A stretch of 64,000 nucleotides of DNA from Gaiellaceae bacterium (GCA_049644305.1 JBARRQ010000111.1:4712-68711); one strand, 5' to 3'. Counted from the first letter of the stretch, positions 1 to 64,000 are shown. A program made the numbers and translations. Notes: generated from the letters alone by a model not told the origin.

Positions 1-1035
<1,035 letters not shown>

Positions 1036-1043
1036 CGTCGCCA

Positions 1044-1514
1044 TCACCAACGGTAGTGGGCGAAGGCCTTGTTGGCCTGCGCCATCCGGTAGAGGTCGTC
1101 CTTGCGCTTGAACGCGCCGCCCTGCTGGTTGAGCGCGTCGAGAATCTCGCCGGCGAGCTTCTCGTCCATGTGCTTCTCGCGCCGGTCGCGCGCGAACTGG
1201 ACGATCCAGCGCACCGCGAGCGTGCGCGCGCGGCGCTGAGGCACCTCAACGGGCACCTGGTAGTTCGCGCCGCCGACCCGGCGGGGGCGCACCTCGAGCA
1301 CCGGCGTCACCGTCTTGACCGCCTGCTCGAGCACCTCGACCGGCGGCTTGCCGGTCTGCTCGCCGATTCGGTCCAGGGCGCGGTAGACGATCGCCTCGGC
1401 GGTCGACTTCTTCCCGCGCGTCATCACCTTGTTGATCACCTGCGTCACGAGTCGCGAGCTGTGGACCGGATCCGGTTCCACGGTGCGAGGCTGAATCGTG
1501 GCTCGGCGAGGCAC
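1044..1514 (-). CDS. rpsG: 30S ribosomal protein S7
   Basis: The 156-aa ORF matches S7 along its full length (…[19 protein letters not shown]…). The GTG start overlaps the rpsL stop by 1 nt. Confidence 0.97.
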
Positions 1515-1885
1515 TACGAGCCTCTCTTCGCGCCGTACTTGGAGCGCCCCTGCCGCCGGTCGCCGACGCCGGCCGTGTCGAGCCCGCCGCGAATCACCTT
1601 GTAGCGATAGCCGGGCAGGTCCTTCACGCGGCCGCCGCGGATGAGGACGACCGAGTGCTCCTGGAGGTTGTGCCCCTCGCCCGGGATGTAGGCGCCGACC
1701 TCCATCCCGTTAGTCAGCCGTACACGCGCAACCTTTCGCAGCGCCGAGTTTGGCTTCTTCGGCGTCTGGGTCATCACACGGGTACAGACGCCCCGCTTTT
1801 GCGGCGCGCCGCGAAGGGCAGGGGTCTTCACCTTCGCCTTCGGGGCGACCCTGCCTTTTCGGACCAGCTGATTGACGGTCGGCAT
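1514..1885 (-). CDS. rpsL: 30S ribosomal protein S12
   Basis: [12 protein letters not shown]…[16 protein letters not shown]…, the canonical S12 sequence. The start was trimmed from the track ORF (1906) to the conserved MPTxNQL start. Confidence 0.96.
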
Positions 1886-1958
1886 GTACTCCCTCTGTCT
1901 GGGCACTTACACAACAAAGGCTGGCGGGGGGCTGGGGCCCCTGCCAACCGGTACGACG

Positions 1959-1987
1959 ATGGTACCGAAGGCAGGGCGCACCGTCAA
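1959..1987 (-). promoter_or_regulatory. Candidate sigma-A promoter of rpsL-rpsG-fusA (TTGACG-N17-TACCAT)
   Basis: The minus strand has -35 TTGACG (1987-1982) and -10 TACCAT (1964-1959) with a 17-nt spacer, about 75 nt upstream of the rpsL ATG. Confidence 0.35.
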
Positions 1988-2167
1988 ACGGGGAAATGCG
2001 CATGGCTCCGCGAGATCAAGCCGTTGCACTAGCCTTCTTCGTGCGTATCCGATCGAGTGACTTTACGGTTTTCAAAGCATAGCCTGCGGCACCGGACGGG
2101 ATTACAGTGAGAGCGCCCGGCGCTCGAGCGGCGGCTGCCGGACAAAGCGGAGGATGGGACGAGGGAG

Positions 2168-3415
2168 ATGACGGCGGCGGCGGTAACGACAACCACCATT
2201 CTGGTGGGCATTGGCGCAGCGCTCGCGACGCTCGCCCTGATATCGCTTGCACTATTCGTCCGCGCGCGGCGCCGGACGCGAGGAGGCGAGCAGCACATGC
2301 TCGCGCTTGTCTCCGAGATGAACTCGCGGATCGAGACCATGGTCCGGGAGCTCTCCGAGTCGCTTGAACGGGCACATGAGGAAGGCCGCCGGAACCGCTC
2401 CCTGGCCGAGCTCGCCGGCTCGATCGACCTCGACGAGGTCCTTTCGCGCACGCTCGAGGCGGGCGGCGCCCTGCCTGGCGTCGACGCCGCGCTCGTCTCG
2501 ATCGCAGACGGCGACGAGAAGCCGATCGTCGCCACACTCGGCCTCTCGGCCGACGAGGCGCACCGACAGGTCATCTCCGGGCCGCCTGACGGGCACGAGG
2601 CGCGGGCGATCTCGCTCGTCTACCAGTATCCGCCCTCACTCGAGGACAGCGCCGAGGTCGTGCACTCGGGCCTCGCCGTGCCGGTGCCGGGCGAGGTCGG
2701 CCCGATGGGATTCCTGAGCGTCTACAGCCGCTCGCACGCTCACCACTTCTCGGAGGAGGAGATCAGGGAGCTCGAGGAGCTCGCCGAGCGGGCGGGCCCT
2801 GCGATCGAGAACGCCCGCCGGTTCCGGGAGGCGCGCCAGCTCGCCGACCTCGACGCGCTCACCGGCCTCCACAACCGCCGTTACTTCCACGAGACCCTGG
2901 CGCGCGAAGTCTCGCGAGCGCATCGATACGGGCGGCAGCTCGCGCTGATCGTCTTCGACCTCGACGACTTCAAGGCCATCAACGATCGCATCGGCCACCT
3001 CGCCGGCGATGCCGTCCTCGCTGAGACGGCCGAGCGCGTGCGCGACGTCGTCCGCTCTGCGGACATCGCCTGCCGCGTCGGCGGGGACGAGTTCGCGGTC
3101 ATCCTGCCGGAGTCCTCGACCGCCGACGCGGACCAGCTCTACCACCGCCTGCTCGGCGCCGTCTCGTCCCGGCCCGTCGGCCAGGCGGGCCGCCTTTTCG
3201 TCTCCGCCGGGATCGCCTCGCTGCGTGAGGACGACGATCCGACTGCTTTCTTCGAGCGGACCGACGAGGCGCTCTACCGGGCGAAGGAGCGCGGCAAAGG
3301 CCAGGTCGTCTCCGCCGGCGAGGCGGCCGGGCCATCGGTCGAGCCCCTCCCCGACACGCCCCGGCTGCACGAGCCGCCGCAGGAGGACGACCACCCCGTC
3401 TCCGGCGCGCAGTAA
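2168..3415 (+). CDS. Membrane-anchored diguanylate cyclase (TM helix, GAF-like region, GGDEF domain)
   Basis: N-terminal hydrophobic helix. The GGDEF domain shows …LTGLHNRRYF…DLDDFKAINDRIGHLAGD…RVGGDEFAV. An RSAD (RxxD) I-site sits 5 residues upstream of GGDEF. A GGGAG RBS precedes the ATG. Confidence 0.9.
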   Translation: MTAAAVTTTTILVGIGAALATLALISLALFVRARRRTRGGEQHMLALVSEMNSRIETMVRELSESLERAHEEGRRNRSLAELAGSIDLDEVLSRTLEAGGALPGVDAALVSIADGDEKPIVATLGLSADEAHRQVISGPPDGHEARAISLVYQYPPSLEDSAEVVHSGLAVPVPGEVGPMGFLSVYSRSHAHHFSEEEIRELEELAERAGPAIENARRFREARQLADLDALTGLHNRRYFHETLAREVSRAHRYGRQLALIVFDLDDFKAINDRIGHLAGDAVLAETAERVRDVVRSADIACRVGGDEFAVILPESSTADADQLYHRLLGAVSSRPVGQAGRLFVSAGIASLREDDDPTAFFERTDEALYRAKERGKGQVVSAGEAAGPSVEPLPDTPRLHEPPQEDDHPVSGAQ

Positions 3416-3418
3416 GCG

Positions 3419-5191
3419 CTATGCCAGGGCGAGGAACGGCAGGTAGTCGGTGAGTGGGACGACGCCCGGTGTGGGCTGCTCATCCCTGCGGCAGAGAGCC
3501 ACTTCCGAGTAGGACTGCTCGCGCGCGAGCAGCCAGGCCTCGTAGGCCTGGTCACGGGCGAGCGACTTGAGGGCGGTCACCACGGCCGGGCGCGCCAGCT
3601 CGAAGGGGATCGCCCCCAGGGGGAGGGTCGGGTCCAGAGCGCGTAGGCGAATAGGGCCGAGCATCGTCCGAATCGTCACCCAACGCCCGTCCGGCGCCGA
3701 GAAGAGCTGGGGAGGCGCGCTCGACTGGAGCGCAAAACCGCGCTTGCGGCCGCCGAGCCACGGCGCCGGCGCCTTCGTCTCGACGAGGCGGGCATTCGTC
3801 TCTCCGTAGTTCTCGTAGTACGCCTGCACGTCGGCGGCCGACGGGCTCGCAACGCTCATCCGCTGCTCGATCAATGAGCGGCGCAACTCGTCTTCGATCA
3901 CGCCCCGGGCGGCGCGTTTGCTCGCGTGCGCACGGGCAAGGGCAGCTCCATAGGCGGCCTGCCCCCCGAGACGCGAGATCACGGCTGTTTCCGCTGCGAC
4001 GATCTCCTTCGGTTTCAGGGGCGCGTACAGGCTCGCGACCACCCGCCCGAAGACCGCGGAGAAGGCGACATCCGCGTCGCCGGTGACCGGTGTGAGATCG
4101 CGGATAGCGCTCGTCGTGACGGGGTTGCCGGAGACGGTGCAGCGCGTTCCGGGGGGAAGCACGATTTGCCCCTCGGTGCGCGAGGCGTTGAAGCTCGGGC
4201 CGGCGGCTCTCGGCCCATTGCAGAGCGTCGGGTCGCGGGCCCAGAGGTAGACGCACGCGGCAATTGGCTTGTCCGGGTCGTCCTCGGCGACGCTCCAGAC
4301 GCCCCAGCCCCACGACCACACGGAACGCAGGTTGAGCTCGGCCGCGACCTGTTTCGCAGCGAGGGTCTGGAGCTTCGTCACCTCGAGCCAGGCGGGAAGC
4401 GGCGCGTGCTCGCGTCCCCCGGAGCCGGGAGTCGTATGGAAGCCGAGCATGAGCCCGAGCTTCCGCGTCGGGATCCCGACTGCGGTGAACGTCTGCACGT
4501 AACGCCTGAACATCCCGCGCAGCGTGCGGCTGCCTTCGACCGGTCCCAACTTGGCGAGTTGCGGAGCCGAGAAGTAGGCCTCGCGCACGATGTCTGCGTA
4601 GCCGGCGGCCTGCCGCCACCAGTCCGCCGCCTCCGCGCCCATGTAGGGCTGGCTGGGCACGAAGAGGACTGGATGCGCCCCCCGCGCGGCGAGCGTCTGC
4701 AGGTAGATGAGCACGTTGCGCCGGTACTGCGCGTTCGTCGCGCTCCAAGGAGTGATCAGGCTGGCGCCGTTCATCTCGTTCTCGCCGATGATCGGGTGAG
4801 CGCAGCCCATCGACATTGCCGCGGTGTCGTACATCCGGTTCGCCCGGTCGACCACGAGAGCCGGATCGAAGGGCTCGAGCGGCGTGCCCACGCGCCGCAC
4901 GAACTTCATGTCCCAGTAGACCGTCTTCGCGCCGTAGCTCCGCAGGAGCTCCGGGAAGATGAAGTTCGAGGCAGCCGCGATCACTCCGGGCCGCGCAAAC
5001 GTCTGCCAGAACGGGACCGAGCCGTCGGCGAAGTCGACCCAGAGCGTTCCCCGGCTCGGAATCCCGCAGGTGTCGGCCGCGGCGGCGCGATGCGGCGCGA
5101 CTCCCAGGGCCGCAGACGCGGCCAGCGCGATGAACAGCAGCCTCTTCACCCGACCCTGCCTCACGGTAGCAGCGGGGAAGGCGCGCAACAC
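3419..5191 (-). CDS. Secreted hypothetical protein, 590 aa (signal peptide; function unknown)
   Basis: Coding-like composition throughout. The N-terminus is …VKRLLFIALAASAALGVAPHRAAAA/DTC, and an alternative GTG start at 5149 is possible. The N-terminal half has a GENEMN motif and a TIM-barrel-like pattern. The C-terminal ~200 aa resembles SurA/PrsA N-terminal helical chaperone regions (by eye only). Confidence 0.75.
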   Translation of the reverse strand: MLRAFPAATVRQGRVKRLLFIALAASAALGVAPHRAAAADTCGIPSRGTLWVDFADGSVPFWQTFARPGVIAAASNFIFPELLRSYGAKTVYWDMKFVRRVGTPLEPFDPALVVDRANRMYDTAAMSMGCAHPIIGENEMNGASLITPWSATNAQYRRNVLIYLQTLAARGAHPVLFVPSQPYMGAEAADWWRQAAGYADIVREAYFSAPQLAKLGPVEGSRTLRGMFRRYVQTFTAVGIPTRKLGLMLGFHTTPGSGGREHAPLPAWLEVTKLQTLAAKQVAAELNLRSVWSWGWGVWSVAEDDPDKPIAACVYLWARDPTLCNGPRAAGPSFNASRTEGQIVLPPGTRCTVSGNPVTTSAIRDLTPVTGDADVAFSAVFGRVVASLYAPLKPKEIVAAETAVISRLGGQAAYGAALARAHASKRAARGVIEDELRRSLIEQRMSVASPSAADVQAYYENYGETNARLVETKAPAPWLGGRKRGFALQSSAPPQLFSAPDGRWVTIRTMLGPIRLRALDPTLPLGAIPFELARPAVVTALKSLARDQAYEAWLLAREQSYSEVALCRRDEQPTPGVVPLTDYLPFLALA

Positions 5192-5207
5192 CTTCCCCGC
5201 GTGAGTG

Positions 5208-9782
<4,575 letters not shown>

Positions 9783-9791
9783 AGCTCTCCT

Positions 9792-12700
9792 TTATTCCTC
9801 TGCTTCTACGTCGGCCAACTCGTCGGCCAACGGCCCTGCTTGGGCCTCGGCCTCTTCCTTGGCCTCCTCCTCGGGGGCCACCTCGACGTCGGAGAGGTCG
9901 CCCAGGGTCTCGTCGGCCGGCAACGTGAGCTCCTGGCCGGTCTCGTCGACCCGCTCCTGGCCCTCCTCGGCCTCTTCCGCGGTCGGCTGCCGCGCAGCCG
10001 CCCGAAGCGAGCCCGGGGAAAGATCGATGCCGAGCTCCTCGGCGGCGCGTAGCAGCTCGTCGTCCTCCTCGCGGACCTCGACCTTCTCGCCCTCGTCTGA
10101 GAGGACGTTCACGTCGAGCGCGAGCGACTGCATCTCCTTCAGCAGCACCTTGAACGACTCGGGGATCGACGGCTCCGCGATGTTCTCGCCCTTGACGATC
10201 GCCTCGTACGCCTTGACGCGGCCGACCGTGTCGTCGGACTTGATCGTGAGCATCTCCTGGAGGGTGTACGCCGCGCCGTAGGCCTCGAGCGCCCAGACCT
10301 CCATCTCGCCGAACCGCTGACCGCCGAACTGCGCCTTCCCGCCGAGCGGCTGTTGGGTCACCAGCGAGTACGGGCCGGTCGAGCGCGCGTGGATCTTGTC
10401 GTCTACGAGGTGGAGCAGCTTCAGGATGTACATGAAGCCGACCGTAATCTTCTGCTCGAAGGCGTCGCCGGTTCGGCCGTCGAAGAGCCGCACCTTGCCG
10501 GAGCAGCGCCGGCCCGCAGGCCGCTTCGGATCCACCACGAAGGTGATCGGTGAGCCGGAGTTCTGCTTCGTCCACGCGATCAGCGCCTCGTCGACATCCG
10601 TCTCGGTCGCACCGTCGAACACCGGTGTCGCGATCGGTGTCGGCTCGCCGTTGGCGGAGCCGCCGTTCTCGTGGAAGACGCCGTGCGCCGCGGCCCAGCC
10701 CAGATGGGTCTCGAGGATCTGGCCGATGTTCATCCGGCTCGGCACGCCGAGCGGATTGAGCACGACGTCGACGGGCCTACCGTCCTCGAGGAACGGCATG
10801 TCCTCTTCGGGCACGATCTTGGCGATCACGCCCTTGTTGCCGTGCCGGCCGGCGAGCTTGTCGCCCTCCGCGATCTTGCGCTTCTTCGCGACGTAGACGC
10901 GAACAAGCTCGTTGACGCCCGGCGAGAGATCGTCGCCCGCATCGCGGGAGAACGTCTTGACGTCGATCACCTTGCCGCCCTCGCCGTGCGGGACCTTTAG
11001 CGAGGTGTCGCGGACCTCGCGCGCCTTCTCCTTGAAGATCGCGCGGATCAGCTTCTCCTCGGCCGTCAGCTCGGTTTCGCCCTTCGGCGTGACCTTGCCG
11101 ACGAGCAGGTCGCCGGAGCCGACCTCGGCGCCGATGCGAACGATCCCGCGCTCGTCGAGGTCCTTGAGCGACTCCTCGGAACGGTTGGGGATGTCCCGCG
11201 TGATCTCCTCGTCGCCGAGCTTGGTCGACCGTGCGTCGATTTCGTACTCGTGGATGTGAATCGAAGAGAGGACGTCCTCCTTCACGAGCCGCTCCGAGAT
11301 CACGATCGCGTCCTCGAAGTTGAAGCCCTCCCAGGGCATGAACGCAACGAGCATGTTCGCGCCGAGCGCAAGCTCGCCGAGATCGGTCGAGCTGCCGTCG
11401 GCGAGCACTTCCCCGGCCTTTACCCGGTCGCCGAGCCCGACGATCGGCTTCTGGTGGATCAGCGTGCCTTGGTTCGAGCGCATGAACTTCGTCAGCGGGT
11501 ACTCCTGCTTCCCGTCCTTCGTGTCGAGGACGATCCGCTCCGCGTCCACGTCGAGAACCGTTCCGGCCTCTTCGGCGAGAACGACGTCGCCCGTGTCGGT
11601 AGCGGCCCTGAATTCGAGACCGGTTCCGACGAGCGGCGCCTGGGTGATCATCAGGGGCACGGCCTGGCGCTGCATGTTCGCGCCCATCAGCGCGCGGTTC
11701 GCGTCGTTGTGCTCGAGGAACGGGATGAGCGCAGTCGCGACGGAGACGATCTGCGCGGGCGCCACGTCCATGAAGTCGACGTCCTTCGGGCGCGCCGTAA
11801 CAGCCTCGCCTTCCTGCGACCGGCAGAGCACCTGTTCGTCGAGGAACCGCCCCGTCTTCTCGTCCACGGGAGCGCTTGCCTGGGCGATCGTGTACTGAGC
11901 CTCCTCGGCGGCGTCCAGGTAGACGATCTCGTCGCTCACCTTCCCGTTCGTCACCTTCCGGTACGGCGTCTGCACGAAGCCGAACTCGGAGACGGTGGCG
12001 AACGATGCCAGCGACCCGATCAGGCCGATGTTGGGGCCTTCGGGTGTCTCGATCGGGCACATGCGGCCGTAGTGCGTCGGGTGAACGTCGCGCACCTCGA
12101 TCGGCGCGCGCTCGCGCGTGAGTCCCCCAGCGCCGAGCGCGGAGAGCCGGCGACGGTGAGTGAGCCCGGCCAGCGAGTTCGTCTGGTCCATGAACTGCGA
12201 CAGCTGCGAGGAGCCGAAGAACTCCTTCAGGGCAGCCACGACCGGCCGGATGTTGATGATCGTCTGCGGCGTGATCGTGTCCACGTCCTCCGTCGTCATC
12301 CGCTCGCGGACGACGCGCTCCATGCGGTAGAGCCCGACCCGGAATGCCTCCTGGATCAGCTCGCCGACGGTGCGCAGGCGCCGGTTGCCGAAGTGCTCGT
12401 ACTCGTCGAGCTCGCCCCGGATGGGGTCGCGCGAGAGCACGATCGCGTCGGCGGCGTAGTCCTTCGAATCAGGGTCGACCCCGAGCTTGTCGGGCAGCTC
12501 GACGAGCTTCTGGACGAGGGCGATGATGTCCTGCGTCGTCAGCACTCGGACGCCGTCGGGCACGTCGACCTTGAGACGCTGGTTCAGCTTGTACCGGCCG
12601 ACCTTCGTCAGGTCGTAGCGCTTCGGGTCGAAGAAGAGGGCCCGCAGCAGGTTGCGTGCGTTGTCCAGCGTCGGTGGCTCGCCGGGACGCTGCTTCTTGA

Positions 12701-13430
12701 ACACCTCGATCAAGGCCTCGTCCTCGTTGGTCGACGGATCCTTCTCGAGCGTGTTCGCGATGTAGAGCGAGTTCCCGAACAGCTTCATGATCGCCTCGTT
12801 GGAGCTCGTGTCGAGCGGCGCGCCGGTCGAGGGGTCCTCTTCGGGCAGGGCACGGAGCAGCGTCGTGATCGGGAGCTTGCGCTTGCGGTCGATGCGGGCG
12901 TAGACCACGCCCTTCTTGTCGATCTCGAGCTCGAGCCACGATCCGCGAGACGGCATCAGGTTTGCCGTGAAGACTTGCTTGGTCGGGTCCTTCGGCTCCA
13001 TCAGATAGGCGCCCGGGCTCCGGACGAGCTGCGTGACGATCACGCGCTCGGTGCCGTTGATGATGAACGTGCCCCACTCGGTCATCATCGGGAAGTCGCC
13101 CATGAAGACCGTCTGCTCCCGAATCTCGCCCGTCTCCTTGTTGACGAAACGGACGGTCATCGACAGCGGCGCCTGGTAGGTCAGGTCCTTCTCACGGCAT
13201 TCCTGGATGGTGACCGGCGGGTCACCGAAGGTGTACTCGCCGAACTCCACCGCGAGCGTGCCGGTGTAGTCCTCGATCGGCGAGATGTCGTCGATCGTCT
13301 CGCGAAGACCCTCTTCCAGGAACCAGTGGAAGGAGGCCTTCTGGATGTCGATCAGATTGGGAAGGTCGAGGACGTGCTTCAGGCGTGAGAAGCTCTTGCG
13401 CGCGCGTGGCGCAGCGACCCTGCTGGTCAA
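9792..13430 (-). CDS. rpoB: DNA-directed RNA polymerase subunit beta (1212 aa)
   Basis: Full-length beta similarity (…[17 protein letters not shown]…, …GRHGNKGVI…). TTG start with a GGGAGG RBS. A ~75-aa acidic C-terminal extension is present. Confidence 0.98.
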
Positions 13431-13505
13431 GACTGGGTGCCTCCCTTAACGGCTATGAGGTGAACGTAAAAATGCGGACAGGCGAACGTGGGCGCGGAAC
13501 CGCCA

Positions 13506-13535
13506 AATATAGCGAATGGGGAGGTCCTCGCGCAA
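13506..13535 (-). promoter_or_regulatory. Candidate sigma-A promoter for rpoBC (TTGCGC-N18-TATATT)
   Basis: The minus strand has -35 TTGCGC (13535-13530) and -10 TATATT (13511-13506). The site lies downstream of a terminator and ~75 nt upstream of the rpoB start, in a locally AT-richer stretch. Confidence 0.4.
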
Positions 13536-13617
13536 GCGCAGACGGCTGGATCGCCACCCGGGCGGCTTGGACTATAGACGCTGGCCTCTCGGGGCGCCAC
13601 CACACGGCTTGAACTGG

Positions 13618-13653
13618 CGCAAAACAGCGGAGGCGCCCGTCGAGGGCGCCTCC
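13618..13653 (-). terminator. Rho-independent terminator after the small secreted-protein gene
   Basis: Perfect 10-bp GC stem GGAGGCGCCC/GGGCGCCTCC (13629-13653) with a 5-nt loop, followed on the minus strand by GCTGTTTTG. Confidence 0.65.
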
Positions 13654-13679
13654 GTGTCCCGCTTCTGCCGAGAGCTTGG

Positions 13680-14108
13680 CTACGCAGACTTCGCCGGATG
13701 CGCGGCGATCATGCGCGCGGTGAGGTTCGGAGTCGCGCCGTTCGCCAGGTCGGCCTTGCACGCCTTGGCGAGCACGAGCAGCCGGTCGCCAGGGGCGAGC
13801 GCGCCGAGATTGTGCGCGCCCTGGCGGCGAATCTTCGTCTTCGGGTCAACGGCGATCGTCGCCGAGCCGGCCTTTTCGTACGCCCGACCAAACCGGTTCG
13901 AGTGCTTGACGAGCATCACGAAGGACGTGTCGCCGTCGGCCGGGTCGACGTTCGGCCCGAGCGTTCCCTTGAGCATGACCGTGACAGCGGGGCGGCAATG
14001 GGCACCGGTCGTCGCCGGCTTTCCTTTGCCCGGATGGTCCTTCGCCACGGCCCCGGAGACGGCGACCAGCGACGAGACCAGAGCAACGATCAGGAGCTTG
14101 AACCGCAT
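13680..14108 (-). CDS. Small secreted hypothetical protein (~142 aa)
   Basis: MRFKLLIVALVSSLVAVSGAVA signal peptide (start trimmed from 14144), followed by a beta-rich body. The gene is flanked by terminators on both sides, between rplL and rpoB. Confidence 0.7.
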   Translation of the reverse strand: MRFKLLIVALVSSLVAVSGAVAKDHPGKGKPATTGAHCRPAVTVMLKGTLGPNVDPADGDTSFVMLVKHSNRFGRAYEKAGSATIAVDPKTKIRRQGAHNLGALAPGDRLLVLAKACKADLANGATPNLTARMIAAHPAKSA

Positions 14109-14224
14109 CTGAGAAACCTCCGTTGGGTAAGGGGGTACACCCATCTGACGAGGTTCTCGACCGGCACCTGCGCCGTGCCCAGGGGAAATCCCTGGAAGTA
14201 GTGAGGAACGCTTACGCCGGCCTC

Positions 14225-14265
14225 ACAAATCAGCCCCGAAGGGGCCGCGGCTGCGGCCCCTTCGG
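14225..14265 (-). terminator. Terminator hairpin after rplL
   Basis: 13-bp stem CCGAAGGGGCCGC/GCGGCCCCTTCGG (14236-14265) with a 4-nt loop, starting 10 nt after the rplL stop. The downstream T-tract is weak (GATTTGTG). Confidence 0.55.
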
Positions 14266-14274
14266 CGAAGAGCG

Positions 14275-14667
14275 CTACTTCAGCTCGACCTCGGCGCCTG
14301 CCTCCTCGAGCTGCGCCTTGATCTGGTCAGCTTCCTCCTTGGGCAGGCCCTCCTTGACCGGGTTGGGGGCGCCGTCCACGAGGTCCTTCGCCTCTTTCAG
14401 GCCCAGGCCGGTGACCGCGCGGACGACCTTGATCGCCTGGATCTTCTTGTCGCCGGCGTTCGTCAGGACGACGTCGAATGTGCTCTTCTCCTCCGCGGCG
14501 CCGTTGCCGTCGCCGGCCGCGGGCCCGGCGCCCGGGGCGGCTACCGCGACAGGCGCTGCCGCGCTGACCCCCCACTCCTCCTCGAGCTTGTTCTTGAGCT
14601 CGACGAGGTCGAGGACGGTCATGCTGCCCAGCTGCTCGACGAGCTTCTCGGTATCTCCCTTAGCCAC
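14275..14667 (-). CDS. rplL: 50S ribosomal protein L7/L12
   Basis: 130 aa with an Ala/Pro/Gly hinge and a C-terminal domain …[22 protein letters not shown]…AGAEVELK. Confidence 0.97.
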
Positions 14668-14703
14668 TCTGTTCCTCCTTTGACGAAATCCCGACTCGGT
14701 TGC

Positions 14704-15417
14704 TCACGACTCCGATTCCTCCGCCTGGTCCGGCGGCGGCGCTTGGTGCTCCTCCGCCGACTCATCGACCTTTGCCTCGGCCTCCGGCTCCTCGCTACCT
14801 TCGGCTCGAGACTCCTCTTCGGGGGCTTCCGCTTGCCCCTCGTCGGCCGGCGCTTCGGCCGGCGCCTCTTCTTGCTCCTCAACGGCCGTGCCCTGCTCTT
14901 CGAGCTGCCGGATGCGCGCGTCGATCACTGCGACGAGCTCACGCAGCGGCGCTGCGAAGAGCCCCACGACAGTCGTCAGCGGCCCGACCACTGCGCCCAC
15001 GAGCTGAGCGCGCAGCACATCGGCAGGCGGCAGCGTCGCGAGGCGCTTGATCTCGGCGTCTCCCACCAAAGACCCCTCGAAGAGGCCACCGCGAACCACG
15101 AGGACGTCGTGTGCGCGAGCCGTCTCGCTCAACACCTTCGCGACGGCGACCGGATCGGCATCCGCCTCGAGAAAGGCGATCGCGGTTGGGCCGTCGATCA
15201 GCTCGAGCACCTCGGTCGTGCCGGCCGCCTCGGCGGCGAGCTTGGTCAGCGTGTTCTTGACGACCGTGAAGCGAGCGCCGGCCTCTAGCAGGCGCGTCCG
15301 GAGCTCCTCGATCTCAGGCATCGAAAGGCCCCGGTAGTCGGCGACCATGAGCGTCTGCGCCGAGCGCAGCCGCTCGGCCAACTCCGCCACGACTCGTTCC
15401 TTCTCAGATCTCAGCAT
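14704..15417 (-). CDS. rplJ: 50S ribosomal protein L10 with a ~65-aa acidic C-terminal extension
   Basis: An L10 core (…MVADYRGLSMPEIEELR…) is followed by a Glu/Ala/Pro-rich tail from about aa 172 (14704-14904). Confidence 0.95.
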   Translation of the reverse strand: MLRSEKERVVAELAERLRSAQTLMVADYRGLSMPEIEELRTRLLEAGARFTVVKNTLTKLAAEAAGTTEVLELIDGPTAIAFLEADADPVAVAKVLSETARAHDVLVVRGGLFEGSLVGDAEIKRLATLPPADVLRAQLVGAVVGPLTTVVGLFAAPLRELVAVIDARIRQLEEQGTAVEEQEEAPAEAPADEGQAEAPEEESRAEGSEEPEAEAKVDESAEEHQAPPPDQAEESES

Positions 15418-15543
15418 CGAATCACCTCCTCACACGACTCGAGCCCGCACAGCGGCGGGCTCGGAGGTGAGATGCACTCCCAGACCGCCTCGGCTGGACG
15501 TCTGCTTGCGCTGCCAGCTGTCTTTGGCGCCGGACTCGTTCGT
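15418..15543 (-). promoter_or_regulatory. Putative L10(L12) autoregulatory leader / rplJL 5' UTR
   Basis: A 126-nt spacer between rplA and rplJ contains the stem GAGCCCGC…GCGGGCTC just upstream of a GAGGAGG RBS. Position matches known rplJ leaders; the structure was not modelled. Confidence 0.3.
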
Positions 15544-16278
15544 TTACACCGTTACTTCTTCCTGAGCTCCTTCCAGTTCCTCTACCAGGCCGCGGGTCCT
15601 CGCCGGATCGACGTGGATACCCGGGCTCATCGTGCTCGTCAATGTAACCGTTTTGATGTAGCGCCCCTTCGCCGCCGCCGGCTTCGCGCGCATGATCTCG
15701 TCGATCAAGGCCGCGTAGTTCTCGAGCAGCCGGCGCTCGTCGAAGCTCTTCTTCCCGATCGAGACGTGGACGTTTGCACCACGGTCGGTGCGGTACTCGA
15801 GCTTGCCGGCCTTCGCTTCCTGCACAGCCTTCGCGACGTCCATCGTCACGGTGCCGGTCTTCGGGTTGGGCATCTTGCCCCGCGGGCCGAGAATGCGGCC
15901 GAGCTTGCCGACAACGCTCATCTGGTCCGGCGTCGCAATCGCTACGTCGAAGTCGTCGAAGCCCTCCTCGATCTGCTTCGCCAGGTCCGCTGTTCCGACG
16001 ACGTCCGCCCCCGCTTCCTGCGCCTCGCGCGCCTTCTCACCCTCGGCGAAGACCGCCACCCGCGACTCGCGACCTGTGCCGTGCGGAAGCATCAGGGTGC
16101 CCCGTAGTTGCTGCTCGGCATGGCGGACGTTGAGGCCGAGGTTGAAGTGCGCCTCGACCGTCTCATCGAAGTCGGCCGTCGGGAAGCCCTTCAGCAGCCT
16201 GATCGCCTCGACCGGCGAGTAGAGCTGCTCGCGGTCGATCTGCGAGCGCGCGTTGCGGTAGTTCTTGCCGTGCTTCAC
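15544..16278 (-). CDS. rplA: 50S ribosomal protein L1
   Basis: The 244-aa ORF shows full L1 similarity and overlaps rplK by 4 nt. Confidence 0.97.
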
Positions 16279-16700
16279 AGGTCCGTTTCGACTCCCATCG
16301 AGCGCGCCGTGCCGGCGATGACCTTCATCGCTTGGTCCACGTCGCGCGCGTTCAGGTCGGGCATCTTCGTCTCCGCGATCTGACGCAGTTGGTCCCGGGT
16401 CAGGCGGCCAACCTTCTCCCGGTTCGGCTCGCCGGAGCCCTTCTCGAGACGCAACGCCTCCTTGATCAGGACGGCCGCCGGCGGCGTCTTCGTGATGAAG
16501 TCGAAGGAACGGTCTTCGTAGACCGTGATCTCGACGGGGATGATGCGGCCGTTCTCCTGCGCGGTCTGCGCATTGAACGCCTTGCAGAACTCCATGATGT
16601 TCACCCCGTGCTGGCCGAGCGCGGGGCCGACCGGTGGAGCCGGGTTGGCCTGCCCGCCGGGGATCTGGAGCTTGATCAGTGTCAGAACCTTCTTGGCCAT
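16275..16700 (-). CDS. rplK: 50S ribosomal protein L11
   Basis: …[22 protein letters not shown]…, 141 aa. Confidence 0.97.
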
Positions 16701-16702
16701 GA

Positions 16703-17233
16703 CTAGTCGATCTTCTTCACCTGGTCGAAGCCGAGCTCGACGGGGACCTGGCGCTCGAAGATGTCGACGAGCACCTTGAGCTTCTGCTGGTCGGGATTGA
16801 CGTCCACGATCTCGCCGTCGAAGTCCGAAAGCGGGCCGGAGGTGACCTTCACCGACTCGCCGAGCGAGAATTCGACCTGCGCGCGTGGGCGCTCGCCGAC
16901 CGCCGCGCCCGTGCGCAGGATGCGGTCGACCTCGCCCTGCGAGAGGGGTACCGGCTTTGAGCCGGCCCCGACGAAGCCGGTCACGCCGGGCGTGTTCTTG
17001 ACGACGGTCCAGGCCTCGTCGTTCAGGTCCATGTTCACGAGGACGTAGCCGGGCAGAATCCGCTTCTCGGTCTGCACCTTCTGGCCGTCACGGGTTTCGA
17101 CGACCTGCTCCGTCGGAACGACGACCCGGCGAAAGCGCGGCTGCTGCCCCATCGAGTCGATCCGGTGCTCGAGATTCGCCTTCACTTTGTTCTCGTGTCC
17201 CGAATAGGTGTTGATGGCATACCAGCGGAACAC
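16703..17233 (-). CDS. nusG: Transcription termination/antitermination factor NusG
   Basis: NGN domain ([17 protein letters not shown]…) and a KOW motif ([21 protein letters not shown]). Confidence 0.96.
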
Positions 17234-17234
17234 G

Positions 17235-17570
17235 CTACTGCCCCAGGAGCACGTGCTGGACGAATCGCTTGAAGACCTGGTCGGCGAGGAACAGGTAGGT
17301 GCCGACGATCACACAGGCGATCAGGACGACGGCCGTTCCTTGGATCAGCTGCTGCCGGCCGGGCCACTCGACCTTGTTCAGCTCTGCCCATGACTCGTTC
17401 ACGAACCGCCGGATACCCCCGCCCGGCAGCTGGCGTCCAACGTCCTGACTCCTGACGGGCTCCATCGCCGGCCTGATCGGGGGACGAGCGGGAGCGCGGT
17501 CGACCGCCGCCTTGCTCTCGGCTTGTGCGGCGCGGCGGGCGCGGCGCTCGGAGCGAGTTTGACGGGCCAT
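17235..17570 (-). CDS. secE: Preprotein translocase subunit SecE (with basic N-terminal extension)
   Basis: C-terminal …FVNESWAELNKVEWPGRQQLIQGTAVVLIACVIVGTYLFLAD… Position upstream of nusG. Start trimmed to MARQTRSE (ATG 17570), which overlaps the rpmG stop by 1 nt. Confidence 0.85.
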   Translation of the reverse strand: MARQTRSERRARRAAQAESKAAVDRAPARPPIRPAMEPVRSQDVGRQLPGGGIRRFVNESWAELNKVEWPGRQQLIQGTAVVLIACVIVGTYLFLADQVFKRFVQHVLLGQ

Positions 17571-17731
17571 TACCTGGTTTCCCGGTGGAGGGTATGGCGC
17601 CCGCACCAGCGGCAGTACTTGCGGAACTCGACGCGGTCCGGCGTGTTCCGCTTCGATTTCTGGGTCTGGTAATTGCGCCGCTTGCAGTCCGTGCAGGCGA
17701 GCGTGATTCCAACTCTGACTCCGGTTGCCAT
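17570..17731 (-). CDS. rpmG: 50S ribosomal protein L33 (zinc-ribbon type)
   Basis: Hand-translated 53-aa ORF, too short for the track: [53 protein letters not shown]. It has CxxC…CxxC and a TAA stop. Confidence 0.9.
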
Positions 17732-17763
17732 GTCCTGTTCTCTTGTTCCGAGTATGCGAGGAG

Positions 17764-17837
17764 TAGCGGCGGGAGGACTCGAACCTCCGACACGCGGATT
17801 ATGATTCCGCTGCTCTAACCAACTGAGCTACGCCGCC
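17764..17837 (-). tRNA. tRNA-Met (anticodon CAT), elongator-like; a lysidine-modified Ile2 cannot be excluded
   Basis: Cloverleaf GGCGGCG-TA-GCTC AGTTGGTTA GAGC-A-GCGGA ATCATAA TCCGC-GTGTC-GGAGG TTCGAGT CCTCC-CGCCGCT-A. No CCA is encoded. It lies 32 nt upstream of rpmG. Confidence 0.9.
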
Positions 17838-17951
17838 CCGCGCGGCTGAGTGTAGCGAACGCGCGTCCAAGCGTCCTGTACGGGTTCGGCGGCCACGGTA
17901 CCTTCGACCTTATTTGGCGGCCACGCCGGCAAAGCCGGCGCGGCCTCTTGG

Positions 17952-17971
17952 CGGCATCGCAAGCGATGCCT
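17952..17971. repeat. Copy A of a 20-nt element containing an 18-bp perfect palindrome, GGCATCGC-AA-GCGATGCC
   Basis: The reverse complement is identical to the copy at 53543-53562 (AGGCATCGCTTGCGATGCCG). This copy lies 24 nt upstream of the ABC ATPase start. Confidence 0.6.
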
Positions 17972-17994
17972 TCGTTCCTCGCTAGGCTCCGGCC

Positions 17995-18963
17995 GTGGCT
18001 GCGATCGAGGCAGTGGACTTGCGGCGGACCTATCGCACGACCACCGGGACTCTTCGACGGAAGACGAAGGAGATCGAGGCCGTGCGGGGCGTCAGCTTCG
18101 CGATCGAGCCGGGCGAGCTTTTCGGGCTTCTTGGGCCGAACGGCGCCGGCAAGACGACCACGATCAAGATGCTTATCACGCTGCTGATCCCGACCGCGGG
18201 GACCGCTCGAGTGCTCGGGCTCGACGTGGTGAAGGACGCACGCGAGGTTCGCAAGCGGATCGGCTACGTCTTCGGCGGGGAGCGCGGCGTCTATGAGCGT
18301 CTCTCCGGCTACGACAACCTCCGCTATTTCGCCGAGCTCTACGGGGTCCCCGCGCGTGAACAGAAGCGGCGAATCGAGCAGCTGCTGGAGCTCGTGGGGC
18401 TGAAAGGCCGCGAGCACGAGCGGGCGGAAGGGTATTCGCGCGGGATGAAGCAGCGCCTGCACGTCGCACGGGGCCTCTTGCACGACCCCGAGGTGCTCTT
18501 TCTCGACGAGCCGACGATCGGTCTCGACCCGGTCGGCGCCAGGGAGGTGCGCGCCATGATCGCCTCGCTCACGGCCGCCGGCAAGACGATCCTCCTCACG
18601 ACCCACTACATGTTCGAGGCGGATTCGCTCTGCGACCGGATCGCCGTGATCGCGCAGGGGAGCATCGTCGCGGAGGGAACGCCGGTCGAGCTCAAGCGCG
18701 GGGTTGCCGAGGGCACTGTCGTCGAGATCGAGGTCTACGGCATCGCCGAGGAGACGGTCGAGCGGGTACGAGGCTTGAACGGCGTCGTCGCCGTCGCCGT
18801 CGAGGAACGCGAGCAGGCCCAGGTTCTGGTGGTACAGACGGTGCCCGAGCTCGAGCTGACGCAATCGATTCTCGGCCACCTGGACGGTGCCGAGATCGGG
18901 CGGATCTCCCAGCGCGAGCCGACGCTCGAGGACGCCTACGTGGCCCTGGTGACGGAGGCATGA
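17995..18963 (+). CDS. ABC transporter ATP-binding protein (ABC-2/DrrA-like exporter type)
   Basis: Walker A GPNGAGKTT, signature YSRGMKQRL, Walker B LFLDEPT. GTG start. Confidence 0.93.
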   Translation: MAAIEAVDLRRTYRTTTGTLRRKTKEIEAVRGVSFAIEPGELFGLLGPNGAGKTTTIKMLITLLIPTAGTARVLGLDVVKDAREVRKRIGYVFGGERGVYERLSGYDNLRYFAELYGVPAREQKRRIEQLLELVGLKGREHERAEGYSRGMKQRLHVARGLLHDPEVLFLDEPTIGLDPVGAREVRAMIASLTAAGKTILLTTHYMFEADSLCDRIAVIAQGSIVAEGTPVELKRGVAEGTVVEIEVYGIAEETVERVRGLNGVVAVAVEEREQAQVLVVQTVPELELTQSILGHLDGAEIGRISQREPTLEDAYVALVTEA

Positions 18964-19730
18964 GGACGCTGCGGCTCCTCGCGATTGGCTGGTACTTCCA
19001 GTTCAAGATGATCAGCCGGTCGCCGTTCGAGGGCATTGGCAATGTGATCTACCCCCTCTTCTTCGCCACGGTCGCGTTCTTCGTCTTCAGGGCGGGCCAC
19101 AGCCCGCGGACGCTCCTCTACGCCTCGCTGGGCGCCGCGGTCATGGGGATGTGGTCGTCGGTGAGCACGACCTCCGGCGGCGCGATGCAGCGGGAGCGTT
19201 GGTGGGGGACGCTCGAGTTGCTCGTCGCCGCCCCGCGCCACTTCTCTCTCATTCTGCTGCCGGTGACCCTCGGGATGGCGACGATCGGCCTCTACAGCTT
19301 CGTTGCGACCCTGCTTTGGGGCCGCTTCCTGTTCGGAGTACATCTCTCCATCGCCCATCCGGTGCTGTTCGGGCTGGCGGTCATTGGAACAGTCGTGTCC
19401 TTCGGCGGCCTCGGCTTCCTCTTCGCGGTCTCCTTCGTTCGCTTCCGGTCCGCGTGGGTGCTCGGAAACTTCTTCGAGTACCCGGTCTGGCTCATCGGTG
19501 GGTTCCTCGTGCCCTTGGCGCTCCTCCCGGCCTGGGTGCATCCGATCTCCTGGGCGCTGGCGCCGACCTGGGGGATGAACGCGATCCGCGAGGCGGCGCT
19601 CGGCGGCTCACCGCTCGGAGACCTCGGCCTCTGCGTCGGGCTCGGTCTGGGCTACGTGGCGTTGGGAGTGGTGATCACCGACCGCGTGCTCCGGGCGGCA
19701 CGAATCAGCGGCTCCCTCTCGTTGACGTGA
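18960..19730 (+). CDS. ABC-2 type transporter permease
   Basis: 256-aa polytopic membrane protein with an ATGA overlap to the ATPase gene. Confidence 0.88.
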   Translation: MRTLRLLAIGWYFQFKMISRSPFEGIGNVIYPLFFATVAFFVFRAGHSPRTLLYASLGAAVMGMWSSVSTTSGGAMQRERWWGTLELLVAAPRHFSLILLPVTLGMATIGLYSFVATLLWGRFLFGVHLSIAHPVLFGLAVIGTVVSFGGLGFLFAVSFVRFRSAWVLGNFFEYPVWLIGGFLVPLALLPAWVHPISWALAPTWGMNAIREAALGGSPLGDLGLCVGLGLGYVALGVVITDRVLRAARISGSLSLT

Positions 19731-20515
19731 TCGTCGCGCTCCGGATCTTCGCCGTCGGAGGCTTGACGAGCTTTCGGGCGCTCTTCTACTGGCTCAACCC
19801 GTGGATCTACATCCCGACCCTGCTGGTCGCGCCGATCTTCCAGATCTTGCTCTTCGCCTACGTGGGACGCTCTGCTCACTTGCGCTCCGACGAGTTCTAT
19901 GTGCTGGGCAACGCGCTCCAGTACGCCTCGATTCCGTGCCTGTTCGCGATGGCGCAGTCGATCGGAGGGGAGCGCTACCAGAACACCCTGGGCGCGATCC
20001 TCGTCAGCCCGGCTGGGCGCTTCCCACTCTTCTTCGGCCGCTCGCTGCCTGTGGTGATCAACGGCGCCTTCGTGTCCGCGGTCTCGCTGGCCGTGGGCTG
20101 CCTCATCCTCGGTGTGCATCTGCCTGCCTCTTCGCTCGCGCCGATTGCCCTGGTCGTCCTGATCGCCGCTTTCTCCTGCACAGGGCTAGGCCTGGTCAAC
20201 GCCGGGGTCAGCCTGCGGATCCGGGAGAACGCCGTGCTCTCGAACGTGATCTTCGGCTTCCTACTGATCTTCACCGGCGCAAACGTGCCGCTCGACGTGC
20301 TGCCCGGCTGGATGAGCACGGCGGCACAGGGAATGCCCTTCACCCACGCGATCGCCGCGGCCCGACGGCTTGCCGCCGGCGCCGGCCTCGGCGATGTCGG
20401 CGGGCTCGTGGGCGCGGAGCTGCTCGTAGGCGTGGTCTACGCTCTCATCGGGTTCATGCTGTTGCGCTGGCTCGAGATCCAGGGCCGGCGTCACGCGACA
20501 CTCGAGCGTTCGTGA
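19727..20515 (+). CDS. Second ABC-2 type transporter permease
   Basis: The hydrophobic coding-like part of track ORF 19151-20515 begins at a GTG in a GTGA overlap with the previous stop (VIVALRIFAVGGLTSF…). Confidence 0.85.
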   Translation: MIVALRIFAVGGLTSFRALFYWLNPWIYIPTLLVAPIFQILLFAYVGRSAHLRSDEFYVLGNALQYASIPCLFAMAQSIGGERYQNTLGAILVSPAGRFPLFFGRSLPVVINGAFVSAVSLAVGCLILGVHLPASSLAPIALVVLIAAFSCTGLGLVNAGVSLRIRENAVLSNVIFGFLLIFTGANVPLDVLPGWMSTAAQGMPFTHAIAAARRLAAGAGLGDVGGLVGAELLVGVVYALIGFMLLRWLEIQGRRHATLERS

Positions 20516-21222
20516 TGCGAATCAGCGACTGCAACTGGATGCAGATCGAGGAGTACCTCGAGCGGGACGACCGGATCCTGCTTCCCGTCGGCTCGACCGA
20601 GCAGCACGGATACCTCTCGCTCGAGACGGACAACATCCTCGCCGAGCGGATCGCGGTCGAGGCCGCGGAGCCGCTGGGAGTGCTCGTCCTCCCAGTGCTG
20701 CCCTACGGCCTGACGCCTGCTTTCGCTGCCTTCCCGGGCAGCCCGTCACTGCGGTTCGAGACCTACGCGGCCGTCCTCGGCGACCTGCTCGACTCTTTGC
20801 ACGGCCAGGGCTTCCGCCGCTTCCTGTTCGTCAACGGGCACGGCGGAAACGTCCCAGCGGCGGGCTTCGTGCGTGAGTGGGTCGGCGCGCACCCCGACGC
20901 GCAGGCGATCTTCCACAGCTGGTGGTCGAGCGAGCGGGTGCTCGCCGCAGCGCGGGAGATCGACCCTGAGCCGAGCCACGCGAACTGGTTCGAGAACTTC
21001 CCGTGGACCCGCCTCGAAGGAGTTCGGCTGCCGGAAGGACGAAAGCCGAAGCTCGACGAGGCCGCCTACCGCGTCGCTGGGCCCGAGGCGATGCGAGAGC
21101 TTCTCGGCGACGGAGTCTTCGAGGGCGCCTACGCACTGCCGGACGAGCAGGTGGCACCGGTCTGGCAAGCGGGCGTCGAGGAGGTGCGGGACCTCCTCGA
21201 GAGCGGATGGCGGTCAGGCTGA
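20515..21222 (+). CDS. Creatininase-family amidohydrolase
   Basis: MRISDCNWMQIEEYL…LPVGSTEQHG…FVNGHGGN… (creatinine amidohydrolase/MftE/ArfB family motifs). The ATG overlaps the upstream stop by 1 nt. Confidence 0.85.
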   Translation: MRISDCNWMQIEEYLERDDRILLPVGSTEQHGYLSLETDNILAERIAVEAAEPLGVLVLPVLPYGLTPAFAAFPGSPSLRFETYAAVLGDLLDSLHGQGFRRFLFVNGHGGNVPAAGFVREWVGAHPDAQAIFHSWWSSERVLAAAREIDPEPSHANWFENFPWTRLEGVRLPEGRKPKLDEAAYRVAGPEAMRELLGDGVFEGAYALPDEQVAPVWQAGVEEVRDLLESGWRSG

Positions 21223-21881
21223 CGCTCGCTGTGCTCGCTGCGCTTGCCGTCTCGTCGAGCGGCGGCGAGATCGACCGCCTTCCCACGCGCGCGAAGATCG
21301 TCGCCCTCACCTTCGACGCCGGGGGTAACGACGCCGGTGCTGCGCGGCTGGTGCGGACACTCGAACGCGATCACGTGCGGGCCACGTTCTTCCTCACCGG
21401 CCGCTTCGCGCGCACCTATCCCCGGCTCGCGCGCACGCTCGGCCGGCGCTTCGCGATCGGCAACCACACGTACAGCCATCCGAACCTGACCGGGCTTCCC
21501 TCGCCGCTCGTGCGCCAGGAGATCCAGCGCGGCGCCTTTTGGATCCGGGCGAAAACCGGGCGCGATCCGCGCCCGCTCTTCCGCTTCCCCTACGGCGCCC
21601 GAGACGCGCGAACCATTGCGATCGCCCGCTCGCTCGGTTACGCGGACGTCTACTGGTCGACCGATACGTGGGGGTGGATGGGCTCCCCCGCGCAGTCCCG
21701 CGCCGGAGTCGTCCACCGGGTTCTCGAGCGCGTCCGGCCGGGCGAGATCGTGCTGATGCACGTGGGCGCCTCGAGGGACGGCTCCACCTTGGACGCGGCC
21801 GCGCTTCCGACAGTGATCCGGGACCTCCGCGCTCGTGGGTATCGCTTCGTCACGCTGCGTCCCTGGGTGCGCCGGGCGTGA
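21207..21881 (+). CDS. Secreted polysaccharide deacetylase (NodB homology domain)
   Basis: Signal peptide MAVRLTLAVLAALAVSSSGG, then LTFDAGGND, NHTYSHP and FRFPYG motifs. It overlaps the upstream gene by 16 nt. Confidence 0.85.
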   Translation: MAVRLTLAVLAALAVSSSGGEIDRLPTRAKIVALTFDAGGNDAGAARLVRTLERDHVRATFFLTGRFARTYPRLARTLGRRFAIGNHTYSHPNLTGLPSPLVRQEIQRGAFWIRAKTGRDPRPLFRFPYGARDARTIAIARSLGYADVYWSTDTWGWMGSPAQSRAGVVHRVLERVRPGEIVLMHVGASRDGSTLDAAALPTVIRDLRARGYRFVTLRPWVRRA

Positions 21882-22456
21882 AGAGTGACGATCCCGTCGC
21901 GCTTTTCAACCAATGGCTTTCCGAGGCGAGGGAGGCAGGGTTGCCGCTTCCGGAGGCGATGACGCTCGCGACCGCCGACTCCTCCGGACGTCCTTCGGCG
22001 CGAATGCTGCTGTTGAAGGGGGCCGACGAGCACGGCTTCACGTTCTTCACCGGCTACGACAGCCGCAAGGGTCGCGAGCTCGATGAGAACCCGCGGGCGG
22101 CAATCGTCGTCTACTGGCACCCGCTCGGCCGCCAGGTGCGCATCGAGGGACCGGTGCGGAAAGTCTCGCCGCAGGAGTCGGACGCGTACTGGGCAACCCG
22201 TCCGCCGCGGAGCCGCGCGGCCGCCGCCGCCTCGGACCAGAGCTCCGCAATCGAGAGCCTGGAAGAGCTGGAGGCGGAGGCCGCGCGCTTGCTCGCCGAG
22301 CACTCCGGCGAGGTTCCGCGCCCAGACCGATGGGGCGGCTACGTCCTCGAGCCCGAGGCAATCGAGCTCTGGCAGCACCGCGACGACCGTCTACACGAGC
22401 GAGTCAGGTACACGCGCGCGCGCGAGGGCTGGCGGGTGGAGAGGCTCGCTCCCTAG
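21878..22456 (+). CDS. pdxH: Pyridoxamine 5'-phosphate oxidase
   Basis: …SARMLLLKG…, …RIEG…, …RPDRWGGY…ELWQHRDDRLHERVRY… GTG start in a GTGA overlap. Confidence 0.9.
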   Translation: MKSDDPVALFNQWLSEAREAGLPLPEAMTLATADSSGRPSARMLLLKGADEHGFTFFTGYDSRKGRELDENPRAAIVVYWHPLGRQVRIEGPVRKVSPQESDAYWATRPPRSRAAAAASDQSSAIESLEELEAEAARLLAEHSGEVPRPDRWGGYVLEPEAIELWQHRDDRLHERVRYTRAREGWRVERLAP

Positions 22457-23448
22457 GCGCGGATGCAGGCGGCTCGCTGCCCTGGGGCCACGGGCTCCAG
22501 CGCGGGATCGACCTGCCGGCACTCCGGGATCGCGATCGGACAGCGCGGGTGGAAGCGGCAGCCCTCGGGGATCCGCACGGCGTCAGGGGTCTCGCCGGAA
22601 AGGATCTCGGGCCTGATCCGCTCGCGAGGGTCGCGACGCGGCACGACCGAGAGCAATGCCTTGGTATACGGGTGACGCGGGTCCCGCACGACGGCCTCGG
22701 CAGGGCCTTCCTCGACGATGCGGCCGAGGTACATGACGGCGATGCGGTCGGCGAAGCGGGCGGCCGTGGAGAGGTCGTGGGTGATCATGAGGATGCCGAG
22801 CCCGCCTTCCCGGAGGCGGTCGAGGAGAGCGAGCACGCCCGCACGTACGGAAACGTCGAGCATCGAGACGGGCTCGTCGGCGACGAGCAGGTCGGGACTG
22901 AGCACGATGCTTGCCGCGATTGCGACCCGCTGGCGCTGACCGCCGGAGAGCTCGTGTGGATAGCGCTCCAGGAAGAGCTCGGGCGGCGTCAGCTCGACGC
23001 GCGTTAGCGCGTCTCTGACGAGCTCGAGCCTTTCTGCCCGCGAGCCGCCGGCCCGGTGGATGAGCAGCGGCTCCTCGACTGTTGCCCCCACGGACAACCG
23101 TGGGTCGAGCGACTCGTAAGGATCCTGGTAGATGATCTGCATGCGCCGCCGGAGAGGACGCAGAGCGCGGTGGGACAGCATCGTGATGTCCTGTCCGTCG
23201 AAGCTGACCCGCCCTCCGTCAGGCTCCAGCAGCCGCAGAACCGTCTGTCCGGTGGTCGTCTTCCCGCAGCCTGACTCGCCGACGAGCGCAAGCAGCTCGC
23301 CCCGCCGAAGCCCGAAGCTGACGCCGTCGACCGCGTGCACCCTCTGCTCCGGCCGGCGCCTGAGCGTGCCGAGAAGTCCCCGCGGGACGGGGTATTGGAC
23401 GACGAGGTCCTCGATCTCGACGAGTGGCCCGGCACCGTTGGAAGTCAT
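22453..23448 (-). CDS. Oligopeptide/dipeptide ABC transporter ATP-binding protein (OppF/DppF-like)
   Basis: GESGCGKTT, LSGGQRQR, and a C-terminal oligopeptide-type extension with CRFHPRCP. Confidence 0.93.
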   Translation of the reverse strand: MTSNGAGPLVEIEDLVVQYPVPRGLLGTLRRRPEQRVHAVDGVSFGLRRGELLALVGESGCGKTTTGQTVLRLLEPDGGRVSFDGQDITMLSHRALRPLRRRMQIIYQDPYESLDPRLSVGATVEEPLLIHRAGGSRAERLELVRDALTRVELTPPELFLERYPHELSGGQRQRVAIAASIVLSPDLLVADEPVSMLDVSVRAGVLALLDRLREGGLGILMITHDLSTAARFADRIAVMYLGRIVEEGPAEAVVRDPRHPYTKALLSVVPRRDPRERIRPEILSGETPDAVRIPEGCRFHPRCPIAIPECRQVDPALEPVAPGQRAACIRA

Positions 23449-23545
23449 GCGCGAACCTTCTGACGAACTTGGTATCGACCGGTCAGTTCAGACGGCCGCG
23501 CGGGCAAAGCCCGCGCTGCCTGAGAGAGACACCGCAAGCGGCGTC

Positions 23546-24520
23546 TCATGCCGGGACCTCGGCGGCGACGTCGTTCAGGTGGCAGGCAGCGGCGCGCTTG
23601 CCCCCGAGATCCTTGAGGAGCGGCCGCTCGTCGGAACAGCGCGCGAAAGCTCGGTCACAGCGCGGCTGGAACGGGCAGCCGACGAGCGGGCGGTCGAGCC
23701 GCGGCGGTGCGCCGGGGATGGAGATCGGCGACTCGCCGCCGTAGAGATCGGGCGTCGCGGCGAAGAGCAGGCGCGTGTAGGGGTGGCGGGGGTCGTGGTA
23801 GAGGGCGTCGACCGAGCCCTCCTCGACGATCTCGCCCGCGTACATCACCGCCGCGCGGTCGCAAAGCTGCGCCACCACGGGCAGGTCATGAGTGACGAGC
23901 AGGAGCGCGAGCCCGAAGTCGCGGCAGAGGCCGTCGAGGAGCTCGAGGATCTGCGCCTGCACCATTACGTCGAGCGCCGTCGTCGGCTCGTCCGCGATCA
24001 GCACGCTCGGGTTGCAGGCGAGCGCCATCGCGATCGCCGCCCGCTGGCGCATGCCGCCCGAGAACTCGTGCGGAAAACGGTCGGCGCGGTGCGCGGGGAT
24101 GCCGACCGACTCGAGCAGCTCTCCGACACGGGCGCGCGCCTCGCGGCCCGAGCTGCGGCCGTGCAGCTCCAGCGCTTCGCTGATCTGCGACCCCACCGTC
24201 TTGACCGGGTTGAGGGCATTCATGGCGCCCTGGAAGACGATCGCGAGGTCGACCCAGCGGTGCGGCCGGATCGTCTCCTCGCCGCCGGCGAGGATGTCGC
24301 TGCCGTTTAGGAGCACGCGGCCGGAGACGCTCGCACTCGGGGGGAGAAGCCCGAGCAGGCCGAGCACGGTCGTGGTCTTTCCGCAACCCGACTCGCCCAC
24401 GAGACCGAGGCGCTCGCCCGGGTCGAGCGAGAGGCTCACGCCCTGGACGGCGTGCAGCTCCTGGGCGCCGGGGAGATCGAACCAGACGTGCAGCTCCTCC
24501 AGCTCGAGCAGGGCGCTCAA
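23546..24520 (-). CDS. Oligopeptide/dipeptide ABC transporter ATP-binding protein (OppD/DppD-like)
   Basis: GESGCGKTT, FSGGMRQR, CPFQPRC. The start was trimmed from the 738-aa track ORF to a TTG in a TTGA overlap with the permease stop. Confidence 0.9.
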   Translation of the reverse strand: MSALLELEELHVWFDLPGAQELHAVQGVSLSLDPGERLGLVGESGCGKTTTVLGLLGLLPPSASVSGRVLLNGSDILAGGEETIRPHRWVDLAIVFQGAMNALNPVKTVGSQISEALELHGRSSGREARARVGELLESVGIPAHRADRFPHEFSGGMRQRAAIAMALACNPSVLIADEPTTALDVMVQAQILELLDGLCRDFGLALLLVTHDLPVVAQLCDRAAVMYAGEIVEEGSVDALYHDPRHPYTRLLFAATPDLYGGESPISIPGAPPRLDRPLVGCPFQPRCDRAFARCSDERPLLKDLGGKRAAACHLNDVAAEVPA

Positions 24521-25473
24521 AGCGACTCGGCGCTCCGGCCGACTAGAGGACGGAGCCTGAAGGTCCTGGCGGACAGGTGGGCCACGCGAAGGCGCGGGTT
24601 GAGCGCGTCCTCGAGCGCGCCGCCTATCAGGCTGCAGCTCAGGATGATCACCGCCACGAGCGCGCCGGGCGGCACGATCGCCCACCACGCGCCCGTCGAG
24701 ATTGCCGCCCGCTGGAAGGCGTTCTCGATCACCTTGCCGAGCGAGATCCGGCTCGGGTCGCCGAGGCCGAGGAACGAGAGCGCCGTCTCGTCGAAGATCG
24801 CGACCGCGATCGTGAGGACCGTGTTGGCGATCAGCAGCGGGGCCACCTGCGGCAGCACGTGCCGGAAGACGATCCGCGTGTGGCCGGCGCCGAGGGCACG
24901 TGCGCGTTTGACGTAGACCCGCTCGCGCACGCTCTTCACCTGCGCCCGGATGACCCGCGCCGTGCTGGTCCAGAGGAGGATCCCGATCACGATCACGATG
25001 TGGAAGAGGCTCGGGCCCCAGATCGCCGCGACGACGATCATCAGGGGCACGTCCGGGATCACGAGGAAGTAGTCGGTGATCCGCATCAGGATCGTGTCGA
25101 CCTTGCCGCCGAAATAGCCGGCCGCGACCCCGATCGTCCCGCCGATTACCATCGAGACGAGGGTCGCCGCGAACCCGACGACGAGCGAGATCCGCGCCCC
25201 CCACATCAGTAGCGTGACCATGTCGATGCCGCCGTCGTCGAGGCCGAGAGGGTGGCTCCACGAGGGATGACCGAAGACCGGGCCGACCTGCTTGTGCAGG
25301 TCGTAGGGCGCGAGCACGGGCGCCAGCACGGCCGCGAAGACGACGAGGAGCAGGATCGCCGCGCCCACGGCGGCCGACGGTCTGCGCCTGATTGTCTCGA
25401 GGACGATCCCGCGCCGCGACCGGACAGGCTCGGACTCGTCGAGCGCGGCCGGTTCCTGCAGGACAACGCTCAC
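24517..25473 (-). CDS. Peptide ABC transporter permease (OppC/DppC-like)
   Basis: Polytopic BPD-transport type protein. GTG start in a GTGA overlap with the upstream permease stop. Confidence 0.9.
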   Translation of the reverse strand: MSVVLQEPAALDESEPVRSRRGIVLETIRRRPSAAVGAAILLLVVFAAVLAPVLAPYDLHKQVGPVFGHPSWSHPLGLDDGGIDMVTLLMWGARISLVVGFAATLVSMVIGGTIGVAAGYFGGKVDTILMRITDYFLVIPDVPLMIVVAAIWGPSLFHIVIVIGILLWTSTARVIRAQVKSVRERVYVKRARALGAGHTRIVFRHVLPQVAPLLIANTVLTIAVAIFDETALSFLGLGDPSRISLGKVIENAFQRAAISTGAWWAIVPPGALVAVIILSCSLIGGALEDALNPRLRVAHLSARTFRLRPLVGRSAESL

Positions 25474-26432
25474 GTTGTGATCCTCGGGTCGAGCTTGAAG
25501 TAGAGGAGGTCGGCGACGAGGTTGAAGAACACGACCGAGAACGTGAGCAGCAGGAACGATCCCTGGAGCATCGGGTAGTCCCGCTGCAGGACGGCGTCGT
25601 AGACGGCGCGCCCAAGGCCCGGCCAGGAGAAGACCGTCTCGACGAGGATCGCGCCCGCGACGATGTAACCGAGGGAGAGTGCGACCAGCGTCGCGATCGG
25701 GAGCATCGCGTTCCGGAGCGCGTGCCGGCGCAGGACCGCGGACGGCTTGAGCCCCTTGGCACGGGCCGTGAGGATGTAGTCCTCGCCGAGCGTCTCGAGC
25801 ATTGCCGAGCGTACGATCAGGGTGTACTCGCCGTAGAGCACGAGCCCGAGCGTCAGCGACGGCAGCGCGATGTGCTCTGCGAGATCCTTGAGGTGCGTCC
25901 AGAACGACGGGTTGATGAGGAAGTCGTTCGTCATTCCGCCGGTCGGGAGCACGCCGGTGAACAGGATCACCAGCATCAGGCCGAGCCAGTGAGTCGGCAT
26001 CGAGTAGAAGCCGAGTGCAGTCGTGACCGTCGCCCCCTCGAGTGCCGTGCCGCGCCGCCAGGCGGCGATAACGCCGGTCAAGGTCCCGAGGACGATCGAG
26101 AACAGCGTGCCGAGCAGCACCATCGGAGTCGTGTTCTTGAGCGCGACCCACACGTTGTGCGAGACGGGCTGCTGGTTCTCGAAGGAAATGCCGAGATTGC
26201 CGCGCGCGAGCTGTTTCAGGTAGATGACGTACTGGGCTCCTTTCGACTTGTCGAGCCCGAACTCGCGCTTCAGCTCCTGGTGCAGCTCCGGCGTCGCGTG
26301 CGGAACGCGCGCCAGGTTCGAGACGGCGCTCCCCGGCGCCAGCCGGAAGAGCGCGAAGTTGAGCGTGATCGCGACGAAGACCGTGATCGCCGCGAAACCG
26401 ATTCGCTTGATGACGTAGTCGGCGCCTCTCAT
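25470..26432 (-). CDS. Peptide ABC transporter permease (OppB/DppB-like)
   Basis: 320 aa, MRGADYVIKRIGFAAITVFVAITLNF…, a typical OppB N-terminus. Confidence 0.92.
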   Translation of the reverse strand: MRGADYVIKRIGFAAITVFVAITLNFALFRLAPGSAVSNLARVPHATPELHQELKREFGLDKSKGAQYVIYLKQLARGNLGISFENQQPVSHNVWVALKNTTPMVLLGTLFSIVLGTLTGVIAAWRRGTALEGATVTTALGFYSMPTHWLGLMLVILFTGVLPTGGMTNDFLINPSFWTHLKDLAEHIALPSLTLGLVLYGEYTLIVRSAMLETLGEDYILTARAKGLKPSAVLRRHALRNAMLPIATLVALSLGYIVAGAILVETVFSWPGLGRAVYDAVLQRDYPMLQGSFLLLTFSVVFFNLVADLLYFKLDPRITT

Positions 26433-26457
26433 GTCCTCGACGGCGCTCGCGCCGGCG

Positions 26458-28095
26458 CTACTTCTTGTGCAGGGTCGTCAGGCTCCGGATCGAGAGCTCG
26501 TTGAACGGCCCCTGCGGCGTGTTCACGAACCCGTCCCACTTCGGGCTGACGGCAGCGACCGAGTCGTCGTTCGCCAGCCAGATGTACGGGCGCCGGTCGT
26601 ACAGGTACTTCTGCATCTTCCAGACCAGCGCGCGGCGGGCATCCTGGTTCGGCGTCAGCTGCTGCTTGGAGTACATGGCGTCGTAGCGCTTGTCGCAGTA
26701 GCCGCTGTCGCTCCAGCCCCCGTACTGGGCGCAGGTGACGACTGAGAGCATGAAGTCGGGGTCGATCAGCGCCGTCCAGTCCCAGAGAGAGAGGTCGTAG
26801 TTGAGGTACTTGTTGTTCGGCGCGGAGATCTCGGCGAAGGCGGCCGTGTGGTCGAGCGCCTTCTGTTTCAGCTGCACGCCGATCTTGCGGAAATCCGGCT
26901 GCAGGATCTGGAACGTCCGGTTCGCGCTCGAGACGCTCGTAGGCGTGATCACCTCGTACGACATCTTGTGCCCGTCGGCGACCCGAATTCCGTCCGAGCC
27001 GCGCTTGTATCCGAGCCCGTCGAGGATCTTGTTCGCAAGTCCGAGATCGAAGGTCTCCGGCTTGAGGTTCGGGTTCGACCAGTCGCCCGTCGGCGACGGG
27101 ATGATCGAGTAGGCGGGTTTCGCGGTTCCGAGGAAGACGACACGGATGATCTGCTGCCGGTCGACGGCGTGGTCGAACGCCTCCTTCACCTTCAGGTTCA
27201 GCAGCTCGCGGTGATGCAGCTTGTGCGGATTCGAGTTGATGATGAAGTCCGTCTGGTCGAGGCCGGGGAGGTCCGAGACGACGAAGCCGGCTTTCTTCAG
27301 CGTGTTGATCCCGGTCGCCGGTACCACGTTGACGGCGTCGATCTCGTGCGCCTTGAGCGCGGAGATCATCGCGTCGTCGTTGGAGAACATCCGCAGGCCG
27401 AAGGCGTCGATCTTCGGCTTCGCGCCCCAGTAGGAGTTGTTCCGCTGGAAGAGCGCGATCTCGTTCTTCTGGTATTTGACCAGCGTGAACGGGCCCGAGC
27501 CGACGATCGGCGGGTTGTTCGCAAACGTCTTCAGGTCCGCGCCCTTGTGCCCGGTGTGCGCGCTCCAGATGTGCTTCGGCAGGATGAAGAACTGCTGGAA
27601 CTGGCCGAGGACGTTTCCTGGAGGCCGCTTGTAGTGGACGACGAGGGTGGTCGGGTTCGGCGCGTCTGCGCGCGTGATGTGCGCGATGAGCCCGGCTTCG
27701 TTCGCCGCGCCCCCGCCCGCGTACTTGATGTCCGTGTTGATCGTCCAGGCGGCATCGGCGGCGGTCAGCGGCTTTCCGTCGTTCCACTTGGCGCCCTTGA
27801 CGAGGTTGAACCTCCAGGTCTTGCCGCCGTCGCTCGACTTCCAGGTGCGTGCGAAGAACGGCACGAAATGCTTGTTCGTCGAGTCGTACTGGACGAGGAT
27901 CGGATAGATGTACTGGAAGGTGCTGTAAGAGTCCTGGTTGAAGGCGACGTAGGGATTGAGCGAGTCGATTCCCGAGCTCGTCCCCATCCGGAAGGTCCCT
28001 CCCGTCTTGCCTGAGCTTCCCGAGGAGCCGCCGCATCCGCCCAGCATGAGCGCGGAGGCGCCGACCACGAATGCCACGAGCAGCCGCTTCCTCAT
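26458..28095 (-). CDS. Peptide-binding lipoprotein, ABC substrate-binding family 5
   Basis: MRKRLLVAFVVGASALMLGGC lipobox (start trimmed from 28272), followed by family-5 SBP similarity across ~520 aa. Confidence 0.9.
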   Translation of the reverse strand: MRKRLLVAFVVGASALMLGGCGGSSGSSGKTGGTFRMGTSSGIDSLNPYVAFNQDSYSTFQYIYPILVQYDSTNKHFVPFFARTWKSSDGGKTWRFNLVKGAKWNDGKPLTAADAAWTINTDIKYAGGGAANEAGLIAHITRADAPNPTTLVVHYKRPPGNVLGQFQQFFILPKHIWSAHTGHKGADLKTFANNPPIVGSGPFTLVKYQKNEIALFQRNNSYWGAKPKIDAFGLRMFSNDDAMISALKAHEIDAVNVVPATGINTLKKAGFVVSDLPGLDQTDFIINSNPHKLHHRELLNLKVKEAFDHAVDRQQIIRVVFLGTAKPAYSIIPSPTGDWSNPNLKPETFDLGLANKILDGLGYKRGSDGIRVADGHKMSYEVITPTSVSSANRTFQILQPDFRKIGVQLKQKALDHTAAFAEISAPNNKYLNYDLSLWDWTALIDPDFMLSVVTCAQYGGWSDSGYCDKRYDAMYSKQQLTPNQDARRALVWKMQKYLYDRRPYIWLANDDSVAAVSPKWDGFVNTPQGPFNELSIRSLTTLHKK

Positions 28096-28111
28096 CTTCA
28101 CCCTCCTCCTG

Positions 28112-29056
28112 TCAAGCCCCGAACGGCGATTCGTCGAGCGTGAGCGTACGCCGGTCGGCGTCGAGCGTATACCGAACGCCAAGCGGGATCGAGGCCAGGT
28201 GCTTGCCGTGGCCCAGCGGAAGCCGGTACAGAACCGGCACCCCGAGAGGCTCGAGATGCTCCTCGAGCACATCCTCGAGCGAGCGTGAGCGCGCCCAGTC
28301 GGACGCCGGGCGCAGGTCGCCCCAGTCGCAGTCCTTCATCTCACCGACGACGACTCCGGCTACCTCGGCGAGCTTCCCCGCGTGCCCGAGCTGGGTCAGC
28401 ATGCCGTCGACGTGGTACGGCGGCGCCTTGTAGTCCTCGAAGAACAGGATCGCCCCCTTGACGTCGATCTCCCACGGTGTTCCCATCGTCTGCATGAGGA
28501 GCCACAGGCAGCCGCCGACCAGCGGGGCCGTGACGACTCCTCCTCTGATCGCCCGCACGTAGGGGTCGTCAGGGTTGCGCGGGACGTCGCCGGCCGCTTG
28601 GCCGCGCAGGACCGCCAGCAGGCGCTCACGGGTGAAGTCGCTCGTCTCGGGGTCGCCGACGCCGACCAGGCCGTTGCCGTAGATCGTGGGCATCCCGGTC
28701 CGCTGGAGGACCGCGACGTGCAGCGCGGTGATGTCGGAGAAGCCGACGAACGGCTTCGGGTTGGCGGCGATTACGTCGAAGTCGACATAAGGGATCGTCT
28801 GGGCCGAGCCATAGCCGCCCTGAAGCGCCTGCACGACGGAGACCTCGGGGTCGGCGAAGAGCGTGTTCAGGTCGGCGGCGCGCTGCCGGGCGTCGCCCGC
28901 GACGTAGTCGTCGCGCGCGAGCGCGCCACCCGCCAGCTTGACCTTGTAGCCCTTCGACTCCCACCACTCGACGCCGCGCAGGACCTCGGAGCGCGCGTCG
29001 TAGGGGCTCGCCGGCGCGGCCACGCCGATCGTCCCTCCCGGAGACAGGGGTTTCAC
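28112..29056 (-). CDS. S66 LD-carboxypeptidase (LdcA/MccF-like)
   Basis: GFSDITAL (nucleophile Ser) and a C-terminal …LPLGHG… GTG start in a GTGA overlap with the upstream stop. No signal peptide. Confidence 0.85.
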   Translation of the reverse strand: MKPLSPGGTIGVAAPASPYDARSEVLRGVEWWESKGYKVKLAGGALARDDYVAGDARQRAADLNTLFADPEVSVVQALQGGYGSAQTIPYVDFDVIAANPKPFVGFSDITALHVAVLQRTGMPTIYGNGLVGVGDPETSDFTRERLLAVLRGQAAGDVPRNPDDPYVRAIRGGVVTAPLVGGCLWLLMQTMGTPWEIDVKGAILFFEDYKAPPYHVDGMLTQLGHAGKLAEVAGVVVGEMKDCDWGDLRPASDWARSRSLEDVLEEHLEPLGVPVLYRLPLGHGKHLASIPLGVRYTLDADRRTLTLDESPFGA

Positions 29057-30891
29057 CGCCGCTCGGCTCCTGGAAGATCGGCGGCTCTCGGCCTGGGAAG
29101 CGGGAAGACGCGGCCTGCGGCCGCTGCGGCCATCCGGTCGAGGCGCCGGTCCAGCTCGCGGCGTGAGCGCTCCAGCTTGGCGCGGAGGCTGCGCTCCAGC
29201 CACGGGCCGGGCGGGCGAGCTCCCGCTTCGCCGCGGAAGGAAGCGAGCTCGTCCCACAGGTCCGGTCCGTGGTCGGCGTCGCCCTGGACTCCCCAACAGG
29301 CCCGCGCGGCGGTGCGCCCGCGGCGGGCCAGCTCGAGCCGAAAAGCCTCGTGGCCGAGGTCGGCGCACAGCCAGTTGAGGCCGACGCGCGCAATCGTCGC
29401 GGCGGCTGCGCGCGGGTCGTCGAGCTGGGTCAGGGCCCTCTCCAGGAGCTCGACGTCGGCAGCCGTCTGCTCGTGCGGATAGCGCGGCGCATCGCCCGCG
29501 TCGAGCCCATGCAGGCCGCGACCGACGGCGGTGAAGCGCGACCGCCCTCCGGCACGCTCGAGGTCCGCGAGCGCGCGATCGAGTTTCGTGTGCCGCCTGC
29601 CGTTCAGAGCGCGGCGAAGGTGACGCGCCCGCGCCGCGAAGTCAAGCCGGTGTGAATCGAGGAAGAGCCGTCCGCAAAGCTCGGTCAGCCTGGCGAGGTA
29701 GCCGAAATCGACGCAGTCGCTCGTGTCGTACTGCGTGTGGTATTCGGTCCGGTCGAATTCAGTTGTGAAGGTGGAGACATTGAGGCCGGGAATCCCTGCA
29801 GCGAGGAACGGCCAGACCTCGGTCCACGTGTTGGGGGCTCCGAGGCGGTAGCCGTAAGGCAGGAGCCCGTCGCGGGCCGCGCGCCGACAGTGCCGTCGCG
29901 CCCACGCCGCGAGCTCCGGAGGAGCGTCAACCGTGAACGGGTCCGGCCTGCCCGAGCCCTCGATGTTGAGGTAGAACGGCGACCCGGTAGTCCACTCCCG
30001 GTGCTCGGCGACGACCTGATACCAGGCGCCGTAGCACCAGTCGTAGGCCGACTCGGCGATCCCGTACTCCTCGGCAGTGTGGGAGACGAAGGCGATCGAG
30101 CGCTCGGGCCGGATTCCGGCCTCGGACATGGCGCGTGCGAGCTCGAGCGTCAGCGCCACACCGGTTGCGTCGTCGAACGCCGCGAGGAACCAGCCGTCGT
30201 GGTGGCCGGCGACGATCAGCGGCGCTCCGCGGCGCCGGCCCGGCAGGACGCCGACGACGTTCGCCGCCTCGGCGCCACGCGTGAGGGGAGCGCGTAGCAC
30301 TGCTCGCACGCGCTCGCCGGCATGGCCTGCGAGCACCGCCCCGTCTTCTTGGCGAATCGTCAGGCACGGCGGGCCCTGTGCGTGCCAGATGCCGTCGAAG
30401 GTTCCGAGCGCGCCCGGCGCCTGGTAGTACGGCCCGCCGGCCGGCGAGTAGACGATCATCGCCTTCGCTCCGCGCAGGCCGAGCTCGAGGCCGAGGTGGT
30501 ACGGCCAGAGGCGCGCCACCTGCCACTCGACGAGCGCGATCTTGCCGTGAACGTCGAGGCGGTCGAGCTGCCGCCGGCCGCCGCGCCCGACCGGGACGAG
30601 CTCGCTCGTGACGCCGCGGCCACCGGTCTCGGGGACGCCGCCGAATGAGGCGCACTCGAAGCGCGTTCCGTCGCCGAGCTCGACGTATGCCTCGCGAAGG
30701 CGCCAGCCGTCGACGGGGACAGGCTCCTCGGTGACGTCCTCGAGGCCGAGGCTGCGCATCTCGGAGGCGACGAACGCGGTCGCGGCGCGCTCCTCCGGAG
30801 TGCCGGCGACCCGGAAGCCAAGCGGATGCGAACGGAACGACTCGAGACGCTCGACGACGTGTCGCAGGTACTCCGGCGACACGTTGATCAC
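29053..30891 (-). CDS. PA-domain M28 metallopeptidase with a helical C-terminal (transferrin-receptor-dimerisation-like) region; glutamate carboxypeptidase II-like architecture
   Basis: PA-like segment (…HGKIALVEW…) and M28 ligand motifs (AGHHDGW, FDDATG, HTAEEYG, YHTQYD). A ~230-aa helical tail follows. The start was trimmed from the 828-aa track ORF to a GTG in a GTGA overlap. No signal peptide. Confidence 0.75.
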   Translation of the reverse strand: MINVSPEYLRHVVERLESFRSHPLGFRVAGTPEERAATAFVASEMRSLGLEDVTEEPVPVDGWRLREAYVELGDGTRFECASFGGVPETGGRGVTSELVPVGRGGRRQLDRLDVHGKIALVEWQVARLWPYHLGLELGLRGAKAMIVYSPAGGPYYQAPGALGTFDGIWHAQGPPCLTIRQEDGAVLAGHAGERVRAVLRAPLTRGAEAANVVGVLPGRRRGAPLIVAGHHDGWFLAAFDDATGVALTLELARAMSEAGIRPERSIAFVSHTAEEYGIAESAYDWCYGAWYQVVAEHREWTTGSPFYLNIEGSGRPDPFTVDAPPELAAWARRHCRRAARDGLLPYGYRLGAPNTWTEVWPFLAAGIPGLNVSTFTTEFDRTEYHTQYDTSDCVDFGYLARLTELCGRLFLDSHRLDFAARARHLRRALNGRRHTKLDRALADLERAGGRSRFTAVGRGLHGLDAGDAPRYPHEQTAADVELLERALTQLDDPRAAAATIARVGLNWLCADLGHEAFRLELARRGRTAARACWGVQGDADHGPDLWDELASFRGEAGARPPGPWLERSLRAKLERSRRELDRRLDRMAAAAAGRVFPLPRPRAADLPGAERR

Positions 30892-31928
30892 CGGCGCGCC
30901 TCCTCGAACCCGAGCAGCGTCTCGCGGACGAGCTCCCCGATCTCCGGGTGGTAGCCGCCCTCCTGCACGATCACGGTAGGCAGACCCAGCGCGCCCAGCA
31001 GCGCGCCCGTTTGCCGGAATCCGGCGGCGGTCACACGCAGCGGGCTCTCCGGATCCTCGGCTGCGGCGTCGACCCCGAGCGAGACGACGAGACCGGCGGG
31101 TCCGCGCGAGCGCGCCCAGGTTACGAGCTCCGAGACGGCTTCGAGCCATTCGGCGTCGCCTCCGCCGGGTGCAAGTGGCAGATTCCGGTTCGCACCGGTC
31201 CCGGTCTCGTCCGCATAGCCGAGGAAGTGTGGGAACCATCCCGCTCCGGGGTCGACGTGGAGGGAACCGACGAAGACGTCGTCCCGGTCGTAGAAGACCT
31301 GCTGCGTGCCGTTGCCGTGATGTGCGTCGACGTCCAGCACGGCGACCGTCCCTCCCAGGCCGTCGAGGAGGGCGACGGCTGCGCACGCAGCGTTGTTCAA
31401 GTAGCACGAGCCTCCGTAGCCGGCCCGGCAAGCGTGATGCCCCGGCGGCCTCGTGCAGGCGTACGCCGCCGATGCCCCACGGAGCACGTAGTCGACGGCC
31501 GTGAGGGTGACGTCGACCGCCGCTCGGGCTGCCTCCCACGTTCCGGGCCCGACCAGCGTCATCGTGTCGTACGAGAAGTAGCCCGGCTTGGCCCAGACGG
31601 CGGTAGGCACGGCGAGGGCCGAGCCGAGAGCCTCATGCGCGAAGACGTAGGGGACGACGCGATCCTGCCCGGGGTCCGCAGGAAGGCCTGCCGACTCCCA
31701 TTCGTCCCAGGCGGAGGCGAGGTAGTCGAGAAGCTCTTGGTCGTGCACGCCGAGCAGCGGCTCGTCGGCGTGGGGCTGAGCGTCGACGATCGGGGCTCCC
31801 GCTTCGGCAAGCGCAGCACGAATCCATTCGATGCGCTGCGGCGTCTCGGCGGCCGGTGTCCTGACCCCGACCCAGATCTCAGACTGCGGGTCGTGGAGCA
31901 GGCAGCGGTCGCTCCAGACGACGGGCAT
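30888..31928 (-). CDS. Histone-deacetylase-fold amidohydrolase (acetylpolyamine/AcuC-like deacetylase)
   Basis: PPGHHA, DVDAHHGNGTQ, EGGY motifs. ATG 31928 with a GGTGGAG RBS; the alternative start is GTG 31940. Confidence 0.88.
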   Translation of the reverse strand: MPVVWSDRCLLHDPQSEIWVGVRTPAAETPQRIEWIRAALAEAGAPIVDAQPHADEPLLGVHDQELLDYLASAWDEWESAGLPADPGQDRVVPYVFAHEALGSALAVPTAVWAKPGYFSYDTMTLVGPGTWEAARAAVDVTLTAVDYVLRGASAAYACTRPPGHHACRAGYGGSCYLNNAACAAVALLDGLGGTVAVLDVDAHHGNGTQQVFYDRDDVFVGSLHVDPGAGWFPHFLGYADETGTGANRNLPLAPGGGDAEWLEAVSELVTWARSRGPAGLVVSLGVDAAAEDPESPLRVTAAGFRQTGALLGALGLPTVIVQEGGYHPEIGELVRETLLGFEEARR

Positions 31929-31980
31929 CGCGAGCTCCACCGGCCGACTCTACAGCCGCTCGCGCGGCGGAACCGCTCGG

Positions 31981-33192
31981 CTATTTCACGAGCGAGAGCA
32001 GCTTGAACATGGGCAGGTACATCGAGATGATGATCACGCCGACCATCATGCCGACGCCAATCATCATCAACGGCTCGATGATCGCGGTCAGCGAGGAGAT
32101 CGCAGTGTCGACCTCGTCCTCGTAGAAGTCGGCGATCTTCGAGAGCATCTTCTCGAGCTCTCCCGTCTCCTCGCCGATCTTCACCATCTGGCTGACCATC
32201 GGCGGGAAGACGGCGTTCTCGATCAGCGGCTGGGCGATCGGAACACCCTGGTGCACCTTGGCCCGGACGCCTGCGAGCGCTTCCTCGACGACCCAGTTCC
32301 CGGCGGTCTGGCCGGTGATCTCGAGCGCCTTGATGATGTCCACGCCGGCGGCGACGAGTGTCGAGAGCGTGCGCGAGAAGCGCGCCATCGTCACCTTGAG
32401 GACGACGTCGCCGATCTTCATCGGGATCTTCAGCTTCGTGCGATCCCAGAGCTGGCGGCCGCCCTCGGTGCGCTTGGCACGGCGGACGCCCCAGATCAGC
32501 CCGAAGAAGACCGGGAAGATGATGTACCAGTGGTGACGGAGCTGGTCCGACGCAGCGACAACCCACTGCGTGAGGGTCGGAAGCTTGCCGTGTAGCTGCG
32601 CGAAGATCTTCACGAAGACGGGCACGAGGAACATGAGCAGCCCGATCAGGACGAGGGTGGCGAAGATCAGCACCATCGTCGGGTACATCATCGCGCTCTT
32701 GACTCGGCGCTTGATCTGGGTCTCCTTCTCGATCTGGTAGGCGACGCGGTCGAGCACCTGGTCGAGGATTCCGGCGGCCTCGCCCGCCTCCACCATCGCC
32801 ACGTACAGCCGGGTGAAGATCTTCGGGTGGCGGCCCAGGGCCTGGGAGAGGAGGAGCCCGCCCTCGACGTCGGCGCGGATCTCCTTGATGACGAGCGCGA
32901 AGTAGGGATCGTCGGTCTGCTCCTCGAGGATGACGAGCGAGCTGACCACGTTGAGGCCCGCCTCGATCATCGTCGCGAACTGTCGCGAGAAGATCTGGAG
33001 CGTCTTCGGCTTGATCTTCTTGAAGACCGTGCGGACGCCCTCCTCGCCGCTCGCCGGCATCTCGTGGAGCCGGTCCGCGAGCAGGCCGCGGATCCGCAGC
33101 TGCTCCCGGGCCGCGTCGAGATCCGGCGCGTGCACCTCACCCGTGAGCTCGATGCCCTCCGCATTGATGGCGCTGTAGGCGTAAGCCGCCAT
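31981..33192 (-). CDS. pilC: Type IV pilus platform protein PilC (T2SS-F family)
   Basis: 403 aa with two T2SSF repeats and three TM segments, showing typical PilC/GspF similarity. Confidence 0.93.
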   Translation of the reverse strand: MAAYAYSAINAEGIELTGEVHAPDLDAAREQLRIRGLLADRLHEMPASGEEGVRTVFKKIKPKTLQIFSRQFATMIEAGLNVVSSLVILEEQTDDPYFALVIKEIRADVEGGLLLSQALGRHPKIFTRLYVAMVEAGEAAGILDQVLDRVAYQIEKETQIKRRVKSAMMYPTMVLIFATLVLIGLLMFLVPVFVKIFAQLHGKLPTLTQWVVAASDQLRHHWYIIFPVFFGLIWGVRRAKRTEGGRQLWDRTKLKIPMKIGDVVLKVTMARFSRTLSTLVAAGVDIIKALEITGQTAGNWVVEEALAGVRAKVHQGVPIAQPLIENAVFPPMVSQMVKIGEETGELEKMLSKIADFYEDEVDTAISSLTAIIEPLMMIGVGMMVGVIIISMYLPMFKLLSLVK

Positions 33193-33261
33193 ACCTTGGG
33201 GGCTATCGGCACGGGGGATGCCCTGCTTGAGGGACGTCAGCGGCTTGCCGATAGGGAAAAC

Positions 33262-33789
33262 GTGCGCGTGCGGCTTCGTAGCGAACGCGGCTTCGGCCTG
33301 ATCGAGCTCCTGATGGCGATGGTGATGTTGAACATCGGCATCCTCGCGATCGTGGCTTCTTTCAACTCGGGGATCTTCGCGCTGAATCGCGCGAGCAAGA
33401 TCTCGACGGCTTCGGCGCTCGCGGACTCGCAGATGGAGCTCTACAGGGCTCTCACGTACGCGGCGATCGCGCTCGATTCGACGGCGCTCGGCAGTGTCGA
33501 CAACACGTACAAGTGCGACTCGGCCCTCGGCGGCTCATGTCCGAATTCCACCTCGCCCGAGGTGACGGCGACGTGCTCAGGCTCGCCGCTTCCGAACGAG
33601 TGCAACCCGAGCCGAATGCTGACCGGAGCGGATCGCAAGAACTACCGCGTCGACACGTACATCGTGATGACCACCCCCACGAACGGGCGCTCCCTCAAGC
33701 AGGTGACGGTTGTCGTGCGGGACGGCAACACGTTGACGGCGCGGCCGTACGCCCGCGTCACCTCGACGTTCGACCAGTCGACCGGCTGA
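33262..33789 (+). CDS. Prepilin-type minor pilin / pseudopilin
   Basis: Leader VRVRLRSERG/FGLIELLMAMVMLNIGILAIVA (G-F-x-L-I-E class III signal). GTG start with an AGGGA RBS. Cys-rich C-terminal half. Divergent from pilC. Confidence 0.8.
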   Translation: MRVRLRSERGFGLIELLMAMVMLNIGILAIVASFNSGIFALNRASKISTASALADSQMELYRALTYAAIALDSTALGSVDNTYKCDSALGGSCPNSTSPEVTATCSGSPLPNECNPSRMLTGADRKNYRVDTYIVMTTPTNGRSLKQVTVVVRDGNTLTARPYARVTSTFDQSTG

Positions 33790-33983
33790 AACACGGGGGA
33801 ACCCCTGGTTCCGCCCTTGCGCGCGGTTGCGCTGGGCCTGCCGTTACTGGAGCCCGCGACTGGAGAGGGGCTTCCGCTGAGGGTTTGTTGAGCCTCCCGC
33901 CGGGCAGAGCCCGGCTCCGTGGGCCTTTGTCGCGCCCCTAGAGGGCTATTGGCCCGGTCGGGTCGATTTCCCCGTGAAGAGCG

Positions 33984-34727
33984 CTAGCTCGTGGAAAGGA
34001 GGCGCAGCACGTAGCGCGTGCCGTCGGCGGTGTTCTGGAGCGTCAGCGGCGAGCCCTTCTTCAGCGTGACGGTCTGCTTGCCGCCCGCCAGCGAGCCGCC
34101 GGCGATCGCGATCTTCGCCGAGCTCCTCGTCAGGGAGACGAGGAGGAACATGGGATTCGACGAGGGGAACTTCGCACCGGTCGCGACGCTCTCGGAGTTG
34201 CCGTTCACGGAGATAACGGCGGAAGTCGGCTTCGCAGCCCGTGTAGCGGAACTTCCGGCCCCGCTGGTGATCGTCACCGGAACGGTCTTCTTGGGCGCTG
34301 TGACCGTACTGGCAGGCGTCTGCGTGCTCGTAGACGTCTGCGGACAGCTTGTCGCTCCACCGGTCGTCGAGCCAGAGGTGCTGCCACAGTTCAAGTTGAG
34401 CTGCTGTGCGAACGGATCCTTGCTGCGGAAGCGGCTGAACGCGAGCAGCTGGCCGGACCGAGGTGTCGGCAGGACGTCAGGATCGCTCAGCGCCCCGCCA
34501 GAACCTGCCCTCGAAGCGAGCGACGCGCTGGTAGCAGCGGTACCCGTGGTCGTGCCGGCGCTCGTCGTCGTGGGAGTCGTCGACGACGCTTTCGCGTTCG
34601 ACTGGTGCAGCATCTTCAGGGTTCGCGGAACCTGGAAGGCGAGCACGCCGAGGAGCGCCACGCCCAATCCCACCGCGAGCACCTTCTGCCGCTTGGCTTT
34701 GGCCTTCGGATCGATCTTCTTCGCCAT
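33984..34727 (-). CDS. Membrane-anchored Ser/Thr-rich protein with a C-terminal beta-rich domain; PilP-like by position
   Basis: MAKKIDPKAKAKRQK plus a TM helix, a long S/T/G linker, then a C-terminal …AVISVNGNSESVATGAKF…FLLVSL…TLKKGSPLTL… It lies 6 nt downstream of pilO. Confidence 0.6.
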   Translation of the reverse strand: MAKKIDPKAKAKRQKVLAVGLGVALLGVLAFQVPRTLKMLHQSNAKASSTTPTTTSAGTTTGTAATSASLASRAGSGGALSDPDVLPTPRSGQLLAFSRFRSKDPFAQQLNLNCGSTSGSTTGGATSCPQTSTSTQTPASTVTAPKKTVPVTITSGAGSSATRAAKPTSAVISVNGNSESVATGAKFPSSNPMFLLVSLTRSSAKIAIAGGSLAGGKQTVTLKKGSPLTLQNTADGTRYVLRLLSTS

Positions 34728-34733
34728 GGCTCG

Positions 34734-35477
34734 CTAGCCGCCCGTCCCGGCCGCGCTCGCGCTGGCTGAGGGCGTCGTAGTGGTCGGCGTGGTCGTCGTA
34801 CTGGTCGTAGTGGTCGTGGTCGTCGTCGCGGGCGTGCTGGCACCCGTCGCGCCTGTCGCGCCCACCGTGGGCGTCGGGGTCGGCTCCACGGTCGGTGCGG
34901 TGCCCGTCCCGAAGACGAACGCGTCGATCACGAGGTGGGCATGGATCTGTGGGAACCCGGGCGGCGGGGGCGCCTCCGCGAAATCGATCGTGTCGATCGC
35001 AAAGAGCCGTCCTGTCGCATCGAGTGCACCGTGGCGCACGTCGACGAGATTGCGCAGCCGGTAGAGGAAGTCCGAGAGCTGGTAGAAGTCGCCCTGGAAT
35101 TCGACCGTGATCGGGATCGCTTCGTAGCCGGAGAGAGCAACCGCTGTGGTCGCCGGGGTGATCTGCTCGAAGGTGATGCCGCTGTCCTGGGCGACCTGGT
35201 TCAGCTCGAGGACGATGTCCGCCATGTCCGTCTGGTCGGGCATCGCCTTCGTCAGCCTGAAGAGGTCGGCCACGCGGATCTTGGCTCCCCGCTTCGCCTG
35301 AAGCGTGAGCGCACGGGCCGAGTCGATCGAGCTCTGCGTGTCGGCGATCTGCTTGTCGAGGCTGGCCGCCTTCGAGTGCAGCGGGCTGATCAGGATGAAG
35401 TATCCGCCGAGGCCGACGACCAGGAGCCCGACGACAATCAGGACGATCGCGAGGGGCTGAGGAATCGCGCGCTTCAC
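34734..35477 (-). CDS. pilO: Pilus assembly protein PilO with a Thr-rich C-terminal tail
   Basis: TM helix, coiled coil, and a ferredoxin-like core (…ITFEQITP…IPITVEFQGDFYQLSDFLYRL…). GTG in a GTGA overlap with the pilN stop. The tail is …TTTTTTTTSTTTTPTTTTPS…. Confidence 0.85.
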   Translation of the reverse strand: MKRAIPQPLAIVLIVVGLLVVGLGGYFILISPLHSKAASLDKQIADTQSSIDSARALTLQAKRGAKIRVADLFRLTKAMPDQTDMADIVLELNQVAQDSGITFEQITPATTAVALSGYEAIPITVEFQGDFYQLSDFLYRLRNLVDVRHGALDATGRLFAIDTIDFAEAPPPPGFPQIHAHLVIDAFVFGTGTAPTVEPTPTPTVGATGATGASTPATTTTTTTTSTTTTPTTTTPSASASAAGTGG

Positions 35478-36097
35478 GTGCCGGCTCCGGGGTTGCGCAC
35501 ATCTGCCGCGATCACGAAATGCACCACCTGCGCGCCCGCGACCTTCGTCAGCACGCTCTGCTGGAGCTGCACGTTGACGAGGTCCGGAACTACCGCGAGG
35601 CGGCTCAGCAGCCGGGCGACGGCAGCGTGCGAGTACGTGTAGCCGTCGAGCGTGAACTGCGTCGCGGCCACGAGCGCTCCTGACGTGGGCGCCGAAGGCG
35701 TCTGGGCTAGGGACGAGAGGATGGGGGCCTTCGCTGACAGTGTGGCGAGCCAGACGTCGTTGGGCAGGACGAGCGAGAGCTCGCGGAAGACGCGGTCCCA
35801 GGCGACACGGCGCGAGAGGGCGGCATTGAGCGCGCTCACGCGGCTCTGCCTGTCCGCGGCAAGCGCATTCTGGGTCTGGACCTTCGAGGCGTCCGGCGTC
35901 GGGATTGCCGCGAGCTCGGCTTTGAGCCCGTCGAGCTGCGTCTGCCGGCTCTTCACCTTTCCGCTCGCGGACAGGAACATCACGGCGAGCAGGCCGGTCA
36001 TGAGCACGGTCGCGACCACCGGAACGAGCACGATCCACTGTGTCTTCTGGGGGCCTCGCCGAGCGTCGTCTCGCGGAAGAAGGTTGATCGCGCGCAT
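35474..36097 (-). CDS. pilN: Pilus assembly protein PilN
   Basis: MRAINLLPRD (the conserved PilM-binding INLLP N-terminus), followed by a TM helix and coiled coil. Start trimmed from 36160. Confidence 0.88.
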   Translation of the reverse strand: MRAINLLPRDDARRGPQKTQWIVLVPVVATVLMTGLLAVMFLSASGKVKSRQTQLDGLKAELAAIPTPDASKVQTQNALAADRQSRVSALNAALSRRVAWDRVFRELSLVLPNDVWLATLSAKAPILSSLAQTPSAPTSGALVAATQFTLDGYTYSHAAVARLLSRLAVVPDLVNVQLQQSVLTKVAGAQVVHFVIAADVRNPGAGT

Positions 36098-36260
36098 CAG
36101 TGCCCCGTCCGGTAATGCCGCCGAGTTTCTGGGTTGCGAGCACCAAGCCGGAGTTCGCACTTGTCCGCAGCAAGGCTGGATTGCCTTGCCAAGGGCAAGG
36201 GTGGGCTCTGGCGCCGCGTGATCGCGGACCAGAAGCCGGCATGTATTACTGGATGGGGCA

Positions 36261-37760
36261 CTAGTCCTCGATCCCCAGGCCGATGGCGACGGAGAGGGAG
36301 CCGAGCTGCTCGGTGTCCCGAACCTTCTTACCCAGCTTCACGCGCGCGAGGGGGTCCCCGACGGTGACGCGAACGCCGATCAGCTTCTGCAGCTCCTCGG
36401 CGAGCCCGCCGAGGTGGGCGGTCCCGCCGGTGATCACGATCTCGCCGATGCCGAGAGATCCGGGCTGGTTTTGGTAGAACTGGAGCGAGGAGACGAGCTC
36501 GCGCGCGAAGGTCTGCAACTGGCGGCGAACGGCTTCGCGGGCAGCCTCCGCTTTCTCCGGGGTCAAGCCCTCGGGAGCGCTGTCCGTGGCGAGAGAGAGC
36601 TCGCGCTTCACCGGTTCCGCCTCGGAGGGCGCGCAGTCGAGCTCGCGGGCGATCGCGACGTCGAGCGTCCCGCCGCCCCATTCGAGCACGCGCGTGAACT
36701 CACACACGCGCCCGTCGGACACGGCGAAGGTCGAGCGGTCGTGGCCGATCGCAACGACGACGACGGCCGCATCCGCGGGCTCCTGGTCGTGAGTCCTCGG
36801 CTCAGCGAGAGCGCGGAGCAGCGCGAACGCCTCGAGGTCGATCCCGACGAGCCGGATGCCGGCCTTCTTGCAGGCGGCGACGTATCGGTCGATCAGCTCG
36901 CGGTACGCGACGACGAGCAGGATCCGGCGGACCGTATTGCCCTCGTCGTCGACGCGCTCACCGAGAACGTGGTAGTCGAGCACCGCCTCCTCGATCGGAA
37001 TCGGCAGCACCTCCTGGGCGCGGTACCGAATCGCGTTCTCGAGCTGCCGGGAGTCGGTGATGCCCGCGAGCTCGAAGATCCGGACGCCGATGCGGTTGTT
37101 CGCGATGCCGAGGCGCACACCCTGACGAGGCAGCGCGTTCTTGCGGAAGAACGCGCGGAGTGCCTCTGCCAGCAGCTCCGGCTCGCGCAGCTCGCCTCCG
37201 ACGACGAGGCCGTGATCGAGACTCTCGCGCGCGACCTGGACCAGCTCCGGGCCGCCGTTGTTGACAACCCGGGCGGCTGCGATCTGGGAAGCGCCGATCT
37301 TCAGGCCGACGAGCCTCTTCGACCGCTTCGACGCCGAGAGCTCGCGGCTGGGCATTCGCAGGCGACGCGGCTTCTTCGGGACCTCCTGCGTGGGGTCGTC
37401 GTCCTGCTCGAGGGAGCGCTTCGGCGTCGGCTTGCGCTTGAAGGAAATCTCCTTCTTCAGCAGCGATGTCCTTTCGGACTTCGGAGCGCGGTCGGCTTTA
37501 TTCGGCGGCTTGCGCTTGAAGGAAATCTCCCTCTTCAGCAGCGAGGGCTTTTCGGCTTTCGGAGCGCCGTCTGCCTTGTCAGGCGCCGGCGCGGGAGTCG
37601 CCACCGTCTCCTCGCTTGACGCGTCGCTCGGGGAGTTCTCCTGTTGGCCCGAGACCGCTTCTGCTGGCTCGCCCTTGCGGGCGGGCGGCTTGGCAGGTGG
37701 AGCCTCGTCCCTCTTAGGCCTCAGATCCGAGAGGTTGATCTCCTTCTTCCAGTCGACCAC
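36261..37760 (-). CDS. pilM: Pilus assembly ATPase-fold protein PilM with a ~149-aa basic N-terminal extension
   Basis: Actin-like fold from …LVGLKIGASQIAAARV… to …VITGGTAHLGGLAEELQ… The N-terminal Lys/Pro/Ala-rich region contains two 26-aa repeats. Confidence 0.9.
   Translation of the reverse strand: MVDWKKEINLSDLRPKRDEAPPAKPPARKGEPAEAVSGQQENSPSDASSEETVATPAPAPDKADGAPKAEKPSLLKREISFKRKPPNKADRAPKSERTSLLKKEISFKRKPTPKRSLEQDDDPTQEVPKKPRRLRMPSRELSASKRSKRLVGLKIGASQIAAARVVNNGGPELVQVARESLDHGLVVGGELREPELLAEALRAFFRKNALPRQGVRLGIANNRIGVRIFELAGITDSRQLENAIRYRAQEVLPIPIEEAVLDYHVLGERVDDEGNTVRRILLVVAYRELIDRYVAACKKAGIRLVGIDLEAFALLRALAEPRTHDQEPADAAVVVVAIGHDRSTFAVSDGRVCEFTRVLEWGGGTLDVAIARELDCAPSEAEPVKRELSLATDSAPEGLTPEKAEAAREAVRRQLQTFARELVSSLQFYQNQPGSLGIGEIVITGGTAHLGGLAEELQKLIGVRVTVGDPLARVKLGKKVRDTEQLGSLSVAIGLGIED
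37429..37584. repeat. Two tandem 78-bp repeats inside pilM
   Basis: GGCTTGCGCTTGAAGGAAATCTCC… recurs at 37429 and 37507. It encodes PKAEKPSLLKREISFKRKPPNKADRA / PKSERTSLLKKEISFKRKPTPKRSLE. Confidence 0.9.
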
Positions 37761-37762
37761 GC

Positions 37763-38899
37763 CTATGCCTCCGCGACTCGCAGGTTGGGCGTCGTTTTCT
37801 CCTGGTCCACGGCAACTTCGAAGCCCACCCGCTCGAGCAGGCCGAGCAGCTGCTCGGGGCGGCTCGAACGCGCGAGAGCGACGTCAACGGTGATTACGCC
37901 GCGCAGCGTCAGGTCGGCGAGGGACTGCTCCATCGTCTGCATGCCCCGGGCGGTCCCGGTCTGCATCACCGAGTAGATCTGTTCCACCTTCGCCTGCCGG
38001 ATCAGGTTCCGGACGGCATCGTCGGGAAAGAGAATCTCAAGGGCCGGCACGCGGCCTGTGCCGTCGGCGGTCGGGAGGAGCGCCTGGGTGACGACGCCCT
38101 CGAGCGTGGCGGCAAGCTGGATGCGAACCTGGTCTTGCTGGCTTGCCGGGAACGCGTCGATGACGCGGTCGATCGTTCCGGGCGCGCTCTGGGTGTGAAG
38201 AGTGGCGAACACGAGGTGGCCCGTCTCGGCGGCGGTCAGGGCTGTTGCGATCGTCTCGAGGTCGCGCATCTCGCCCAGGAGGATCACGTCGGGGTCCTGG
38301 CGGAGAGCGGCGCGGAGAGCGCTGGCGAAGTCGGTCGCGTCGACGCCGATCTCGCGCTGGTTGACGACACAGCGCTTGTGCCGGTGCACGAACTCGATCG
38401 GATCCTCGATCGTGAGGATGTGCTCGGCGCGCTTGCGGTTGATCTCGTCGATCAGCGCCGCGAGCGTCGTCGACTTACCCGACCCGGTCGGGCCGGTCAG
38501 GAGGACGAGGCCGCGGGGCCGGTCGGTCAGCGTGTGCAGGCTCGAGGGAATGCCGAGCTCCTCGAGCGTCTTGATCTCGGCGGGAATCAGCCGGAAGGCT
38601 GCGCCCAGGCTCTCTCGCTGCCAGTAGACGTTCACGCGGAAGCGGGCGAGGCCGGGAATCGAGTGAGCGAGGTCGATCTGGCGGTTCAGCTCGAGCTGCT
38701 TCTGCTGCTCGGTGGAGAGGATGCGGTAGAGAAGCTGGTGCGTCGTCTCGCTTGTGAGCGGGTCGATCTCCTGCAGCGGCTCGAGCCGACCGCGGACGCG
38801 GACAACCGGATGCGCGCCTACGGTGATGTGCAGGTCGGACGCATTCAGCGCCACCATCTGCTCGAGCAAATCGTCGATCGAATAAGGGGTCTCCGGCAT
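37763..38899 (-). CDS. pilT: Twitching-motility (retraction) ATPase PilT
   Basis: GPTGSGKST, ILLGEMRD, GHLVFATLHT and the PilT-type AVRNLIRQ motif. 378 aa. Confidence 0.93.
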   Translation of the reverse strand: MPETPYSIDDLLEQMVALNASDLHITVGAHPVVRVRGRLEPLQEIDPLTSETTHQLLYRILSTEQQKQLELNRQIDLAHSIPGLARFRVNVYWQRESLGAAFRLIPAEIKTLEELGIPSSLHTLTDRPRGLVLLTGPTGSGKSTTLAALIDEINRKRAEHILTIEDPIEFVHRHKRCVVNQREIGVDATDFASALRAALRQDPDVILLGEMRDLETIATALTAAETGHLVFATLHTQSAPGTIDRVIDAFPASQQDQVRIQLAATLEGVVTQALLPTADGTGRVPALEILFPDDAVRNLIRQAKVEQIYSVMQTGTARGMQTMEQSLADLTLRGVITVDVALARSSRPEQLLGLLERVGFEVAVDQEKTTPNLRVAEA

Positions 38900-38965
38900 G
38901 GCCCTCCGCGCGAGCTATCGGCAGTGCCCGGGCCATCCTTGAGAGGGCCTTTCGGCGATCGCCTT

Positions 38966-38985
38966 TCACCCGATCGGGGGGTGCG
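38966..38985 (+). promoter_or_regulatory. Conserved motif upstream of pilin gene 1 (TCACCCGATCGGGGGGTGCG)
   Basis: A near-identical motif recurs at the equivalent distance upstream of pilin gene 2 (about 85-88 nt before each ATG). Confidence 0.3.
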
Positions 38986-39050
38986 CGTCCCCGGTCGGGC
39001 CGGCCGATAGAGGAGCAGGCCATCTGCGCACCCCTCAAGGAGGACCACGC

Positions 39051-39443
39051 ATGCTTGCAAGGCTTTCGCACCGACTCGGCCAGGTGCGGCGCGACGAGGG
39101 CTTCACCCTCATCGAGCTTCTGGTCGTAATCATCATTCTCGGGATCCTGCTTGCGATTGCGATCCCGTCGTACCTCAGCTTCCGCACGCGGGCTAACAAG
39201 TCCGCCGCGCAGGCGAACGTCCGCGCCGCCGTGCCGGGCATGGAGGCGTTCAACGCCGACCACGCCACGGGCTACGTGGGCGTGACTCTCACCAAGCTCC
39301 AGCAGTCGTATGACGCCGGGATCAAGAACATCAAGATCTCGGTCGCGACGCTCGGCGGCTACTGCATCCGGAACACCGTCCCCGGCACCGCGACGTACCA
39401 CAAGTCGGGCCCGTCGGGCGACATCAAGACCGGTAGCTGCTAG
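39051..39443 (+). CDS. pilA: Type IV major pilin, paralog 1
   Basis: Leader MLARLSHRLGQVRRDEG/FTLIELLVVIIILGILLAIAIPSY, a short globular domain, and a C-terminal Cys pair (GGYC…TGSC). AAGGAGGA RBS. Confidence 0.93.
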   Translation: MLARLSHRLGQVRRDEGFTLIELLVVIIILGILLAIAIPSYLSFRTRANKSAAQANVRAAVPGMEAFNADHATGYVGVTLTKLQQSYDAGIKNIKISVATLGGYCIRNTVPGTATYHKSGPSGDIKTGSC

Positions 39444-39459
39444 TCAGCACCAGGCACCA

Positions 39460-39493
39460 GGGAAGGGCGCGGGAGACCGCGCCCTTCCCTTTG
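39460..39493 (+). terminator. Terminator hairpin after pilin 1
   Basis: 13-bp stem GGGAAGGGCGCGG-GAGA-CCGCGCCCTTCCC followed by TTTG. Confidence 0.6.
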
Positions 39494-39500
39494 CCAGGTC

Positions 39501-39519
39501 TCACCCGTTCGGGGGTGCG
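39501..39519 (+). promoter_or_regulatory. Conserved motif upstream of pilin gene 2 (TCACCCGTTCGGGGGTGCG)
   Basis: Paralogous to 38966-38985. Confidence 0.3.
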
Positions 39520-39588
39520 GTCATGAGCGATCGCACGCCGATGTATCTCCCAGCCACCTCGCTGTTCCCAAGCCGAAGGAGCAAAGCA

Positions 39589-39972
39589 ATGCCGAATTTG
39601 CGGCATCGTCTGACGAGAGACGATCGCGGTTTCACGCTGATCGAGCTCCTCGTAGTGATCATCATCCTCGGGATCCTGCTGGCGATCGCAATCCCGTCGT
39701 ACCTCAGCTTCCGCTCGCGGGCTAACAACTCGGCCGCCCAGGCGAACGTCCGTGCCGCCGTGCCAGGAATGGAGGCGTACAACGCCGACCATTCGACCGG
39801 CTACGTTGGCGTCACCCTGACGAAGCTGCAGCAGTCCTACGACGCCGGGATCAAGAACATCAAGATCTCGGTCGCAACGCTCGGCGGCTACTGCATCCGG
39901 AACATCGTCCCCGGCACCGCCACCTACCACAAGTCTGGCCCCTCGGGCGACATCAAGACCGGCGGCTGCTAG
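39589..39972 (+). CDS. pilA: Type IV major pilin, paralog 2
   Basis: MPNLRHRLTRDDRG/FTLIELLVVIIILGILLAIAIPSY… The mature part differs from paralog 1 at only about six residues. GAAGGAG RBS. Confidence 0.92.
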   Translation: MPNLRHRLTRDDRGFTLIELLVVIIILGILLAIAIPSYLSFRSRANNSAAQANVRAAVPGMEAYNADHSTGYVGVTLTKLQQSYDAGIKNIKISVATLGGYCIRNIVPGTATYHKSGPSGDIKTGGC

Positions 39973-39986
39973 CACCACGAGCTTTG

Positions 39987-40020
39987 GAAAGGGCGCGGGA
40001 GACCGCGCCCTTTCTCTTGC
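39987..40020 (+). terminator. Terminator hairpin after pilin 2
   Basis: GAAAGGGCGCGG-GAGA-CCGCGCCCTTTC followed by TCTTGCGTT. It has the same core as the hairpin after pilin 1. Confidence 0.6.
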
Positions 40021-40057
40021 GTTCAAGCCGCGTGCGCCGGGTGCCGATAGAGAGATT

Positions 40058-41038
40058 GTGAGTCTGCGCCTCCGGATCGTTGCTGCGGCCGCGCTCGTGG
40101 CCCTGCTCGCGCTCGGCGGAGGCTTTCTGCTGCTCGGTCACGGCCAGAGCTCGACGAGCGCGGCGGTCAAGCAGATCAAGCCGCTCCACCCCGTCAAGCA
40201 CAAGGTGCGTGCCGCGGCGAAGCGGGCGAAGCCGAAGCGGACGGCGGCGGCGCACAAAGCTCACCCGGCTTTTGCGAAGAAGGTCGCGACTCCGGCGGTG
40301 ATCGACGGGATGCCCGGCGCGCTTGCCCTGGCACTTCAGGCAAACAACGTCGTCGTCGTCTCGCTGTACGCAACGGGTTCCACAATTGACAGGCTCGCGA
40401 AGGAAGAGGCACAGCAGGGAGCTGCCATGTCGGGCGCGGGCTTCGTCGCGCTGAACGTCGCCGACGAGAAAGTCGTGCGTCCGCTGACGTCGCTCCTGAC
40501 GAGCGGCGCGACGGCGGCTGACCGCGTCCTCGACGATCCCGCTGTTCTCGTCTTCCAGAGCCCGAAGATCTTGTTCGTGCGTCTCAACGGCTTCACCGAC
40601 CGCGAGACGGTCGCGCAGGCCGCTACGAATGCCGGCGCGGTAAACGTCGCTCTTCCCGCGGGAACCGGCGCGTGGGCAGGCAAGGCGAACGTCGTCTGCA
40701 CGAAGATGGCAACGGATCTGGTCGGGCTGAAGCTTCCGACCTCCGCCTCCGAAGTGCTCACCTGGGCCGATCACGTAACCGCGGTCCTGGCGGGAACGAT
40801 TCGGAGTCTGCACGGGCTCACTCCCCCGGCCGGCCGCGAACGTCAGGTCAGGCAGATGCTTTCGTTCTACGACACGGCCTTGGCGAGCTTGCGCGGGATC
40901 ATCGCGGACGTGCGCGCCGGGAAGCAGCCCGACCTGACCGGCTTCCAGCAGAAGATCGCACCGCTCGGCGCGCGCGCCGACGCGATCGCCCGCGACCTCG
41001 GCGCCACCGCCTGCGGCGGCTCCGGTCTGCTCCAGTGA
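40058..41038 (+). CDS. Membrane-anchored hypothetical protein (326 aa) downstream of the pilins
   Basis: GTG start, N-terminal TM helix, a Lys/Ala-rich basic stretch, an alpha/beta region and a helical C-terminus. Coding-like composition. Confidence 0.7.
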   Translation: MSLRLRIVAAAALVALLALGGGFLLLGHGQSSTSAAVKQIKPLHPVKHKVRAAAKRAKPKRTAAAHKAHPAFAKKVATPAVIDGMPGALALALQANNVVVVSLYATGSTIDRLAKEEAQQGAAMSGAGFVALNVADEKVVRPLTSLLTSGATAADRVLDDPAVLVFQSPKILFVRLNGFTDRETVAQAATNAGAVNVALPAGTGAWAGKANVVCTKMATDLVGLKLPTSASEVLTWADHVTAVLAGTIRSLHGLTPPAGRERQVRQMLSFYDTALASLRGIIADVRAGKQPDLTGFQQKIAPLGARADAIARDLGATACGGSGLLQ

Positions 41039-41301
41039 GCAAGGTTCCCGAAAAGAGCTCGGGCAGCGAGCTCTTCGTGCGGCACATCCGGAAAGATGGC
41101 CGCTCCGTCGCTGTCGTGCGCGCCGTCGACTTCGGCGACTCCTGCTTGGTCGAGGCCGAGGTCTGGCCGACCGGCGTTCAGAACACCGAGCCGGTACGGC
41201 CAGGGCCGTACACCTTCGGCAACGCCCGCGAGGCCACCGCGTTCGTGACCGAGGCCGTCGAGGCCCTGATGTACCTCGGCTGCGACGTCCAGGCCGCCTG
41301 A
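41035..41301 (+). CDS. Small hypothetical protein (88 aa), translationally coupled to the preceding gene
   Basis: GTG in a GTGA overlap with the upstream stop. The sequence VSKVPEKSSGSELFVRHIRKDGRSVAVVRAVDF… is non-repetitive and not Arg/Pro-biased. Confidence 0.5.
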   Translation: MSKVPEKSSGSELFVRHIRKDGRSVAVVRAVDFGDSCLVEAEVWPTGVQNTEPVRPGPYTFGNAREATAFVTEAVEALMYLGCDVQAA

Positions 41302-41447
41302 CTACGCCCGGCCGACCGGGACAAGCCTCCGACGCGGACAAACCGGTGTCGGACACCGGATTGAGTCAAGGGGAAAGCGTGCCAAGAGTGTGCCGAATTC
41401 GTCGCGTCGCGTCGGGGCCTCCAGCGACGTCGCCTACTCTCGAGCGA

Positions 41448-42011
41448 ATGGCCCGCCGTCCGCGCGTTCTCGTTGCAGGCATCTACCACCTCGCCGCCCA
41501 TGGGAGCGACACTCGCCGTCTCTTCCTGAGCGACGACGACCGTGAAGACTTCCTTGACCGACTCGCCCTGACGTGCGAGCGCTTCGAGCTTTCGCTCATC
41601 GCCTACGTCCTGCTGGGGAACCACTACCACGCCCTGTTGCGAATCCCCGACGGGCGACTCTCAGAAGCCCTCCAGCGGCTCCATACCGAGTACTCGCGCT
41701 GGCACAACCGCCGCCACCGGCGTAGCGCCCACCTCTTCCGTGCGCATCCGTCGACGCGCGAGATCGCAAGCGACGAACAGCTGGTCGCCGCCTCCCGCTA
41801 CCTCGCCCTCAACCCGGTCGAGGCAGGACTCGCCGGCGATCCGCTCGAGTGGCCCTGGAGCAGTGCGGGCGCGCACGCTGGTCTCGAGCAACCGCGCATT
41901 CCGCTTGCCGAGAATGACCTGCAAGGCGCCTACGGCGGCGCAGCTGACTGGCGCGACAACTACCGCGCGCAGCTCCAGAGGGAGGACGCAGCGTCGGGGC
42001 CTACGTGGTGA
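41448..42011 (+). CDS. IS200/IS605-family Y1 (HUH) transposase-like protein (RayT / Y1_Tnp-like)
   Basis: MARRPRVLVAGIYHL…, the HUH motif in LLGNHYHALL, and a catalytic-Tyr helix AASRYLALNPVEAGL. Start trimmed from 41346. Confidence 0.8.
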   Translation: MARRPRVLVAGIYHLAAHGSDTRRLFLSDDDREDFLDRLALTCERFELSLIAYVLLGNHYHALLRIPDGRLSEALQRLHTEYSRWHNRRHRRSAHLFRAHPSTREIASDEQLVAASRYLALNPVEAGLAGDPLEWPWSSAGAHAGLEQPRIPLAENDLQGAYGGAADWRDNYRAQLQREDAASGPTW

Positions 42012-43794
42012 CGCGGGCGAGCTCTTCGATCGAGGTGAGCCCGGAGGCGACCTTCGCGAGCCCGTCGTCCCAGAGCGTCCTCATGCCCTCCTCGATCGCC
42101 GCGCGGTCGAGCTCCTCGCGGCTCGCCTTGGTCGCGGCCAGGCTCTCGAGGTTCTCGCTCATGGCGAGGAGCTGGAAGATGCCGACTCGACCCTTGTAGC
42201 CGGTCTGGCCGCAGCGAGGACAGCCCTTCTTCCGGTAGAAGACGACGCCGTCCGCCGCTGCCGCCACCTCCGGCGAGACGCGGGCCTTGATCAGATCCTC
42301 GACCGTCGGCGAGAACATCTCGCAGCAGTGCGTACAGAGCTTCCGAGCGAGCCGCTGGGCGAGCACAGCCGAGACCGCCGAACCGGTCAGGAACGGCTCT
42401 ACCCCCATCTCGTTCAGGCGCGAGATCGCGCCCGGAGCGTCGTTGGTGTGCATCGTCGAAAGGACGAGGTGGCCTGTGAGCGCAGCCTCGATCGAGATCT
42501 TGGCCGTCTCGCTGTCGCGGATCTCGCCGACCATCACGACGTCGGGATCCGAGCGCAGAATCGACCGCAGCGCCGCGGCGAACGTGAGCCCTGCGCGCGG
42601 GTTGATCTGCACCTGATTGACGCCGGCAAGCCGGAACTCGACTGGGTCCTCGACGGTGATGATGTTGATCTCCGGATTGTTGATCTCCGTCAGCGCGGCG
42701 TAGAGCGTCGTCGACTTACCCGAGCCCGTCGGCCCGGTGGCGAGGATCGCCCCAGTCGGGCGGCGGATGATCTCCTCCAGCTTCGTCCGCATGTCCTGGG
42801 CGAGGCCGAGATCGGTCAGGGTCGGCGCCTTCTTCGACTTGTCGAGTAGCCGCATGACGATCGACTCGCCCTCGACCGTCGGCAGCGTGGCCACGCGGAC
42901 GTCGAGCATCCGGCCCGCCGCGGCCGCGTTCAGAGAGATGCGGCCGTCCTGCGGCTTTCGCCGTTCGGCGATGTCGAGCTTCGCGAGCACCTTCAGGCGT
43001 GTGGTGACGCCGTTCATCATCCGCTTCGGGATCCGCTGCACCTCGTGCAAGACGCCGTCGATCCGGAGGCGCACCGCGAGCGCGTCTTCTTGCGGCTCGA
43101 AATGGATATCGCTCGCCCCGTCCTCGGCCGCCTGGAAGATGATCGAGTTGACCAGCCGCACGAGCGGCGCGTCCGAGATGCCGTCGTCGACTTCGAGGTC
43201 GTCGATCTCCTCCTCGGTCTCGGCTTCCCCCACTCCTTCCTCGTCGATGACAGCGCGGGCCCCGAACGCCTCGGACGCCCGGACGAGTCGGCGAATCTCG
43301 GTGTTGATGTCCTCGCGGGCCGCAACAGCGAGCTCGAGCTGGTACTTGGTTGCGAGCCGCAGCTCGTCGATCGCCTGGACGTTGCCGGGATCCGCCACGG
43401 CGATGCGGAGGACATTGCCCTCTAGCGCGTACGGGACGGCGACGACGCGCTCGAGCACGTGGAGCGGCAGCTCTTTGGCCGCCGCGGCCTGAACGCTGAC
43501 GACGGGCAGGTCGACGAACGGCAGATGGAAGCGGCTCGCCAGGGTGCGCGCAATGCCCTCGGACGAGGCGACTCCTTCGTCGAGCACGGCCTGCGCGAAC
43601 GCGGTTCCCTGCTTCGTGCGGCCGCGGACGAGTGCAAGCTTGTCGGCGGGGACGAGGCCCGTCGTCTCGATCAGGTCGGCGACGAGCTCGGCCAGCTCGT
43701 TGACGGGGAACGAGCCGAGGTCCGCGCCGCCCGCGGCGGCGTCGGTGCCGGCAGGGCCGGATGTCCTGAGTTTTCCGGGCCGCTTGAGATCCAT
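42001..43794 (-). CDS. pilB: Type IV pilus assembly (extension) ATPase PilB
   Basis: T2SSE N-terminal domain, GPTGSGKST, VMVGEIRD, GHLVLSTMHTNDA, and a tetra-Cys motif CTHCC…CPRCG. 597 aa. Confidence 0.95.
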   Translation of the reverse strand: MDLKRPGKLRTSGPAGTDAAAGGADLGSFPVNELAELVADLIETTGLVPADKLALVRGRTKQGTAFAQAVLDEGVASSEGIARTLASRFHLPFVDLPVVSVQAAAAKELPLHVLERVVAVPYALEGNVLRIAVADPGNVQAIDELRLATKYQLELAVAAREDINTEIRRLVRASEAFGARAVIDEEGVGEAETEEEIDDLEVDDGISDAPLVRLVNSIIFQAAEDGASDIHFEPQEDALAVRLRIDGVLHEVQRIPKRMMNGVTTRLKVLAKLDIAERRKPQDGRISLNAAAAGRMLDVRVATLPTVEGESIVMRLLDKSKKAPTLTDLGLAQDMRTKLEEIIRRPTGAILATGPTGSGKSTTLYAALTEINNPEINIITVEDPVEFRLAGVNQVQINPRAGLTFAAALRSILRSDPDVVMVGEIRDSETAKISIEAALTGHLVLSTMHTNDAPGAISRLNEMGVEPFLTGSAVSAVLAQRLARKLCTHCCEMFSPTVEDLIKARVSPEVAAAADGVVFYRKKGCPRCGQTGYKGRVGIFQLLAMSENLESLAATKASREELDRAAIEEGMRTLWDDGLAKVASGLTSIEELARVTT

Positions 43795-43854
43795 GGAATC
43801 CCTCGAACGAGGTATCGGCAGAACCGGCCTGAAAGCTGAGTGGCCTGCGGGTGA

Positions 43855-44607
43855 CTAGTGGTTAAACAGGCCCAGGTAGGCGTGGAACAGCGAATGACCC
43901 GCGAAGAGCGCCGCGACGGCTCCGAGAGCCAGGAACGGGGCGAAAGGGATGCCCATCTTCCGCGCCGCCGAGCCGTGGCGGGCAACGAGGACGAGACTCG
44001 GGACGAGCGCCGCGAGCATGCCGAGCATCAGGCCGACCGCGACCAGTCGCCCGAGCATCGCACCGAGAAGCAGCGCGAGCTTCACGTCGCCCATTCCCAT
44101 GCCGGCCGGGTAGGCCAGCGCGGCGGCGAGGAGAAAGCCGGAGGCGCCGAGCGCGCCGAGAGCCCACTCCGGGCTCGGGTGCAGGGCCGTCTGAGCTGCG
44201 AGGACAAGTGCAGCGGCCGGGAGGACGATCCGGTTCGGGACGATCCTGTGTGTCAGGTCCGTCGCGGTGACCGCGACCAGGACGGCACAGAAGAACGCGC
44301 TCACGACGGCCTTCCCCGAGAGGCCGAATGCCACGAAGCAGCCCGCGACGAGCACAGCGGTCGCGAGCTCGACGGCCGGGTACAGCGGGCTGATTCCCGC
44401 TCCGCACGAGCGACAGCGCCCGCGGAGAACGAGGTACGAGAACACGGGGAGGTTGTCGTACCACGCCAGTTCCGCGCTGCAGCTCATGCAGGCCGAGCGT
44501 GGCCTGACCACCGACCGACGCAGCGGCACGCGCGCCGCGACGACGTTCACGAAGCTGCCGAGGGCGAGGGCCGGCCAGAACGCGAGCACACCGAGAGCGA
44601 CGTCCAC
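43855..44607 (-). CDS. pilD: Prepilin peptidase / N-methyltransferase PilD (A24 family)
   Basis: N-terminal CMSC…CRSCG, and catalytic Asp motifs …TATDLTHRIVPN… and …GMGMGDVKL…. Confidence 0.93.
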   Translation of the reverse strand: MDVALGVLAFWPALALGSFVNVVAARVPLRRSVVRPRSACMSCSAELAWYDNLPVFSYLVLRGRCRSCGAGISPLYPAVELATAVLVAGCFVAFGLSGKAVVSAFFCAVLVAVTATDLTHRIVPNRIVLPAAALVLAAQTALHPSPEWALGALGASGFLLAAALAYPAGMGMGDVKLALLLGAMLGRLVAVGLMLGMLAALVPSLVLVARHGSAARKMGIPFAPFLALGAVAALFAGHSLFHAYLGLFNH

Positions 44608-44681
44608 CGGCCTCCTATCGGCACCGCAAGGCGGCTAGTTAAGTTACTAGCCGGAGCGAGGGAACTTAGACAGCGAGGGGT

Positions 44682-46415
44682 CTAGCCGCTGAACATCTGC
44701 GGCGGGTTCGGCTGCGCGTAGACCTCGGGGTTGCCCGGCTGGCCTACAGGCACGGTCGTGATGTTCGGGAACGCGTTCGTGACCACGTTGTTCGAGAGCA
44801 GGATCTGGCTGCCCATGATCGGGCCGTCGGAGCTCGCGTTGTTGCCGTAGTCGACGTTCCCGGTCCCGAAGAGGCCGCCCTGGAAATACTGGTTGTTGAT
44901 CAGCTGAATGCTGTCGCCGGCGGCGACCTGGCCGCCGGTGCCGTTGGCCACGATCGTCAGCAACTCCGTGTTCGGGTTCCAGTTCGAGAACACGCAGCTG
45001 CTGCCGGTCGGCACGCCGCAGAGGCTGCCGTTGAAGAGCATCGTCCCGGAGAGGTACAGCGTCGCCTGGCCGTTGTAGTTCGCGTTCTGTGAGACCTTCG
45101 CGCTGCCGTCGATGAAAATCGTTCCCTTCACGGTCAGAGTCTTGGACGTCGCATTCCAGGAGATCTCGCCGCTCGTGTTCGAGTCGTCCCAATAGACGGA
45201 CGCGCCCGCGGCATGGGTGGCTGCCGTCGTCCCGTTCACGCCCCGAGTGACGGTCCAGGTGGTCGTCCCCTGGCCGGCGGTGACGGTCATGTCCTCGTCA
45301 TCGACCCTGATGCGGTAGTTCCCGCTGGTCGGAAAGCCTGAGGCCGACGGGACGGTAATCGTCGTCTGGCTCGCCGTCATCGCGCTCGAGACGGTCGTGC
45401 TCGCCCCAGGCCCGACGCGGCAGATGTACGAGCTCGAAGGTGTCAGGTCGAAAGAGGTCGAGACGCTGTTGTCGCGGTTCGGGTAGTTGTTGTCGAACGT
45501 CGGCGTCGTGCCGCTTGACGTCGTGCACGACTGGGCCGGCCCGGGGATCGCGTTCTGATACCAGGTGGCGAAGTCGGCCGCGGGCGCGGCGATCACCGGC
45601 GCCGTGTGGTTGACGCCGATTGTCGAGCCGTCAGAGAGCTTGCTGAAGATGTTGTACGCGTCCTGGTTTCCCGTGCACGTATGCCAGGCGCTGCTGACCT
45701 TCTGGTAGCGACAGTTGTTACCGACATACGTCTCGACGCGGGTGCTCATGTTCGTGTTCGCCCCGACGTAGGCGTTGTTCGCGAGGTCGAGGTTGCCGTT
45801 GACGATCAGCTTCGTCGATGTGATCCCTACGTTGTTCGACAGGCAGAGGTTGCCGGCGATGTACATCCAGGAGCCGCCGCTGACGTTGTTCGAGAGGGTC
45901 TCGTCGCAGGGGTTTCCCGTACGAGTCGCGTAGATGTAGTTCCAGGCTGGGTTGTTCAGCGGCTGCGTGTAGGTCGGAACGACCGTCACCTTCGCGGTCA
46001 GCGTCTTGGAGAGGTAGCCCGAGTTCCCCTTGCTCGCATTTCGGTAGTAGCCCGTCGAGGTCACGGTCCAGATCGCGGCCGAGCGGTCAAGCGTGCCGCC
46101 CCAGACCACGTAGCCGTCGCCGTACGGCGCCGAGCACGTGGAGCCCAGGTTCGTGGAGCAGCTCGTCCTGTTGGGGAGGATGGTGGGATCGAGCGAGTTG
46201 TTCGTCGGCAGGTTCAGGACCGCCATCGAGTTGTTGATGCCGGCCTCCGCCAGAGAGAACGCGTCCTGCTTCGAGCTTGTCTGCGTGGACTCGGTGGAGT
46301 TCGAGGTCGAGTAGACGACCGCGGTCGTGCCCGCGATTGCCAGGACCGTCGTGATCCCAATCGCCATCACGAGCGCCATACCGCGCTCACCCCGCAGGCG
46401 GAGCCACCACCGCAT
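44682..46415 (-). CDS. Large PilX_N-type pilus-associated protein (577 aa), Asn/Ser/Thr/Gly-rich; candidate tip adhesin
   Basis: N-terminus MRWWLRLRGERGMALVMAIGITTVLAIAGTTAVVYS, a PilX/TadG-like hydrophobic N-terminal segment without Glu5. The rest is beta-rich and repetitive (NNxxG/NG motifs). Start trimmed from 46508. Confidence 0.7.
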   Translation of the reverse strand: MRWWLRLRGERGMALVMAIGITTVLAIAGTTAVVYSTSNSTESTQTSSKQDAFSLAEAGINNSMAVLNLPTNNSLDPTILPNRTSCSTNLGSTCSAPYGDGYVVWGGTLDRSAAIWTVTSTGYYRNASKGNSGYLSKTLTAKVTVVPTYTQPLNNPAWNYIYATRTGNPCDETLSNNVSGGSWMYIAGNLCLSNNVGITSTKLIVNGNLDLANNAYVGANTNMSTRVETYVGNNCRYQKVSSAWHTCTGNQDAYNIFSKLSDGSTIGVNHTAPVIAAPAADFATWYQNAIPGPAQSCTTSSGTTPTFDNNYPNRDNSVSTSFDLTPSSSYICRVGPGASTTVSSAMTASQTTITVPSASGFPTSGNYRIRVDDEDMTVTAGQGTTTWTVTRGVNGTTAATHAAGASVYWDDSNTSGEISWNATSKTLTVKGTIFIDGSAKVSQNANYNGQATLYLSGTMLFNGSLCGVPTGSSCVFSNWNPNTELLTIVANGTGGQVAAGDSIQLINNQYFQGGLFGTGNVDYGNNASSDGPIMGSQILLSNNVVTNAFPNITTVPVGQPGNPEVYAQPNPPQMFSG

Positions 46416-46467
46416 GGTTAGAGGATCGGCAAGCCTGGTACCCGCGGCGTCCCTCGAATGGTTATTT

Positions 46468-47043
46468 CTAGGAACGCGAGCTGTTGCGGAGGACGATGTC
46501 GTCCACAAGCTCGTACAGCTCGACCGTCTTCGAGGGCTTGATGTTGATCGGAAAGTCGACGTGCAGCTTCGCCAGCGAAGACGGGGACTGTGCGGTGTAG
46601 GTGAAGATGCAGAGAGCGACGCTGCAAGCCGGCGCGGTCGAGGTCGGGGCGAGGTAGTCCGCCCACTTGACGCCTCCGGTGCACGAGGAGCCCAAGATCC
46701 GATAGAGCGCGTACCGGTTAGTCGCGACGTTGCGCGTGCACCAAGTCACGGAGCCGCTTCCCGTCTTGCAATAGGAGGGAAGCGTCAGGGTCACGGACGA
46801 CGAGGAACCCGCGGGCGTGGCGATGCTTCCACAGTGGACCTCGCGCCGCATCTTGTCGAGCGCGAGCCTTGCCGTCTGCTGCGCCTGGAAGCGGTTGTTC
46901 ATGTCCATCTCGGCGTTCGAGGCCTGGACGAAGACGGTCGTGAGACCGCTCATGACGATGCCCATGATCACGAGCACGATCAGCATCTCCACGAGCGAGT
47001 AGCCTCGCTCGCCGCGCACTCGCCGGAGCATGCGACGGGTCAT
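46468..47043 (-). CDS. Prepilin-type minor pilin (PilW-like)
   Basis: MTRRMLRRVRGERG/YSLVEMLIVLVIMGIVMSGL class III signal. ATG in an ATGA overlap with the upstream stop. Confidence 0.8.
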   Translation of the reverse strand: MTRRMLRRVRGERGYSLVEMLIVLVIMGIVMSGLTTVFVQASNAEMDMNNRFQAQQTARLALDKMRREVHCGSIATPAGSSSSVTLTLPSYCKTGSGSVTWCTRNVATNRYALYRILGSSCTGGVKWADYLAPTSTAPACSVALCIFTYTAQSPSSLAKLHVDFPINIKPSKTVELYELVDDIVLRNSSRS

Positions 47044-47930
47044 CGGCTCAGGCGGCGTACACGTGCGAGAGCAGCCCTGGCGACAACCTCGCTGCGTTGG
47101 CCGACGCCCCAGATCCGCTCGACGCTGCGATCGACGGCGATCAGCCTCTCGAGTGCCTGAGCACCGTGCCACCAGCCGAAGTTCGCGCCGGTCACGATCC
47201 AGGCGTGCTGGTAGAACCAGCGCTGGACGTTGGCGTTGGTCGGCCTAGGCCTCGTTGCGATCCAGGCGGCGAGGCGGTCGGCTCGTGCGGGCAGTGTGAT
47301 CTCGTCCAGCGGCTCCTTGGGGACACCCGGGGCGCGGAAGGCAGGCGGGCGCTTGGCCGGCACGCCTTGCTTCTTTACGGGCTTGCGGACCGCCGGCTTC
47401 TTTGCAGGCTTGTGGGCGGCAGGCTTCGTCGCCGGCTTATGGGCGGCAGGCTTCTTGGCGTGCCGCTTGATCGCCGGCTTGACGCGCGGAGCATGCGGAA
47501 CGCTCGGGGTCGTCAGGCCCGCGAGCTCGACACGCGTCCCGCGGTAGCTCGACGTGTCCTGAGGCGCCCCCTGCTGGGCGTACCGGCCGCGAACGAGCCG
47601 GAGCGCGATCGTCGGCGCTCCTGTGTCGACCACGTGCGTTCCGGCGGCGGGAGACTGGGCTAGGACGCGGTTCCCGGCGAAGCCGTGCACGGGGCCCTCA
47701 ACGCGCCAGGCGAAGCCAGCGTCCTCGAGCATGCCCTTGGCGAAGACGAAAGCCTGGCCCGTCACTGAGGGAACCGCCAGCTCGGGCGGCTGAGCAGGCG
47801 CCCTGGTCGAAGCGCGCGAGGGCCCGAGGATCTGAGTGTCGGCAGCGAACGTGAAAGCCGCCGTCGCCAGCACCCAAACCAGACCGACGAGAACCGCACG
47901 TGGCAGGAGCGTGCCAAGCCGCATGGTCAC
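47040..47930 (-). CDS. Secreted/anchored PASTA-domain protein with a basic KP-rich repeat region
   Basis: Signal/anchor MTMRLGTLLPRAVLVGLVWVLATAAF. A PASTA-like unit, VPSVTGQAFVFAKGMLEDAGFAWRVEG…IALRLVRG, lies at ~47592-47774. The KKPAAHKPATKPAAHKPAKKPAVRKP repeats lie at ~47343-47483. Confidence 0.7.
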   Translation of the reverse strand: MTMRLGTLLPRAVLVGLVWVLATAAFTFAADTQILGPSRASTRAPAQPPELAVPSVTGQAFVFAKGMLEDAGFAWRVEGPVHGFAGNRVLAQSPAAGTHVVDTGAPTIALRLVRGRYAQQGAPQDTSSYRGTRVELAGLTTPSVPHAPRVKPAIKRHAKKPAAHKPATKPAAHKPAKKPAVRKPVKKQGVPAKRPPAFRAPGVPKEPLDEITLPARADRLAAWIATRPRPTNANVQRWFYQHAWIVTGANFGWWHGAQALERLIAVDRSVERIWGVGQRSEVVARAALARVRRLSR

Positions 47931-47963
47931 CCTTCGGCACCGTTCCGAGGGCTTGTCATCCCC

Positions 47964-49385
47964 CTACCGGGTGAATAGGACGACCGAGTCACCGGTGGAA
48001 ACTCGTTGTGTGGGCACGACTTCGAAAACCGGGCTGCTCTGGGCGGGATAGACGGCGTAGCCGCGCGGCGCAGCGTCTTGCCAGCGGAAGGCAACGTCCG
48101 CGAAGCGCTGGAACCACGGCAGGCTCTGCGGGTACACCGTTTGCGGGTTGAGCTGGAGGTGCAGGTGCGGGCCGGTGGCGTCGCCGGTCATGCCGACTAG
48201 TCCGATCTGCTGCCCGGCCGCGAGCGAGACGCCGGCCTGAACGCCTGGGTCGAGGACGGACAGGTGGCAGTAGGTCCAGGACTTGCCGTCGCTCGTTTGG
48301 AGCGTGAGGCCGATGCCGCAGCGGGGATCCGGGGTGTTCCACGCACGCTGGACGACAGCGTCCGAAAGCGCGTAGACGGGCGAGCCCATCGGCGCCGCGA
48401 TGTCTGCCGCGGGGTAGTCGTGGTGATGGTGCGAGACCGAGACGACAGAAGGGCCGCCGCCGACCGGGAAGACGTAGTTTCCGTCGTAGGCTGGCGCGCC
48501 CATCATCGTCGCTGCGGCCGGCGCAAAGGACGAGGAGAGCGACTGGTTGGCCGCCGACGTAAGTGTGGTTTGCGCGTGCTCGAGCGCGGTGCGAAGAGCT
48601 GCCACCCGCGCCTGTGCTGCGGCGCGCGCGACGCCCGCATATGCGGCCTTGCGCTCGAGCTCGAAGCGGTCCGAGAGAACTGTCGTCATGGCAAGGCGCG
48701 TCTTGACGGCGCGCTCGCGCAGCCAGAGCACTCGCACCTTGCGCTCCGCCTTGACGACCCTTGTGTTCGCATCGGCGACGTTCGCGCGTGCCGTATCGAG
48801 TGAGATCTGGAGCCGGTCGAGGCCGAAGGTGGCCTGGGCGCCGCCGGAGCCGAAGAGCTGCGCAAGCTGCAGCACCTCGTTCACGTACCACTGGGCGTGG
48901 TTGTAGGAGTAGATCGCCGCGGAGATGTCCGTCTGGCCGCCCGAGGCGGCCAGGTAGCGCGCGGCCGACGTGATCGCGTCCGCGGCGTTCCAGGGGTCGG
49001 CGACCCCGTCCCCGTTCGCGTCGACGCCCCAGCGCGCCCACGTGGAGGGCATGAACTGCATCCAGCCGATCGCGCCGGCGGAGCTCGGTCCCATGTTTCG
49101 CCCGAAGTTCGACTCGACCTTGTTGATCGCGGCCAGCACCTGCCAGGGGATCCCGTAAGTCGTCCCGGCGCTCTGCCAGAGGGCTTGCAGTTGCCCGTAG
49201 CTCAGCCTCTCAGGGACGAGAGGCGGCGAGCTTGGATAAGCCGCCGTGCCGGGAGCGTTGGGGGCGAGCGCGCTCGGAAGACCCGTCGCAAAGGTCGGCG
49301 CGCTCGGGACGATCCGGAACGTATCGGCGGCCGCAGAACCGGCCAGCACGAGCGCCAGCGAGATTGCCGCAGCGAGCCGCTTCAT
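47964..49385 (-). CDS. Secreted bifunctional peptidoglycan hydrolase: lytic transglycosylase (SLT) domain, coiled coil, M23 (LytM) endopeptidase domain
   Basis: Signal peptide MKRLAAAISLALVLAGSAAA. SLT motifs …INKVESNFG…GAIGWMQFMPSTW… M23 motifs HHHHDYPAADIAAP (HxxxD) and GPHLHLQL (HxH). Confidence 0.88.
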   Translation of the reverse strand: MKRLAAAISLALVLAGSAAADTFRIVPSAPTFATGLPSALAPNAPGTAAYPSSPPLVPERLSYGQLQALWQSAGTTYGIPWQVLAAINKVESNFGRNMGPSSAGAIGWMQFMPSTWARWGVDANGDGVADPWNAADAITSAARYLAASGGQTDISAAIYSYNHAQWYVNEVLQLAQLFGSGGAQATFGLDRLQISLDTARANVADANTRVVKAERKVRVLWLRERAVKTRLAMTTVLSDRFELERKAAYAGVARAAAQARVAALRTALEHAQTTLTSAANQSLSSSFAPAAATMMGAPAYDGNYVFPVGGGPSVVSVSHHHHDYPAADIAAPMGSPVYALSDAVVQRAWNTPDPRCGIGLTLQTSDGKSWTYCHLSVLDPGVQAGVSLAAGQQIGLVGMTGDATGPHLHLQLNPQTVYPQSLPWFQRFADVAFRWQDAAPRGYAVYPAQSSPVFEVVPTQRVSTGDSVVLFTR

Positions 49386-50557
49386 CCGTCCGGCGATCCG
49401 GCGATCCGCAGTTCGGGCACGGTCGGCTCCTCAGGCTCAGGCGCCATCTCGGACAACGGCCGGTCGTGCTCGATTCCGACCGCCTTCCGCTTCAGCGCAA
49501 GCTCGAGGGCGACAAGGAAGTCGTGGCGGTTCGTGGCTGCGTTGGCCGCCACATCCCGGTCGATCTCGCCCGAGAGGACGAGCTCGATTAGCGCGTTGGT
49601 GAACGTCTGCATGTCGAAGAAGTCGCCGTCCGCGATCGCGTCCGGGATCTCCTCGATCTTCTGCTCGCGGATCAGGTCGGCAATGCGCGCGTTCGAGACC
49701 ATCACCTCGACCGCTGCGACGCGTCCGCCCTGGACGCGGGGCAATAGACGCTGGCTCACCACCCCCTGCAGGACGCCCGCGAGAATCGAGCGGATCTGCT
49801 CCTGCTTGACCGCGGGGAAGAACTCGATCAGCCGGTTGATCGTCTCGGCTGCGTCGATCGTGTGCATCGTCGAGAAGACCAGGTGGCCCGACTCGGCAGC
49901 CTTGAGCGCGGTCTCGGCCGTCTCCGCGTCCCGGAGCTCACCGACGAGGATCACGTCCGGGTCCTGGCGCAGCACGCGGCGGGCGGCGGCGAGAAACGAT
50001 TCCGTGTCGAGGCCGACTTCCCGCTGGTTGACGATGCAGCCCTGGTCGGCATGCAGGATCTCGATCGGGTCCTCGATCGTTACGATGTGCAGCCTGCGAG
50101 AGCGGTTGATGTGGTCGATGATCGTTGCGAGCGTCGTCGTCTTCCCCGAGCCTGTCGCGCCTGTGCAGAGGACGAGCCCGCGGTGCTCCTCGGCGAGGCG
50201 GCGAACGCCCTTCGGCAGCCGCAGTTCCTCGAAGCTCGGCACGTTCTTGGGGATGACGCGAAAGGCGAACGAGATCGATCCGCGCTGGCGGAAGCCGTTG
50301 ACGCGAAAGCGCGGAAGGTCGTTCGCCGTGTACGCGATGTCGAGCTCACCGGACTCGTGGAAGGCGGCGAGCTTTGCCGGGGCGAGCTCCGCGACGGTCG
50401 CAAGAGTCGCCTCGAGATCGCCCTCGCGCAGCGGAGGGTGGTCGGGGAGCAGGCCGAGCTCGCCGTCCCGCCGCAGGACAGGCGGCTGGCCGGACTTCAG
50501 GTGGATATCGCTCGCGCCGAGTTCCACGGCGCGCCCGAGGACGGCGTTCAGGTCCAC
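49382..50557 (-). CDS. Second PilT/PilU-family retraction ATPase
   Basis: GATGSGKTT, ILVGELRD, GHLVFSTMHT, ARIADLIRE. ATGA overlap with the downstream hydrolase gene. Confidence 0.9.
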   Translation of the reverse strand: MDLNAVLGRAVELGASDIHLKSGQPPVLRRDGELGLLPDHPPLREGDLEATLATVAELAPAKLAAFHESGELDIAYTANDLPRFRVNGFRQRGSISFAFRVIPKNVPSFEELRLPKGVRRLAEEHRGLVLCTGATGSGKTTTLATIIDHINRSRRLHIVTIEDPIEILHADQGCIVNQREVGLDTESFLAAARRVLRQDPDVILVGELRDAETAETALKAAESGHLVFSTMHTIDAAETINRLIEFFPAVKQEQIRSILAGVLQGVVSQRLLPRVQGGRVAAVEVMVSNARIADLIREQKIEEIPDAIADGDFFDMQTFTNALIELVLSGEIDRDVAANAATNRHDFLVALELALKRKAVGIEHDRPLSEMAPEPEEPTVPELRIAGSPDG

Positions 50558-50630
50558 GACGGAGCAGATCGGCAGCTACGCGACCGCGCTTGAGAGATAC
50601 GTCAGATCGAACGCGTCGCGAGTTGCGCTT

Positions 50631-51767
50631 CTAGCGCCCTAGAGCGTCGACCAGTTTCAGCGGAGCTCGAACGAGGCCCTGAGCTTCGCCGGGGTGCGCG
50701 ACGTCGCCGCGCAGGAACGCAGCCGTGAAGCCCCAGACGAGCGGCAGGCGTACAACTTCGTAAACCAGGCGCGGGAAGCGCTCGAGCGCCAGCTTCGCCT
50801 TCCACGATGCCGCCAGCGCCCGACCGAGCGCGGCGTCGAGGCTGGCCCCGTAGTGCTCGAGGCTGGGGCGTCGGCCGGCGAGCAGATCCAGCGCGGTCTC
50901 CGCGGCGAGGCGGGCGCTGACGAGCGCCTCGTAGATCCCGTCTCCCGAGAGCGGATCGACGAGACCCGCTGCGTCGCCGACGAGCATTACGCGACCGCGG
51001 TGAGCAGACTCGCCGGGACGGCGCATCGGAAGCCGGTAGCCCCTCAGGCCCGCGAGCTGCTCGCTGGGCAAGTGGTATGCGGCGCAGGCGCGCTCGAGGT
51101 GCTCGCGGAGGCGTGGGCCCTCCGACTCCCAGCCGCCGACGCCAACGTTGACGTGGTCCCCTTTCGGGAAGACCCACGCGTAGCCGCCTGGGACGGCCCC
51201 GAGCTCGACCACCGCCCGGCCACGCCAGCGTTCCTCGCGCGCGTGAACATAAGAGACGTTCCCCTCCAGCGCGACCCCGTGGCGCCGTGGGCCGACACCG
51301 AGCGTCCGCGCCGCGAGCCCGTTGACTCCGTCGGCCCCGATCACGACCGGTGCGACGGCAGCGCCGCCGTCGAAGCGAACCACCGCTTCGCTCGGCTCGG
51401 GCTCGAGCGCGGTCGCGCGCAGGCCGTCACGGAAGTCGGCCCCCGCCGCCGCGGCCTGCTCTGCGAGGTGGGCGTCGAGTCGCCGCCGCTGCGTCATCAG
51501 GATCAGAGGCCCCTTTGAGCCGCGCTCGAACCGCGGGCCGTACCGGAAGCCGAGCTCGAACCGATGAACCACGTCCTCGACGACCGCGTCCACAGGAAAC
51601 GGCAGCTGGCGAACGGCCCTGTACGTCAAGCCGCCGCCGCAGGGCTTGTCGCGCGGGAAGCGCTCGCGGTCGAGTAGCAGCACACGGGCGCCGGTGCGGG
51701 CCAGGCGGAAGGCAGCGGTCGAGCCCGCCGGCCCGGCCCCGACGACGATCGCGTCGAAGCGCTCCAC
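50631..51767 (-). CDS. Geranylgeranyl reductase-family FAD-dependent oxidoreductase
   Basis: FDAIVVGAGPAGSTAA dinucleotide fold and …DKPCGGGL… The start is set provisionally at GTG 51767; the track ORF extends to 51914. Confidence 0.8.
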   Translation of the reverse strand: MERFDAIVVGAGPAGSTAAFRLARTGARVLLLDRERFPRDKPCGGGLTYRAVRQLPFPVDAVVEDVVHRFELGFRYGPRFERGSKGPLILMTQRRRLDAHLAEQAAAAGADFRDGLRATALEPEPSEAVVRFDGGAAVAPVVIGADGVNGLAARTLGVGPRRHGVALEGNVSYVHAREERWRGRAVVELGAVPGGYAWVFPKGDHVNVGVGGWESEGPRLREHLERACAAYHLPSEQLAGLRGYRLPMRRPGESAHRGRVMLVGDAAGLVDPLSGDGIYEALVSARLAAETALDLLAGRRPSLEHYGASLDAALGRALAASWKAKLALERFPRLVYEVVRLPLVWGFTAAFLRGDVAHPGEAQGLVRAPLKLVDALGR

Positions 51768-51843
51768 CCGCCCATCGTACGGGTCTTGAAGCCCTGCGGG
51801 CACCTGAGTAGAGTCGGTCGCCAGCGAACCGGAGGAGAGGGCA

Positions 51844-53238
51844 ATGGCTTCAGGGATCGAGCTGGCGACCGGCGAGGTCGAGGCGTTCGCAGCAGGATTG
51901 CAAGGAGGCGTCACCCGTCCGGTCGATTCGGGCTACGACGAAGCTCGCGCGCTGCACAACGGCATGATCGACAAGCGTCCGGCCCTGATCGCGCTGTGCG
52001 CAAGCGTCGACGACGTCGTCGAGGCCGTGAACTTCGGCCGCAAGCAGGGCGTCGACATTGCAATCCGCTGCGGCGGCCACAACGGCGCCGGGCTCGGAAG
52101 CGTCGACGACGGCCTCCTGATCGACCTCGGAGGTCTCAAGAGCATCGCGGTCGACCCGGAGGCGCGCACGGCGAAGATCGGCGGCGGCTGCCTGCTGGGC
52201 GACGTCGATGCGGCGACGCACGAGCACGGGCTTGCGACTCCCGGCGGAATCATCTCGACGACCGGTGCCGGCGGCCTGATACTCGGAGGCGGAATCGGCC
52301 ACCTGACGAGGAAGTGCGGCCTCTCGATCGACAACATCCTCGGCGCGGAGGTCGTCCTCGCGGACGGCAGCGTGGTCAACGCCGACGAGAAGACCAACGC
52401 CGACCTCTTCTGGGCGATCCGTGGCGGCGGCGGCAACTTCGGCGTCGTCACGTCCCTCACGCTCAGGCTCCACCCGGTCGGGACCGTCGTCGCGGGCCCG
52501 ATGTTCTGGCCGATCGAGCGAACGGGCGACATTCTCCGCTGGTATCGCGAGTTCATCCTGAACGCGCCCGAGGATCTGAACGGCTTTTTCGCGTTCGCGA
52601 GCGTTCCGCCCGCCCCGCCCTTCCCGGAGGAACTTCACCTGCGGAAGGTCGCAGCCGTCATCTGGTGCTGGGCCGGCCCGGAAGAGGGGGCCGAGGAGGC
52701 GCTCGCCGAGCCTCGGGCGCAGCCGGAGTTGCTGCTCGACGGCGTTCAGCCGATGCCGCTGCCGGCGCTGCAGAGCGCTTTTGACGAGCTCTACCCGCCC
52801 GGCGACCAGTGGTACTGGCGTGCCGACTTCGTCGAGGAGATCCCTGACGAGGCGATCGAGCGGCACACCGAGTTCGGCGAGAAGATGCCGACGTGGAAGT
52901 CCACGATGCACCTCTATCCCATCGACGGTGCAGCCCACAGGGTGGGCCCGACCGAGACTCCGTGGGGCTATCGCAATGCCAACTGGGGGATGGTGATGGC
53001 CGGAGTCGACCCGGATCCCGCCAACGCCCCGCCGATCACGTCCTGGTCGATCGACTACTGGGAGGCGATGCACCCGTACTCGGCAGGCGGTGCCTACGTG
53101 AACATGATGATGGAGGAGGGTCAGGAGCGCGTGCAGGCGAGCTACGGAGAGAACTACGAGCGGCTCGCGAAGATCAAGGCGGCGTACGATCCGGACAACC
53201 TCTTCCATGTGAACCAGAACATCCGACCGGCGAGCTGA
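51844..53238 (+). CDS. FAD-linked oxidase (FAD_binding_4 plus berberine-bridge-enzyme-like C-terminus)
   Basis: …RCGGHNGAG…, …WAIRGGGGNFGVVT…, and a C-terminal YDPDNLFHVNQNIRP. Confidence 0.88.
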   Translation: MASGIELATGEVEAFAAGLQGGVTRPVDSGYDEARALHNGMIDKRPALIALCASVDDVVEAVNFGRKQGVDIAIRCGGHNGAGLGSVDDGLLIDLGGLKSIAVDPEARTAKIGGGCLLGDVDAATHEHGLATPGGIISTTGAGGLILGGGIGHLTRKCGLSIDNILGAEVVLADGSVVNADEKTNADLFWAIRGGGGNFGVVTSLTLRLHPVGTVVAGPMFWPIERTGDILRWYREFILNAPEDLNGFFAFASVPPAPPFPEELHLRKVAAVIWCWAGPEEGAEEALAEPRAQPELLLDGVQPMPLPALQSAFDELYPPGDQWYWRADFVEEIPDEAIERHTEFGEKMPTWKSTMHLYPIDGAAHRVGPTETPWGYRNANWGMVMAGVDPDPANAPPITSWSIDYWEAMHPYSAGGAYVNMMMEEGQERVQASYGENYERLAKIKAAYDPDNLFHVNQNIRPAS

Positions 53239-53249
53239 AAGGGAGGTCC

Positions 53250-53531
53250 GTGCCTAGGTATCTAGTCGTCAGGACGTTCGATGTCACGGAAGATGAGATG
53301 CCCGAGGTCGGCAGCCGCTCCCGCAAGATGATCGAGGAGGTTTACCCGCAGATCGTCTGGGAGCACAGCCACGTGGTCGTCCTCGAGGACGGCCGGGTGA
53401 TGACGTACTGTGTCTACGACGCGCCGAGCGAGGACGTCGTCAGGCAGCACGCACTGGATCTCGGCAAGCACACAGTCGATCATGTCCACGAGATCGCCGG
53501 CGACGTGACGCCCGCCGACTTCCCGGTCTAG
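53250..53531 (+). CDS. DUF4242-like small protein (SCO4226-type)
   Basis: VPRYLVVRTFDV…TYCVYDAPSEDVVRQHA… GTG start with a GGGAGG RBS. Confidence 0.65.
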   Translation: MPRYLVVRTFDVTEDEMPEVGSRSRKMIEEVYPQIVWEHSHVVVLEDGRVMTYCVYDAPSEDVVRQHALDLGKHTVDHVHEIAGDVTPADFPV

Positions 53532-53542
53532 CTTCCCCTTCT

Positions 53543-53562
53543 AGGCATCGCTTGCGATGCCG
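53543..53562. repeat. Copy B of the 20-nt palindromic element AGGCATCGCTTGCGATGCCG; possible bidirectional terminator
   Basis: It lies between convergent stops (53531 and 53584) and is identical to the reverse complement of 17952-17971. Confidence 0.6.
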
Positions 53563-53583
53563 GCACGCAACTCGGAGCCGTTC

Positions 53584-55659
53584 CTAAGTCTCGCGCATCA
53601 GCTGCCGCGCGTCTGGAATGTGGAGGGCCGCGGCGCGCGCCAGCGCGAGACGGCGCCGGAGCAGGGCGAGCTGCTCGACGCCGTCTTCGGGGACGAGGTC
53701 GAGCGCCTCCCGATAGAGAATCGCTGCCTGGTCCTTCGCCCAGCCACGCTCTGCCTGCTCGCCGGCCCGGATGAAGTAGCCGATCGCGCGCTCGGAGTCG
53801 CCGGCATCCCGCCAGTGACGGGCCAGCGCGGTGCCGGCTTCTCCTACCTCGGCCGTCGATTCCTCGAAGAACTCCGCCACATGCGTGTGCCGTTCGCGGC
53901 GCTCGGCCCGGGGAAGGAGCTCGTAGGCGACCTCCCGGATCAGCACATGCTTGAAGCTGAACTGCTGCTCTCCTTCGATGATCGAGGCCGTCTCGCGCAC
54001 GATCAGGTCGCGCCCCTCGAGCGCGCCGAGGAGCTCTGGAATCCCCTCCGGGGCTCCGGCAATCCGCTCGAGGGCGCCGCGCCAGAACGTCTTGCCCACG
54101 ACCGCCGCATCGAGCAGAAGCGACCGCTCCCGCGCCGGCAGTGCGTCGAGCCGGGCCGCGAGAATGCCCCTGATCGTCGTCGGGAGCGATCCCGCGCCGG
54201 ACGACGAGGCCTCCGCCATCGTGGCTGCAAGCTGCTCGATGAAGAGCGGGTTCCCCTCGGCGGTCTCCGCAAGCCGGGCGGCATCGTCTCGGCTGAGGCC
54301 GCCTAGCTTGAGCAGGGCGAGCTCTTGGGCCTCGTCTGAGTTCAGCGGGGCGAGGGGCATTGCCGTGTACGCGGGCAAACCGCCTCCCCACGCCGGCCTC
54401 GCGTCCAGTAGCTCGGGTCTCGCGAGCGTGAGCAGGAGGATCGGGAGGTCGCGCAGCCTGGCCGCCAGCAGCTCGACCAGGTCGAGGAGGCCGCGGTCGG
54501 CCCAGTGGATGTCCTCGAGAACGAGCACCGTCGGCTGATCGCGCGCGACGGCCTCGATGAAGCAGCGGACGGAGAAGAACAGCTCTTCTCGATTGTCGAC
54601 CGATCCTTCATCGAGGCCCAGCAGGATCGCGAGGTGCCTGGCGACCGTCTCGGGATCGGCAGACGAAGGAAGATCGGCGACCCGCTCACGGAGCTTGGCC
54701 AGGCCAACTTCGGGCGGATCGCTCTCGAAGATCCCGCACAGCACCTTGACCTGGGTCGAGAAGGCGAAGTACGCGCTGCTCTCGCGGTATGGAAGGGATC
54801 TCCCGTGGACTGTCCGGCCGCCGAGCTCCTCGACCACTCGGTCGAACTCCTGCGCCAGGCGCGTCTTCCCGATCCCGGCAGACCCGAGCACGGTGACCAG
54901 GTGGGGCACCCGCTCATCGGCGACGCGCTGCCAGATTCCACGGAGCACATCCAACTCCCGCGCGCGGCCCACGAGCACGCCAGAGAGCCTTCGTTCGCCG
55001 GTCGGGAGCAAGGGGCGGACGGCAATCCACGCTTGGACGGGCGCAGCCTTCCCCTTCGCGTCCACCGCAGGCGCCGGCTCGTACGAGATCATTTCCCGCG
55101 TCGCGGCGTACGTGGCCTCCCCCACGATGACGCCGTTCACCGGCGCCGCCTGCTGCAGTCGCGAAGCCGTGTTCACGACGTCGCCCGCGACCATGGATTC
55201 GCCCAGCGCGGGTCGCGCCCCCAGCGAGACCAGCGCCTCTCCCGTGTTGACGGCGATCCGCAGCTGCAGATCGAGACTCAGCTCGCGCTCGTCCACCTCC
55301 CGCACGCTGTCCCGGACGGCGAGCGCAGCTCGAACGGCCCGTTCGGGGTCGTCCCCGTAAGCGGTCGGGGCGCCGAAGACGGCCACTATCGCGTCTCCGA
55401 TGAACTTCTCGACCACGCCGCCGAAGGACTCGAGCTCGCCGCGAACCAGGTCGTGGTACGGCGTCAGCACCCCCCGGACATCCTCGGGGTCGAGGCCTTC
55501 CGCACGCGCCGTGAATCCGACCAGGTCGACGAAGACAATCGAGACGATCCGCCGCTCGTCGCGGGCCCCGGTGGCAGCGACGTCGAGCGCCTGCCCGCAA
55601 GCGAAGCAGAACCGGGCGGCGTCCGGGTTCTCCTGCCCGCAGCTCGCGCACTGGATCAC
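53584..55659 (-). CDS. Zinc-ribbon / class III adenylate-guanylate cyclase / AAA (STAND-like) ATPase / TPR-like protein, 691 aa
   Basis: CASCGQENPDAARFCFACG; cyclase motifs IVFVDLVGFT, KFIGDAIVAVFG, RIAVNTGEA, VVNTASRLQ; P-loop GSAGIGKTRL; helical repeat C-terminus. Confidence 0.88.
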   Translation of the reverse strand: MIQCASCGQENPDAARFCFACGQALDVAATGARDERRIVSIVFVDLVGFTARAEGLDPEDVRGVLTPYHDLVRGELESFGGVVEKFIGDAIVAVFGAPTAYGDDPERAVRAALAVRDSVREVDERELSLDLQLRIAVNTGEALVSLGARPALGESMVAGDVVNTASRLQQAAPVNGVIVGEATYAATREMISYEPAPAVDAKGKAAPVQAWIAVRPLLPTGERRLSGVLVGRARELDVLRGIWQRVADERVPHLVTVLGSAGIGKTRLAQEFDRVVEELGGRTVHGRSLPYRESSAYFAFSTQVKVLCGIFESDPPEVGLAKLRERVADLPSSADPETVARHLAILLGLDEGSVDNREELFFSVRCFIEAVARDQPTVLVLEDIHWADRGLLDLVELLAARLRDLPILLLTLARPELLDARPAWGGGLPAYTAMPLAPLNSDEAQELALLKLGGLSRDDAARLAETAEGNPLFIEQLAATMAEASSSGAGSLPTTIRGILAARLDALPARERSLLLDAAVVGKTFWRGALERIAGAPEGIPELLGALEGRDLIVRETASIIEGEQQFSFKHVLIREVAYELLPRAERRERHTHVAEFFEESTAEVGEAGTALARHWRDAGDSERAIGYFIRAGEQAERGWAKDQAAILYREALDLVPEDGVEQLALLRRRLALARAAALHIPDARQLMRET

Positions 55660-55734
55660 GCTCTAAGCGTACGGCGCGGGCGCGCGCACGACAGAGGCTG
55701 ACGCCCGAACCGCGGCTACAATGGCCGTCCTCCC

Positions 55735-55816
55735 GGGGGTGTGCCCGAGCGGCCAAAGGGAACGGGCTGTAAACCCGTCGGCTCTGCCTACGGAGGTTCG
55801 AATCCTCCCGCCCCCA
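55735..55816 (+). tRNA. tRNA-Tyr (anticodon GTA), class II with a long variable arm
   Basis: Acceptor GGGGGTG/CGCCCCC, anticodon loop CTGTAAA, variable arm CGGCTCTGCCTAC, T-arm GGAGG TTCGAAT CCTCC. A TACAAT box sits 12 nt upstream. CC but not CCA is encoded. Confidence 0.92.
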
Positions 55817-55886
55817 CCTCGGAATCGATCTTCAGCCGCAGGGCGCGTGGCCGAGCCCATCGCGGCGTCAGGGAAGATCCGCACCC

Positions 55887-57314
55887 GTGAAAGCGCGCTC
55901 GCTCGCACCCGAGACACGCAAGTCGCTGACGCTTGCCGCGCTCGTCCTGGCCGCATTCTCGTACGGCCTGCAGCAGACGATGGTGCTGCCGGCCCTCCCG
56001 TTCCTCCAGCACGACCTCCACACCACGACGACGTGGTCGACCTGGATCTTCACCGGCTTCCTGCTCAGCTCGGCGGTGTTGACACCGCTGATCGGGAAGC
56101 TCGGCGACCAGCACGGCAAGGGCCTACTGCTCACGATCAGCCTCGCGATCTTCCTTGTCGGCTGCATAGGCGCCGCCGCGGCGTGGAATATCTGGTCGCT
56201 GATCGCCTTCCGGATCGTGCAGGGTGCCGGGGGTGCGGTCTTCCCGCTCAGCTTCGCGATCATCAAGGACGAGTTCCCGCGCGAGCGCAGCGGCACTGCA
56301 ATTGGCGCTATCTCCGCCGTCTTCGGCGCCGCCGGCGGGTTGGGTCTGCCGCTCTCGGGGGTGATCGTCGACCACCTCTCGTGGCGCTGGCTGTTCGTGA
56401 TCGCAGCTCTCGTCGTCGCGGCCGCAACTGTCGCCGTGATCGCGCTCGTTCCCGAGTCGCCGATCAAGACCCCGACCCGGCTCGACTTGCCCGGAGCGGC
56501 GCTGCTCTCATTGATCCTCGTCGCGTTCCTCCTGGCGTTGAGCGAGGGACAGCACTGGGGCTGGGGCTCAGGCCGCACCATCGGCCTGCTGTTCGTCGCG
56601 GTCGTCACCCTGGCGGTGTGGATCCCGGTCGAGCTGCGCGTGGAGCAGCCGCTCATCGACATGCGCGTGCTGGTGGGGCGAACCGTCGCATTTGCCAACG
56701 CGACCGGGTTCTTCGCCGGGTTCGCGCTCTTCTCGGCGTTCGTGCTGGTCCCGCGCTTCGTCGAGACGCCACGGAGCGTCGGCCTCGACTACGGGTTGGG
56801 CTCGAGCGCTACACAGGCCGGGCTCTTCCTGCTTCCCGGGGCGCTGATCGGCTTGGTCTCCGGCCCCTTCGCAGGCCGGCTCGGAGACAGGTTCGGGTTC
56901 AGGTTTCCGCTTGCGCTCGGGATGATCCTGACCACGCTCGGGCTCGTGCTGCTGGCCGTGTGGCACGACGGTGCCTGGCAGGTAGTGCTGGGAATGACGC
57001 TCGCCGGCGGCGGCGTCCCGCTCTGCTTCGGGGCGATGGCGAAGCTCGTCGTCGACGCCGTCAGGCCGAGCGAGACCGGCATCGCCAGCGGGCTGAACAC
57101 CGTCATGCGCACGATCGGCGGCGTCGTCGGCGGTCAGCTGGGCGCGACGGTGCTCGCGAACAGCACGATCCCCGGCAGCGCCGTGCCGACCGGTTCCGCA
57201 TATACGACCGCGTTCTGGCTCAGCGCTGCGATCGCGGTCTGCGGGGTCGTGACCGCATTGGCGGTCGCGCCGCTGCGCCGCCGCAGACCGGCCGTCGCCC
57301 TGGAGACGGATTGA
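55887..57314 (+). CDS. MFS transporter (DHA2/EmrB-like, ~14 TM)
   Basis: 475-aa polytopic protein with MFS motif A-like GKLGDQHGKG. Confidence 0.88.
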   Translation: MKARSLAPETRKSLTLAALVLAAFSYGLQQTMVLPALPFLQHDLHTTTTWSTWIFTGFLLSSAVLTPLIGKLGDQHGKGLLLTISLAIFLVGCIGAAAAWNIWSLIAFRIVQGAGGAVFPLSFAIIKDEFPRERSGTAIGAISAVFGAAGGLGLPLSGVIVDHLSWRWLFVIAALVVAAATVAVIALVPESPIKTPTRLDLPGAALLSLILVAFLLALSEGQHWGWGSGRTIGLLFVAVVTLAVWIPVELRVEQPLIDMRVLVGRTVAFANATGFFAGFALFSAFVLVPRFVETPRSVGLDYGLGSSATQAGLFLLPGALIGLVSGPFAGRLGDRFGFRFPLALGMILTTLGLVLLAVWHDGAWQVVLGMTLAGGGVPLCFGAMAKLVVDAVRPSETGIASGLNTVMRTIGGVVGGQLGATVLANSTIPGSAVPTGSAYTTAFWLSAAIAVCGVVTALAVAPLRRRRPAVALETD

Positions 57315-57413
57315 CGACAGCCTCGACGAGAGACGCCGAACTCGAGAAGACGGCCTAACTGGTCAAAGCGCCCTCTTAGACCCACGTAGCAGATCGCAGA
57401 GACAGCGTCCGAG

Positions 57414-60400
57414 GTGGAGCGCCCGTCTGCGACGTACGCTTGTGGCGTGCTCACGTGCCCGAGTTGCGGCCAGGAGAATGCCCCAGACGCCCGGTTCTGC
57501 AACGCCTGTGGCGCCGAGCTCGCCGTGCCATATGCGCAGGAGGTCCGCAAGACCGTCACGGTCGTGTTCGCCGATGTGACGGGCTCGACTGCGCTCGGGG
57601 AGCGCCTTGACCCCGAATCGTTTCGCCGCGTGATGGCACGCTACTTCGAGGTGGCGCGGGGATGCCTCGAGCGCCACGGCGGCACGGTCGAGAAGTTCAT
57701 CGGCGATGCCGTGATGGCCGTCTTCGGCGTGCCGACGGTGCACGAGGATGACGCCTTGCGGGCTCTCCGGGCAGCCGCGGAGCTTCGCGACTCGCTCGAA
57801 GGTCTCAACCAGCAGCTCGAGCACGACTACCGCGTCTCGCTGCAGCTGCGGATCGGCGTGAACACCGGCGAGGTCGTCACTGGCACCGAGGAGCGCCTCG
57901 CCACGGGCGACGCCGTCAACGTCGCCGCCCGGCTCGAGCAGGCTGCTCAGCCGGGCGAGATCCTGATCGGCGACCAGGCGCTGCGGCTCGCCCGCGGCGC
58001 GATCGACGCCGAGCCGGTCGAGCGGCTCTCGCTGAAGGGAAAGTCGGAGCCTCTCCGCGCCCACCGGCTGTTGCGCGTCGTCGAGGGTGCACCCGCGCTC
58101 GAGCGACAGCTCGACGTTCCTCTCGTCGGCCGGAACGAAGAGCTCGCCAAGCTGCGTACTGCGTTCGAGGCAGCCGTCTCCGAGCGGCGCTGCCGGCTCG
58201 TCACCGTGCTCGGGCCGCCCGGGATCGGCAAATCGCGGCTTGCCCGCGAGTTCGAGTCGGCTTTGGCCGGTGAGGCAGCGGTCTTCTCCGGTCGCTGTCT
58301 TCCGTACGGTGAGGGCATCACGTACTGGCCGCTCGTCGAGATTTTCCGGGAGGCAGACGCCGAGGACGAGCTCGCCGCCGCACTCTCGAAAGGAGCGCCC
58401 GAGGAGATCTCGTGGTCAGTGCGGAAGGCATTCGAGCAGCGCTCCCGGCAGCGTCCGCTGACGCTCGTCGTCGAAGATATTCACTGGGCCGAGCCGACCC
58501 TCCTCGAGTTGATCGAGCACGTCGCGGCCTGGACCCGTGACGCCCCGCTCTTGCTCCTCTGTCTCGCACGGCCGGAGTTCCTCGACGAGCGACCGGGTTG
58601 GAGCGGGGACGCCCTCATGCTGGAACCGCTTTCCGAAGCCGACTCGGATCAGTTGATCGAGAAGCTTCTCGGCGGCTCTCGGCTCGACAACCGTTCGCGC
58701 AGCCGAATCCGCGAGGTGGCCGAGGGGAATCCGCTCTTCGTCGAGCAGCTGCTCGCGATGATCGCCGAAGGAGGCGACCCCGAGCACGTGCCGCCGACGA
58801 TTCAGGCGCTCCTCGCGGCCCGCCTCGACACACTCCCCGCCGAGGAGCGGAACCTGCTCGAGCGCGCGGCGATCATGGGGCTCGAGTTCGAATGGGACGC
58901 GCTCGGGGAGCTGGCGCCCGAGCGGCGCCGGCCTCCCGGTGCCGCGCTCTCGGCGCTCGTCCGCAAGGAGCTGATCCGGCCGCACGAGGTGATCGAGGAC
59001 GCCTTCCGCTTCCGGCACATCCTGATCCGCGACGCCGCCTACGAGCGAATCCCGAAGGAGCTCCGTTCCAAACTGCACGAGCGCTTTGCCGACTGGCTGG
59101 ACGGCAGAGGGGACGAGTTCGAGGAGATCGTCGGCTACCACCTGGAGCAAGCGCACCGCTGGGTCGCCGAGCTGGGCCCACTCGACGACCGAGCGCGGGC
59201 GTTGGCCGAGCGAGCAGCCGAGCACCTCGCCTCCTCGGGAAGGCGGGCAAACGCGCGCGGCGACGCCTCGGCGGCGGTCAACCTTCTCGAGCGCGCAAGC
59301 TTCTTGCTCTCCGCGGACGACGGACGGCGGCTGAATCTCCTGCCCTTGCTCGGTCGGACCCTGAGGGAGGCCGGTCGAACGGAGGGGGCGGAATCTGTCT
59401 TGTCAGAGGCGATCGAGCGTGGGCGGGCTGCAGGCGATCGTGCCCTGGCCGCCGACGCGGCGGTCACGCTCGCAGACCTACGGTTCCACCAGATGAGGAT
59501 CGGACGAGAGGACGTCCTCGGCGAGGTGGAGAGCGCGATCCACGTGTTCGAAGAAACTGGCGACGAGGCTGGGCTGGCACGCGCGCTCGCCCTCGGCGGA
59601 AAGCTTCGCTTCTGGGCCGGCGAGGCCGCCGCTGCGCTCGATGATCTCGAACGAGCGGCACGGCATGCACGCGACGCAGGCGACGGTGCCCAGGAGGCCG
59701 ACAGCCTTGGCTATGTGCTGGCCGCGACGTTCTTCGGTCCGACCCCGGTTGTCGAGGCGCTTGCGCGAGCGGAGGAGATGCGCCCACGGGCACAGGGGAA
59801 CCACAGGCTCGAGGTCAGCCTTCTGCAGATCCGCGCCCGACTCGAGGCGATGCAGGCGCGCTTCAAGACCGCGCGCGACGTGGTCTCGCGGGCGGGCACG
59901 CTCGCAAGGGATCACGGGCTCGAGGTACTGCTCGTGTCTCACGTCGCCACCTCGGCGGGATTTGTCGAGCTGCTGGCAGGGGACGCCGCCGCCTCAGAAC
60001 GTGTGCTCCGCCCGGCGTGCGAGAGGCTGGAGGCGGTCGGGGAGCTGGGCTTCCTGGCGAGCGCTGTGCCGAAGCTCGCGGATGCCCTCCTCGCGCAGGG
60101 ACGCGATGAAGAAGCTCTGCAGCTCACCGAGCGCTGGCGACCCGAGCGGCTAACGGTGCCGGAGGACGCAGACGCCCACGTGGGATGGCGGCGTGTGCGG
60201 GCGAACCTGTTGGCGCGCCGCGGCGATTTCGAAGAGGCCGAGCGTCTCGCACGCGAAGCCACGGCGATCGCGGGGCGAACCGACTACCTCGATCTCCGGG
60301 CGCAGGCGGCTGCCGACCTGGCGGAGGTGTTGCGCCTCGCGGACCGGCCGAAGGAGTCCGCGTCAGCGCTCGAGGAAGCGATTCGACTTTACGAGGAGAA

Positions 60401-60464
60401 GGGCAACGTTGCCGCTGCGGGGAGGCTCCGCCTTCTGCTCGCCGAGCCGCCGCTCGAGGTCTGA
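57414..60464 (+). CDS. Zinc-ribbon / class III cyclase / AAA (STAND-like) ATPase / long TPR protein, ~1005-1016 aa
   Basis: CPSCGQENAPDARFCNACG; VVFADVTGST, KFIGDAVMAVFG, RIGVNTGEV, AVNVAARLE; P-loop GPPGIGKSRL; extended TPR-like C-terminus. The true start may be GTG 57447 (VLTCPSCG). Confidence 0.88.
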   Translation: MERPSATYACGVLTCPSCGQENAPDARFCNACGAELAVPYAQEVRKTVTVVFADVTGSTALGERLDPESFRRVMARYFEVARGCLERHGGTVEKFIGDAVMAVFGVPTVHEDDALRALRAAAELRDSLEGLNQQLEHDYRVSLQLRIGVNTGEVVTGTEERLATGDAVNVAARLEQAAQPGEILIGDQALRLARGAIDAEPVERLSLKGKSEPLRAHRLLRVVEGAPALERQLDVPLVGRNEELAKLRTAFEAAVSERRCRLVTVLGPPGIGKSRLAREFESALAGEAAVFSGRCLPYGEGITYWPLVEIFREADAEDELAAALSKGAPEEISWSVRKAFEQRSRQRPLTLVVEDIHWAEPTLLELIEHVAAWTRDAPLLLLCLARPEFLDERPGWSGDALMLEPLSEADSDQLIEKLLGGSRLDNRSRSRIREVAEGNPLFVEQLLAMIAEGGDPEHVPPTIQALLAARLDTLPAEERNLLERAAIMGLEFEWDALGELAPERRRPPGAALSALVRKELIRPHEVIEDAFRFRHILIRDAAYERIPKELRSKLHERFADWLDGRGDEFEEIVGYHLEQAHRWVAELGPLDDRARALAERAAEHLASSGRRANARGDASAAVNLLERASFLLSADDGRRLNLLPLLGRTLREAGRTEGAESVLSEAIERGRAAGDRALAADAAVTLADLRFHQMRIGREDVLGEVESAIHVFEETGDEAGLARALALGGKLRFWAGEAAAALDDLERAARHARDAGDGAQEADSLGYVLAATFFGPTPVVEALARAEEMRPRAQGNHRLEVSLLQIRARLEAMQARFKTARDVVSRAGTLARDHGLEVLLVSHVATSAGFVELLAGDAAASERVLRPACERLEAVGELGFLASAVPKLADALLAQGRDEEALQLTERWRPERLTVPEDADAHVGWRRVRANLLARRGDFEEAERLAREATAIAGRTDYLDLRAQAAADLAEVLRLADRPKESASALEEAIRLYEEKGNVAAAGRLRLLLAEPPLEV

Positions 60465-60567
60465 AGCGACGCTTGTTCCGCGTCAACAGCGAGCACTGGG
60501 CGGAACTCACCAACGGGCCTTGTGGAGGGCTCGGGGAGCCGCGGAAACCGCCTAGAATGGCTGTAAC

Positions 60568-60640
60568 GCCCTCTTAGCTCAGTTGGTAGAGCACCTCCAT
60601 GGTAAGGAGGGGGTCGACGGTTCGAGTCCGTCAGAGGGCT
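60568..60640 (+). tRNA. tRNA-Thr (anticodon GGT)
   Basis: GCCCTCT-TA-GCTC AGTTGGTA GAGC-A-CCTCC ATGGTAA GGAGG-GGGTC-GACGG TTCGAGT CCGTC-AGAGGGC-T. A TAGAAT box sits ~10 nt upstream. Confidence 0.93.
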
Positions 60641-61800
60641 TCGCTGTTCAGCCTGCTATTTAGGCCTTCCTGTTGTCTGCGCTGACCATGGCCTGACGTT
60701 TCGGCGTCCACGCAACGTCCACGAGTGTCCACGGCTCGCGTCGGTGGGTTGAGCGCGTCGAGGAGCTTGATCGCGTGCTCGCGCCCGTCGCGGGCGAGGT
60801 GGCCGTAGTGGCGGTCGATCATCGTCAGGCTGGCGCCCATGTAGCGGGAGAGGTCGAAGGTTGAGATGCCGGCACGGAGCGCGAAGGTCGCGAACGTGTG
60901 CCGGAGATCGTAGACCCGCCGAAGCGGACTGATCCCTACGGCCTCCTGGGCGGGACGCCACTGGAAGGGGCGGAAGTGATGGATGTCCAGGTAGCCGCCT
61001 CGCTCGCCGGGAAAGAGCAGCGGCGAGCCGTTGCCATCCTCGATCCGGTCGAGTGCATCGAGAGCGCGTGCTTGCAGCGGCACCGCTCGCACGCTCGCCT
61101 CCGTCTTCGGGTGCTTGAGCTCGCGCTTGGTGAAGGAGCGGCGGACGTAGAGGACGCGCTCGTCGCGATCGACGTCGCGCTTCTCGAGTGCGATCCATTC
61201 CGCCGGCCGCAGCCCGGTCGCGGCCGCGAACAGGATCATCGGCCCGTATCGTCGCCCGATTACCGATGCGATGGCCTCGAGATCCGGCCACGACTCGAAT
61301 GGATGCTGCTCCTTCCGGCGTCGCGTCGGGTTGTCGACGCCGACCTTCGCGGGATTGACGTCGATCATTCCCCAGGCGACGGCTCGTTGCAGTACCTGCC
61401 GGAGCGCCTGGGTTGCTTCGAAGCGGTAGCCCGGCGAGAGCGTCATCCCCCACTCGGCGATCTCTTGCGAGGTCAGCTCGCCAATGCGGCGCTCGCCGAA
61501 CACCGTGGTCGCCTTGCTCAGCAGATAGCGCAGCTTCTCGATCGTCACCGGCTGGACGTCGTGCTGCGCCAAGTATGTCTCGACCAGCTCGTCGAGCGTC
61601 AGCCGCCGCGCGATGCGCGCCTCCCGTCGGAGCCGCTCGAGCTCGCGCTCGAGCGCGTCACGCGCGTCGGCCTTTGAGGCGTACCCGCCCCGCTGAACGC
61701 GCTTGGAGTCACGGCCGCCAGTTCGGTAGCGATACGCCCATAGCCGCTCGCCATCGGGACGGCACCGGGTTAGTTGGAAGACTTGTCCTTGTTGCACCAT
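60631..61800 (-). CDS. Tyrosine recombinase / phage-type integrase
   Basis: MVQQGQVFQLTR… with a GGAGGAG RBS (start trimmed from 61845). The catalytic region is …GLRPAEWIAL…DLRHTFATFALRAG…IDRHYGHL. The last 10 nt overlap the 3' end of tRNA-Thr. Confidence 0.9.
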   Translation of the reverse strand: MVQQGQVFQLTRCRPDGERLWAYRYRTGGRDSKRVQRGGYASKADARDALERELERLRREARIARRLTLDELVETYLAQHDVQPVTIEKLRYLLSKATTVFGERRIGELTSQEIAEWGMTLSPGYRFEATQALRQVLQRAVAWGMIDVNPAKVGVDNPTRRRKEQHPFESWPDLEAIASVIGRRYGPMILFAAATGLRPAEWIALEKRDVDRDERVLYVRRSFTKRELKHPKTEASVRAVPLQARALDALDRIEDGNGSPLLFPGERGGYLDIHHFRPFQWRPAQEAVGISPLRRVYDLRHTFATFALRAGISTFDLSRYMGASLTMIDRHYGHLARDGREHAIKLLDALNPPTRAVDTRGRCVDAETSGHGQRRQQEGLNSRLNSEAL

Positions 61801-62057
61801 CGCGGGATCTCCTCCTTTCAGGAGTCGACCCCCTCCCACGCCCATCGTGACGCCTCAAGAGGCAATACCGCTGGAGCGCGCCCCGTCGCGTGCCAGACGG
61901 TCCGGCACGCGCAGTACTAGCCGCCGCGTGACCGATGAGTTCCGTCCCTGATCGCGGTCTCAACACCGAAGGCCGATCCCAGACCAGCGATCTGGAGGAC
62001 CCAATTGCCCAACCAGGATGACACCAGCTTCCCCGAACGCATGCCCCTGCTACGGAC

Positions 62058-63440
62058 GTGATCACGGCTCACCTCGCGGCCACCTTCGCGGGCTTACCCG
62101 TCTACGTGCACACGATCGAGCACGCCGACGGCGTCGTCCTCGTCGACACCGGCATGATCGACTCGACGCCGGAGCTGGACGAGGAAGGCGCGCCGGTGCC
62201 GATGCCGGAGAACATCCCCCGAGACGTCGTGTGCATCATCAACACCCACCTTCACTTCGACCACTGCGGCGGCAACCGCCTGTTTCCCGGTGTGCCGATC
62301 CACGTCCAGCGGCTCGAGCTGCAAGGGCCTTATAACCCGCCGGAATGGGTGGATTTCCCGGGTGCGACCTACGTCGAGCACGACGGCGAGGCGGAGGTGC
62401 TCCCCGGCATCCAGCTGCTGCCGACGCCCGGCCACACGCGCGGGCACCAGAGCGTCCTCGTCGACACGCCCGACGGCCTCGTCGTCATCGGCGGCGACGT
62501 CGCGTACACCTTCCACGAGCTCGGGACCGGCGCGACCGAGGGACAGCGGCGCGTGCTCGCGCTAGCCGCTCCGACGTGGCTCACGCACGCGGAGGGAGGG
62601 CCGAAAGTTCCTCGCCGAACTAGGACGACGACGCGAGCCGAGAGCGGCCCTCGAGACCACCTTGCGGCGGACGCGCGGGGCTCGCGAGAGCAGCGCCCGG
62701 GACGCGGGCGCGTTGAAGACGAGCAGGCGGGCAGGCGCGTGGTGACGCTGGCGAAGACGACGACGACCGCCGCCGCACCATCGTCACTAACAGCCGGGAC
62801 GTGTGTCCGGCCGTGCATCTCGTACGATGGCGGCGGAGAATGCCGCATGGCGACGTCTGATCCGATTGCCGAGATTATCGGGGACTATCGCGCTTTCGCG
62901 GCGATGCAGCGCGACCGTCTTCTTGCCCGCGGCATCGACATCGCGCCTTACCCGCTCAGCCACCTCGCCGTCCGCGTCGCCGACTGGGATCTGTACGTCC
63001 ACCAGCGGACGCTGCTCGAGCGCCATGCGAGGGCGAACCTCGAGAACGTCTGGAACGGGCGTCCGATCTCCCTGATCGTGCTCTCCGAGCCGCTCGATGT
63101 CCTCGACGGGACTTCGGTCTCGCGCATCGAGCTCATCCCGCCCGTTCACCAGCGTGTCTACCGGATGGGCCTCGAGCACCTCGGCGTCGTCGTCGGTGAG
63201 GAGATCGACGAGTTCTCGCGAGTGCATCGGGCCGTGCTGACTGGCCAGCAGTTCCAGAGTCCCGACGTCGAGCCGGTCTACGTGCTGTTCGAGGACTTCA
63301 CCCACGTGAAGTTCTACCGGCGCTCCTTCTTCGACGTCGTCGAGGACGAGGGAGGGCGCTTCGACGGCTTCAGCCACGTCGACGACTGGGTGCCGCAGCG
63401 GCTGGTCACCGCCACCGGCCCGAACCCGCTGCCGCGGTGA
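62058..63440 (+). CDS. 460-aa ORF: an MBL-fold hydrolase domain (aa 1 to ~185) reading without a stop through ~80 low-complexity codons into a YecM-like domain
   Basis: HLHFDHCGG (HxHxDH), PTPGHTRGH, GGDVAY, WLTHAE. An Arg/Thr/Ala-rich stretch follows, then an in-frame ATG at 62847. Confidence 0.5.
   Translation: MITAHLAATFAGLPVYVHTIEHADGVVLVDTGMIDSTPELDEEGAPVPMPENIPRDVVCIINTHLHFDHCGGNRLFPGVPIHVQRLELQGPYNPPEWVDFPGATYVEHDGEAEVLPGIQLLPTPGHTRGHQSVLVDTPDGLVVIGGDVAYTFHELGTGATEGQRRVLALAAPTWLTHAEGGPKVPRRTRTTTRAESGPRDHLAADARGSREQRPGRGRVEDEQAGRRVVTLAKTTTTAAAPSSLTAGTCVRPCISYDGGGECRMATSDPIAEIIGDYRAFAAMQRDRLLARGIDIAPYPLSHLAVRVADWDLYVHQRTLLERHARANLENVWNGRPISLIVLSEPLDVLDGTSVSRIELIPPVHQRVYRMGLEHLGVVVGEEIDEFSRVHRAVLTGQQFQSPDVEPVYVLFEDFTHVKFYRRSFFDVVEDEGGRFDGFSHVDDWVPQRLVTATGPNPLPR
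62847..63440 (+). CDS. YecM-like VOC-superfamily metal-binding protein (if translated independently)
   Basis: ATG with a GGAGAA RBS. …DIAPYPLSHLAVRV…NVWNGRPISLIVLSEP…RIELIPP…GLEHLGVVV…THVKFY… resembles E. coli YecM as I recall it. Confidence 0.65.
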   Translation: MATSDPIAEIIGDYRAFAAMQRDRLLARGIDIAPYPLSHLAVRVADWDLYVHQRTLLERHARANLENVWNGRPISLIVLSEPLDVLDGTSVSRIELIPPVHQRVYRMGLEHLGVVVGEEIDEFSRVHRAVLTGQQFQSPDVEPVYVLFEDFTHVKFYRRSFFDVVEDEGGRFDGFSHVDDWVPQRLVTATGPNPLPR

Positions 63441-63567
63441 CGTAAGGCTACTGCCGGGCTACAAGACCGCCCGCTGCGCCAGCGTTCCGGAATGACGCCT
63501 GGGGAATTAACTCCAGCCCTCTGGACGTGCGCGCACCGCGACCCGCGCAACTCGGGCGCGGCCCAGG

Positions 63568-64000
63568 CTAGGCTCGGAGTGACAGGACGATCGCGCCGTC
63601 CGCTCCCGCGACTACCTCGCGCAGTGCTTGTGCCGCCTGTTCGAGCGGACGGACGGACGCGATCGGCACGCTAAGGGTGCCGCAGGCCAGCAGCTCCGCG
63701 AGGGCTGACAGCTGCCGACCGTCGGGTCGGACGTAGACGTCGGATACGGCGACGCCCCGTCCCTCCCGCGGCGGGTCGCCCGTGATCGTGGCGAGGCGGC
63801 CGCCGTCGGCAACCGCCTTCAACGTGCTCGCCGCCTGCCCGGGAGCAGCGTTGACGGCCTTGGGGGCGCCGCCGCCGGTGATCTCGCGAGCGAGCGCAGG
63901 CCAGTCGCCGTGGTAATCGAGCACCTCCGACGCGCCGTAGCCGCGGACGCGCTCGGCCTTCTTCGCGCTCGCGGTCGCGATCACGCGGGCGCCCCGAGCC
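63568..64000 (-). CDS. Zinc-type alcohol dehydrogenase / NADPH:quinone oxidoreductase family protein, C-terminal part (5' end beyond the window)
   Basis: …VIATASAKKAERVRGYGASEVLDYHGDW… then C-terminal …ALREVVAGADGAIVLSLRA, typical of an MDR-family C-terminus. The frame stays open to the window edge. Confidence 0.75.
   Translation of the reverse strand, partial: ARGARVIATASAKKAERVRGYGASEVLDYHGDWPALAREITGGGAPKAVNAAPGQAASTLKAVADGGRLATITGDPPREGRGVAVSDVYVRPDGRQLSALAELLACGTLSVPIASVRPLEQAAQALREVVAGADGAIVLSLRA

Follow-up and report, generated by a model that had tools for sequence, protein, structure and literature searches.

The window (the whole stretch of DNA analysed, 64,000 nucleotides) carries a type IVa pilus cluster of a member of the Gaiellaceae (Thermoleophilia). 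The cluster is chromosomal, with rpoBC ~20 kb away. Coding ORFs were chosen by the GC content of third codon positions (GC3) and assigned by Pfam scans. Over 31981-39443 there lie on the minus strand pilC (31981-33192), an ORF without assigned family (33984-34727, selected by GC3), a PilO-like gene (34734 to about 35500), pilN (35474-36160), pilM (36261-37760) and pilT1 (37763-38899), and on the plus strand a pilin gene (39051-39443). All remaining genes described are on the minus strand. The extension ATPase PilB (42001-43794; Pfam T2SSE and MshEN) scores 601 bits against NCBIfam type_IV_pilB, below the equivalog cut-off of 675, and is adjacent to the prepilin peptidase PilD (43855-44607; Pfam A24_N_bact and Peptidase_A24). 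Neither the secretin PilQ nor PilP was found in the cluster by Pfam scans. The cluster thus has the composition of a monoderm-type type IVa system, i.e. PilB, PilT, PilC, PilD, PilM/N/O and prepilins with PilQ and PilP absent from the cluster. There are no ftsEX-like or division genes near the cluster in the window, and no ftsEX in an annotated relative (L001).

Next to pilD lie genes for a PilX-like large minor-pilin or tip-type protein (44682-46508; at most 608 amino acids, the start being uncertain), with a PilX_N match of 18 bits that is under the Pfam cut-off, and for a PilW/GspH-like minor pilin (46468-47043), with Pfam N_methyl and NCBIfam prepilin domains. The latter begins at the ATG at 47043, and its N-terminal part reads MTRRMLRRVRGERG followed by YSLVEM. 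At the other end of this group is pilT2 (49382-50557; 391 amino acids), encoding a second PilT-family, retraction-type ATPase (Pfam T2SSE; 422 bits against NCBIfam TIGR01420 pilT_fam, cut-off 319) that is 44% identical to PilT1 by BLASTP. Both genes that a sequence-only reading had placed between pilT2 and the minor pilin are present as ORFs on the minus strand, and both of the overlaps it described can be read in the sequence. The ATGA at 49382-49385 joins the stop codon of pilT2 to the start of a hydrolase gene, and that at 47040-47043 joins the stop codon of a PASTA-protein gene to the start of the minor pilin. No terminator-like site was found from pilT2 through pilB.

The hydrolase (47964-49385, including the stop codon) is a secreted protein of 473 amino acids that combines SLT, helical-hairpin and M23 regions, as the sequence-only reading had it. 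The signal peptide (49326-49385; amino acids 1-20), read from the sequence as MKRLAAAISLALVLAGSAAA followed by D, contains no lipobox cysteine, and all orthologues have a similar N-terminus. This is an ordinary Sec signal peptide, and Pfam reveals no recognizable delivery domain. The SLT domain (48852-49199; amino acids 63-178) is predicted to cleave glycan strands. It matches Pfam SLT_2 (77.9 bits, cut-off 24.3, E 1e-21) and SLT (48.2 bits, cut-off 21.3, E 9e-13). The best stretch covers only positions 151-202 of the 292 in the SLT_2 model, so this is a compact, MltB-like version of the domain. The motifs VESNFG and GWMQFMPSTW align with the catalytic-glutamate region of E. coli Slt35/MltB (1ltm/1d0k). 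The catalytic Glu91 lies within VESNFG, opposite the VETRWG region in Slt35, and is invariant in every alignment. The sequence AGAIGWMQFMPSTW is invariant in this domain, and the SLT motifs are invariant among relatives sharing 37-77% identity. The AlphaFold2 model of the hydrolase has low overall confidence (mean pLDDT 58), and its top Foldseek match is the cyanophage A4 pre-ejectosome (9k2v_A).

The ~110 amino acid coiled coil of the sequence-only reading is modelled as an antiparallel helical hairpin of ~120 amino acids (48531-48851, about amino acids 179-285), with helices at 165-233 and 237-285 and a pLDDT of 91-95 over about residues 210-270. Foldseek matches it to EnvC of the FtsEX-EnvC complex (8tzl_E). 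A hairpin joined to a head of the LytM, CHAP or NlpC/P60 type is the architecture of the EnvC/PcsB/RipC class, for which FtsE and FtsX are the partners; here the neighbour of the hydrolase is pilT2. The M23 (LytM-type) domain follows (48141-48488; amino acids 300-415). It matches Pfam Peptidase_M23 (61.4 bits, cut-off 28.7, E 9e-17), has PDB sequence matches to zoocin A, ShyA and LytM, and in Foldseek, at E values near 1e-6, shares its fold with LytM, lysostaphin and ShyA, among others. Of the two M23 motifs claimed earlier, HLH is present (residues 407-409); HxxxD is non-canonical. The invariant motif runs S-H319-x-H321-H322-D323-Y-P-A-A-D328, with H374 and H407-L-H409. D328 aligns with the metal-binding aspartate of the family, and the position four residues before it, canonically histidine, is Tyr324. 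A cluster of invariant histidines lies 2-5 residues upstream of Tyr324, and 33 sequences share H319, H321, H322, D323, D328, H374, H407 and H409 without exception. AlphaFold2 confidence in the metal-motif loop is below 50. Because Tyr324 replaces the zinc-binding histidine of HxxxD, the M23 head could be regulatory and not catalytic, like the degenerate LytM domain of PrgK. The C-terminal extension (47967-48140) ends in a conserved tail, PVFxVVP...VVLFTR-COOH, modelled with low confidence.

The partner protein (47040-47924, including the stop codon) has 294 amino acids counted from the ATG at 47924. The gene more likely starts at this ATG, preceded by GAAGGG 6 nt upstream, than at the GTG at 47930. 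The N-terminal hydrophobic segment (47841-47924; amino acids 1-28) is unusually conserved, with the invariant columns LLPR...W.L.TAAFT.AAD in 42 sequences. AlphaFold2 predicts a helix at residues 9-32, and from its sequence the segment is probably a retained membrane anchor. The PASTA unit (47604-47774; amino acids 51-107) matches Pfam PF03793 with 26.8 bits (cut-off 23.2, E 5e-6), and PASTA is matched by 42/42 aligned homologues (best E 3e-8). The AlphaFold2 model as a whole has low confidence (mean pLDDT 53), with a pLDDT near 30 for residues 27-189. When the PDB was searched with a profile of the partner-protein family, no PASTA chain matched at E<=1. Since neither the model nor the profile search gave confirmation, the PASTA unit proposed earlier stands as a match to the Pfam HMM alone. 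It is followed by the Lys/Pro-rich repeats already noted in the sequence-only reading, a disordered spacer (47349-47492; pLDDT about 30) of 9 amino acid repeats (AHKPATKPA...) for which Tandem Repeats Finder gives a period of 27 bp and 3.3 copies at 47369-47456. The composition of the spacer varies, and two homologous versions (L050 and L052) are acidic and rich in proline and threonine. The C-terminus is a four-helix domain (47043-47312; amino acids 205-294) with the motif YQHAWIVTGAxFGWWHG, modelled with a pLDDT of about 90. It has no Pfam match and no PDB fold match at E<=0.001, is confined to the partner-protein family and is missing from short variants of the gene. This is a new domain.

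We compared 137 related loci, comprising 57 species-level genome loci and 80 independent metagenome loci. The hydrolases of the genome loci are 41-69% identical, and all the data come from one order. Position next to pilus genes had been set beforehand as the test that could overturn the sequence-only reading, and at essentially every related locus found the pair lies between pilT2 and the minor pilins or pilD. The order (GGR)-pilT2-hydrolase-PASTA-(pilW-pilX)-pilD-pilB is near-invariant; the pilX-like gene is syntenic at most loci and duplicated in some. At 104 of 106 testable loci pilT2 is directly upstream of the hydrolase (48/49 genome, 56/57 metagenome), and the PASTA gene is downstream of it at 102 of 103 (49/50 genome, 53/53 metagenome). 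One exception, L163, is an IS insertion. In rearranged clusters (L035 and L038) pilT2, the hydrolase and the PASTA gene shift as one unit. The median gap from the pilT2 stop to the hydrolase start is -1 nt, with an overlap of 1 or 4 nt in 34 of 53 loci. This organization indicates that the hydrolase shares a transcript with a dedicated PilT paralogue and that the two are coupled in translation. Encoding within the cluster and co-transcription are among the features that mark a hydrolase as dedicated to a machine, and the overlaps on both sides, the position in 137 loci and the lack of a terminator-like site correspond to this. The synteny could, within a single order, partly reflect common ancestry and not function.

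The median identity of the hydrolase across loci is 53%, compared with 69% for PilD and PilB, 45% for PilW and 35% for PilX, so it appears to evolve like a part of the pilus machine. All the SLT-hairpin orthologues recovered are linked to pil genes. The nearest relatives that are not, in the Solirubrobacterales, have only the SLT domain in common and an otherwise different architecture. The head at this locus is M23 in 38 cases, NlpC/P60 in six, a double M23 in one (L047, where the extra, second M23 carries a canonical HxxxD) and of no recognized family in two (L040 and L046), whose replacement third domain contains no detected hydrolase signature. The Cys/His/His triad is intact in all six NlpC/P60 heads. 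The SLT domain, hairpin and tail remain constant throughout. The exchange of M23 and NlpC/P60 with retention of SLT argues for peptidoglycan cleavage as the selected function. Retention of the tail with every type of head makes it a possible docking motif.

We consider it fairly probable, from sequence and gene order, that the pair is a peptidoglycan-remodelling module of the Gaiellales type IVa pilus machine. The second head is M23 here and NlpC/P60 in some relatives. The hydrolase is predicted to be exported by the Sec pathway, with an SLT head in which the catalytic glutamate is intact, a rigid hairpin, and a second head that would be aimed at the peptide cross-links. The enzyme would cut glycan strands locally, and in most lineages peptide bridges also, letting the ~6-nm filament and the priming complex through a meshwork of smaller pores. 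The PASTA protein would bind peptidoglycan and so keep the enzyme confined to the machine or positioned there, with a Pro-rich spacer and four-helix domain providing reach and an adaptor. The hairpin and C-terminal tail may serve as docking or regulatory elements that hold a potentially lethal enzyme under the control of the machine. Together with the partner protein they are candidate interfaces for recruitment by a pilus component. How pili pass through the monoderm wall is an acknowledged open question, and other envelope machines are served by dedicated wall hydrolases (PMC6916266, PMC12424861, PMC11323569). The pair is the best current candidate for wall passage of type IV pili in bacteria without an outer-membrane channel.

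The sequence-only reading assumed a thick monoderm wall. Gaiella occulta, the sole cultured relative, stains Gram-negative and has a thin peptidoglycan layer by TEM (PMC6741124), and this premise is therefore doubtful. We know of no dedicated hydrolase for diderm type IVa pili, and because these manage without a known one and the wall of G. occulta is thin, the need for a hydrolase is not self-evident.

Other roles can be envisaged for the same genes. The wall might be opened for the pilus by the SLT head alone, with the M23 head a non-catalytic module that restrains or targets it. The tyrosine in the canonical histidine position, and the two loci whose head lacks a hydrolase signature, are what this would predict, and there are parallels: the LytM and CHAP domains of PrgK (pCF10) are inactive and down-regulate its SLT domain (PMC11323569), and the LytM domains of EnvC, the Foldseek match, and of NlpD are degenerate. 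The invariance of the surrounding histidines and aspartates agrees with a metal site that is altered yet functional, the triads are intact where NlpC/P60 replaces M23, and one relative gains a canonical M23, making us think this version unlikely, if possible. A purely structural role is very improbable. Here the pair would mainly anchor the machine to peptidoglycan, with silent hydrolase folds used as binding modules, analogous to the LysM domains of FimV and TsaP or the AMIN domain of PilQ. A retracting pilus needs a load-bearing anchor, a gene for a retraction-type ATPase is coupled to the pair, and a genuine PASTA unit would be a module that binds the wall. Pure binding modules, however, usually lose the kind of residues that are kept here, i.e. 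the catalytic glutamate, the SLT motifs and the NlpC/P60 triads.

Two further explanations take the enzyme away from passage of the pilus. The combination of SLT with M23 or NlpC/P60 in a secreted protein is characteristic of enzymes that lyse bacteria and of phage ejection proteins, which include the top Foldseek match; exchange of heads is common among effectors, and the close linkage to a small partner gene is reminiscent of effectors paired with immunity proteins. The hydrolase might thus be exported or used with the pilus against the walls of other cells (in predation, competition or DNA release), with the PASTA protein as immunity or control factor. This seems improbable to us given the ordinary signal peptide without a delivery domain, the machine-like conservation of a single copy that keeps its place, with no sign of the fast divergence or the gene arrays that typify effectors, and a partner that is predicted to be exported and membrane-anchored, unlike a typical small immunity protein. 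Nor do we give much weight to a housekeeping autolysin of growth or division, which we judge a little less probable again. It would be of the EnvC, PcsB or RipC type, whose architecture of hairpin and hydrolase domain it shares, and would lie in the cluster by inherited gene order only; the PASTA domains most familiar are those in kinases and PBPs of division and elongation, and with one order supplying all the data synteny may be phylogenetic inertia. Yet most of 53 species, at 41-69% identity, retain the stop-start overlap with pilT2, the three genes relocate together, and no ftsEX or division genes are nearby. Moreover there are other SLT-containing wall hydrolases elsewhere in related genomes (a paralogue in L027 and the Solirubrobacterales family), so this enzyme is not the sole housekeeping candidate.

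Returning to a remodelling module of the pilus machine, the best reading by analogy is that it would be a counterpart of VirB1/PrgK, BfpH, EssH and LytF, one that is new both to type IVa pili and to the Actinomycetota. The sequence-only reading had supposed the arrangement to be undescribed, and no published description of a hydrolase-PASTA arrangement was found in the literature searched. BfpH of the EPEC bundle-forming pilus and PilT of plasmid R64 (thin pilus) are encoded by lytic transglycosylase genes in type IVb operons, so the novelty is narrower than supposed. Like the hydrolase gene these belong to a lytic-transglycosylase family and lie within a type IV pilus operon. They differ in serving type IVb pili of diderm Proteobacteria, as SLT proteins of one domain that lack a peptidase head, a hairpin, a PASTA partner and coupling to a retraction ATPase.

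PrgK (pCF10), TraG (pIP501) and CwlT (ICEBs1) are likewise multi-domain enzymes encoded in the operon of their machine, with a glycan-cleaving head (SLT or muramidase) and a peptidase head (LytM, CHAP or NlpC/P60). These VirB1-like enzymes serve type IV secretion without a PASTA partner, and have no sequence relationship to the Gaiellaceae hydrolase beyond common Pfam domains. PrgK has an N-terminal membrane anchor and, unlike the hydrolase, no long helical hairpin. It is targeted to its machine by a partner protein, PrgL, and its SLT domain proved to be a muramidase (PMC11323569). LytF of Streptococcus sanguinis is also a secreted peptidoglycan hydrolase tied to a type IV pilus. In this monoderm its catalytic activity increases the amount of type IV (Com) pilin outside the cell, and a role in creating or enlarging pores for the competence pilus was proposed (PMC12424861). 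LytF is of the CHAP type and carries Bsp repeats; its gene is in the competence regulon and outside the pilus operon, and it is unrelated in sequence and architecture. EssH (T7SSb), FlgJ/SltF (flagella) and EtgA, MltE and TagX (T3SS, T6SS) illustrate the general principle of an envelope machine recruiting its own wall hydrolase (PMC13059805; Scheurwater & Burrows 2011, as cited in PMC12424861). The principle is alike; the machines, enzyme families and domain make-up differ.

EnvC, PcsB and RipC also have a long antiparallel hairpin joined to a LytM, CHAP or NlpC/P60 domain. With FtsEX, the hairpin is the lever through which an ATPase in the cytoplasm governs hydrolysis beyond the membrane. These proteins act in division; the role of the Gaiellaceae hydrolase would be in pilus biogenesis, the neighbouring ATPase is a PilT, with no ftsEX in the vicinity, and there is an extra, apparently active SLT head. 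That an ATPase might control the hydrolase through its hairpin is pure conjecture. In having a wall-binding module encoded with the machine, the PASTA protein resembles FimV and TsaP (LysM) and PilQ (AMIN) of diderm type IVa pili. The PASTA domains of PknB and PBP2x bind peptidoglycan fragments. No PASTA fold was reported with pili in the literature searched, and unlike the domains of PknB and PBP2x the unit is here fused to a Pro-rich spacer and a new four-helix domain.

The window has a GC content of about 68% and comes from a Gaiellaceae metagenome-assembled genome. Open reading frames on the minus strand were picked by third-position GC and scanned against Pfam and NCBIfam, giving a single large type IVa pilus cluster. 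On this strand it comprises pilC (31981-33192), an unknown gene (33984-34727), and the genes for a PilO-like protein (34734 to about 35500), PilN (35474-36160), PilM (36261-37760), the PilT paralogue PilT1 (37763-38899), PilB (42001-43794), PilD (43855-44607), a large PilX-like protein (44682-46508) and a PilW/GspH-like minor pilin (46468-47043), followed by those of an exported PASTA protein (47040-47924), a secreted hydrolase (47964-49385) and a second PilT-family ATPase, PilT2 (49382-50557). A pilin is encoded on the plus strand at 39051-39443. These scans gave neither a secretin nor a PilP within the cluster. The genes rpoB and rpoC lie at 5208-13430, about 20 kb from the pilus cluster, which is therefore chromosomal; on this ground, and because base composition is uniform, location on a mobile element was rejected.

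The hydrolase is 100% identical to an NCBI protein named 'MAG: lytic murein transglycosylase [Gaiellaceae bacterium]', and its partner to a 'PASTA domain-containing protein'. The sequence-only reading had given the hydrolase a lytic transglycosylase domain and an M23 endopeptidase domain, and SLT_2, SLT and Peptidase_M23 all score well over their Pfam cut-offs. The motifs VESNFG and AGAIGWMQFMPSTW that had been ascribed to the transglycosylase align with the catalytic-glutamate region of E. coli Slt35 and the next conserved stretch. In the M23 domain the HLH motif was correctly identified (residues 407-409), but the canonical HxxxD is not present; D328 aligns with the family aspartate, Tyr324 stands where the histidine would be expected four positions earlier, and an invariant histidine cluster (H319, H321 and H322) lies further upstream. 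Both ATGA overlaps that had been noted, of pilT2 with the hydrolase gene and of the PASTA gene with that of the minor pilin, are present.

AlphaFold2 models of the hydrolase and its partner have mean pLDDT values of 58 and 53, i.e. low overall confidence, because the alignments were shallow and held close relatives only. They were left out of our judgement on the M23 metal site. Parts of the SLT and M23 folds are nonetheless confident in the hydrolase model, as is a hairpin of two helices (residues 165-233 and 237-285; pLDDT >90 over about residues 210-270). Foldseek matched this model to LytM-type enzymes, the FtsEX-EnvC complex and a cyanophage ejection protein. In the partner only the C-terminal 90 residues are modelled confidently, as four helices. 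A fold search with the partner model against the PDB gave nothing for this domain at E≤0.001, the best matches being generic helical bundles (E 0.5), and all 374 matches in a homology search with the four-helix domain alone, aimed at finding it in other architectures or phyla, fall within the PASTA-protein family. Apparent stand-alone matches of 100-190 aa are split genes in frameshifted long-read assemblies (related loci L082 and L083), and a free-standing form of the domain was rejected on this account. The four-helix domain is thus new, without known relatives outside this family. The PASTA unit itself is retained at the level of sequence, with a marginal Pfam score (26.8 against 23.2 bits) and presence in 42 of 42 aligned homologues, but its fold was recovered neither in the model nor in a search of PDB sequences with the family profile, which returned chance-level matches only (DotI, E 0.2; ribosomal L25). 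The Lys/Pro-rich stretch that had been described as repetitive corresponds to a 27-bp repeat in the gene.

An exhaustive, profile-free homology search gave 785 clusters at E≤1e-30. Many of the homologues listed are fragments or frameshifted fusions, the latter still displaying the PilT-hydrolase-PASTA order. We then scanned one genome per GTDB species with an alignment of diverse full-length relatives, obtaining 80 loci against which the proteins of the window were compared by tblastn. In 55 of these, and in a separate 2.9-Mb contig, the order is (FAD oxidoreductase)-pilT2-hydrolase-PASTA-(pilW-pilX)-pilD-pilB, and the hydrolase is 41-69% identical. PilT2 is encoded directly upstream of the hydrolase in 48 of the 49 genome loci with enough DNA, a figure that includes L027, which an automated tally of 47 had missed because a nearby paralogue masked it. 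The PASTA gene lies downstream in 49 of 50, L008 being the exception. An independent set of 80 further syntenic loci, from metagenome contigs, was obtained using the distant relative P0299 as query; PilT2 is upstream in 56 of 57 and the PASTA gene downstream in all 53. The pair thus keeps its place beside pilus genes in related genomes. In 34 of 53 loci the hydrolase gene begins within the end of pilT2, the two sharing 1 or 4 nt (median gap -1 nt). Between the hydrolase and PASTA genes the median gap is 42 nt. Even in rearranged clusters (L035, L038) the three genes remain together.

The two breaks in the pilT2-hydrolase adjacency differ. In the genome locus L036 pilT2 is absent and the FAD oxidoreductase gene abuts that of the hydrolase directly. 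In L163, the sole metagenome locus of this kind, the place of pilT2 is taken by two ORFs that resemble transposases (207-2744), one of which looks IS630-like by eye. The lineage of P0299 itself was not recovered in the metagenome scan, in which its best match was 43% identical. The apparent fusions of PilT with the hydrolase (P0258, P0319) and of the hydrolase with the PASTA protein (P0291, P0313) are frameshift artefacts. Together with P0350 and the split genes of L082 and L083 they derive from frameshift-rich long-read assemblies of high-GC DNA in public collections, and would mislead censuses of domain architecture.

The other 25 genome loci encode Solirubrobacterales proteins of 650-880 aa with a different architecture, having only the SLT domain in common with the hydrolase, and no pilus genes lie within 10 kb of them. 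Every recovered SLT-hairpin orthologue is therefore pilus-linked. The Solirubrobacterales proteins (L057-L074 and L076-L081; e.g. L074, 9365-11680) are secreted, with a low-complexity region, an SLT domain 61-65% identical over 114 aa to that of the hydrolase, a segment resembling M23 but interrupted by a long insertion, and a C-terminal part that is VanY/M15-like by eye. They are a separate family of multi-headed wall enzymes.

The peptidase domain, or head, of the hydrolase varies between relatives. In a census of 51 complete orthologues, 38 have an M23 head, nearly all with the motif HHDYPAAD, and six have an NlpC/P60 head with a Cys-His-His triad (Pfam E 1e-30 and 9e-17). L047 (about 9900-11788) has two tandem M23 domains, the first with the canonical HxxxD (WHHGND) and the second with the HHDYPAAD variant; L053 is of the same type, frameshifted. 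In L040 (10001-11353) and L046 (about 3150-4506) the peptidase position is occupied by another domain of about 170 aa, carrying ...RIDQGVDY...EIYYAE...AEIGF.... It had looked M23-like by eye, a view that we dropped when hhalign with the M23 family profile, phmmer against the PDB and a Pfam scan at E≤10 all gave no match. The few orthologues outside these classes in the motif search are frameshifted or divergent in sequence. Whatever the head, the hydrolase keeps its SLT domain, helical region and C-terminal tail, and more distant relatives do so too; the tail has PVFxVVP, followed after 10-15 residues by VVLFTR, VVYFTH or IVLFSR at the extreme C-terminus.

The partner is also built on constant elements, a hydrophobic N-terminus and the PASTA unit always being present. 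Its spacer is basic in the window, whereas those of L050 and L052 are acidic and rich in Pro and Thr. Several lineages lack the four-helix domain and have a gene of only about 135-145 codons.

The pilus operon thus produces a Sec-exported enzyme with a predicted intact glycan-cleaving site and a peptide-directed head; its translation is coupled to that of a dedicated PilT paralogue, and an exported PASTA protein is co-produced with it. We consider it reasonably probable that these form a wall-opening module, in which the hydrolase would give the filament a local opening in the peptidoglycan, the PASTA partner would bind the wall and position or restrain the enzyme, and the hairpin and C-terminal tail would mediate docking or control. 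The sequence-only reading had supposed a thick monoderm wall. This is unsupported, since Gaiella occulta, the sole cultured member of the order, stains Gram-negative and has a thin peptidoglycan layer by electron microscopy; it was described as non-motile (PMC6741124). Pore and pilus sizes are discussed in PMC12424861 (about 6 nm, and about 8 nm with DNA attached); the pores even of a thin sacculus are smaller than the pilus.

The main mechanistic alternative keeps the role in the pilus and makes the M23 head regulatory. It has a precedent in PrgK, where a degenerate LytM domain dampens the SLT domain, and we regard it as unlikely here. Replacement of one wall-peptidase family by another while the scaffold stays constant is difficult to account for unless selection acts on peptidoglycan cleavage. 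Three other readings are less likely still. The protein might be purely an anchor. The hydrolase might be a housekeeping autolysin that is merely a neighbour of the pilus genes; against this, other SLT-containing wall enzymes are encoded elsewhere, outside the pilus loci, and the adjacency to pilT2 is kept across the relatives. Or it might be an offensive lysin with the PASTA protein as an immunity-like partner. A more ambitious possibility, which we think distinctly improbable, is that the hydrolase, rather than being a free enzyme, works as a gated 'drill' physically built into the pilus machine. The conserved C-terminal strand (..VVLFTR) might dock on the priming complex of minor pilins, whose genes come next downstream, and the enzyme would then be carried at the tip of the growing filament; or the hairpin might act as a lever of the EnvC/PcsB type, with the ATPase cycle of PilT2 toggling wall cutting by way of the membrane platform. 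A coupling of either kind, of the pilus tip or of the cytoplasmic pilus motor to peptidoglycan hydrolysis, would be new.

It is established that envelope machines bring their own wall hydrolases in type III, IV, VI and VIIb secretion, in flagella and in type IVb pili (BfpH, R64 PilT). If the function of the wall-opening module is confirmed, this rule would extend to type IVa pili. A first experimental hint came in 2025 with LytF of the streptococcal competence pilus (PMC12424861); unlike the hydrolase described here, LytF is encoded elsewhere than the pilus genes, and the two are unrelated. The closest architectural analogues are PrgK, TraG and CwlT of Gram-positive conjugation, with glycosidase and peptidase heads, and the closest by the hairpin are EnvC, PcsB and RipC. 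Since it lacks the partnership that defines them, the hydrolase does not belong among the FtsEX-controlled proteins.

Passage of a type IV pilus through the wall without a secretin-containing outer-membrane complex is an acknowledged gap. A 2019 review had no answer to how type IVa pili cross the wall of monoderms beyond speculating on an enlarged PilO, and stated that the pili then studied in Actinobacteria were all Tad-type (PMC6916266). The type IVa pilus clusters of Actinomycetota are essentially unstudied, and no paper that connects type IV pili with PASTA domains or with Thermoleophilia turned up in our literature search. The hydrolase-PASTA module is real and strongly conserved, and is so far a matter of genomic inference. 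It provides a candidate defined at the level of genes, namely a two-headed hydrolase, its predicted wall-binding partner and the dedicated PilT paralogue, which have stayed together throughout an order of abundant soil Actinomycetota, so that wall crossing becomes testable using purified proteins, interaction prediction, genetics and cryo-tomography. Of wider use are the natural series of heads (M23, double M23, NlpC/P60 and unknown) on a constant SLT-hairpin-tail scaffold, the variant M23 metal motif and the new four-helix domain.

Several further features of the related clusters were observed. In L050 (11910-13932) genes for a MurT-like protein and an HD-domain protein (HD_5/HD) lie between the hydrolase and PASTA genes, and L052 and L054, of the same lineage with the NlpC/P60 head, also have a gap of 2-3 kb. 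The MurT-like protein (Mur_ligase_M plus MurT_C) is a peptidoglycan iso-glutamate amidation enzyme, so adding another wall-related gene to the module. L027 has a second SLT-NlpC/P60 protein lacking the hairpin (2319-3437); its gene precedes that of the pilus-linked hydrolase by about 7 kb on the upstream side, and it is a paralogue outside the operon. In L001, a 2.9-Mb relative, a gene in inverse orientation between pilD and pilB (15505-17037, minus strand) encodes a 510-aa protein with faint PD40/Tricorn beta-propeller and weak PASTA matches, a second PASTA-type protein in the pilus cluster. The large PilX-like gene is present as two diverged tandem copies in L021, L027, L029, L031, L055, L084, L085, L113 and L159.

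In the window, a conserved plus-strand gene (40058-41038) encodes a 326-aa protein with a hydrophobic N-terminal segment and no Pfam match; most related clusters have it in this position, with pilB on one side and the pilin genes on the other (e.g. L001, 19230-19827), and it is an uncharacterised conserved member of the pilus cluster. Between it and pilB is an IS200-like Y1 transposase gene (41346-42011, plus strand; Pfam Y1_Tnp, E 1e-6), the 3' end of which shares 11 nt with the stop region of pilB. It looks recently inserted, since syntenic loci (e.g. L001, L002 and L007) have no match to a window protein in this interval. The PilM reading frame encodes 499 aa and its PilM_2 match begins only at residue 152, so either the protein is extended at its N-terminus by some 150 aa, or the GTG picked mechanically as the start codon lies too far upstream. 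Directly upstream of pilT2 on the same strand is the gene for a geranylgeranyl-reductase-like FAD oxidoreductase (50631-51914), which occupies this position in most relatives (33 genome loci).
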